Part shown: in pieces, positions 1-47,214 of the stretch
Position numbering within the stretch: the stretch's first letter is position 1
How the letters are laid out: every line of letters begins with the position of its first letter
DNA from: Catajapyx aquilonaris
Lineage: Eukaryota
Reading direction: 5' to 3'
Assembly (NCBI GenBank): GCA_000934665.2
Contig: KZ538795.1
Coordinates: 1-47,214, forward strand
Length of the DNA stretch: 47,214 nucleotides
Notes under the pieces: generated by a model
Databases searched by the model: none
What the model was told of the DNA's origin: nothing
What the model saw: the letters and a program-made list of their open reading frames with translations, nothing else
Program-made: the position numbers and the translations under genes

Positions 1-1192
1 TCAAGGAGCGATACTATCTATCCAATACCAAGATGGCTTCTAAAGGAACGTGCGATGGTATCCTCATTTCCCGTCTATGGATATAATACGTCTATGGGAG
101 GAGCAGTGGTGGGGTCCACAGGTAGTAGGCGTGGCAGAACTATTGTGATGGTGTTAGGAGGGGGTTCACAGGTAGTAGGAGCGGATAGGACTTGCCGTAC
201 CTAGGCCTGGCTCTCGCCACGCTGGTCTCGCCCCCGTGTCCGGCGTCGGCCCCGTACTCGGCCTGGCCGCCGCCACGCTGGTATCGCCTCCGTTTCCGCG
301 TTGGTCCCCTCTCTTCAGTCCGGACCCGCCACTCCCCCAGGGTACCGTGCCGCTCCCATGTTCCGTGGCCGCCAATAAAGTGTGAAGGTCTGCCCGCTCG
401 GGGTCCAGTAACCGCCTCGTCGCCAGTGTAATGGCCACGAACCGGGGAAGGGGTTGGAATCACAAGACTGGTGTCTAGCGCTAACACTGTATTACGATCT
501 ACATCTGCACCCATTAACGGGTGGCACCAGACTGAGGCCGAGGCCTGTACACACTCTCTGAGGCCCCCCTCGGTGGTGCCCTCTGGATGGTTCCTCCTTC
601 TCCCCCCCAGGGTATACAGCAGCAACCACATGTGCTTCAGAGACGGAGTGGTTAGCATCTCAGCCTTCCAAGTTCAATCCTCGGAGACTTTCATGTGGGT
701 AGAGTTTCAGTGGGTTCTCATTGCATTTGTGTTGATGGTCCTTCAGTTGTGTCTCCTTTGGAAGCCATATTTGGGCCTCGCTCTCTCAGACAATGAAGGG
801 CAGCCATGACTTTCAGCTGCTACAAGTTACTTAATATGGTGTAATAATTCCTGTAAAACAGCTGCATTATGCAGAGCATGTGCATTCAGGATCATGATAT
901 GCAGGACCCTGTAGGCATGAGCCCATTCATCATTGTAATGAACACTGAAAATATTTTTGATTGCTCCATGATGTAGCTTCAAGATATTAAGCAACTAAGC
1001 AATTACTAAGCACTGCAGAAATCTCTGTTGAAACCTTGCACAACGAAATGTATGGAGGGATGAAGACTATGACAATATTATTTTGAATTGTGGTTTTCTA
1101 CAAATGTATTATGCAAGTACACAAATGGTCTTGCATTTGTGATCATCTTCTGCAGCACCTCTAATCAACTCTTGTGACCTTCTCATCTACAG

Positions 1193-4100
1193 GTGGAGAT
1201 CCAGGACAACGAGGGTGCTGGAATGAATCCTGGGACACCAGAAGCTGCCACGAAACATGGGAATGGCGCGCATAAGGTACAGCAGCTGCATGATAAACCA
1301 TGCTGTGTCGGTCATCTTCAGACTCCGCCTAGTGCTGGGTACAAAATCTGTGTTGGTCAAGGAAAGTGGGGAGGGAGTAACCGATTGTGTGGGAGTTACC
1401 GGGGGGCAGCACATGGCGTGACTGATCCGGTCAGAATTTTCCTGTGGCCATTGTAAAGATACCACAGTTTGTGGGCGTAGTACTTTATTTACGCAAAGAG
1501 GAAAATAATAATGGTGTACGTTTTTGCTCAGGTGGAAGTGCAGCGTGGAACAAGGCAATCCAAACTGAAGGCTCGACAGAAGATGTCGGAAATGAGGGAA
1601 AGTCACTCTGGAAGGGGCAGCGACTCTGACAGTGGAGACAGCAGTGAAGACATAGCGATTTCTGACCTTGAGAGCGAGTCATCTGAGGATGAGGTTCGTA
1701 CTTATTTGAGGACTGGTGCTGATCAAGGCTGTTTCAGGTGTTGGTTCTCAAATCTCAGTCTGCAGGAGGCCATGAGTGGCCTCCACACGGGCTGAAAATT
1801 ATTTTAAAGCCGATTTACTATACCTGTTTTCCCGATTAATACCACTGCAGTCAGTAGCGTTGTGGTGATGGCCGTCTCCCTCTTCTGCTTCAATCTGTCC
1901 CCTTTCTCGTATTTTCCCTACTTGTGGTTTTCAATTACGGGACGCCAAAACAACTTTGTAACACATCTGGACTTCGAGTCTAAGGGACATGTTGATGAAA
2001 TGGGAGGCAGGGCTGATGAATTGTCCTAAGGGCCTTCCTTGCTAATATTGGAATGTGGCTTCTTGTATGCGGTGTAATGGCAGTTAACATTAAGTTTATT
2101 AATTAATAGATATACTGTAGATATGGATACCATGTATACAGGGTGAATCTGAACTCAGTGCCCCGACGTATATGACTGCCTTCCTAGCCACCAGAGGATC
2201 GATTTAAGTATAGGAGTCATTATGTCTGGGCAGCCTCATTACGGAGATAATTGGCCGCAAACATGTAGTACAAAATATCCTGTCGGTTAGGCCACCCATC
2301 GAACCCTCCCCCAGTCAGAAGGCTCTGGAAGGTCTGGGGGCGGGACTTTGTTGGTTTGTTGCCCACAGGTGGTAAGGCCTCTTTGGCTAGTTACACCAGA
2401 AAATTCTATTTAAAAGGCAGAAGGAGCGATTAGGCAAAAATCGCTAAAGAGTGTATCTCAGTAATGAGGCTGCCCAGACATAATGACTCCTATACTTAAA
2501 TCGATCCTCTGGTGGCTAGGAAGACAGTCATATACGTCGGGGCACTGAGTTCAGATTCACCCTGTAGAGAAAGAGACTCGCTGTGCTACAATTTGAAAAT
2601 ACGAGGAGTGATCAAAAAGTAAGGTCTCCAAGGCTGTAACCTTTATTCTGTATGAACACAAATGACGAAACTTACAGGGTACATGAGGACAATGGACATC
2701 TACTTTTCTACATAGTTTCCACACCGAAGAACGCACTTGTCCCATCGCCAGACCAGTTTCGCAATCCCTTCCCAATAGAAAGGGGTGCCCTGTTGACAGC
2801 ATCAGTCACGCAGCCTTCTTCATCTCATCGTCGCTTCGGAAATGCTGACCTGCCATGTCTGCTGTCAGGGCTCAGAATAAGTGATAGTCTGTGAGGGCTA
2901 GGTCGGGACTATAGGGTGTGTGAGGAAGAACTTCCCAGTCATATCCATTCAGCAAAGCCATGGTGTCCCTCAATGTGTGCGGACGGGTGTTGTCGTGGAG
3001 AAGGATGACCCCAGCAGTGAGCAATCCTGGTCGTTTCCACCTGATGGCCTTCTGCAACTTCGCCAGGGTCACTGCGCTCCGAATTGATAGTCGCAACTTC
3101 CAGGATTGCTCACTGCTGGGGTCATCCTTCTCCACAACAACGCCCGTCCGGACACATCGAGGGACACCATGGCTTTGCTGAATGGAAAGGACTGGGAAGT
3201 TCTTCCTCACACACCCTATAGTCCCGACCTAGCCCTCACAGACTATCACTTATTCAGAGCCCTGAAAGCAGACATGGCAGGTCAGCATTTCCGAAGCGAC
3301 GATGAGGTGAAGAAGGCTGCGTGGCTGATGCTGTCAACAGGGCACCCCTTTCTATTGGGAAGGGATTGAGAAACTGGTCTGGCGATGGGACAAGTGCGTT
3401 CTTCGGTGTGGAAACTATGTAGTAAAGTAGATGTCCATTGTCCTCATGTACCCTGTAAGTTTCGTCATTTGTGTTCATACAGAATAAAGGTTACAGCCTT
3501 GGAGACCTTACTTTTTGATCACTCCTCGTATATATCTTATGCTCAACTCGAAATTTCCTGTGGTAGTAAAAATCTTAATCGCGATTTTCAACTAAACAGT
3601 TGCAGTTATCAAAAGATTGACAAGTACGTATTTATTCTTAACCTCACTCTCTTTAACATTTGTTTGAGTTGTCTTTTGATAATCTTATCTGCTTAAAACA
3701 TGAAGTAAGATTACCTGTTTTTGCTGCCATTTTTCCGAGATGGCAGCTGGAATATGTAGGGGAAATCATGGCGAGAAGTTGATTTCCAAACTTGTGATCA
3801 CGGCCATAGAATATCAGGTCTGGTCACTCCCACCCACCCCCCGGCCGACGTGTTTTGCAGAAGTTGCTCACTTGAGAGCGCCATGAGACATTTCAGTCTC
3901 CGGTCAAGTGGCGACCCTACCGGACTAGGCTGAACTTTATAGGTACAAAACTAAAAAAAGGGAAGCGCTACATTGGTGGACCCAACATGGGCGCCGGCGG
4001 CCATTTTGGGCCCGCATGTAGCGCTTCCCATTTGTGCCTATAAAGTTCAGCGTTAGTCCGGTAGGGTCGCCAGTTAAACGGAGGCTGAAATGTCTCATGG

Positions 4101-5912
4101 CGCTCTCAAGTGAGCATCTTCTGCAAAACGCGTCAGCAGGTGATAACAGCAGAAAGTAGTATGACTGTCTGGGGGCTGCTTCTGATCATGCTTAGCAACT
4201 TCCCGCAAACATATCCAAATTAACATGAAATATTAGCGAAAGATATTTCTTGAACAATACAGGGCGTCCGCAATGAACCTCCTTAGTTTCAACTTGCTGC
4301 CATATTTTCCATTCAATTTTTCATGTTTTTCTGCAAACTCGGGGAAGAAAGGACATGGGGGGTAAGGATGGGGATTTTTAGGGGAGGAGACACGGGTTCA
4401 TGTGCAATGTCGGAATGTGCAGTGTTCCAGGAGGTTAGGTTGCCGGAGGCCTCCAAGGCGTGGGTCAGAGACCCGGTCCTGAGGCAGGCGAAGGGGAACG
4501 CCCAGGCGGGGATCGAACCCGGGACCTTTCACTCAGTAAGCCGAGACGCTGCCAACTCGGCCACCACGCCTCCCCGCTTAGAACCAGTTATTACCCATAG
4601 ACACTGAATTTGTTTGTTTATTGTTGAATGAACCACCGAATACATCATGTAGGGAACAGCACATGCCATATTGGATTGACATTTTGTGCAAGGATAGGGG
4701 TTGCAGGATTTGACTATAACGTTGACCTCATTGACCAATTGTGGTGGTGGTCTCTTTCAGACTTATTTGACCAAGGTCAATTCAGGACCTGCCACAAGTC
4801 CAGCATCAGAAGACGGGGATGGAAGCATGGAGTTATCAGGCAGTGGGTTGAGTTCCCCTTCCAGAACGACCTCTGATTCACGATCAGGACTGACAGGAAA
4901 AGAAGCTAATGGCACTGCAACCCATACAGCAGTGAGGCCACAAGAAAGCACTGGAAAGGGGCAGTGTGAATGCTCCACTTGTGGGAAGAGGGACCGTGAT
5001 CCCATCAATATTACCCACCCAAAGAAGCCCCACAAGAAACCCCTTCAGTTTACCTGCACCATATGTGACAGGAAGTATGCATCGCTACGTAACCTGGAGC
5101 GCCACAATTATCAAATCCACGGGAAAGGAGCAGGAAAGAAATATCAGTGTCACCTGTGTCGCAGATATTACCGCAGTGAAAAGTACCTCACATATCACAG
5201 GCTGCGCATTCACACACGGGATTTGCCATACAAATGTGACACTTGTGAGAAGAGATATCAATGGCGTAGTGAATTAATGGCCCACAAGCGGACGCACAGT
5301 GGAGACCGTGCCTTTGCCTGCAACTTGTGTGACAAGACATATATAACTCGAAGTGGATTACATACTCACAAAATATACATGCACAATAAGCAACCAGCGA
5401 AACAGTGCCAGTGCCCCTCGTGTCCCGAAAAATTTGCAAATAGAGTTGCCTTGATGTATCACAAGAAGAAACATCAGAGGCAGAACAAGCCAAACCAATG
5501 TGCCACTTGCGGGAAGCAGTTCCATTCTTTGAACCAATTAGCAGCACACGAGCGAAGCCACACTTCAGAACGTCCCTATGCCTGCAAATTATGTGACAAG
5601 ACGTATGCCACCCGTGCAGGCTTATATATGCACAATAAAAGAGTCCACACGGAGGGTGGAGGTAAGACAATCCAGTGCAACTTGTGTCCCAAAAAATTTG
5701 CAGTGAAAACCCACCTAACAATTCACATGCGCACTCACACTGGGGAGAAGCCCTTTTCCTGTCTCGTGTGTGGAAAGGGCTTTACTCAGAAGCACCACGT
5801 GGAGCAGCACATGCGCTTCCACATTGGGGAGAGGCCCTTTGTGTGCACCGTGTGCAAGAAGGACTTTCTCATGAAGCACCACCTCCAGAGCCACATGAAG
5901 GCACTGCATTGA
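1193..5912 (+). CDS. C2H2 zinc-finger protein, copy 1 (5' incomplete); exons 1193-1276, 1532-1693, 4761-5912
   Basis: Terminal exon encodes 10 C2H2 fingers with TGEKPF/HTSERPY-type linkers. Acceptor tctctttcag at 4760 is in frame. Two upstream phase-0 exons flanked by AG/GT (VEIQDNEG...HK; VEVQRG...SESSEDE) splice in frame. No start codon identified. Confidence 0.8.
2139..2564. mobile_element. Tc1/mariner-type MITE, ~111-bp TIRs, TA target duplication
   Basis: TA|CAGGGTGAATCTGAACTCAG... at 2139 and its reverse complement ...CAGATTCACCCTG|TA at 2564. Arms 2139-2249 and 2454-2564 are near-identical. Confidence 0.9.
2602..3528. mobile_element. Mariner-derived foldback element made of two inverted 3' halves of a D34D transposase gene
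   Basis: TA|CGAGGAGTGATCAAAAAGTAAGG terminus at both ends. Arms are 2602-3030 and 3100-3528. Each encodes LLH(D/N)N.RP...WEVLPHTPYSPDLALTDYHLF, and the left arm has 34 residues between the two catalytic Asp. Confidence 0.92.
3847..4134. mobile_element. Palindromic (foldback) MITE; second copy starts at 47085
   Basis: gacgtgttttgcagaag...cttctgcaaaacgcgtc is an imperfect palindrome over its whole length, and the same left arm recurs at 47085-47214. Confidence 0.8.
4340..4575 (-). mobile_element. tRNA-derived SINE
   Basis: Minus strand head has A box TGGCCGAGTTGG and B box GGTTCGATCCC (4501-4575), followed by a non-tRNA body. 3' boundary is approximate. Confidence 0.6.
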
Positions 5913-8179
5913 TCACCTTCTGATGAAGCAGCAACAATACAGAGTCTTCTCTGATCAGGAGGTTGGAATGGGGAAGAATTTATTGATGGAGTAGTCAGCA
6001 CTGCTCCGAACTCGGCGTGAGGTTTGGTCCACCTGCACTTTTAAAAAAAATCGAGGTGATATGGTGGAACTGACAACAGGAATGACACACTGCCGCACAG
6101 TGGTACCCCTACCCTGCTTTCATGGACAAAAATCTGAAACTCGTTCGATCTTCGTGAAACTCAGCATATTTATGTTGTTGGAGGTCCACATGCCATTTTT
6201 AGTGGTTTGAGCCCAATATGGACAATTTCGACAAGTTACATACCTGTGTGATAGATACGCACTTATAGGAACAGGTCGAATTTTCAGAGGTATGCCTATG
6301 CAGTCTTTTAAAACTTGAACATAGTTTGAAATTGTCTCTGTGGATGTAAACTGACTTGCCAGTGGAGTATCTGTGGATCAGAAAGAGTTCTTATTTTAAA
6401 ATTAGTGTATGAATGGAACCATATAAACTTGCAGGGACGTTGGTCATCTCCGCGAGTTGATATGGTTCAATAGTTGAGTGGAAAAATGTAAGGGATGTCA
6501 ACATGGCAAAGCACCGCATCCAGTAGCGATACGGCAGTGTTTTATTTTCGCTGGCGGATGTGACGTCATGATTGGGCGCAAACATGGGAGGCCTCGTGAG
6601 CTCTAACCAGGCATCGTAGAGCAATAGAACCTTCACTTCCTTGTACTGGTTTTTAAGAAGGAATCTCGCTACTTGCCGCTTGTGCACCATTTACCGACCA
6701 CCCTGCATATCCAAGCTATCCACCTTACTTGCAGACTCTCTGAGAGACCGGAAAATTTGTGTCATGACATCAGGCATGCACTTTCCTCTTGAAGTGCAGT
6801 ACATTTCGATGCTGATTAAAATAATAATGATATTGGAGAGAAAATAGGTCAAATATTAAAGGACAGCTTTTTATGCCAATGTTTTTGCAAACAGCAATCA
6901 TACTGCAACAAAGTTTCCAGGCCTGACGCAGGTCTCTCCAGTGATGTATGTTGCAACAACAGCATGATGATAATGAAAGTGTTGTTTTTCTGACCATATC
7001 TTGTTGCATTTGAATATTGCACCTCTGGTCAAGTATTCAGTACTCTCCTGTGCATATCAAACATGTACAGACGATCACCCGACAAGAATAACATGAATCA
7101 GAACTTTATTCCAAAAATGAACATGGCATGAAAATAGCACTGAGCGATTACCACCTCTCCATGCACATGAGAAAAATGGCTTGCAAGGCAGGGGTCTGAC
7201 CATTGCTATGAATGAATCGCAGCCCAATGTTTTATTCCGGGGGACGTGGAAATGGCAAACTCTTATGACAGAGGCCAGGGATTACTTGCATATACGAGTA
7301 AATGCCAGTAATCCCTGCAGAGGGATACAAGATCTTGTGTGGCTCGATGACAGATGCTGCAATATGGTTGGAAACTATGTTGATAAAAATTTTTTAATGC
7401 TCAGGCATTCAGGTGTATACCTAGTACTGTAATAAAAATCCTGGATGGAAGGCATCGTTGTTTCTCTAATAAGAACAGAATGCAAGTTACTTTCTGGTCG
7501 ACCAAATTGAATTACTCTTTGGGTGAAGTAGTTTAGTTGATTTTTTTTCCTGAAAGCATTGGCTTGACAGTGTCACATCGGACACAGACTGGTGATGGGC
7601 ACATATCTTGTCAGGCCTGTTGGATCCCACTTCCACTTATCAAAACCTTTGAAGCAAGCTGGATGTGTAGAGTTGGGCAACACAACACATGAATGAATAT
7701 AGCTGCCAACATTATTTTTTATATTTTAATTTGTGTAGTACTTTGGCCAAATTGTGCACCTAAATGTATCTGTCAAATCAGAGAAGTTGGCATGTAAACC
7801 TAACTGGATCTCAGCAGTAGGGAAATGTGAAATGAAGTTGCCTAAAGAGCCAGAGCCAGAGAAAAACAGTTTGGTCCTATATGCATATGTCTACCTTGTT
7901 GTGGCCCGGCCTCCCTTCCCTTCTGTACTTAAGACGGAAAAAAAATTTATTTGGAGCATTTTGGAGAACGTCCCACGAGGGTGTCCCATTTTGGTGGTTG
8001 TCACCATTTGGCAACATGAGTTGCGAGATAGGCTACTGTTGTTTGTTTGTTTGTTGTTGGAGCAAGCACCAAATTAATAGAGAACAGCACATTCCAAATT
8101 CGATTGACATTTTGTGCGAGACTACAGATTACGGGATTTGATTATAACATTGACCCACTGTGGTTGTTTTCTTTTCCAG

Positions 8180-9304
8180 CCTTGCTTGGCCGAGGTCAAT
8201 TCAGGTCAAGCGACAAGTCCAGCATCAGAAGACGGGGATGGAAGCATGGAGTTATCAGGCAGTGGGTTGGGTTCCCGTTGCAGAACCACCTCTGATTCAC
8301 GGTCGGGACTGACAGGGAAAGAAGCTAATGGCACTGCAACCTATACAGCAGAGAGGCCACAAGAATGCACTGGGATGAGGGACCATGATCCCATCAATAT
8401 TACCCGGCCAAAGAAGGGCAACAAGAAACCCCTTCAGTTGACCTGCACCATATGTGACAGGGAGTATGCATCGCTACGTAGCCTGGAGCGCCACAATTAT
8501 CAAATCCACGGGAAGGGAGCAGGAAGGAAATATCAGTGTCACCTGTGTCGCAGATATTACCGCAGTGAAAGGTACCTCACATATCACAGGCTGCGCATTC
8601 ACAAGCGGGATTTGCCATACAAATGTGACATTTGTGACAAGAGATATCAATGGCGTTGTGAATTAAAGACCCACAAGCGGATGCACAGTGGAGACCGTGC
8701 CTTTGCCTGCAACTTGTGTGACAAGACATATATAACTCGAAGTGGATTACATACTCACAAAATATACATGCACAATAAGCAACCAGCCAAGCAGTGCCAG
8801 TGCCCCTCGTGTCCCGAAAAATTTACAAATATAATTGCCTTGAAGTATCACGTGAAGAAACATCAGAGGCGGCAGAACAAGCCAAACCAATGTGCCACTT
8901 GCGGGAAGCAGTTCCATTATTCGAACCAATTAGCAGCACACGAGCGAAGCCACACTTCAGAACGTCCCTATGCCTGCAAATTATGTGAGAAGACATATGC
9001 CACCTGTTCAGGCTTATATACACACAATAAAAGAGTCCACACGGAGGGTGGAGGTAAGACAATCCAGTGCGACTTGTGTCCCACAAAATTTGTATCGAAA
9101 TCCAAACTAACAGTTCACATGCGCACTCACACTGGGGAGAAGCCCTTTTCCTGTCTCGTGTGTGGAAAGGGCTTTACTATGAAGCACCACGTGGAGCAGC
9201 ACATGCGCTTCCACATTGGGGAGAGGCCCTTTGTGTGCACCGTGTGCAAGAAGGACTTTCTCATGAAGCACCACCTCCAGAGCCACATGAAGGCACTGCA
9301 TTGA
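8180..9304 (+). CDS. C2H2 zinc-finger terminal exon, copy 2 (10 fingers)
   Basis: Intact ORF highly similar to 4761-5912, with an in-frame phase-0 acceptor cttttccag at 8179. Flanking intron and 3' sequence are also duplicated (~8040-9440 vs ~4610-6040). Confidence 0.85.
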   Translation, partial: PCLAEVNSGQATSPASEDGDGSMELSGSGLGSRCRTTSDSRSGLTGKEANGTATYTAERPQECTGMRDHDPINITRPKKGNKKPLQLTCTICDREYASLRSLERHNYQIHGKGAGRKYQCHLCRRYYRSERYLTYHRLRIHKRDLPYKCDICDKRYQWRCELKTHKRMHSGDRAFACNLCDKTYITRSGLHTHKIYMHNKQPAKQCQCPSCPEKFTNIIALKYHVKKHQRRQNKPNQCATCGKQFHYSNQLAAHERSHTSERPYACKLCEKTYATCSGLYTHNKRVHTEGGGKTIQCDLCPTKFVSKSKLTVHMRTHTGEKPFSCLVCGKGFTMKHHVEQHMRFHIGERPFVCTVCKKDFLMKHHLQSHMKALH

Positions 9305-10858
9305 TCACATTCTGATGAAGCAGCAACAATACAGAGTCTTCTCTGATCAGGAGGCTGGAACAGGGAAGAATTGTCGATGGAGTAGAGTAGTCAACACTGG
9401 TCCGAACTCGAACTTGGCATAAGGTTGGGTCCACCTGCACTGGCAATGGTGGCCTCGAATGTTTGCCTCGTAGTGACTTATCAACAACTCTCTTCCATGT
9501 AGAGAACACCCCCCATAGAGACAGTGGCTGCAATGGTTAGCTGGAAGACTACCTAGCAAAGAGGCTTTTCCAGCACCCAACATTCCATAGTTGCAAACTT
9601 TGTGCAAATTTTGTTAAACATGACATTCGTCATATTTTATCAAGGGCATCTACTAAGACTGAAACTTTTTGTACGTGTAAGTTAGTTTATGTACGTCCAA
9701 GCTTACATGTTTTCCTGGGAACATGTGGCGGAATTATGAAATGTCTTTGTTTCCTTATTATTACTTCACATATATTAGTCGTGTGGCAATAAAGTTATTT
9801 CATATCGATAAAATCGGAATCGGCAGTTGTGTACTCATACATTGCGAGCTTACAGCCTCTCTCAAATGACTTCTTAGGTGCCCAACTGGTAGAGCCCAGA
9901 TGCATTAACATCTAACAACCTTTAGGCCCTGAAGAAAGACATTGTCTTTCGACAGAGAAGGTAATTTTTCCTAATGACCAAAATGAACTTGCTGCAGTAA
10001 TAATGCCGTAATGCTGCTTTGCAATGTCTGATCAGCATGTCAAGTCATGCAAACGCCTGAGGCTAGACACAAGCGAAGAAGAGCACTTACCTGGTACTAC
10101 TGATTGTGTTCAAAGTGCCAATTTTATGTAATTTTTTGACATCGCCAGAAAAACCTTAGCTTATTTGCTCGCATTTTCCTAGAGCGAAGACCTAGAAAGC
10201 CACTTGCTTTGCTCGCTTGTTCCTAGGCCTGCAGCATGTGGTGGCGGAGGCCATTATTATTGTTGATCACTTTGGACGGGCTGGTGGTAATTTCATTTTC
10301 ATGCATTTCCAGGTTTTCCTTAATTTGATCGCTTGGATGTAATCCTTAAAACGGGTATGCTGTACCAGCAGCTTGTACTCACTTCTGGAGTTTTCTCAGA
10401 AACATTAACGGCCAGCCTCTTTTGTACTTTGGTGTAAATACTAATATTATTTGAACAAGATCGCAAAATTCTAATGACGGAACAGAATAATCGAATTCTG
10501 CGCTGGTCCCCTTGGCCTCCAGTCAGCACACTGTATATTATCTACTACCTAGAAATAAGATCAAATCTAGTGGCAGAGGATATCGTATCTTGATGTGCAA
10601 ATATTATTGGGTGTTTGAACTGGTATGCTACGTCGTGCAACCGGCTTAAATGAGCCACTGGAGAGGGAGAGATTCGTTCCGAACCCGATTTGCAACATTC
10701 CGCGGTGTCAGTTCTCTTCTTCAATTTCCAACAGTGTCAAGTGAGTTTGGGGAGTTGTCGTGTTGGACCAGATCAGGGCAAACAAAAGGGAGGGGGTGGA
10801 TATGGAAGGTGGGGGTCGGGGTCTGAGCTGTCACTGGGGCCAGGAAGGCACGTTTCAG

Positions 10859-11866
10859 ATGAGAGTGCACTGCCTGATGGACACAGTCTTCTGAACGGCC
10901 CTAGGAGGGACAAGGTCAAGGCGGAGGATGAGGGAAGGAGAGGAGGATTTGGAGGGGCCACTGCCAGATGAGGAACTCACTGCCCAGCTGAACCACCAGA
11001 CGAGTTCATCTTGGCAGGCCATCATCAAGGAGGAGGGATGGGGCAGGTCAGAGCCTGGCATTACATGCTTTCATTACAAACCATAATGTCATGCCACTTT
11101 TTGTGTAGGTGGACAGTAGCCCAAGACAATCAAACCTGGAGGCTCAGGAGGAGAGGGAATAAACGAGGGAACAGCAAGTTGGGGGAGGCAGCACTAGTCA
11201 TCTGAGTATGAGATACGCAGCATAATATTATACGTATCAACACGGAGGAAATTCTGCTCATTTAGCTGAAGTTTCCCAATAAGCTGGAGGTACAGCTTGA
11301 CTCGAAAGTCAGGATTCATAGGTATAGTAATTTGCAGTATTGTTGGTTTCCAGTTGCGGAAACTCTAAAACGGCCAACTGTGCCAACTCATCCTTTTCTG
11401 ACTGTCAACAAACTGCTAGTTGGCACAACTGGAAACCAACAATACAATCCAGCAGTATTACTCATGTACCCTGACTTTCGAGTCACCCTGCTGTATATCA
11501 TTTGGAAGCATTCAAAAGTAATATAACACCGAATAGCACATAATTATTTTTTGCTCAGTTTCGCGCCTGGCTCCATATTTTTTGGCCAAGATATGTCATG
11601 GCTCCTCATCAAGGTGGCACACCCGTTTAGCGCCACTGCCTTCTGATGACCTGATCGGGTACAGTGACTGGGAGCGGTTACATTAAGTGACTTGGAGGGA
11701 AAAATTGCTAACCACTATAGATGTATCTATTGGGACTTTGCCCAATGAAATGTAATGAATTCTATGGTGATATATTTTTTTCTAATGTGGTTTCTACAAA
11801 AAACTAATGTATTATGCAAGTACGGTCTTGCATTTGTGATAATCTTGTGCAGCGCCTCTAATCAAC
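10859..11866 (+). pseudogene. Degraded 5' exons/intron of a further paralog of the zinc-finger gene
   Basis: 11109-11212 aligns to exon 1532-1693 but has an in-frame TAA and a lost donor (AT for GT). 11720-11866 resembles intron 1020-1170. 10859-11046 is an AG/GT-flanked segment with VKAED and IKEEG in different frames. Confidence 0.55.
11293..11490. mobile_element. Small Tc1/mariner-type MITE
   Basis: TIRs cagcttgactcgaaagtcagg / cctgactttcgagtcaccctg, plus an internal inverted pair gtattgttggtttccagttg / caactggaaaccaacaatac. Confidence 0.65.
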
Positions 11867-11891
11867 TGAATGAAGTAGAATCCTTTATAGG

Positions 11892-12124
11892 TATATGTTC
11901 CTGGGCTTAGCTCAATTTTGACATTTTTGTGGGTTGACAAATTATTTCATAACACCGTCCATGCTCATCTCCAGTTGTGAATTAACTTTCCAGTCAAATT
12001 GTGGCAGATTTCGCCACCTTGACTTTCACTTAATGAAGCTTTGCTAACCTTTGGGTGTATGTTCCTGGGCTTAACTCAATTTCGACATTTTTGTGGGTTG
12101 ACCCATTATTGCATAACAGCGTCC
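11892..12124. repeat. Two ~70-bp direct repeats (11892-11960, 12055-12124)
   Basis: tatgttcctgggctta.ctcaattt.gacatttttgtgggttgac..attatt.cataaca.cgtcc occurs twice. Confidence 0.8.
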
Positions 12125-12610
12125 TCTGTGAATCACAATACACCTCTTTTTACTGTCGACACAATTATGCATATTTTTCACCGCACTGCTTGCATTTTTC
12201 AGTGATTTCTCCACACGCGTCATTACACACTGCACCATACAAGCTAAACAAATCAATTCAGTCAAGTGAGAGCTGGGAAACCTGGAAATGTCGAGGAATT
12301 TTTCCATTAGGTTCGCGAGATACCCTGAGGCAGTCACTGGAGCTACGTACAGTTTGCCCTAAGAAGAAGCCATGGAAAATGCAACTTTTATAAAATGTGT
12401 GTTAATAAGATTCATGTGGTAGTCTGACTATACTGCTTGCAATCGTTTAATTGGTCAAGTAGGCTCAAGTGAAGGCGGTTTTAAGACATTTTCAGGTCAT
12501 ACCATTGCATAATTATTATTAAGCACAAGCTGGGAAAAATAATAATAATGCATCTCTAACAGTGGTGCCTGGTGGTGCCCAAACTATTTAGTAAGTTGGT
12601 TGGGGTTATC

Positions 12611-15600
12611 CTATATACTTGGGGCATCTGGTACTGCATCTGGTACAGCCTCTTCTGGCACCGCTTCTGGAACAGCCTCTTCTGGCACCGCCTCTGGAAC
12701 AGCCTCTTCTGGCACCGCCTCTGGAACAGCCTCTTCTGGCACTGCCTCTGGAACAGCCTCTTCTGGCACAGCTTCTGGTACAGCCTCCTCTGGCACGGCT
12801 TCAGGTACCACCTCTTCTGGCACAGCTTCTGGTACAACCTCTTCTGGCACGGCTTCTGGTACAGCAGCCTCTTCTGGTACGGCTTCTAGCACGGCTTCTG
12901 GTACCGCCTCTGGCACAGCCTCTGGTACATCTACTGGTAAGTCGGTTGGTACGGTGACTGGTAAGTCTGCAGGTGCAGTCACTGGTAAGTCTGGTACATC
13001 GGGTACAGTGACTGGGAGGTCAGGTACAGTTACTGGAAGGTCGGGTACAGTTACTGGTTCATCGGGTACGGTGACTGGGAGGTCGGGTACTGTTACTGGA
13101 AGGTCGGGTACAGTTACTGGGAGCTTTGGTACAGTTACTGGAAGCTCTGGTACGTCTACAGGGAGGTCTGGTACGTCCACTGGAATATCAGGTACGTCTA
13201 CAGGGAGGTCTGGTACGTCTACAGGGAGGTCCGGTACGTCCACTGGAAGATCCGGTACGTCTACAGGGAGGTCTGGTACGTCTACAGGGAGGTCCGGTAC
13301 GTCCACTGGAAGATCCGGTACGTCTACAGGGAGGCCTGGTACGTCTACAGGAAGGTCCGGTACAGTTACTGGAAGGTCTGGTACGTCCACAGGAAGATCC
13401 GGTACAGTTACTGGAACGTCCGGTATGGTTACTGGAAGGTCCGGTACAGTTACTGGTAAGGTAGGTGCGGTTACTGGTAAGTCTGGTAATGTCCCGAGTG
13501 TCATTCCATCGGGGAACGTGAAAGGCAGGTTGTTCAGAAGGGCTCTGCAGGCTTCCTGGATGCACTGAAGGCTTCTCTGTGATTATGTAACAACATTATA
13601 ATTAGGCACAGTTGCAATGCACGCCCCGAATCTGACTAATAAGATATATGCGCAAGTGCAGAATATAATTACCGTACCTCTGCCATTGCTTCACTGACAC
13701 AGATCAGAGCAATTTCGGCCTTCTGGCAACTCGCTTCTCTACCTGAAGACATCAGACCCCGCATGATTAGGAGTGAGCTAACTTTCGAAGCACATGGTGT
13801 ACATGTCGTTTTACTTTAATATCGAGAATAAGTATAGACGCGCTTGACACGGCCGTATAGTGCCTGCGCGTCATCTCGACCGCGTGTGGCGACGAATAAC
13901 GCGTCCATATAATAACTGAACTCTCACCATCCGGTTCAGGCTTCTTCTTGAGACATTCCTGCACGTTGTTCCAGACCGACATGTCCATTCCGCCAGCAAA
14001 GAACCGCGTCTCCAGGTCGGATTTGATCGACGAAATTTGGAAGTCTCCTCCCTGGTCCATCTATTATTTAAAAAAAAAAATATTAATCATGGCCCAACAA
14101 TATAGGATGACCAAAAATTCGAGTGGAAATGCGACACTCTCGACTCACCATGTTCATTTCTTTCCACATGCACAGAACCAGGCACTGGTGGTGGGTGGGG
14201 AATAGATAGCAGCAGATGAGTTAATTAATAAAAATTAAAAATTACGCGCAAATTTATGTGATACCTGTTTACAAGGGCAGACGCGATCGAGACGCGGTCT
14301 TAATTAATGATTTGACATCAATTGGACTCACTGCATGACAAAATTGGGAAGGGCTTTCGTAGTGGTAGACCGCATGCGGCAGCGGTAGGGGCACGCTGCA
14401 CCAGCATAACCCGTGACCTAACCTTCCTTCCCGGCGGATATACGCCTATCCTTCAGCGGATACACGCCTATAGGAAAGTATAGGTAAAAGTACGGGGTCT
14501 CCCTAAAGCGTAGCCCAGAATTGCGCCTCACATCACTCAGATCACTGTGACCACGTCTCGATCGCGTCTGCCCCTCTTCGTGCATGCAATTGAATTAGTG
14601 TGTCAGATTGCAATTTTTGGATCTACGCTGCTGATTTTAAGCAGTTCCTTTGGCACAGAAACTTGTTATCCAATGTATTAGCTGGCTATACTAATATTAG
14701 GTATAGCGTGGACCAGCCTCGGTGCTTGACATTATTATGGAGCCTTCGCAAATTTGACCTGTTTGACCGAATGGCAATATAGTTATTACTCGATCCACGG
14801 CTTCCTTCATGAACTTTTCGTCTTCCTGCTGTGCGCCTGCGCGTCCGAAGCATGCGGTGACGTCATCCTTCCTGCACATGGCGCCCACTATGCAGGGCAT
14901 GGTCAGTCCCTCCTTCTGGCAACACGTCTCCAGGGCTCGTATCGCACCCTCAGTCACCATCTTGCAACCCTGAGGCAATGAGGAAGACCGAGCCGGAATA
15001 ATATACAGCATGCGCGCGCATGGACGCGGCAAGGGCGTAGAAAACGCATGAGAACGCCGCTGAACTCACCCTGGCCACCTCGTGGAAGTGACGGTCCACG
15101 CATTCTTTCGGCCACCCTGGGAAATCCTCGTATTCATCTGCAGGCTCGTTGATTGTTATATAAACCACATTATTTAAAAACACTTAAGTGATATTAATTA
15201 TTATGTTATCTAGGAATATAAGGTGTTACTCTGCCAAGAACTGTCCACGAGGATTAATGTATTTGCCATTTTTATCTCAGAGGCTCATGAGGTTTGACTT
15301 ATATATGACATAATTATCTTACATACTGTTTGATCATTATTTACAATCACGGTTAAATTTACATTATCTGTGTACAAGTGTAATGATTATGCGGACGTTT
15401 CATGACTTTCGGAGCGATTCTGTATTTTCCAGTTCAGGTTTTGAAGATTGTATGAATCACTGTGAAACTACATACGTACCGCCACACATCACAGGTACAG
15501 CACCCTGCAAGATGAGAAAATATGACGTGTTATGTTCACACGAGCGAGCTTCGCTGTCCTTTGGGTGGGTCGTTGCTTCTGGGATCCACCAATCGCAATA

Positions 15601-15747
15601 AGCCTCTCTGTGTCGTTGCTGGGCTGTATGTTTGGACGACCCAAAGAACAACGACACCCCGTGTGAACCCCCCGGTCTCTTTACCCATATGATGATCTGC
15701 AAGAGCAGGAAGAAGCAGCTCCTGGGCATCTCCGGTACCCATACCAT
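12611..15747 (-). CDS. Secreted Cys-rich (OBP-like?) protein A with ~290-aa Pro/Val/acidic repeat tail; exons 15747-15685, 15504-15480, 15137-15070, 14969-14790, 14060-13928, 13742-13678, 13576-12611 (~499 aa)
   Basis: All junctions are GT-AG and in frame. Hydrophobic leader (SCFFLLLQIIIWGAV). Exon sizes 25/68/180/65 nt are identical to paralog B. Contains CQKAEIALIC and CIQEAC motifs. Confidence 0.8.
12630..13480 (-). repeat. Coding minisatellites: 21-bp (PDLPV[D/T]V)n then 27-bp (PEEAVPEAV)n
   Basis: Directly visible tandem units in the last exon of gene A. Confidence 0.9.
14275..14573. mobile_element. MITE with ~24-bp TIRs (GGGCAGACGCGATCGAGACG), in an intron of gene A
   Basis: gggcagacgcgatcgagacgcggtc ... 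gaccacgtctcgatcgcgtctgccc; related degenerate termini at ~18118 and ~18335. Confidence 0.7.
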
Positions 15748-16156
15748 CTTCGTGGACCGATGAGTACTGTTGCTCAGGCTGCAATATAACGATACGATAA
15801 CGACGCTAGCTGTTAACCATCGCGTGTCGCATCACTTCGATTGTTCGGCCTGTAAATCATTCTACTTCCGTCGTCGACGTAACTTCCCGCAGATTATATG
15901 ACAGCTCCAGTAGTTACATCACACGCTCTAAGACACTGCGCGTGTCATCTTGACAGACACCTTCCTGTTTTAGGTAACACATACCTCGCACTGATAAGGA
16001 TCACTAAATAAAAGGACAACATTTGCTCCATGTGCTCTATATATGATCTAAGAGTGGTTCTACATCAGAGTTCCTATAGTACGTGTGATTACCGTTTTAC
16101 AGCTCAGATGAGACTGAACTTGATGACTTTGGCCTCATTGGGGATGTACAGAGAGT

Positions 16157-17742
16157 TCATCCAACTTTGGGCAAGCTGGCTGGAGGATCAGGCAAATCTG
16201 GCTGGGGAACATCGGGAACTTGGGGAACATCAGGAGGATTGGGGACTTCGGGAAGGTTAGAAGCGTCTGGTAGAGGAACTTCGGGGACATCAGGGACTGC
16301 TGGTACTTCAGGGATACCTTCAGGGACTTCGGGGACTTCAGGCAGACCTTCGGGGACTTCTGGTACTTCAGGGAGACCTTCAGGGACTTCTGGTACTTCA
16401 GGGAGACCTTCGGGGACTTCTGGTACACCTTCGGGGAGGTCAGGAACTGTGACTCCTTCAGGAAGACCTTCAGGGATCCCATCGGGAAGTGAGACGGAAT
16501 CGAATGAAGGAGGGGTGAATCCCCCTGGGAAGGTGAATCCCTCGGGAAGAGAGTCTCCGAGGTCTGGAAGATCCACGATTGCCTGACAGGCGTCCGAGAT
16601 GCACTTTTCATTCCTCTGGAAAAGACCGAATCTTGATTGTCTGACGTCCACCAAAAGACAAAGACACCAGAGACTTACTTCAGCAACCGCGTCCGTGCAG
16701 CACATGAGTCCAATCTCAGCCAACTGGCAGGCTTCTCCTCGAGCTAGAAAGTACAGTGTGTGTGTGTGGTCATTTACAAAGGATACTTGGAGCAAACTGG
16801 ACACATGGACTTACTGTCCGATGGGTCCTTGGGCGTGGTGTCGATGCAGTTCTGGACACCATCCCAATCCGATTGTCCCATTTCCCCTCCGAAGAACCTC
16901 TGGGCCATGTCCTGCCTCACGCTGTCCCCAACTATCGAGCCATCTTCGGCCATCTGCAAAGTGACAGTGACCGCAACATTATTTTATGCCGGCAGAAGTT
17001 GGACACGAGCTGCACTCACCAATCCCATGCGTCTCCACATGCACTCGACGAGACACTGAAGATGTTAAAGATCATATGTATAGTTAATGGTAAAAGTTTG
17101 TGTCCTGGTCGACCTCATTTTACACTCATCGAATGGCTGTCTTGTAAGTGACTGACCTGATCTCTGGCTGCACCTATGAAGGCCTCATCTTCCTGCTCGA
17201 CCTCTGACCTTCCCAAGCAGGCAGTGACGTCACCCTTTCTGGCCATGGCCTCGGTTAAACAGGGCATGCTCAGACCCTTCTCCTCGCAGCACGAATCCAG
17301 GGCCGTCGCTGCCCCATCCGTCACCATCTGGCAACCCTGCGCAGGAAAGGTGACCACCAAGGGTCAAAAGGTCACTCTGGATTTGCACTCTCAGCAGCAG
17401 TCTTTTTGGCGACGAAGAAACTCACCCTCATCACGTGATGGAAGAATTTGTCCACGCACTTCTTGGGCATATTCGGAAATTCAGGGTATGCATCTGCTCG
17501 ATCGTTACAAATGCATTAAGTAATTAAGTGATTGAATTAGAAAATAATAATAATAACAATGACAATAATGATAATACCTTCGGATTGTCCCAGCACAGTC
17601 ATCTGCAATTATTTAGAAAGTCGTTAATATTCTTCCTACCAACACCATTTGACAGGGACAGCAGTATAATTATGATGGGAAAAGTTACCAGCAGGCCAAA
17701 CGCTGTGAGGAGAAGCAGCCGGATGAAGAGCGTGGCCATCAT
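16157..17742 (-). CDS. Secreted Cys-rich (OBP-like?) protein B with Pro/Glu repeat tail; exons 17742-17689, 17602-17578, 17493-17426, 17336-17157, 16953-16815, 16743-16679, 16615-16157 (~329 aa)
   Basis: Signal-peptide-like MMATLFIRLLLLTAFGLLMTVLG, all GT-AG in frame, 12 Cys including CQLAEIGLMC and CISDAC, and a (PEGLPEVPEV)n tail. Confidence 0.85.
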
Positions 17743-18117
17743 GGTTGCTGGGAAGAACTAGAGGAACTGTTCCATCCTTTGCACCAAGGCTTCATCGTCA
17801 CCTAAATACGTACGGCGACCTTGCCTAAACAAGATGGCGGTTTTCCCGCCATAAAACAACCGGGGGACTCAATGAGAATTGCGTGGTGTAAGGTCGCACA
17901 TCATCGTTTCAGTCGACGACACGCCGCGTCACATGGTGACAAACGGGGCATCACGCAGACCCGTCACTTTAGCAGTGATTTATACTTCCTGCGCACACGT
18001 GTAGCCAGTGGACGTGACTCCCTTCACAATGCGCATTACCGCATAATTAATTACCCTTCATATATTACTGTGTTAGGACCATAACAATTCATCGGAAGAC
18101 AGCTCTTTCCCCCGAGA

Positions 18118-18335
18118 GGGCCAGACGCGGTCGAGACGAACTGACGAAGACGTGTCTGCTGAACTACTTTCGCTTCCATCGCGTCTGAACCGCGATAGGA
18201 TCAATATTACCGAATTATTACTCGATTATTACTTAACTATTATTTACTCTGTAGTATCATGATTTATCATCAGAGTTTATTATTTCTTGTTTATTATCTT
18301 ATGTCCCATTAGGACCTCGTCTCGACCACGACTGA
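18118..18335. mobile_element. Degenerate copy of the 14275-14573 MITE family
   Basis: gggccagacgcggtcgagacg at the left end and cgtctcgaccacgactg at the right end. Confidence 0.45.
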
Positions 18336-18525
18336 AACTGCTCCTCGAACTCGATTAAAAATAACGATACTGGCCAATGAAGGTGTTAGCAGAGCGAGGC
18401 GATGAAAATAATAGTACAGTGTGGCTTGTAGATATTTGTTCAAAAAAAACAGATGACAATGAGGTGCTTGGAGCTTCATTTATTTATTTGACGACATTTT
18501 CATAGCGCAATACATTTCGCTCATG

Positions 18526-20831
18526 TTATTTCTTCGCAGCTTCTGAGGTCCACTCGCCGTCGGCCGCGTCTTCGCCGCCTTCCGATTGGATCAGACGACA
18601 TTCGTTTCTCACGCAGCCACGCGACATCTGCAATCGGGACAAAGTCGGATTAATACGATGATGTGATTATATTTCCGGACGCTTTCGGCAGCTTGCAACT
18701 AATCGGTCAAGAGCAGTTGTAAGATGGCGGGCTGCAATAGGCCTCCGGGCGACCAGAAGCGTCCGGTCGCGTCAATTCCGCTTGTGACGTCACCTCATCA
18801 AAGATGGAGTCCTTGATGTAATTATTATTTTTCTTTACCTTTCTGGTGGCCCTGAGTGCGCATGCGAAGGCCCTGTGGTCCACCCTGCACTCCAGCAGCT
18901 CATTGTCGTCCGTCACTCTGGCCGGAAGACCATTGTTGTTGACAGATGTCCTGGCGTCGATGGCGGGGTCCCTGTTGCTGTTCCTGTTCTTATTCCTGCC
19001 CCTGTTGCCTCCTCCTGGAACCGTTCTCTTGAGGCACTTGACCAGTCTGCCCGTGGCGGCGGCAGCACTACCGTTGCCACCAGCATCCCCTTCGAAGCGA
19101 CTCCTGTTCAGGAACTTGAATATCGTGTCCTCCAGCTCCATCTCGGAAGTCTCGCTGGACAATCTCTGTATAGACAACAATCACCCAAGAGTTATTCAAT
19201 TAAATTGCACGCAGCAGACGGCATGGACATACCATTCCAAGCTTATTCCAGACGCATTGTCCAAAGCACTGGAATTAGAAAGACGTCCATCGCATTGTTG
19301 TTGTGATATACAGATATATATATAATTCGGGATTGCGAATATAGTGAATAGCGCGCTGCAGTACCTTTGCCCTGGCTTGGTCCGAGAAGCAACCCCACCC
19401 TGTCTCGTTGAGACAAGTTCCAGGCTGGCATGGAGGCCTCCATGTTGGGTTGGCCCCTTCCATTAGGTCCATCAAGTCTCGAGGCAGCTTCATATCCAGC
19501 TCTTTCCCACACTGCGTCATGGCAGACAAGCCATTGCTGCTGTATCCGTTGCAAGCCTGAACCAATCGCAGATGGGTTAATAGTCGAGACAGTATACCTA
19601 CTCATTGCTTGGAATACACGCCAAGAAAAGTTTCGGACAAGCTTATCCAGACCTGCGCAGCAAAAAAAAGGCGTAACTGCGTGATTGCTGCTACGGCTTC
19701 GGATGTTTGTCCGACCTGATAGTACCACTATCTTCCGCACGACTTGAGAGTGGCAGGCCCCGGTCACTCGTATGCCTTAAACATTGCTCCTCCTGTGCAC
19801 CTGAGCTGAGCTACCCCACCGAGGGTGTTTGCCACGCCGGCGCTGCAGTCTCGGACCCTAAGACAGGTGGCGCCTTACCTAGCGGGCAATTCTGAACCAT
19901 TTTGCTCGACTCCGATTGGCTGGAGTAGTAGGCTACACGCCTCCTGACCCTGTAATACTCCACAGGAGGCCTTAACTAGTCACTCCAGCCAATCGGAGTC
20001 GAGCAAAATGCTCAGAATTGCCCGCTTGGTAAGGCGCCACCGGTCTTCGGGTCCGAGACTGCAGCGCCGGCGTGGCAAACACCCTCGGTGCGCACTCGGT
20101 GGCCGCCACCTGCTCCTGCCACTCTCAAGTCGTGAGGAAGATAGTGGTACTATCAGATCGGGCGAACATCCGATGGAGAGAAATAGCCTACCGGATATTA
20201 GAAGAAAGACAAGTGTTGCCAAATTTTGTCAACGAATTCCCTATAGTAGAGACTACTACCTTGATAAGTCTGGCGTAGTTGTTCTTCACGCACATACCAA
20301 TCCGAAGACCTTTATTCTTGCCTTTTCCTGGAAGCATTTCGCAGTTGTTATTATTAATTCGATAGTTCTTTTAGACCGACGTTAGCTGCGTTATACATAC
20401 CGCCACGTCCGCCTTTGCGTTGTCGTGGCGGCGAGTGATCTTGACGACGCTCCTCATGCGAATCCTCCCATTCAGCCGAGAACGACACGTCTTCATTCCC
20501 CTTGCTGCTGAGGACCACCTGCCAAGATTATACGCGATTAAAGACGCGCTCGAGACGCGCTCACAACTGATGGCCACTTAACACTTGCAAAAATTCGGAC
20601 AGGTTTTAAACACTAAAGTTAAGCCTATGATTGGTCAGAGCCCAAGTAGCACGAATCACCATGGAATATCCCATGGATATCCAAATATCCAGTGGCGATT
20701 CAGTGGATATCTGGATATCCCTGGGATATTCCAGGGCGATTCGTGCTACTTGGGAGGTGACCTATGACCTGGCCAGCACCCACCTGACACGCTGAGATGA
20801 GGAGCAGGGCAGCCAACGTTAGCTTGTTCAT
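18526..20831 (-). CDS. Secreted Cys-rich (OBP-like?) protein C, divergent; exons 20831-20784, 20518-20401, 20327-20298, 19652-19609, 19556-19365, 19165-18839, 18627-18526
   Basis: Leader MNKLTLAALLLISACQVVLS. ACN...CGKELDMKLP matches paralog D (ACN...CGKELDIKLP). Contains CRVDHRAFAC and CVRNEC. The model needs one GC donor at 19608. Confidence 0.7.
19699..20173. mobile_element. Foldback element (long palindrome) in an intron of gene C
   Basis: tcggatgtttgtccgacctgatagtaccactatcttcc... is mirrored by ...ggaagatagtggtactatcagatcgggcgaacatccga. Inner arms ~19817-19926 and ~19982-20090 are near-perfect. No TSD seen. Confidence 0.8.
20641..20754. mobile_element. 114-bp palindromic CACTA/CMC(EnSpm)-like mini element
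   Basis: AG|CCCAAGTAGCACGAATC...GATTCGTGCTACTTGGG|AG: CCC termini, apparent 2-bp TSD and repeated GATATCC subterminal motifs. Confidence 0.7.
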
Positions 20832-21669
20832 GGTACGGTCGAGTATGTGAGGCGACTGCGCGACACATATGCTCTGTGTATATTATGTGCGCAGGAAGTG
20901 ATCACGTGTGAGTGACAGGGTGAGAAATAATGGCAGCAAAGTAAAAGTGTTGTAAACGCAATGACGTTGAAGGATGTTGCGGAGTTTCCTGCTCATCTCT
21001 ATGGAATTATTTTGTTTGCGTTGCGTGTTCACAGCAGCGCAGAGTCACGCTCATCTCCATTGTCACCCTTGACCAGAATCATCCCCTGAATGTGTCTCAA
21101 GGTTGCCGGAATATATGTGGCACCTAGTGTGCACGCCCATGAAATAATCTAATTAGCACCTTCTCATGAAACTTCAATATGTAGGATTGTAGTGCATGCA
21201 TCTATAATATTAAAATCCTTGCGGGAGTTGGCCGAGCCCTCTGATTGGTCCGCCGCATATTGTTACCGCCACCTCCCCATTGGCCCGCGTTCTACTCATG
21301 CGCAATGGGGTGTAAACAACTCCTGTTGGATTGCCGGGGAAACTGTCTATTCCCCGGCGATATGGTGCGCCGAAAAGGTACCCCAGGCCGTAGGCCTAGA
21401 AAAGAGCGAGCGAAGCGAGTGGTGTGCGAGCGTTTTCCTATAGTAATATTTAAAGATGAATTTTTGATGCACTTGCTTCTCGTCAAGCTGGTTGCTGGGG
21501 TCAACACCAGTGCGTTACGTAGGTAAAGCGGTCAATTAGATCCATAATTAAGCGATCAAGGCGCTGAAAACGCACTATAGCGTAAACGGAAAGCGATTCT
21601 TTCACAGCGAGACACGACCGTGGACAGATGGCGTTTACGCAGCGAGCGCATTTTTCCCCATTTCGCGCT

Positions 21670-21765
21670 CAGCCGGTTCGAACTTTGAACCGGTTCGAAC
21701 TCTGGAATGATTCAATGTAATTAGAGGCTTTCGAACTCGCTTTCGAAGTATACGAGGTTCCACTG
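21670..21765 (-). mobile_element. Single pogo/Tigger-like MITE end
   Basis: Minus strand CAGTGGAACCTCGTATACTTCGAA with repeated TTCGAA motifs; partner end not found. Confidence 0.35.
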
Positions 21766-21973
21766 TGTCAAGAAGGATATTTATATAACAATATTGAAAG
21801 AACGATGGTTATTGTTTTTAGAGGTAATAAGTTATTTTATTTCCCGTTAACTACCTGTTCACATTGTCGATTCTTCAACATTTCCGGTTAGTAGAATTTA
21901 TTCTCCGCTGTAGCGCTTTGTGCAACGTGCATTGTTGGCGTGATTAGTATTGTTGTGCGGGTGGTGATCGCTG

Positions 21974-23869
21974 TCAGACAAGAAGAGGTGTGAGGAAGTT
22001 GTCGGTCAGGAAGTCCACCGACCTCCTGACCTTATCAGCTGCCTGGGCCTTCTGGTGACGCAAGAAGCACTCCTCCTTGATGCAGTTCAGCACGAACTGA
22101 AACAACAGTATTATGCCCAATGGAATAATGTTCTGGCAAACATTTGGAGAACTGCTGATACGTACCACGTGCACTTGTTTCAATGAGCACATCAAGGAGT
22201 GTTCAGCCAACTCGCATCCTGGCTCCCTGGCCGCCACTTCTATAGAGTAAGAAAGCTCATGACACATTGCAGATGTGGCTTAATTTCTTCTTCCGTCAAA
22301 TATGTAAAATTGGACCTGCCTTCTTCGGTGAGATTGGCCCTCCTGAATGGATGGAAGGGCAAAGGGGCGTCCATGCAGGCCTGCATCTCCTTCTTATGGT
22401 CGTCGGTCATGTCCTCTCCCTTACCATCTCTGTTGAAGAAGTGGGTGTTCAGGTAGGCCACGTGCGCCTCCTCCACCATCTTGCCATCGCCGTCCATCTG
22501 CGCATGCGCGGGAGGAAACAGTCATTTCATGCCCTAACCAAGGGAGCATATATACTACATAAGAGGCGCAAACTTCTGTCGGCGCCTTTGATGTTCGCGT
22601 CTCTCTGTTTGGGGGGTTGCCAAGGCTGGCGGCCATTTTGAAGTGTGTGGAACGCCAACGACGTATAAATATAGGGTACAGGCAGAAATAGGGTCCGCCA
22701 TCTTTGATGGTTTTGGCGGCCATGGCAACTACACGGCAGGAACACGCGCGAACCAAAGATGGCGGACCCTATTTTTGCCTGTACCCTATTTATACCTCGT
22801 TGGCGTTCCCCACACTTCAAAATGGCCGCCAGCCTTGGCAACGGCCCCAAACAGAGAGACGCGGAAATCGAATCTTATGTAGTATATACGCCCTGCCCTA
22901 ACCAAACCAACAGACTCGAGTAAAATAGACAATAACTTACGAAACCCATCTTCTGCCAAACGCACCTGACCATACACTGAAATAGAGAATATAGTCGAAT
23001 AATTATTATTATTATTGTCTCCTGGCGAGGAATCTGTCCCAATTATTTCACCTTTTTGGCTACGTCGACAACGAACGTGTTCCAGGTCTCCTCCTCGTCC
23101 TCGATCTCGCTGCACTTCTCCCAGTCTCCTCTTTCGCAGATGGCCAGCAGGAAGCAAGGGAGCTTGATGTCCAGCTCCTTCCCGCATCCTACTATAGCAT
23201 TGGCAGACATCTCAGTCACGACGTTGCAAGCCTGTGTTTATATCGATGATGGGGGAGGATTTACAAAAGAGAATCAAATAGTGAGCCTATACAGTTCGCC
23301 ACGCCTTACCTGAACAACATCGTGAAAATGGTGCTGGACACAGTAACCAATGATGGCTCTCTCTGTTGAATTGCCTGGAAATATTTTAAAATAATAACGC
23401 TCTAGGATTTGAATGTTTGTATAGATATTTTCAATTAAAAATCTGCGAATAAATCACGAGGTAATTGGAGCCCATGTACCTTCCTCAGCTGCGTCGTATT
23501 CCTCGTCCGACACGACGTTGCCATCATCGTCACTCTGCCAGTGGATTGCGTATCAATATTAGCGAGAGTTTTCAAAAAAAAGACACGGCTTGTAAGCAAC
23601 AATACAAGACGCCAACATAATTTTGCGACATTTCAGGGAAGGATGAATAAACTGGATTAGCCTACTTAATTATACTGAAGAGCAAGTAAGCCAGGCTGGC
23701 ACTGTCCGTCGTGGAGTGCAAAAAGTGTCGATCGTGTCGATTGCGACTGCAATAATAACCCACCTTTACCTCTGATCGCGATCGAGACGATGACTCGTCT
23801 CCTTGGACTTACCCTGACCGTGGCCGCGGTGGCCACAAGAAGGAGAAGGATGGCCAAGAGAGTGCTCAT
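21974..23869 (-). CDS. Secreted Cys-rich (OBP-like?) protein D; exons 23869-23813, 23534-23480, 23374-23310, 23231-23052, 22497-22320, 22239-22166, 22096-21974
   Basis: Leader MSTLLAILLLLVATAATVRS. YCVQHHFHDVVQ aligns to ECVDRHFHEVAR of gene A. Has the 180-nt exon seen in A/B, plus CELAEHSLMC and CIKEEC. The exon-5 donor is inferred as GC at 22319. Confidence 0.78.
22542..22893. mobile_element. Foldback element with 10-12-bp TSD (Mutator/MULE-like), in an intron of gene D
   Basis: tgccctaaccaa at 22530-22541 and 22894-22905 flanks a near-complete palindrome with GGG...CCC termini. Confidence 0.8.
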
Positions 23870-24634
23870 CGTGTAATAACTGACTGTGAGATGCGCAGAC
23901 TAAACGCGGTTTCAATCGCGTGCAATTTATTCTTCGCATCGTTTGCAGTCGTCTCGTTTGCTTTTGCGTCACTATCCCGCCTCCATCTTGATTGGAATGA
24001 ATCGGCGGGAAGGAGGCGGGGAACATCTATTTTTTTCTGACGAGTTGCAACATTCGAGTCGCTCAGTTCCGCTGGAAATTTCCATCCATGCACATCACCT
24101 TGGCACTGATTGTCTGCTTGTTTGTTTTCCATCGGACACGCAGATGCTTTCGGGTCATTTCCTGACGCGCCTGCTTCGTTTTGTTTCATTGAAACAGTTC
24201 AAGTGCACGTGGCGTTGCCTATATATACAATCATGTTCTCTCCTTTTTACTTCCGATAATCCCGCTGCCAGCATGTGCCACTTTTGACAAAGGGTTTTTT
24301 CGAGAAGGAGCCAGAAAATGTCATACGAAGCCTGAGTACAGTACATAAACATTTTATTGAGTACATCAGCAAGAGTAGTCCCAGCTACAAATAATGTCAT
24401 TTGAAGAAGTTGAGTCAATAATTAGGAAACTGCATTGTAAACAATATTACGACACCCCATGTTAGGGTGAAACCTACACAAACTGTTCCCCTCTAAAGTG
24501 TAGGCGTTACGTGCACGTAACAGTTACAACAGTTACATTGTAGGCCTATAACTGTAAAGAAGTCTGAACCCAGCAGAAAACGTACAGTCCTCCTCCTCTA
24601 TTGCTGTGAAATTTGCTTCGTTTATTATTTCCTT

Positions 24635-25636
24635 CTACTCCTTGACCAGCACCTCGTATTCATCATACCGGTGCTCTTCACCTGCGTAGGGGATGTAGCA
24701 TGTCTTGTGACTCGGATGCAGCTGTGAGAAACATGGATTAATTATTATCAATTGGATCTGAGACTCATTGTTTTGAGGCCAACAGTTGAATCTTCCGACC
24801 TTATACCGCATTGTATCACACACATAGTGGAAAGTGTCTGGACACTGATGGACTGACCTTTCCGCAGACCAGGTTCCCGTCGTGTTCAGCCCTGGCCACG
24901 AAGAGCCTCTCCCCGTCGCGGGTACGGCCTCCCTCGACGGCCCCCGACGGAATGTGCCCGTGACATGCCGACACCCACTCGTAACTACTGCTGCCAGTTA
25001 CCAGCACCTACAGCACAGGTGATGGATTAATCACTATGATCCATAACATTAAAGCCCCTACCCTATATAAGGATGTGTATAGGACCATAGAGAAGATCGG
25101 GCACTTCCAGACGTCGTATCGGGTCAGGAGTTGGCTCGTTGGAAAGCTCTCGTCAACAATTGGTCAGGGAAAAATCACGAGAATTGCGAATTTCCCCGCC
25201 GTTTTCGAGCTATGGCCAAATTTAAGATTTTGCACCTTATTTGCCCGGATCCTCCGCCAGACGAGCGCTCCCATCGCCTGAGCCCCCCACTCCCCCTACT
25301 CAATCAACGCGCGGGGATGCCAATTAAGAGGTAAATGAGCTCATCGCGTGCACAGTCATGTCATGTACACAGTACCATCCCTCTTCTCACCTCGTAGGAA
25401 TATTTCTTGTGTTCTCCTCCTCCCCACGAGACGTAGCAGGTGCCGTGGCACGGGTGGACCTTCCCCGGCACGAGGTCCCCCTCGTGGTATGCCCTCCCCA
25501 CGTAGTACTGGTCATCATCTCCGCCGTCCTCTCCTCCGATCACCGCGTCCTCAGGGACGTCTCCTCCTGCTGAAGGGACCCACTCGTCACCATGGTGGTG
25601 ATGGTGGTGGTGGTGATGGTGATGGCGATGGCTCAT
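24635..25636 (-). CDS. DM9-repeat (DUF3421/natterin-like) protein with N-terminal poly-His; exons 25636-25391, 25007-24858, 24721-24635 (160 aa)
   Basis: Two repeats of W...G.(V/I)P..AV.GG....(Y/F)V.RA.H.G.LV.GK.HP.H.TCY...G.EH....YEVLV, with phase-0 GT-AG introns. Confidence 0.9.
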
Positions 25637-27622
25637 TGCTGGTATTAACACAGTGACTGCTCGCGGTGTTCTTGCTCCTTTGCTGTTAGGACGGACGGTG
25701 AAGTACGACAATGCGGGACAATACGTGTATATACATGTCACTGTAACAAAAGCATTAAATGACTGTGGCCTGCTGTGGCCTATCTACTCACCTGGCCCCT
25801 CTAATTTCTAAAATATTGACCTGTCGTGTCGGGTGCTCCTTGACCAAATGATGGGGGTCCACTCACGGGGATCGGCTTTTTATTTCCTTGTATCAGGAAA
25901 ACTGTAGGCTATAGTTGCCTTATCATAAATCGAGTTATCTCATTTGCCTGAAGCAATCCACATGTGTACCNCCCCGCAAATGAAAAGCAAAAAAATACAA
26001 CACGTTCCCGGAAATAATCAGGAGGAAAATGCACCCGAGACAAGATCAGTTCTTGGAATGATACAGGCAGGATGATTGACTATTATTGACATCAAGACGG
26101 GCAAGGACCTCATGTTTACACACTGCTGTACTGTACGTGTGTGCATGGTGAATTATACGCAATGTAACACTGGCAGTTCTTCAGATCTTACAGTGTCGTG
26201 TTGCCTATTGCATCATTATGGCCGTCTTGATGTAAATATTAGTCCGATGATAATAATTATGTATACTCTGCCTATCATTCCAAGAACTGAAGGGCTTGCC
26301 TATAAGGTCATCAGTTTTCCTCCTGATTACAATAAGTGAAGCCTCTTTGTTTTTTTGGTCAATTTTGGGGGGTCAAAACAACACAGTCGTGTCAAAAATG
26401 ATCGAATATGAGTTATGATGACTGCGTCGAAGTAGTTTATAAAAATCTAATCTAGAAAAAAAATATTAGCAGATATGTCAGTCTTTCCGAGACGAATATT
26501 TATACTGTACGTAGAACAACAGCTGCTCTAAAATGATGTTATGTCTACCATTATAAGGGAGTAGCCAGGGAGGGTTACAATGAGGTTTCTTCAATGCTGT
26601 TTCATTATTAGTCACTGTCACCATCCTGGTGACTGTCAAACTCACTCGTCAGTCACGGATGCCACTGACGGACCATGAACTCATAAGAGCAGTGGGTGGG
26701 AAGATGTGTGTAGGAGTCAATGAGTTCATTCTCTGATAATGACATTGAAATCGTGAATTTTTATGGAGCATAACGAAAAGTGGAACATTTTGCATTATTC
26801 TTCCACCTTTTACATAAGAACAGCATAACAACGGCATAGTTACTTTGTAAATATCTCCTCCGATTCCTTTGCAGGATGGTGCGGCCATCACACTATGTAG
26901 ATACACATTGCTTCACTTACCATGTGCTTGATACAATCTCTTACACCAACTAGGTGGTGCACCACCCAAGTCCAACTTGCCCAGCTTTGGAGCACACCTT
27001 TATTGAGAGCTGTCTCACGACTGCGGGACATTTTTTTGGTGTAATAAGAGGAGCAAACTGCATCTCAAAGGACATGTTTAATGCTTGCCATTAATTCCAT
27101 GGAAATCCACCCTTCCCGCCCTAAAAAAAAACATAAGTTAAAAAAAAGGGGGGAAAGGTGGAGAGAAATACACATCTTATGTAACCCCGACTAGAACCCA
27201 AAAGCACAGCTTCGGGCGAAGAAAACAATGAACAAAGGGAGTCACCCAAAACTGGCCAACCAATCGGATTAAGCATCTCTCTCTCTCGACACGCGGACTT
27301 GCACAAACCAGGGATGGCTCAATATTGGTAATAATACATAATAAGAGGATTAGTGTTAATCATACTGTAATTAAATCACTCCTGCGACAAAGCACCTAAC
27401 TCGCTACTTTCGAACCGAAAGGGCAGCAGTTAAGCTGGGCAATCAAACATCCATGCATAATAGTTGTATGTGTGTATATACTTTTTTCCATGATAATAAT
27501 TCCGCCCTTCCCTATTTTAAAAAGACAAAAAAAAAAAAAAATTGCATGTAAACCACCACCACCACTGGTACAAAAAAAGGTAGTCCCCCTCCCACATTTC
27601 GATGTATCTCCCAGTGTGGCGA

Positions 27623-29152
27623 TCAGCCAATGTTGGCTGAAATCTCGGTTTTGATCCCGTTTGGAGTTATGAAGGTCTTGAACTGTTCCGGGATCGGGTA
27701 CTCCACCTGAAAATATTATTATTAATTATTACGTTCAGCAGTGACGGCCTGACAAAGCAAACACTCACGAAATCTTCTCCTCTGGGCACGACGACGTTCA
27801 TCTCCGAGGACTTTGCAGTGACGATCTCCGTGGCGAGTGATTGAGCGCTGAGGTAGATCTGCACGCCGTCAGTGTTCCCGACCGACACGGTGGGTACGGA
27901 GCCCATGACCTGCATCTGGACGCCCTGACAATTCACAAACTCCACGGAGGAAACGAGGGAGTCGAAGACCACGCTGCACTTGCGGCAGGAGTCCATCACT
28001 ATGGAGTTGAGCTTTCCCTTGACCCGCAGGTGGGTGTCCCTGCACTGGTACATGTACACCACCTGCTGCATCTGCACGTTATCGCTTATCTCCAGCTGGC
28101 CAGCCCCTATGTGGTGCTCCTGCAACGAGAAGACAATAAGCGCTCCTGGAATCTTCCACAGTGAGCCCCACGGTCACTCACCACAAGCCACTTCTTGCCA
28201 TCCAGCTTGAAGACAGGCGTCTTTCCAGCCGGTCCTGCTGCAGATGCGACGTACGGCTTGGGCCCCTCTCCGCCTGGAGTCGTGTACGGTGCTGGACCGG
28301 AGCGAAGGTTCGGGTTCTTGTGAGTCTGCATGTCTGCCGTAACCTTACGCAGGCCTGAAATTCGGTGCAATCAGTTGTAAAGAACCTTGCTCACCAAAGC
28401 ACGTACCTTGAGTGACTGCCTCCCCGCGATTGATCTCGGCGAATAGAGCAGAGTGGTCTGTCTGTCCTCCGTCTGAGAGGGTAAGTGCGTCCAGGTCAAG
28501 AGGTGGAGGTGGTGGCGGAGGGGGAGGAGGAGGCCCGCCCACTCCGACCCCTGGGACACCGCCGCCTCCAGCCACTTCCGGCCCCTTTGGATTCCAGACC
28601 AGTCCCGTGGTGTGGTGCTGCTTGACGTAAGCCTGCAGCAGCACCAGCGTCTGGCTCCAGGCCTTCACCCACTCCACGTGGCTCGCATCCTTGTCCTTCC
28701 AATCCTAACAATAGACGCCATGTTTTACAACCGATTGCTATGGCATCATCAGCTGGATGTACCTTCAGGACTCGGTTTCCATAGAACTGCCCGGCGTCGT
28801 TCATTTCCTTGATGAACGGTGCGGGCGCTGGAGCAACGGCCACCCAACCCAGTGCGGGGATTGACTCGGAGACGGCCGAGAGATGGTTGAAGAAGGGCGA
28901 CGGACGCCTCTGCTCCCTGAAGTTCTGAACTGCGACAATGGCTTCGGAGGTTGGGCTGAGCAGGGACTCCAGCTGCTGGTTGTTGGAGGGCTGGCGGCAC
29001 CTGGCTGCCACCCCCAGGAAGGTCTGCTGGGCGGAGAAGGCCGCCTGGGCCTGCTTGGCCATCTCCCACACCTCCCCGCCAATCTTGCGGGACAGGGACA
29101 TGAAGTTGGTCAGCCCATCCCCAATCACGTCACGCTCGTACGCCTCAAACAT
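27623..29152 (-). CDS. CAP1: Adenylyl cyclase-associated protein (CAP/capulet); exons 29152-28763, 28704-28407, 28354-28182, 28119-27769, 27706-27623
   Basis: FFNHLSAVSESIPALGWV, YVKQHHTTGLVWN, poly-Pro, SALFAEINRG, GLRKVTADMQTHKNP, C-terminal CARP with SSEMNV and EYPIPEQFKT. Confidence 0.95.
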
Positions 29153-30180
29153 CGTCGACGGCTACAGCCTAGAAAGCCCAAAGAAAGAGTCAATATTACT
29201 TTCTCCGACCCACTGCCCTCCCAACTGCTGACCCACAAGGCAGGTATGCGGATGGCATTATTTTCAGAACAGTGCAAAGGCCAAAATCTGTCAGTTGGCT
29301 GTGGCCCAATCATCCCACGCCTTTTGGCACCGGCCTCGTATTTAAAATCCCCCATTTGCTTACACGGGGCGCGGGCCAAGCCCCCCCTCAACTCTGGGGG
29401 GTGAAGTGTTACGGGAAATGTCAAACCCAACCTGCTTTTCAAGGCTGGGCCAAGAAGAGGAAGCCGCAATCTAATCGGACTTCCACTGCAGAGGGTTAAC
29501 TCCGGCAGGAATCTCCCCTGCCTTATTATATCAATGTTTATCAAGGCAAAAAGAGAGATACGAGGCAATGCCTTTTATGGTCAATTTTATGCCCTGGCAG
29601 CGTTGCATCCAGAATGTGTCACCTTGCACCGCCGTAATTAGGTTGTACTTATGTACGGGCAGGTCTGAAGCCCGGGTCGTGTGTTGTTGTGTGCAGTGGC
29701 AATCAAGGTGTCACCAACAACAATTGACAGGGCGACACATCCTGGTTGTGTAACGATCCGAAAGTACCGGTGAGTCAGTCAACGTGACCGTGACACCCGG
29801 CTGGCCCAACCCTCCCTCCCTCCCGAGGGAGGGTGTGAGGGGGGTCAATTACCTGTGCCTTGTCTCCCCCGGATACGTCTGGTGTGATCAGTCCGGACGC
29901 CCGACCAATTAATCCGGATGAAATACGGGTCCAGAGGAGGAGGAGGAGACCGGTCTTGTAGAAGAGATCCTCTCTCTGAAGGAGGGTGGGTACACTGGGG
30001 ACTGGGGAGGGAGGGTCAGGGGTGGGTACACTGGGGGGAGCGCAGAAGGGGGCAGCCAATCAGATGACGATCTGGGGGGGCCGATTGGAACGCAGCTGCT
30101 GCCCAACTAGCTGCGACCGCTCACTCGCAGTTTAGGAACTCGACTGCCTGTTCGCATAGGAGCTTTTTTTAAAAAAACAT

Positions 30181-30481
30181 ATTAATTAATTAATTAAATA
30201 CCCCATGATAGGGCGGAGCCATCTTAGGGGGGAAGAGGAGGTTCCCAAGGGAGGGCGCTGTAATTTTTAGTCATTTCTGACTTCAATGTGAAATACGCCA
30301 GGCCCGACCAGGCCTTTTCCCCTGGCCCTGGGCAGAGTAGGGAGAACAATTCTGCCCCTGCATGTCAAGCGGAAAAAGACACGGCCAAGCAGAGGTGACG
30401 AGGACGGGATTTGAACCCCGGCCTCCCGCGCTTGGCTGATGGCCAGTGGGGTGACCACTAGACAACCACATATGCCTCCCC
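30181..30481 (-). mobile_element. tRNA-derived SINE with (TTAA)n tail
   Basis: Minus strand A box TTGTCTAGTGG and B box GGTTCAAATCCC, ~200-bp body, ending in atttaattaattaattaat. Confidence 0.65.
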
Positions 30482-30648
30482 TCCATCGGAGCTTATTATT
30501 CTTCTGTTGGCTTCGGTCGGTTCAAAGAGCATGAATAGCTATAAAGAGTGGAGAAAAACGGCTGGTAGCATAGAAACCGTGTCTCCAATCAACTCACCTG
30601 TCATCTGGAGCCGTATTATATACTCATCCAGGTCACTCGCAATCGACA

Positions 30649-30764
30649 NNNNNNNNNNNNNNNNNNNNNNNNNNNNNNNNNNNNNNNNNNNNNNNNNNNN
30701 NNNNNNNNNNNNNNNNNNNNNNNNNNNNNNNNNNNNNNNNNNNNNNNNNNNNNNNNNNNNNNNN
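30649..30764. other. Assembly gap
   Basis: Run of N next to poly-C. Confidence 1.
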
Positions 30765-31325
30765 CCCCCCCCCCCCCCCCCCCTCTCCCCATTCCTGCCT
30801 GCCGGCCGGTGAATGGGGGAGGAGTGGTTCCGGCCGCCGCCGCACTGGGGCGTTCATGCTGCCATATCCATCGCAAAATTTCATGCCAAAATTCGCGGAT
30901 TTTCGGCGATGTAACAGCGCGCGCGTACCACAAAATTCCACCGTGTAAAATCCGCTCGGCACCTTCTTGCCTCGCAAGCAGTCTTGGAAGGACGCTTAGA
31001 GGGTGCGGCTGATTCGGACACGGCCGTGGTTCTCGTTGTCCCGCAAAAATTGGCTTTGAAGTTGATTGTTTAAGACGATATAACGATGCTTGCTTGTCCA
31101 ATTGAACGCGGTTAGCTGCACGGGTCAAATTGTCCTCTTGAGTTGTCGTCTTGAAGCGAAGGTCACATATGGGGGCTCGTTCGAATAGGCGTATAGTGGG
31201 CCGCGACCGAATTCACGCGTCTCTATCAAGGGTCGGTCGAAGCGTCGAACGGTCGAAGAGGAACACGAGGAAAACTGACGAGGTTTTAACGACGGGCGCC
31301 GTGTTCTTCCAGTACCGGTATACCG

Positions 31326-32146
31326 ATGCCGTACGGCGGAAGATCCCGCAGGATGATAGCCCTCTACATGCTCTGGCTCATTGAGGTATAAACCCCCGCA
31401 ACAATGAGCTCATAATACTTGGTTGCAGTAACATTTCCATTCGAATGTAGCGTGAGACTAACACTCCGGTCCAATCTACTAGAACAACGCGGCCAAAATT
31501 GCCAGAATTCATGTAGTTTAGGTAGATCTGGCCATCAGGCTTGCTAATTGTTGCTCATGAGCACCGCAGCAGTTCCGATTAACATTTTCGTAATGTGCCA
31601 GTATTCACGGCTGGTAACCTAACAGCCATCAGCATGTTTTTAACTGCGGGAATAATAATTGTGCCGTTACAGAGTGGCTTCTTCGATTCAGACAGCGAGT
31701 CGGACTGGACCGAGAGCGACGATGGGACTGACGAGGCAGCGTCGTCGAGCGATGAGGAGCCGCAGGAAGAGGGGGAGTCGGCAGGAACATCGGAGACACC
31801 GAACGGTAATGTGGAGTCGGCAGTGGTGATAAAGCAGGAGGAGATTGTGGTGCATGAGGGGAACATTAAGGAGCTGCTGGAGGAAGAAGAGGAAGCGGCG
31901 GCCACAATAGAAGTCAGGGTGAAGCAGGAGCCTGAGGAGTATGGCGAGGAGGAGCCGATGGTGGCAGACCCAGCGTCAGTTGCGGATCCAGTGAATGACC
32001 CACTGGCATCCGGATCCTCCCAGAGGAAGAGTCCGCTGAAGGCGGGCCTCCAGTGCCAGGTATGCAGCAAGACATGCCCGACCAGGGTGGCCCTCAGGGT
32101 GCACCTGGCCACCCACACGTACGCCAACAAGAAGGTGGCGCGATGA
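31326..32146 (+). CDS. Small acidic protein with one C-terminal C2H2 finger; exons 31326-31385, 31673-32146 (~177 aa)
   Basis: MPYGGRSRRMIALYMLWLIE|SGFFDSDSESD... spliced in phase 0. Contains IKQE/VKQE motifs and CQVCSKTCPTRVALRVHLATH, with GC3-rich codons. First exon is less certain. Confidence 0.65.
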
Positions 32147-32636
32147 CCCACAAGGAACCAGTATTTATGAACAACCCCCTGCCCCCCCCTGATTTGTGTT
32201 CACGTTATTGCGACGAGTACGTCTCGTGCATGCACTGATAACAACATAACCAGCAGCTGGCTGTAATGCAATTTGAATACAGTTTCGTTTGTACTTTGAG
32301 ATGTTTTGGGTGATTTGGCAGCTGTGTGTGGGAGAGCTGGCAGCACTGGGAGATACTGCCCAGCGTTGCCTGCTCACAGGTGACCACACAGAACTGGGTG
32401 TGGAAGACAAGACAGTGCATCATTCTGGCTGCAGGAATACTTGCAAGTCACTAGGTCGAAGGTCACACAGTACAGAGTAATGTCGGTGTGGCATTCTTGA
32501 AGTGTCTTATCTCGGTTTGTTGGGTTGGCAGAAGGGGGGGAGTCGTGATAAGGGGAGTCCTTGCGGCGACCTAGATCAAAGTTCGGTTGGGGGATGCTGC
32601 GGTCAGTCAGCGGCTGGCAGCTGCAGGTGTTGTAAC

Positions 32637-33780
32637 ATGACAGCAAGCGTGGTCAAGCGGGTGGCGGTCATCGGGGGAGGGCTGATGGGCAGCGGGATTG
32701 CCCAGGTGGCGGCCCAGACCGGACACCGGGTGACCCTAGTGGACAGCAAGCAGCAGGCACTGGACAGCGCCATCATCTCCATCAGGAACAGCCTCAGTCG
32801 AATAGCACGCAAGAAGTTCCCGGTCAGTTTGTCTGGCTGGAAAGGTTGGACAATGTGATTGTTCCTATCTTAAAAATGTAGGGCGATCCAGATGGAGCGA
32901 GCGAATTTGAGGAGCATGCCCTGTCCCACCTGTCCACGACTACGGACTCTGAGGAGGCAGTGCCCTGGTCGGAGGTGGACGTGCTGGTGGAAGCTCTTCC
33001 AGAGGACCCAGACCTGAAGACGCGTGTCCTCCAGCGTCTGGATGCATGCGCACCGCACCAGGTGGTGTTTGCCACCAACACGTCCTCGCTCCGAGTGCAG
33101 GAGCTGGCCAGGGCAACCAGCCGGGCGGACAGGTTTGGAGGCCTCCACTTCTTCAGCCCAGTTGCCCTCATGCAGCTGGTTGAGGTCATCAGGGCACCGC
33201 ACACTTCAGACAAAACATTCGAGACGCTCATGGCCTTCTCCAAAGCCATTGGTCTGTCGGGATATGCAGTTTAGCCCGGTAGAGTACTAACCGGCCATTT
33301 TCAGGCAAGACTCCAGTGACATGCAAGGACGAAGCGGGCTTTATTGTGAACCGCCTTCTGGTTCCGTACAAGCTGGAGGCCTTCCGCATGTACGAGCGTG
33401 GGGACGCATCCTTCCAGGACATTGATGTCGCCATGAAGCTGGGTGCTGGGTATCCAATGGGCCCGTTTGAGCTGTCCGACCTCACTGGGCTCGACATTGG
33501 CAAGAACATCACGGACGGTACCATGACTTTCCACCTTCCTATTATGGTGGCACTCTTGTGTAAATACAATTGGGTCCAACTGATAGGGCTTAGATAATGT
33601 GGCAGCTAATCAGCGTGTACGCTGCTTATCTGTGAACCCAATTCTCTTTCAGGCTGGGCCAAGCGTTACCCGGATGACCCCCGGTTCAGTCCAGTGCCCA
33701 TGGTGGACAGGATGGTCAAGGAGGGTAAGCTGGGCAGGAAGACCGGGGAAGGATTCTACGTGTACAGGAACAAGACTTAA
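32637..33780 (+). CDS. HADH: 3-hydroxyacyl-CoA dehydrogenase; exons 32637-32822, 32882-33251, 33305-33517, 33653-33780
   Basis: [14 protein letters not shown]ossmann motif, [46 protein letters not shown]. Confidence 0.93.
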
Positions 33781-34083
33781 AAAGACCAGATATTATCGCC
33801 TTTTGCCATTTTTCTCACATGATTTGTTTAATTGGCAGCCTGGACACTCCCAGCTGTAATTAAATCCATTTTATTACCAATATAAACTGCTGCAGTTTCA
33901 TTTCTGGCTCGATGCTCCCTGGCGTTGTCATGTGCACATTAAAACAGCACATGTTTGGCCTTAAATTTTTATTGATGGTTTACAACCCACCCTTCACTTA
34001 TTTATGTGTACCCCACAACATTCTGACCAACATTCTGACCCCCCAACCCCCCCCCAATGGAACATTGAAAATTTGAGCAGGCT

Positions 34084-34491
34084 TTACGCTGCCTGCTCCT
34101 GAGGGTTCTGCTCCTGAGGCTTCATGACGTCCGGCAGCTCTGGAGGGACAGAGAGAGGTGTGATTTCCAGGGACTCGAAGTCCCCGTGGTCGTTCCGGAT
34201 GGCCAGTCCAACGGTGGCTGGGGACTGTGCCCTGGCGGTGGAGGCGGTCAGGTTGTAGTCGGCCAGGGTCTTGTCGTCCTCCATCAGCACCTCCTCCCGC
34301 CACAGCTGCTGGTTCTGTGGGGCCACCTTCAGGATGCCCTCCACTATCTTCTTCAGCTCACCCACGAGGGTCGTCTCCTTCGCATCGGTGAAGATCGTAG
34401 TCTTCTTGCGACGCACCATCAGAAACACGTCCTGCGGAGGGGGAAACAAGTCGGTTAACAAACTCAGCCCAACCGGAGCCTGACTCACCAT
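34084..34491 (-). CDS. ELOB: Elongin B; ATG at 34491-34489, intron, exon 34431-34084 (116 aa)
   Basis: [20 protein letters not shown]...[11 protein letters not shown]...[12 protein letters not shown]. Confidence 0.95.
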
Positions 34492-34899
34492 GTCTGCGGA
34501 ACAAGTTGTGTGGAACAAACTGGGGCCGGGGCTGTTCTGCCTGCAACAATACCCGCAGTTATAGTGATGGCCCGTGGGTGTGCGGGTGGGTAACGAGACT
34601 TACGTACGCGCAATTGGACCTGTGTGCTGACTGTGCGGAAAAAAATAGAAGCGTTCTTAGGAGGACAACAAACCCAACAAATTGTGGTGGTGTCCGTCGC
34701 CCTGGGTGACAGAAAGGAGGGGGGGTGGACGGCAGGGTAGCCAACCGCGGGTTTTGGAGGCCCTCCTGGCAACAGTGGGATTTTAAAAAAAAAGCCAATT
34801 GCGACAATGAGGGACTTGCGCTGCAAGAAAGGGGGACGACTGCAGGGTGGGAAGGTGGCCACACACGAATAGGTATCCACTATTCCACTCGCTGCGAGT

Positions 34900-35280
34900 A
34901 GTTCCATAAGACCGGATAATTCAGCGCGGAATTTTACGCCTAATGTAATCAGTAAAGCAATTTGTGCAAGGCGATGTTGCCAAGTGTATGCCTACAACCG
35001 GACGCCATCTTTGATCATGGCATTCCCCCAACATGCGGCTGTAGATTCTGCACTAAATTATTGCCAATAGTATTGCACAATTAAATGTTTGGTTCCCTAA
35101 AACGTGCGTTAAATTCATAATGAGACGCAATTGGAGGAATGGCCAATTAAAATTCCGGGTGCCCACCACGTGATTTAATTATCCAAGATGGCAGCTTCCA
35201 GTCGAGCACTTTCTCTCAAATTGGCATAAAAATGTGGCTTTCTACCGCTTTTTTAGGGGGAATAGGGGCTTCCGGGTGAT
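34900..35280. promoter_or_regulatory. Probable bidirectional promoter region between ELOB and TMEM241
   Basis: Head-to-head genes with start codons ~790 bp apart. AAGATGGC (YY1-like) motifs face each gene at ~35005 and ~35185. Position is inferred. Confidence 0.4.
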
Positions 35281-35282
35281 GA

Positions 35283-36446
35283 ATGGCGGTCGACGGGGCT
35301 GAGATGGGCGGGGAAGAGAAGAAGGCGGTGTCGGCCCAGGGGTCGCCCCGGGGCGGACAGGTGGCGGCACCCAGGGCGGCCCACACCACAGGAGAAGCAG
35401 CCACGTACGCCTCTCTCTTCGTGTCGTCACTCTTTGTCAACAAGGTGGTGCTCGCACCCGGCAATTAATTATGGCCAATTCAATTATTACGATATGTTTC
35501 TCTTTATGAACAGTACGTATTGTCTGGACTTGGCTTCACGTATCCGACGGTGTTCCAAGGTTGGCAAATGCTTGTTGGGGCAGCGGTGTTCAAGTCGCTG
35601 ACCTTCAAGTGCTGCGCGTCTCGCGACCTGGGTCTGCCCCTGGTGGTGCCCACCATCGGCTGGAGGTCCTTCCTGGCTCACTCCCTGATGAGGGGGATCC
35701 TCTTCGCCTGCGCAGCGGTTGCAGGGTCCAAGGCGCTCTCGGGGGTGCCTGTCAGCTGCGTGGTTGCCGCCTCAAACTCCGTCCGAGCCGCACTGTACAT
35801 CCTGGAAAGGTGGGGCAGGTGGACCCCTGGGCCGGCACTGGCAGCCATCGCCACGCTCGCTACATGCGCATACGCCCTGACCATGGACGGGCTTCCCATG
35901 GGCGAACGGCCACTCTTCTGGCTCCTCACATTTGCAGTGCTGCACTCCGCCGACCTGCTCTACACCCAGCATGTCCTCTGCCCCTGGGCTGGACCCGGGC
36001 CGTTAGTGCACCTGTACTATGCGTACATCACCAGCGTGGTGCTGCTGGCTCCCTGCAGCCTGTACCTAGAGGAGGCTTTCCTGGCTCTCAGCTTCAAGGC
36101 AGAGAGACAGATGGTCTTCTATGCCATGTGCACCCTTAGTGGAGCCCTAGGGGCGGCCCTGGGGCTCTGGGAATGCGGGGGGATCAGTCTCTGGCAGGAG
36201 CAGGGCTGGCTGGACCCCAGGTGGACCCAGTTCGGGGCCAGGTTTGCTGCCTGGAGCCTCTCGGTTGGAATCGGGTATTGGTATCAGGGGCGGCCCGTGG
36301 GCGGGTTCACCACGTCCCTGCCCCTGGTGGCCAACCTGCTGCTAGGAGCCAACGTGATAGCCAGCTTTTGGGTCCCTTCTTATCCACCCCCAGTACTGGA
36401 TGTAGCCAAGCCACGGCTTCCATCCGCTGCACCATTTGTCACATGA
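35283..36446 (+). CDS. TMEM241: TMEM241/SLC35D4-like nucleotide-sugar transporter family membrane protein; exons 35283-35444, 35514-36446
   Basis: FVNK|YVLSGLGFTYPTVFQGWQ, AGSKALS and multiple hydrophobic segments. Confidence 0.85.
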
Positions 36447-36909
36447 ACACGCAGGTGCTGTTTACACAACAGAGAGGGTGACGCACATAAATGGACTAGT
36501 AATACTATAGATCTGCAGATGAGGTCATGCAAATTGTATGAGCACAATGTCTCATCTGTTTTATTTTTCTACTTTGTGACAGGTCCGTAGACCTGTGGTG
36601 CTAAGCGTTATATCACAAGTTTTCCATTACATTGTACCAAATGTATTCTTTGGTGTTCTTTGGGAGGGGGCACAGTTCTGGATTTCACAATATGCACAAG
36701 TGTGTCAAGTGATCAACCATTAGGCTGACATGTCTTGTCACCGCTGTTTTTATTCCAGATTCACAAATAAATATGTGCCAAATGACATGCTTGTAGTACA
36801 TTTGATACGACCTGGAAACTGTCTAGAAATAATGAAGGGAACAAAAGTAAACTCTCCTGTGGAAAATCCCAAACGTACTGTAACACTCCAGGAATGTTGA
36901 AGTCTCCGG

Positions 36910-37398
36910 TTAGTCACTGGAACAGTCTCCTCCACTGCAGCTGTCCTCTTCCTGTTCCTGGAGCCTCTGCAGCTCTCCAAGCTTGTTTGCCAGCTGCTGT
37001 CCAAACGCTTGCTGGAACATGGGGCTGATGTGGTTGAGCAAGGCGTATGGGGTCTCGTAGTAAGTGGACTCCTCCTCCGACCCCAGCTCGCCTCCAGACA
37101 GCCTGAACCCGCTTGGCCCCACCTCGATGGAGTAGCTTGCCCCTTCCAGGGTGGTCAGGTCCAAATGAGCCAGAGGGTCCCCTGGGCTCCCACCTTGCAC
37201 CGTCACCTCCCTGACCCCAAAGGCAATGTCCCGGAGCACACTCTCAGCTTCCTCCAGCCACTCCTGGCACCCCACAATCTCAGGGTCTGCCATGGGTGGG
37301 GCGGCACCACCTGCCTCAGGAGATGACCCCGGAGGTGAAGGGGAGGTCAAGCTGCTGCACCCATCTTCCTCCTCCTCCTCTTCCCCTTTGCCTCTCAT
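36910..37398 (-). CDS. GSKIP: GSK3-beta interaction protein (DUF727)
   Basis: EAESVLRDIAFGV, LTTLEG, YETPYALLNHISPMFQQAFGQQLANKL. The first ATG after the acceptor at 37414 was chosen as start. Confidence 0.9.
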   Translation of the reverse strand: MRGKGEEEEEEDGCSSLTSPSPPGSSPEAGGAAPPMADPEIVGCQEWLEEAESVLRDIAFGVREVTVQGGSPGDPLAHLDLTTLEGASYSIEVGPSGFRLSGGELGSEEESTYYETPYALLNHISPMFQQAFGQQLANKLGELQRLQEQEEDSCSGGDCSSD

Positions 37399-37568
37399 TA
37401 TCCAGGAGGAGGCCTGGAAATTGACAGTTGTTAACACTCGTACATGTTGTTCAGTAAAAATACTCGTATGTCAGCATTAAAATGGATGCAATTTGTTTAC
37501 GTGTGAGCTCTGAACATGAAGGGCATTCGGGACGCACGTAACAATAGCGTTCTACAGCTCCCAAACGA

Positions 37569-37719
37569 TCAAATCGCTCTCATGTACACCTCCTCCTTCT
37601 TCCTTGGCCTGTACGTTGGGTCAAAGGTCGTGGGGTCGACCAGAAGGGTGTCGCTAAGACAGGAAAGAAGGGCAATCCAACCAGAGAGGAAAGAAAGATG
37701 ATCACAAGGGGGCCGCCAT
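37569..37719 (-). CDS. Putative spliced upstream ORF of GSKIP, 32 aa (MAAPFDTLLVDPTTFDPTYRPRKKEEVYMRAI); exons 37719-37706, 37653-37569
   Basis: ATG in agcATGG context, a 52-nt pyrimidine-rich GT-AG intron, and codons mostly ending in G/C. Confidence 0.55.
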
Positions 37720-37989
37720 GCTCGACTCCAAGGTTGACAGATTCACGCAGCAAGGACGCAGGGTGACCAGACCAATCCGCACCCTATTTCAGCTCGACCC
37801 TGGGCTGACCATATATGGCTAGACCGTGGCTGAAAACGGTGATAACCAACCAGCCAATCAGGAGGCGGGCACATCCTGATCTACCACCAGGGAAAAAGCC
37901 GTAACTGCAAAATTGCCCCGATCTGCCGTTATAGTGGCTATTTATAATAATTATTACTGTAGCATTTATCAAATTGTTGTTGTTGTTGC

Positions 37990-38073
37990 TACTAGAAAAA
38001 GGAGAGCGAAGCGAGTGGTTTTTCTACGCCTGCGCCATAGAAAAATGCGAGCGAAGCGAGGGTTTTTCTCTAG
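37990..38073 (+). mobile_element. Helitron-like 3' end (duplicated GAGCGAAGCGAG hairpin motif then CTAG|T); related motif at ~21400-21445
   Basis: tagaaaaa...gagcgaagcgag...tttttcta occurs twice, ending in ctagt. Confidence 0.4.
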
Positions 38074-38826
38074 TATACCATTTATAATTATTGAAATTTA
38101 TTGTTATTGGCTGTTGTTGTTGGTCGGTGTTGTCGCATTTGTCGGTGTTTCCCATTCAGAGCATCCAAACCCCGCCAACATTTTGATCTTGGTGGCATGC
38201 GCGGGGTCGTTTGGTTGTGAATATCCCCGGCAGATGGGATCCCTTTGTGGGTGGTTTTCTCCTTTTCCCCCTCCAGGAGGGGTTGGACGGGTGGAGTTCT
38301 TGGTGGGGGTATCCATCGAGAGAGAGGGATGCCCCCGGTGTCCCCCCCTGCCCCCCACAACTAGAGGAGTTCCCTGGTTGGGGTGACGTCACTGGTGGTG
38401 TGGCCGGGAGGGCAGGGGGTGTCCTCTCAAGGCTGCGGAGCGAGGACGGGGTGAGGTTTGTGTGGAGGGAGTGGGGTGAGGGCAAGTGTACAGCACGCAC
38501 ACACACACACACTCGGAGTATTCCGGGGGTACTAACAGGGCAGGGGGGAAGGGAGGGAGGGAGACACCGGGGGTAAAGTGGAGGTGGGGGGGTATTGGCA
38601 GCACTGGCTGGCTGGCTGGCTGGCTCTGGGGTGCTCCTCTCTAGAGCTCCGTGGCTCTGTTTTGGTGGAGTCGGGGGGCGCCTGCCGGATGGGGCCAAGG
38701 ATGGCTCGACCCTCCTCCTCACGGGTCGTCGTCTCGCTGCCCTACAACAACGACAACGACACACCCTGGGTCAGGGCGGGGTCGTAAGAAGAAGCGCGTG
38801 TTGTGGTGGACAGTGGACAGTGGAGG

Positions 38827-38935
38827 ATGCCCCGAAAGAGACCAGCCGCCAACCACACCAACAATCATCGCGGAAGTGCCCCTCACCATCACCACAGGGG
38901 AAGACCAGCACCAGGGGACACCCTTCGCGCCAAAG
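38827..38935 (+). CDS. Possible first coding exon of an unidentified gene with a large first intron
   Basis: MPRKRPAANHTNNHRGSAPHHHHRGRPAPGDTLRAK followed by G|GTAAC, after a GC-rich UTR-like stretch. No downstream exon identified in the window. Confidence 0.35.
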
Positions 38936-40164
38936 GTAACAAACACCGTGCTGCGGATATACCGCCTCGTGACGATGATAACGCGACGGGGTTATGTTAG
39001 GTTAGAGGTTATGTGCCTGCTGGGCACTATTCGGATTTCCCGCCTCAAACACCCCGGTTTACTCGTTGAAATTCCGGCCCGGCGGGATTGGCTGTCCGGT
39101 GTTCATGGCGACGAAATTGTTCACTACGGCTGGAATTTAGTTACGTTTAAACCTACGGGATCAGTCGGAATCCCCGGACTTGTGTTGTCGGAAACATCGG
39201 TTTTCGCAGTAACCCATCATGGATTTCCTATATAGAAACCACCCGGAACTTTTTCCTCCTCGAAAACGCGTGTGACCTAGCTGTCCGGACAAACCCGGTG
39301 CTATTCTGCCCGGGGTTTGCTCCAGAACCCTGTGTATATACGGCAGCCCTCAAGTATAAACGCCGGTAAATGCGAAACCTCCAGGTGACGTCACGAGAGG
39401 AATCCCCCCCCCCCCCCCCCCNAAAGGGTATGTTTTTTGGGATTTTGAAACCCCCCCCCCCCCCCTCCCAATTTTTCCTGCCCTCCAGACTAAAGGCAGT
39501 TTGACCTTACCAAACCCGCAGACATGTGTTGGCATCCTCTGATCCGAGGTTATGATCAATGTACCCACACGTTTTGGGTCTCTCTCTCTCTCTATGAAAA
39601 ATGATCGATCTTTCCGAAGCGGGGGTGCCCTCCCAGAGGCTGCACCAGGTGGCAACCCCGCCCGAGTGACGTCACGTGTGTTGCTTTGCAAGGGGAGGGG
39701 AAGGGGGGGGGGAGGAGGGCAGCCTTATTGGCGCGCTTCCGCCCTCCACATTTTTTTTATCGCGATTTNGGGGGGGGGGACCGTGAACTGGTGCGCTTGA
39801 AGTGTCACAAATAAAGTGAAGGCTGAACCCCCCCACAGTCTGTACATGCACATGTACTGTATATTGCGGGGGTTGCTTCTTGGAAAATGCGCGGATCCCC
39901 CCCCTTTGACGTCACCTGTTGGGTGGGTGGGAGGGAGACGGGGGTTAAGGGAGCAAAGGTTCTCTGGGAAATTCCTTTCGGTTTCGTTTCGGTATAGCGT
40001 CACACTGTCCACATCCTTCACTCGAAAGAAGAAGAAAAATGTGGATTGTCCTCTCCAGCAAACGGTGGAAATGGCGGCAACAATTCTGGACTGATGAGGC
40101 CTAAAATGTTGCTATGGACAGTCCACTGAATTCGGGACAGCCCAAGTCAGGCGGCGTCCTATAG

Positions 40165-40322
40165 AAAGGTGTCGTATCGGCCTCATCATACAGAAAAACG
40201 TCCAGTCCGCCTCATTTAGAAAAAAAGTCGCATCTGCCTCCTCATATAGAAAAACGTCCAATCTGCCTCATTTAGAAAGAGAGAGAAAAGTCGTATCTGC
40301 ACGATCTGATTTGGCAACACCG
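40165..40322. repeat. Short tandem subterminal repeats ending in an hAT-like terminus
   Basis: gcctc.tcata.agaaaaacgtcca.tc.gcctcatttagaaa occurs twice; the minus strand begins CGGTGTTGCCAAAT at 40322. Confidence 0.4.
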
Positions 40323-41538
40323 CGATGCGATTAAAAGGACAGGTCCAAGGCGTTCGGTGATTGGCTTCTTGGTGGGGACGACACCGAGGCATTGGCTGCC
40401 AGGAGTGCTGCGAAGGGTGATGGGGGAAGTGAGGCTGGTGGTGTCGAAATAATTCGTCCAGCTATTCCGAAAATAGTCGCCGGGCCTCGCGGAAAAATAT
40501 TCGCGAACGTGGGAGCAGGTGCGAGATACGCTGGTGAAAACCTATTTATATATTTTGGAAAGGAGGAAGAGGAGGGGGGGGAGGATGAGGAGGTGAAAAT
40601 GCCTTGAGGAAGGACAAGGGAAGTTTCATTCCTCTTTTCTTTTTGTTTGCGTTACACTCGCTGTAATAAGTAATTGCAACCGGCGGTGGGGTGGGGGTGG
40701 GGAAGGGAGCTCTCACACAAGTGGGATGATTTCATCGCCGATTACGTCAATGCTTGTTTTAAAATATCGCTTTTTATTGCACCAGAGCGCTATCTCACAC
40801 GGCTCTGACTCGCGCCTTTTGTTCCACGTGCGTAATAACACGCGTCGTCGGGTCCCCAAGGAAGGAAGAAAAGGTAGTAGAGCGGAAAAACACCCACGCT
40901 CGTATAGGGAATATCACTTACACATACTCAAATCATATGGATCGTCGTGTAACCTAACCTAGCATACACATGGCAGCCCTATTAGTGGCTACTCTGCTAG
41001 GTTACTCCTGATCTTTCAGTTGGCTGCCCTGGTGGCCGTTGGGTTAAGCCCCGCCCATCGTCGTCCATGCCCCGCCCACTGTTTAGGAATTCAAATTCCG
41101 GGAGAAATCCTTGGGGAATCCCCGTGTAATCCGCAAGTGTGGTAACGATGATGGGCGGATTTTGAGCCTCGATTGTTATGTGGTGGGCGAATCGAGTGCT
41201 GTCGTGTTTGGGTGTTTCCCCTCCCCCGCTTATTCTCTCCACAGAGAAGAAGAGGGCTTCCTCCTCCTCCTCCTCCTGCAGTATTAGAGAGAGGGTGTGT
41301 GTGTGTGTGTGTGGTGTGCGATTCAGAGCGGTGTTGTCATGGTAACCTCCTCTCCCATCCGGGGAATGGCCTTTCTTGGAAATTCCTCTCCTTCCAAACA
41401 GGCAAAAGCAAAAAGAGGGAAGGGTCTCCCCCACCTCACTCCCACCCACCCACAGATAGCGTATATATAGAAAGAAAAGAGAGGCAACAAAAAAAGCGAA
41501 GGGACAGCACGTACTCGGGCTGATTCATACCGATTTTT

Positions 41539-41670
41539 NNNNNNNNNNNNNNNNNNNNNNNNNNNNNNNNNNNNNNNNNNNNNNNNNNNNNNNNNNNNNN
41601 NNNNNNNNNNNNNNNNNNNNNNNNNNNNNNNNNNNNNNNNNNNNNNNNNNNNNNNNNNNNNNNNNNNNNN
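41539..41670. other. Assembly gap
   Basis: Run of N next to poly-C. Confidence 1.
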
Positions 41671-44600
41671 CCCCCCCCCCCCAGGACATTCTTGCTCACC
41701 ATGTGCTGCTCACTTTGCGAATTATTTTACACCACATGTCGCTATAAATGCACAGGATGGCCCGATTTAATTGTCCACTTCAGTCGGCGAATTTCAGCCA
41801 CTAAGCTGCTTAATTTTATTGCGCAGCTACTTGGCCGTGAAAATATTAGCTGGCAATATTACGTTGGATGGACAGCATTGGACACATTTGTGGAGCACGA
41901 AGAATCCGATTTGGTCTGCGAAAAAAAGGCGGATTTTTTTTTTTTTTTGCGACTCGGAGCTTTGAATGGATTATTCCAGTCGACTTAATATTAGCGACTA
42001 TAGTACTTTTGATAGTCGTTGAAATGAGCACCTCGTGGTGTAATATAACAGGATTCGGAATCATTTTTTCAGGACGAACCGCCACAATTTTCAGTGGAAG
42101 TTGTTGCTAATAATGTAAGGCGAAAGACTGATATTCGCGGAAATTGAAGTGTTACCCTATATATTTGCGGAAATGAAATTCGCAAATGTGAAAAATTTAA
42201 CACGCCTTAGAAGCTTTGATACTTTTTCTAGCAGCAATGCATGATTTTCAAGAGTTGCATATTGTTCGCAAAAAGTGTTAAATAATGAATTGTTTTTTTG
42301 GGGGGTGGGGGGGGGGGGGGTAACATTGCATTGGTTGAAACCCCTGTAGTATGACGGAACCATTATTTTTGACGCATTTATTACCGTTTTAGCGAACAGT
42401 TTTTCTGCCTCTATTTTCACCGACTCTTTTAGAGATAGAGAGAGACAGGCTGCCAATATGAAACGTGACGTCATGGATGTCACGATTAGGGAATTCCTGT
42501 GTTTTCCTCTCCGGGACAACGTTATTTCCGAGTGTCACATGTCAGACGAGGACAGGCCCTTGCTTATCCTTAGTGGGTGGGGGTGACCGAAATATTGTCT
42601 AGAAAGCTCCAAAATGGCTTCTCTTCTCTCTCTCGTTTTTGGTGGGGGGTGATGGTGGTGCAGTTAGTGAGTGAGAGAGCGAGAGAGACTCGAGTTTGAG
42701 GAATGCAGTCTGGCAGGGGTCTAGCCTTGCCCAAGGGGGATTGCTTGAACTGCCTTTTGCTATACGTCCTGCTGATGGTTGGTGGGACCCCCACAACCTC
42801 CCACTGCAACAATACCCTCCCCCATCCCCCCCTCTCCACGAGCATGGCCCACACCCAAACCGACCAACCAAGCGGTGGAAGGAAGGGTGAATATCCTCTT
42901 ACTCAGCCTGTACCAACATTGACCTCATGGGATTCTTGCGGGTGCACCTGCACTCGTGGGGGCAGCAGGAGGAGACATAACCGAACCCGAGGGAATTCAA
43001 GGCGCCAACAGTCTCAGGGACTGGACACTACCTCCGTTAGTCCAATCGGGAATATTGAGATTTTGATTGGCGCCGCTGCTGGTCAGTCGGCCATAATATT
43101 CAGAAGCAGCTTATATTGCAATACAATTGACGAATGTAATTTGGGATAATGTAGGTGCGGTATGCACACACTACAGGTCATACCACCTTGCAATATATTC
43201 CATAATGGGGGATGCCCATTCGCCAATTCTCCCCCCCCCCCCCNCCTTTTCATTCCTGCTCTGAGAGGCGGTCGTCCTCATGAAGGTCATTCCATCCTTC
43301 CCGGCAGGTGAACAATAACAACACACCTGTACTCCACAGAGGGGTTGGGGGGGTTGAGAGAGAAAGGAATGTTGCCACATGTATAATGCGCGCAGGGATT
43401 TTTGCACCTGCTGGACTCTCCTCATTGGCCGGTTTGGAACCACCACCAACACCAGCTGCAGCAGGTCACCACCAGAGTTGGGAAATTGTCCAATCTGAAC
43501 CCGAGATCGAACCCTGGACCTCTGAGGTCGCAACCTGCTTATTATGCCAGTATTAATTTTTGGAGCGTTTTCGCATAATTCGCTCTGGACAACAGAGATA
43601 TCAGCTGCGATAGGTTGGACAATTGGTTCGGTAAACAGCGGTTTGTCGCCCTTGCGTTGGTGCAACTGGGGAGTCATTGCGAGATATTATAAGTGTTTGA
43701 ACGTACACTCAGTGCGAGTGGGAAGGTGTACAGCCTTGGTGTGAGTCAGCCGACGTGTCTTTTTTATGTTTGTTTAGTTTTATGAAGTATGATTCTGCCC
43801 TGAGTCCCCCATTGGATGATGATGATGAGGGTGGGGGAGGTGGAATGCCCAGGTAACTAATTAGCATAGGGGTTTGAAGGTGAAACGGAGCAGGAATCGG
43901 AGGGAATGCATGCCGGCATGAATGGCTGGGGATGACTCACACACCACGTTCGTCAATCGACACAGTCATCATACGCTCACTCGCACGGGTTCCATACTTG
44001 ACCGTCGGTTAAGACGTAACGGCCGATTATCACAGCTGATATTCCGCCACAAAAGAGGCCTGTTAGCAGCAGGTGCGGATAACCTACGACGGGAAGTTTC
44101 CAAACCGCCATTCAACGGCGTCCTCTGCGGCAAAACGGGGCCTATATTTAACCAGGCAATCACCCAGGCTTAGAAAAGTTAAGAAAGGTTGATCGAACGC
44201 ATTTCCTCTTAACCGGGGGAAGGTCGACTAACAAGTGCCTCGAGGTTGGTGACATAAGCAACGCGTCATTTCCGTCTATGCTGGCTCAGCGTAACTCCTA
44301 AACAAACGGTATACGTGCGTGCTCGTATAGTACAACGGTGGAGATTAATGGACAACTACAAGTATCGCCGACTGGCCCAGTTTTTTCCTTTACACGAAGC
44401 TGCCCGATTGTTATAGCTTCGTGTAAAGGAAACACTCCGCCAGGCGGCGATACTTGTGCTTCTCCATTCATTTCCACCACTGCTGTATACAATCTGCAGA
44501 TCTTGAGACACTAGTGTTGCCGGGCTTTTCCTATTCTAACCTAACCTATAGCCCAACCATACCTGGAAGTAAAGGTCTAACCAAGCTGCCCGGTTTCTCC

Positions 44601-47084
44601 ACGTATTTAACTGAGCGTTAAGAGCTATAACTGGAGGTTAACACGAATCGAGGGCAAGTTACTAAATCAGTGTTGGAGAAACCTATCGTAAACTTGAATG
44701 TGTAAATGATAGTTGAAGAGGGAATAATGGTAAAAGTGTGGACAGAGGTTAGTTGTCGTCCATGTTGGGTCCTCTCCAAGTGTACGTTCCATGTGTTTGG
44801 CGGGGGCTTCCAGGAATTCCCTTCCTCTCCTCCTCCTCCCCCTCCTCCTCCTCCTTTCATCTTGGTTGGAACCCCCCCTGGCATGGCAGGCAGCTCCGAT
44901 TGCAACCCTGAGCTGAAACTGCGTTGAGAGAGAGCGGAAGGGAACTCGGTCGAGGGAGGGGGGGGGGGTTGGGATGGAGAGGAGGGGGGGATGGGGGAAA
45001 CGGCCTTCTCAAAGGGGGAAGGGGGAGGGAGGGATGGAGGGGGAGAAAAGAGAGGCCGACTGCCCGGCGCCTCCAAGAGAGTACAGGGAGGGAGGGAATG
45101 CCCAGAAATAATATTTCAAAAAAAAAAAAAAAGATTTGCGAATGCCTGATATTGCGTGCCAAAATCTACCCACGCACTCATTATTCACCAATGGTTGGAT
45201 CAACAGCGATGCATATTGCACTGCATACTATACTGATCTAATTGTTGCAAATGATGCGCCACTCATCGTCACTGGGGGGAATCCCCGACCTGTCCCACTC
45301 TGTTGGTCATCTCCGTCCGTCGCAAGTTATGACGTCATTTGCACGGACTTGCCCTGGAGCTTGAAGTTCGAGCAAGATGCCAACAGCTGGAGGAGCAATT
45401 ATTATCCAATCGGGAAGGTCCACACCTTGCATTCAGTGCGGCTCGTAATTTAGTGCGCACCTGTTTCACCCACCTGTCCTGTTGGCACCATGAGAAAAGG
45501 GAGAATTATTCAGGCCCGAATAGAAATTACGAAATAAATAAATAAATATGTAGCTACATACCAGTACTGTATAAAGCAGAAAGTTGGTACAGTATGTCCG
45601 GGCTACCTAACCCACTTCCTGACTACTGAGAGTGCTGAAACTTTGCACACCCATGTCATATACACTTATTTCGTTTATCAATCCCCGTGCGCGGAACGCC
45701 CCCCTCTAGTAAATTAATAAATAATAAACCAATTAGAAGCTCGTAACAATCACTGTTTTGCGGCAACTTGTTATACATTTTGACCAGTGTTACATCACAT
45801 GTCGTGTGTCTCATAGGCGATTAATGCGCGCAAAGTTCGAAATCGCCTATTTTGTTACGGTGTTTCTTGGGCCCCTCTGGCTATACAAATTGGTCAGTTT
45901 TTGGCAGGTCCACCATTACTGGATCACCCCTGGAGGTCACTTTGGTCAGCAGGGGGTCTGTTCCGAGGCGAACGGTGACCGGTCGTAATTATGGAGAAAG
46001 GTACCGTTTTTGAGGGGATACACTTTTCGGGGGTTTGACCCAGAGAGCTGAAGAGAAAGAGCAAGATAGTGTATACTGTAAAGCTGTGGGGTGTTCAAAT
46101 TCATCGCTGTCGTATTCAGAATTATTTGCATCGGTGGTTATTTTGGCAATAAGTGGTGCAGAAGCTGCGCAGGGACAGGAAAAATCAGCCTGCAACGAAG
46201 AATTTGGCACGGGTCATTGTCTATTTATTACAAAGTCATACTGCTACATCATCGGCTAATATTTTGGATAGCCCGTCTGAAAGTATAGCTGGATTTGGTA
46301 TAGGAATGAGTAGTGCGTCAAAGACGCAACGGGCTGCGTCGTAATGCGATGGACACACACATGCGACCCGTCTGAAGGAAGATGAACTTTTTTTTTGTTG
46401 TTTTCCTTCGGGTGACGGAAATAGAAAGGTACAGTGACGCACCTGCGATACCCGGAACGTTGCGGTGAATCGATAGCCCCCAGTCTGGCCACCCCCACCT
46501 CCACCCACAGNCCCCCCCCCGCCCTCTCTCTCTCTCTCTCTCTCTGCCACACTGATAGGGATGATGCGTATCTCTCACCTTGGAAGTAGCCACCAGCACC
46601 TAAGAATAAATAATACCTCTGAGGCAGGTGCAACCCCCGAGCAACATTTGCCAATCTGAAACAGGAGGTTGAATAATAATTGTGTAGTACCCCCGAAGCG
46701 ATTCCAGTAAAAATCGTGTCGGTCGGCGGAAAACACTGTTCCTAGAAGGAATCCTTTTGCGGAGGCGGTCAGTTCAAGTCGTACCGGTACTCTTTCTTTC
46801 ATCATTCAGGAAAATACACACACGTTTCTGATTCAGCCAGATCGGGCCCTCGATCTCACAATCCGCGACTCCCCCCGTAAACATGTTGACTCATCACCTA
46901 GGTCACAGTAGTTACCGTAGCTCTCACTTTCCCCGTCCAGCAATTAGAGAACAGAGTAGTATATAGCGCCCTGGTGGACTTTGTCCGCGCGATGACTCAT
47001 CACCAGCGTGCATGTAGTACTGCTTAAGCTTTGAGAACGGCAGGAGCAGCCCCCGGACACTTTTACTACATTCTGATGTTATCA

Positions 47085-47214
47085 GGGGCGTTTTGCAGAA
47101 GGTGCTCAATTGAGAGCGCCATGAGACATTTCACTCTCCGGATAAGTGGCGAGTGGCGACCCTACCGGACTAGGCTGAACTTTATAGGTACAAAAGGGAA
47201 GAGCTACATTGGGG
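47085..47214. mobile_element. Left arm of the foldback MITE family seen at 3847-4134 (cut by window end)
   Basis: gttttgcagaag.tgctca.ttgagagcgccatgagacatttca...ccctaccggactaggctgaactttataggtacaaaa is shared with 3852-3950. Confidence 0.8.

Follow-up and report, generated by a model that had tools for sequence, protein, structure and literature searches.

Do two neighboring ten-finger zinc-finger exons that are nearly identical in sequence read different DNA, and has selection set them apart? The question is raised by a locus of Catajapyx aquilonaris (contig KZ538795.1) that we analyzed in a window of 47,214 nucleotides, the whole stretch of DNA examined. A preliminary description had reported a duplicated 10-finger exon there, and the sequence bears this out: the open reading frames (ORFs) of copies A and B are both intact, each encodes 10 fingers of the form C-x2-C-x12-H-x3/4-H, and Pfam zf-C2H2 matches the two copies with E=1e-30 and 2e-28. 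The duplicated block, 4609-6039 versus 8042-9441, is 88.6% identical, and the A and B cassettes are ~95% identical. The features to which we refer are as follows.

1193..1276, + strand: candidate upstream coding exon, predicted only (AG..GT, phase 0/0, 28 codons)
1532..1693, + strand: candidate acidic/Ser-rich upstream coding exon, predicted only (AG..GT, phase 0/0, 54 codons)
4609..4760, + strand: duplicated intron end of A, pairing with 8042-8179 (27/138 sites differ)
4761..5912, + strand: terminal exon copy A, phase 0, AG acceptor 4759-4760; a Ser/Gly-rich segment of 96 codons precedes 10 C2H2 fingers (5055-5909) and a stop
4971..5033, + strand: degenerate extra finger-like motif of copy A, C-x2-C-x11-H-x4-H
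5913..6039, + strand: duplicated 3′ flank of A, pairing with 9305-9441 (11/126 sites differ)
6040..8041, no strand: spacer separating A and B, without copies of the candidate upstream exons
8180..9304, + strand: terminal exon copy B, phase 0, AG acceptor 8178-8179 with pyrimidine tract; 10 C2H2 fingers (8444-9301), then a stop
10860..11867, + strand: decayed 5′ half of a related gene

The array is irregular, with TGEKP in only one of nine linkers, several of which are long or atypical, and with an 84-bp repeat (1.9 copies, 76% match) in the F8-F10 region only, the fingers being otherwise diverse. The segment preceding the fingers is not near-identical between the copies: 16 of 85 codons differ, and a 30-nt in-frame deletion in B takes both Cys of the extra finger-like motif, both His of which are replaced; the motif in A has no Pfam match. 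Orthologue searches (near, longer, and shorter lengths, 50% representatives, and the Atlas) returned only generic zinc-finger proteins, the best full-length matches being ~30-41% identical (38% for the best listed 50% representative). Four metagenome loci were rejected as relatives: the match was confined to one generic 8-residue pattern, and L001/L002 encode a different, 19-finger array.

Further variants were found in read contigs. Among the matches listed, finger 7 occurs in two additional sequences, distinct from one another at +2, +3, and +6, making at least four in the window and sample S1 together. One contig, present in X1 and X5, shows eight differences from A in fingers 7-8, all non-synonymous, among the 40 matches listed of 524 (three residues besides +1 P, +2 T, +3 A, and +6 T); an X2 contig, again among the matches listed, has five of these differences in common and retains the +2, +3, and +6 residues of A. 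Another contig (X5 record 31) differs from B at 34 places, against 22 for A over the same stretch, and contigs ~3-8% diverged from parts of the spacer are present in the read runs. The depth of a contig shared over 9114-9354 exceeds that of three low-depth X1 contigs by a factor of 3.6-5.2, a ratio of depth rather than of copy number. Judged by sequence, A and B belong to a lineage-specific, multi-copy C2H2 family, probably of four to five copies.

To locate the A/B differences, we used a DNA alignment of 286 array codons, 12 codons at two indels being dropped, both for site-class counts and for codon maximum likelihood (ML). At the contact positions (-1/+2/+3/+6), 13 of 40 codons differ in amino acid, against 18 of 246 in the rest of the array; the latter comprise 7/30 at helix positions -2/+1/+5, 8/95 at remaining finger residues, 1/70 at zinc-ligand and hydrophobic core residues, and 2/51 in linkers, which also carry one inserted Arg. 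Changes cluster by site class (p=3e-8), the core having 1 change in 172 sites and the indels being in frame. In a protein-guided alignment, contact positions exceed the rest of the array (p=4e-5) and its non-core part (p=5e-4) but cannot be told apart from -2/+1/+5 (p=0.44), neighboring helix positions being equally elevated; of the 330 four-position sets possible, 13 reach the score of the contact set. The most changed helix position is +2, in 5 of 10 fingers. All 13 contact substitutions listed in the preliminary description are present at the fingers and positions given, fingers 4 and 10 have the same protein sequence in both copies, as it said, and the further changes it saw at +1 and +5 fall in the -2/+1/+5 class. 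Its statement that divergence falls mainly at contact positions needs widening to the entire helix: the contacts account for 13 of 31 array changes and the whole helix for 20 of 31. None of the 22 helix nucleotide changes makes a purely silent codon change, and in four contact codons two bases are changed. CpG hypermutation was ruled out as the source of the 17 contact nucleotide changes, one of which is a CpG-type transition and nine transversions. The Q/M difference in F9, where the codon matches F10, may be one templated event.

Whether contact change outpaces neutral change depends on the clock, which is uneven here: 0.23 in the intron, 0.14 for N-terminal dS, 0.11 for linker pS, and 0.09 in the 3′ flank, against ~0.03 for array dS and only 0.01 in the fingers. 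With codon ML on the one complete A/B pair, contact dN is 0.20. Array dS (0.024) as clock gives a contact ω of 9.0 (p=7e-6, accepted grid 4-20) and whole-exon dS (0.050) gives 4.15 (p=4e-4, accepted grid 2-8); the strict -1/+3/+6 set gives 8.4 and 3.9, respectively. Fixed outside clocks of 0.08, 0.093, and 0.11 give 2.6, 2.2, and 1.9 (p=0.0015, 0.007, and 0.03), and the 3′ flank clock gives a significant 2.2. With N-terminal dS, ω falls to 1.45 (p=0.18), and with the intron to ~0.87-0.9, not significant. Counting one event per codon leaves p=0.0015 against array silent sites, 0.015 against exon silent sites, and 0.16 against the 3′ flank; contact changes against pooled non-finger sites give p=0.04-0.07, or 0.19-0.26 with the intron added. 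The chance of at most one silent change among 17 is P=0.05-0.11. A test confined to helix codons, to which any conversion tract is common, gives p=7e-4 in the protein-guided alignment. The scaffold class has ω=1.04 under the array clock, which suggests that this clock is too slow; a realistic contact-site dN/dS is ~2-4. The earlier proposal of diversifying selection is partly supported: for this one complete pair it is favored with clocks up to 0.11 (ω 1.9-9, p≤0.03) and by the helix-only test, and it fails with the N-terminal or intron clock. The signal spans the whole helix. Its suggested contrast of contact with scaffold codons comes out at 9.0 versus 1.04 for this one pair under the array clock, a contact value above 1 being clock-dependent.

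We consider it probable, on the sequence comparison, that diversifying selection on DNA recognition has separated A from B. As terminal exons they would be intact paralogues of recent origin, within a small C2H2 family specific to the lineage, in which zinc ligands and core appear to be held under purifying selection while the recognition helix (-1, +2, +3, +6, and also +1 and +5) seems to have changed faster than silent sites, so that A and B probably bind and read different DNA. Fingers 4 and 10 would be kept as specificity shifts, and inferred conversion between copies probably keeps array silent sites alike.

That last step is also where relaxed selection could enter: helix residues would drift neutrally after duplication, and a finger dS lowered by conversion, mosaic ancestry, or silent-site constraint would inflate dN/dS. 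Contact dN is indeed near the intron distance (two-sided p=0.73), array silent sites have diverged far less than the intron (p=2e-6) or the silent sites of the N-terminal part (p=0.01), and exchange fits both the stretches of 105 nt and 128 nt over which A and B are identical and a contig that joins the 3′ end of B to the flank of A (9371 to 5980). Conversion is blind to silent versus replacement changes, yet the helix has no purely silent codon; the 3′ flank and the spacers of other copies stand at ~0.07-0.09, where ω still exceeds 1. Against diversifying selection, silent changes are scarcer in fingers than in linkers (1.5/148 versus 4/36, p=0.014, post hoc), a deficit for which conversion alone does not account. 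Constraint on silent sites from an antisense ORF was rejected as unlikely because that ORF is not conserved between the copies (197 versus 116 codons). Taken with this evidence, relaxed selection is unlikely.

The layout upstream bears on whether B is used at all. The reading frame of predicted exon 1532-1693 joins both A and B, whose splice phases and acceptors are compatible with one shared 5′ part. Pfam found no match in the candidate upstream exons, and the first exon or exons of the gene probably lie outside the window. We found no second set of 5′ exons (1193-1276, 1532-1693) between the copies, so A and B may be alternative last exons; that B is spliced to 1193-1693 is, from the sequence, close to an even call, leaning slightly against. 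Among the matches listed for X5, no splice joint was seen, which has no bearing on expression either way. The same lack of 5′ exons would fit B as a decaying orphan whose changes are functionless, as would its loss of the extra finger-like motif and the decayed 5′ half downstream. There, an acidic piece bearing VKAE and IKEE motifs is frameshifted, the copy of the 1532 exon (11103-11192, 66%) contains a stop, and intron 1001-1170 recurs at 11703-11867 (73%). The acceptor, frame, and stop of B are all intact, its differences from A cluster by site class, and a single core change is seen where neutral evolution predicts 5-15 (P=0.035 to 3e-6), which makes decay very unlikely. That A and B are two alleles of a single locus placed in tandem by the assembly is hardly credible: N gaps occur elsewhere and both copies are not spanned by any contig, but the sequence flanking the duplicated block differs between them, the finger-7 sequences number at least four, and a second sample matches the 3′ flank of B exactly (X5 record 32) and the 3′ end of A with three differences (record 26).

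What the arrays would recognize is less certain than their probable retuning. A transposon arms race, nested within diversifying selection and suggested by analogy, is a tentative, minority candidate; a satellite or other conflict is doubtful, and ordinary regulation or a protein partner takes the remainder. The window contains the relic of a mariner as well as an inverted-repeat element of very high abundance, the element at 2137-2566 being an example of a candidate young TE family, and the signature matches that of vertebrate poly-ZF expansions (PMC2604467) and zebrafish FiNZ genes; the latter source also predicts TE-motif enrichment for octopus, rice weevil, and sea urchin (bioRxiv 10.1101/2022.11.29.518450). 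Against it, the exons and candidate exons scanned gave no repressor-domain match, hemipteran ZF271-like genes show no correlation with repeat content (PMC6444547), and Drosophila ZAD-ZNF selection is reported to be mainly in linkers, the authors disfavoring a pure TE model (PMC7655104). It is distinctly unlikely that an arthropod gene is accumulating whole 10-finger arrays as alternative last exons on one common 5′ effector part, each retuned by positive selection against young mobile elements. Such a gene would combine fruitless-type splicing and an arms race of the KRAB type, in animals for which published tests saw little finger selection. Were this an arthropod case, it would be a compact one, with matched arrays in four to five copies (fingers 4 and 10 identical in A/B) on which specificity change and TE targeting are directly testable.

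KRAB, ZAD, BTB, and SET domains had no match in the exons and candidate exons scanned, the 5′ end being out of view, and the entries listed by literature searches include no account of this locus and none of alternative last exons with 10 fingers and a recent origin. Positive selection focused on the helix is textbook in vertebrate zinc-finger families. Variation concentrated at helix positions is shared with PRDM9 as generally described, and PDB 5v3g, which we take to be a PRDM9 finger array, is among the matches; unlike PRDM9, the A/B array is not a homogeneous 84-bp minisatellite, and no PR/SET domain was seen. Alternative zinc-finger exons of the fruitless type are also grouped with lola and mod(mdg4). 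The possible common 5′ part with duplicated alternative 3′ finger exons recalls fruitless, whose fruA exon is reported to be under positive selection (PMC4197022); A and B differ in having no BTB match, 10 fingers per cassette, copies ~95% identical, and splicing that is putative. Like insect ZAD-ZNFs, they place a C-terminal finger array after a disordered linker and show quick turnover, but no ZAD is found in the pieces scanned and ZAD-ZNF selection is reported mostly in the linker and not the fingers (PMC7655104). Recent vertebrate poly-ZF and KRAB-ZNF paralogues share with A and B the excess of replacement changes on the finger helix and the conserved core; there -1, +3, and +6 dominate, whereas A/B changes peak at +2, and no such signal was detected in Drosophila or Anopheles expansions (PMC2604467). 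A and B further differ from KRAB-ZNFs in the lack of a KRAB match in the pieces scanned and of TGEKP in all but one linker. FiNZ-ZNFs of cyprinid fish are likewise KRAB-less young tandem paralogues, with selection enriched at base-contacting residues; they number in the hundreds, have a defined head domain, and repress TEs by knockdown evidence, none of which is seen for A and B (bioRxiv 10.1101/2022.11.29.518450). The locus would extend this known KRAB/FiNZ-type pattern, with nothing overturned, to a lineage-specific family.

Two open frames with ten C2H2 fingers apiece were found on the forward strand of the window; these terminal exon copies, A and B, are listed with two candidate upstream exons.

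4761-5912, forward strand: copy A in the sequence, AG acceptor, phase 0, start 4761, stop ending at 5912
8180-9304, forward strand: copy B in the sequence, AG acceptor, phase 0, start 8180, stop ending at 9304
1193-1276: candidate upstream exon, AG..GT ends, phase 0/0, in frame with A and B
1532-1693: candidate upstream exon, AG..GT ends, phase 0/0, in frame with A and B

The copies belong to a duplicated block of 88.6% identity (4609-6039 versus 8042-9441), and their helices, with positions numbered by the usual convention, read as follows.

Helix -1 to +6 of each finger, A/B
F1: SLRNLER/SLRSLER
F2: SEKYLTY/SERYLTY
F3: WRSELMA/WRCELKT
F4: TRSGLHT/same
F5: NRVALMY/NIIALKY
F6: SLNQLAA/YSNQLAA
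F7: TRAGLYM/TCSGLYT
F8: VKTHLTI/SKSKLTV
F9: QKHHVEQ/MKHHVEQ
F10: MKHHLQS/same

DNA alignment of A with B bore out all 13 substitutions that the preliminary description had placed at contact positions (-1, +2, +3 and +6), and its statement that fingers 4 and 10 are unchanged holds. Over 286 array codons, the copies differ at 13/40 contact codons, 7/30 codons at helix -2/+1/+5, 8/95 remaining finger residues, 1/70 core residues (zinc ligands and hydrophobic residues) and 2/51 linker residues. The excess of changes at contact positions is strong against the rest of the array (p=4e-5) but does not hold against the other helix positions (p=0.44). A also has a finger-like motif ahead of finger 1 (C-x2-C-x11-H-x4-H, 4971-5033), overlooked earlier and unscored in the Pfam scan, all four ligands of which are gone in B. 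The finger-9 -1 codon of B is the finger-10 codon (sites 5778-5801, 9170-9193 and 5862-5885), and the Q/M double change may be a single copying event within the array.

The fold and the pattern of sites are directly visible in both copies. We consider it likely that the array exon was duplicated to give A and B, that purifying selection kept the fold and that positive selection changed the reading helix, whereby A and B would bind different DNA. DNA binding, the specificity change and a target are what we infer; by analogy, a transposon would be a plausible, if rather doubtful, target.

The diversifying selection proposed earlier was checked by site-class dN/dS (omega) with a codon likelihood model on the A/B pair, in which contact omega significantly exceeded 1 at neutral clocks up to 0.11 but not at 0.14 or 0.23. 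Contact dN is 0.20 (16.5 changes/94 sites). Omega came to 9.0 (p=7e-6) when dS was taken from the array itself (0.024) and to 4.15 (p=4e-4) when it was taken from the whole exon (0.050). With the clock fixed at 0.08, 0.093, 0.11, 0.14 and 0.23, omega was 2.6 (p=0.0015), 2.2 (p=0.007), 1.9 (p=0.03), 1.45 (p=0.18) and 0.87 (p=0.59). The clock is uneven over the duplicated block (intron 0.23, N-terminal dS 0.14, 3′ flank 0.09, array 0.03), and since the scaffold class reaches omega 1.04 under the array clock, that clock is probably too slow. Contigs of other copies diverge by ~3-8% from the spacer between the blocks (records 5, 15 and 27-29), which, with the slow array clock, makes a contact omega of 2-4 realistic. 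Relaxed selection with a distorted dS, an unlikely reading, would draw on this unevenness; linkers also carry silent changes more often than fingers do (p=0.014 in a post hoc comparison), which counts against positive selection. On the other side, helix codons by themselves reject neutrality (p=7e-4) in a test that controls for conversion tracts; in exact versions of it, p is 0.013-0.04 over the helix and 0.05-0.11 over contact sites. With double changes counted once, the excess holds versus silent sites (p=0.0015 and 0.015) but is not significant versus the 3′ flank (p=0.16). CpG decay was ruled out as the cause of the contact changes (1/17). Positive selection on the helix is probable from these comparisons, and clock-dependent.

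Copies of exons 1193-1276 and 1532-1693 were not found in the 2-kb spacer, so B is an alternative last exon, has its own start not seen, or is an orphan. The orphan reading seems very improbable. Candidate AATAAA poly(A) signals lie downstream of both A (7431) and B (9788). Further on from B there is a decayed 5′ half, in which an acidic piece has its VKAE and IKEE motifs in two frames, the 1532 exon recurs with a stop inside it, and intron 1001-1170 is copied as well. The A/B gene probably has its head exon upstream of the window, and the possible alternative-last-exon arrangement is the part of the locus most worth testing.

Contigs from four runs were aligned over 1-10400 (X1, X2 and X4 from one sample, X5 from a separate study), and the variants described rest on 40 of 524 difference rows. 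One contig in X1 and X5 has at least eight differences from A in fingers 7-8, all listed ones non-synonymous: finger 7 +1 R>P, +2 A>T, +3 G>A and +6 M>T, two between histidines and one ahead of finger 8. An X2 contig shares five letters with this variant and matches A at +2, +3 and +6, so there are at least four versions of finger 7. Where A differs from B at 22 places, X5 record 31 does so at 34; record 30 has the 30-nt deletion of B with A's letter at both places listed. Contig 9114-9354 is 3.6-5.2 times as deeply covered as three low-depth X1 contigs, and because depth is not copy number, four to five copies is an estimate only. Some variants could be alleles, and mosaic copies are suggested by a contig in which 9371 is linked to 5980. 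That the pair is an artefact is scarcely credible.

Orthologues of A/B were not found in protein and metagenome searches, in which all matches were generic finger proteins. A 19-finger eukaryote-type array on two metagenome contigs (L001:4102-5310 and L002:984-2192, 99.5% identical) was rejected as unrelated. Neighbours in the window are ordinary eukaryotic genes (CAP, 3HCDH, GSKIP, ubiquitin-like and DM9), the DM9-repeat pieces lying at 24635-25783 (reverse strand) with a His run ahead of one. A truncated zinc-finger gene may lie at 31583-32146, where an acidic ORF has IKQE and VKQE motifs and, ahead of its stop, one C2H2 finger. The long membrane-protein ORF 35469-36446 has nucleotide-sugar/SLC35-type transporters as Atlas neighbours and no Pfam match at E 0.001. 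Two related low-complexity reverse-strand frames (12611-13582 and 16157-16810) carry acidic Pro/Val-rich repeats (PDLPVDV, PEAVPEEA and PEVPEGL) without a match in the Pfam scan; related Cys-rich pieces lie at 14818-14972 and 17185-17339. A decayed mariner element occupies 2600-3529; its terminal inverted repeats match, and one ORF piece hits Mos1 and SETMAR in PDB (E about 1e-12). The short element 2137-2566 (113-bp inverted arms, 98% identical) is very abundant and probably young, given a summed depth of 80,000-120,000 over three DNA runs. An inverted-repeat family has two copies, ~81-83% alike (3852-4184 and 47041-47212), and 6052-6518, across which contigs of all four runs join, is a probable insertion.

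Variation in PRDM9 finger arrays is concentrated at helix positions, and lola and mod(mdg4) are grouped with fruitless-type alternative zinc-finger exons. Emerson and Thomas describe vertebrate expansions under selection at -1, +3 and +6, weaker at +2 and +5, and Drosophila and Anopheles expansions without such selection (PMC2604467). Kasinathan et al. place ZAD-ZNF selection chiefly in linkers (PMC7655104), ZF271-like tandem clusters of bugs are given without a repeat correlation (PMC6444547), and a cephalopod arms race is termed an open question (PMC12513265). For fruitless, finger-exon duplication is described and selection on the fruA exon cited (PMC4197022). Wells et al. report helix selection in zebrafish FiNZ clades, and, for octopus, rice weevil and sea urchin, high entropy at contact sites together with predictions that TEs are bound (bioRxiv 10.1101/2022.11.29.518450); an invertebrate arms race, as raised in the preliminary description, is thus already in print as a proposal.

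Follow-up and report, generated by a model that had tools for sequence, protein, structure and literature searches.

The analyzed window, a 47,214-nt stretch of contig KZ538795.1 from the compact, 286-Mb genome of Catajapyx aquilonaris, carries on its minus strand the coding sequence of GSKIP (36910..37398), which encodes 162 aa if read from ATG 37398 and 127 aa if the start is ATG 37293. The gene, which we take to be a GSK3/PKA scaffold, had been named in an earlier reading by a model from the DNA letters (hereafter the sequence-only reading), and this identity holds. The product matched PF05303 with an E value of 2e-18 (66.9 bits versus a curated cut-off of 20.9) and PDB entry 1sgo with an E value of 9e-10; a single locus was found in the genome; and Atlas GSKIP clusters matched at 0.93, with chordate and arthropod GSKIPs as the nearest. 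Codons 2-35 were not coding-like (score -0.16), so that translation of GSKIP may begin at ATG 37293. Four neighboring genes served as controls, namely a CAP gene, a 3-hydroxyacyl-CoA dehydrogenase gene, a ubiquitin-like gene (presumably Elongin B) and a gene for a membrane protein (presumably TMEM241-like) that gave no Pfam hit. An RNA contig over 36141-37268 spans the 3' parts of both the plus-strand membrane-protein gene and GSKIP; the convergent 3' UTRs therefore probably overlap.

Upstream of GSKIP on the same strand, a split open reading frame of 32 codons can be read from ATG 37719 across a GT at 37705 and an AG ending at 37654 to a TGA ending at 37569. The start, splice ends, length, stop and peptide proposed for it in the sequence-only reading all matched the DNA exactly. 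Its putative first coding exon (37706..37719) consists of 14 nt, or four codons and two bases, and the GT-AG interval that would form the intron (37654..37705) is 52 nt long. The second segment (37569..37653) comprises one base, 27 codons with biased usage and the TGA, and contains an in-frame ATG at 37583 that opens four codons. With the 52 nt unspliced, ATG 37719 yields five codons only (37702..37719). The start codon lies in the context GAGCATGGCGGC (37712..37723), and the 5' end of the RNA contig described below is one base away. Near the end of the codon-biased segment, a weak alternative donor, GAG/GTGTAC (37584..37589), would fuse the segment in frame with GSKIP to give 193 aa; its use was not seen in RNA (one assembly).

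The rest of the leader exon (37501..37568) is 68 nt long, is not coding-like and contains ATG 37526 and ATG 37517. It is followed by an 87-nt leader intron (37414..37500, CAC/GTAAAC ... CAG), across which a 13-codon uORF would run from ATG 37526 (37398..37526). The TAA of this uORF overlaps the first GSKIP ATG as TAATG, and its codon usage is not coding-like. Predicted folding of the leader was no better than that of shuffled sequences (z -0.10).

Several further features lie at or around the locus. Contig C17450 (1-483) repeats the GSKIP promoter region at 37718-37933, differing at one base of 216 nt, and is probably the other allele of that region; its copy carries a self-complementary, MITE-like insertion of ~200 nt, ~215 nt above ATG 37719. 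At 38020-38069 lies a short repeated element that four contigs from elsewhere match with loose ends, and a stretch near 21400-21420 resembles it. On the minus strand, several coding-like exons at 21974-23237 apparently belong to an unannotated gene, for which Pfam gave a sub-threshold hint of an ATG5 helical bundle (E 0.012); an intron of this gene holds, at 22600-22860, copies of a repeated element with motifs of the AAGATGGCGG type. Long frames of short tandem repeats at 12549-13595 and 16089-16810 are open on both strands (on the minus strand, the repeats are of the VPDLPV and VPEVPEG types) and possibly encode paralogous repeat proteins. Two closely related C2H2 zinc-finger-like ORFs, assigned to that family by sequence pattern, stand in tandem at 4698-5912 and 8108-9304, and a DM9-repeat protein with an N-terminal histidine run is encoded at 25361-25783 (minus strand).

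RNA over the leader and the 52-nt interval

One sequencing run covers the region, available as assembled contigs instead of reads, which can show that a form is present but cannot show that it is absent. We treated the run as RNA because its contigs skip four neighboring introns. The leader contig is 303 nt long at a depth of 7.2, and its first 221 letters align to 37720-37500 without gaps. The remaining 83 letters, together with the bin depths, fit 37413-37331, inside GSKIP, and by length arithmetic the 87-nt intron has been removed and the leader exon joined to GSKIP. The join of donor 37500 to acceptor 37414, foreseen in the sequence-only reading, is thus borne out indirectly, by length and depth, as the alignment row over the joint was dropped at a repeat. 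The same contig, one from one run, places the exon on the GSKIP transcript.

That the 52-nt interval is spliced, as the same reading had it, has so far found no support, and its retention bears on a refuting condition which that reading had itself named. The interval is retained in the leader contig, whose alignment there shows no gaps and no differing letters, in the very run in which four neighboring introns were removed, and the 37706/37653 joint was absent from nine of nine aligned contigs, a count that cannot prove absence. Six alignment pieces that were not displayed are explicable without a further contig, as one Elongin B exon, the GSKIP tail and four repeat pieces. There is therefore a processed RNA that keeps the 52 nt. 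The contig begins 15 nt above the donor, so that the spliced branch would measure 45-77 nt versus 97 nt for the retained one. Assemblers may prune the shorter of two branches as a tip, and the spliced form could have been lost from the assembly in this way. Because contigs drop variants, the retained 52 nt count against the spliced model without settling the matter.

The interval was then compared with 10 control introns, four of them seen as RNA joints, one inferred from RNA and five from the reading frame. Its length suits introns of this genome: those shown by RNA nearby measure 53, 57, 59 and 63 nt, and a frame-inferred intron of the CAP gene is likewise 52 nt. It is 75% pyrimidine and ends in a good TAG acceptor. 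The donor, CTT/GTGATC, is weak, agreeing with the consensus at 5/9 positions (control range 5-8), a value shared by two of the 10 controls. An nTnAy branch motif was not found at -12 to -40, where nine of the 10 controls carry one; branch-like motifs occur only at -46 and -49.

Codon usage and readings of the exon

G or C occupies 24 of the 30 synonymous third positions of the 32-codon ORF, compared to 109/158 in GSKIP and 91/111, 211/289, 214/287 and 304/413 in the four neighboring genes of the window, in line with the likeness to neighboring genes noted earlier from the letters. A synonymous-codon model was trained on the five genes of the window, each being left out in turn for its own score. 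Per codon, the second exon scored +0.25, within the 0.12-0.37 spanned by the five left-out genes, while the same frame scored -0.31 within the 52 nt and -0.46 past the stop; usage is poor in the three codons that directly precede the TGA. Among 10,000 dinucleotide shuffles of this exon, each scored at the best of three frames, 19 reached its codon-usage score and 157 its third-position G/C content. When the search admitted any ATG-to-stop frame of 20-60 codons, either uninterrupted or split by one intron of 48-100 nt, the spliced 32-codon frame ranked first among the leader ORFs and none of 300 shuffled leaders equaled its score.

Two of 107 other segments of the window that were presumed non-coding (segments with N excluded) also reached the score of the 32-codon ORF. 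Both, at ATG 23210 and ATG 22192, resemble exons of an unannotated gene; since Pfam does not confirm a gene there, they were kept in the background count. Of 1155 overlapping windows of true coding sequence, 44% reached the score, which gives a likelihood ratio for coding of ~20, a figure that is approximate owing to the small training set and the overlap of the coding windows. The codon bias of the exon exceeds chance. The earlier claim of a coding uORF accordingly stands in part: the coding-like signal is there, and is missing both within the 52 nt and past the stop, whereas the removal of the 52 nt that the claim needs does not have such backing.

Relatives of the peptide were sought with the unspliced genomic frame as query (27-57 aa, lacking the first five residues and in most cases extended by 4-30 residues of intron or leader translation). 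GSKIP itself drew no match in some searches, which marks the sensitivity as low, and at that level no peptide homologue beyond the locus itself was found in the animal's own genome, 1.84 billion representatives, the Atlas, PDB or Pfam, nor among 5.8 billion proteins of 22-70 aa. The conservation proposed for the peptide in the sequence-only reading so far lacks support from these searches. Exact look-up of the peptide frame gave 0/3. One metagenome match (one locus from 597 stretches) covered 9 residues upstream of the exon and was dismissed as chance. In six supplementary files on Tribolium small ORFs from PMC13670568, the peptide motifs were absent except for TFDP, which occurred in unrelated entries. 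Mention of a GSKIP uORF, dicistronic mRNA or microprotein was not found in the part of the literature searched.

Our preferred reading, held tentatively and at slightly short of an even chance, is that the exon at 37653-37569 is real coding sequence of an upstream cistron of ~32 aa that shares one mRNA with GSKIP. Ribosomes would begin at the cap-proximal ATG 37719. With the weak 52-nt intron removed, they would translate the 32-aa peptide and terminate 83 nt short of the first GSKIP ATG; with the 52 nt kept, they would translate five residues and terminate 216 nt short of it. Further uORFs are present in both the spliced and the retained forms, and translation of GSKIP would rely on reinitiation or on leaky scanning past them. 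A short uORF followed by a long spacer favors reinitiation, and retention would therefore favor GSKIP and splicing the peptide. The peptide itself would most likely act either on its own, as a microprotein, or as a brake on the translation of GSKIP. A more specific version appears improbable to us, in which an unnamed, cap-side microprotein of 32 aa is conserved across arthropods and retention of the 52 nt is a switch, the spliced form damping GSKIP and the retained form permitting reinitiation on GSKIP, whose first ATG the stop of the second uORF also overlaps. The prior for the preferred reading is low because conserved-peptide uORFs occur in ~0.3% of fly genes, according to the available text of PMC2276209.

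Were the exon instead part of an ordinary non-coding leader, the 52 nt would be pyrimidine-rich UTR, the codon bias would have arisen by chance, ATG 37719 would sit within a YY1-like promoter motif and GSKIP would be tuned by tiny uORFs of 5, 4, 13 and 10 codons. This explanation, the main rival and in our view somewhat less likely than the preferred reading, matches the RNA form actually seen and is the best fit to the RNA. The weak donor, the lack of a well-placed branch motif and the peptide without a homologue in the searches all agree with it, the window contains 23 occurrences of the motif around the ATG with two mismatches or fewer, and upstream AUGs occur in ~43% of fly genes (PMC2276209, available text). 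It has to set aside, however, a codon signal that is improbable by both shuffling tests (19/10,000 and 0/300) and is missing on either side of the exon segment, leaving it as a one-in-fifty event or rarer, and the RNA form it matches is one whose spliced counterpart, at 45-77 versus 97 nt, could be pruned in assembly as described above. Both the codon signal and the retained 52 nt would be accounted for if the exon were coding, now or formerly, and had been modeled wrongly, either because an upstream donor feeds the acceptor at 37654 or because the exon is a relic of a decaying small gene. ATG 37874 and ATG 37812 would give 32-70 aa in frame, ten in-frame pairs of ATG and donor besides the modeled one occur in 38300-37660 (some of the donors ending in G), and branch-like motifs confined to -46 and -49 would suit a longer intron. 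Yet the RNA contig begins at 37720 and there is no cover at 37748-37938, which counts only weakly, and ATTGG (CCAAT-like) boxes make the upstream stretch look promoter-like; we consider this explanation unlikely.

The exon could also encode an alternative N-terminal extension of GSKIP, of 193 aa in total, if the 52-nt intron were removed and donor 37589 were joined to acceptor 37414. That join is in frame and free of stops, the codon signal fades over the three codons leading up to the TGA, and the five codons preceding the GSKIP ATG score +0.41. Against this, the RNA takes donor 37500 instead of 37589, the latter is weak, a frame match is expected by chance in one case out of three, and GSKIP codons 2-35 score -0.16; an extension of this kind is very improbable.

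If the preferred reading of an upstream cistron is correct, the locus contains an unannotated microprotein that gene finders missed because it is short and split. It would also provide a testable case of intron retention selecting between two products of one mRNA, as well as a handle on the dosage of GSKIP, in its presumed capacity as a GSK3/PKA scaffold. Since the class is already well known from flies, this would add a further member and no new mechanism. Should the 52-nt intron be unspliced, what remains is an ordinary uORF-bearing leader.

Comparison with known systems

The start context was compared with the TISU element, a sequence of consensus SAASATGGCGGC described in mammals, where it starts the main ORF (PMC3177215, available part). 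The candidate's GAGCATGGCGGC matches this mammalian TISU/YY1 consensus at 11 of 12 positions. TISU-started mRNAs are further marked by a very short 5' UTR; the RNA contig here starts 1 nt above ATG 37719, and contigs cannot show where a transcript starts. Five TISU-like sites with one mismatch, the candidate's included, occur in the window, and 23 when up to two mismatches are allowed. Since five sites share this degree of match and promoter elements of the YY1 type have the same motif, the match does not prove a selected start.

Peptides of the tarsal-less/polished rice/mille-pattes gene carry the motif LDPTGXY (PMC1852585, in the portion available). The likeness of the candidate to them is superficial, consisting of the 32-aa length and two DPT motifs; unlike them, it is spliced in the model, precedes a long ORF and lacks LDPTGXY. 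Identity with this gene was rejected: the LDPTGXY pattern has 10 matches in the genome, none of them at the candidate locus, and the GSKIP leader does not contain repeated type-A small ORFs. Such a pair is found on contig C135 instead, where two small ORFs that each end in LDPTGXY lie 72 nt apart (21800-22600). This pair is likely the tarsal-less/polished rice/mille-pattes gene of this genome, and a two-ORF layout is reported for crustaceans and primitive insects in the same portion of PMC1852585.

Closer in arrangement are the conserved-peptide uORFs of Drosophila (Hayden and Bosco 2008, PMC2276209), which are described in the available text as 15-179 aa long and defined by a cross-species Ka/Ks below 1. 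The candidate resembles them as a small ORF 5' of a main ORF on one mRNA, its 32 aa falling within that range. Membership of their class would require conservation of the peptide across species. The motif DPTY was absent from three supplement files of that article, and FDP and YRP were unrelated in the four of 15 occurrences examined.

Compared to the dicistronic loci of FlyBase (PMC4528330), the first ORF of the candidate needs an intron so far unseen as spliced and belongs to no known family. According to the available text of PMC4528330, 15 of the 65 fly genes with products of 25-45 aa lie in polycistronic loci, and cistrons at polycistronic-only loci are spaced by -34 to 319 nt. The candidate shares with these loci two non-overlapping ORFs on one processed RNA, at a spacing of 83 nt that lies within the fly range. 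A dicistronic mRNA that pairs a small upstream cistron with GSKIP would thus be of a kind already known in arthropods.
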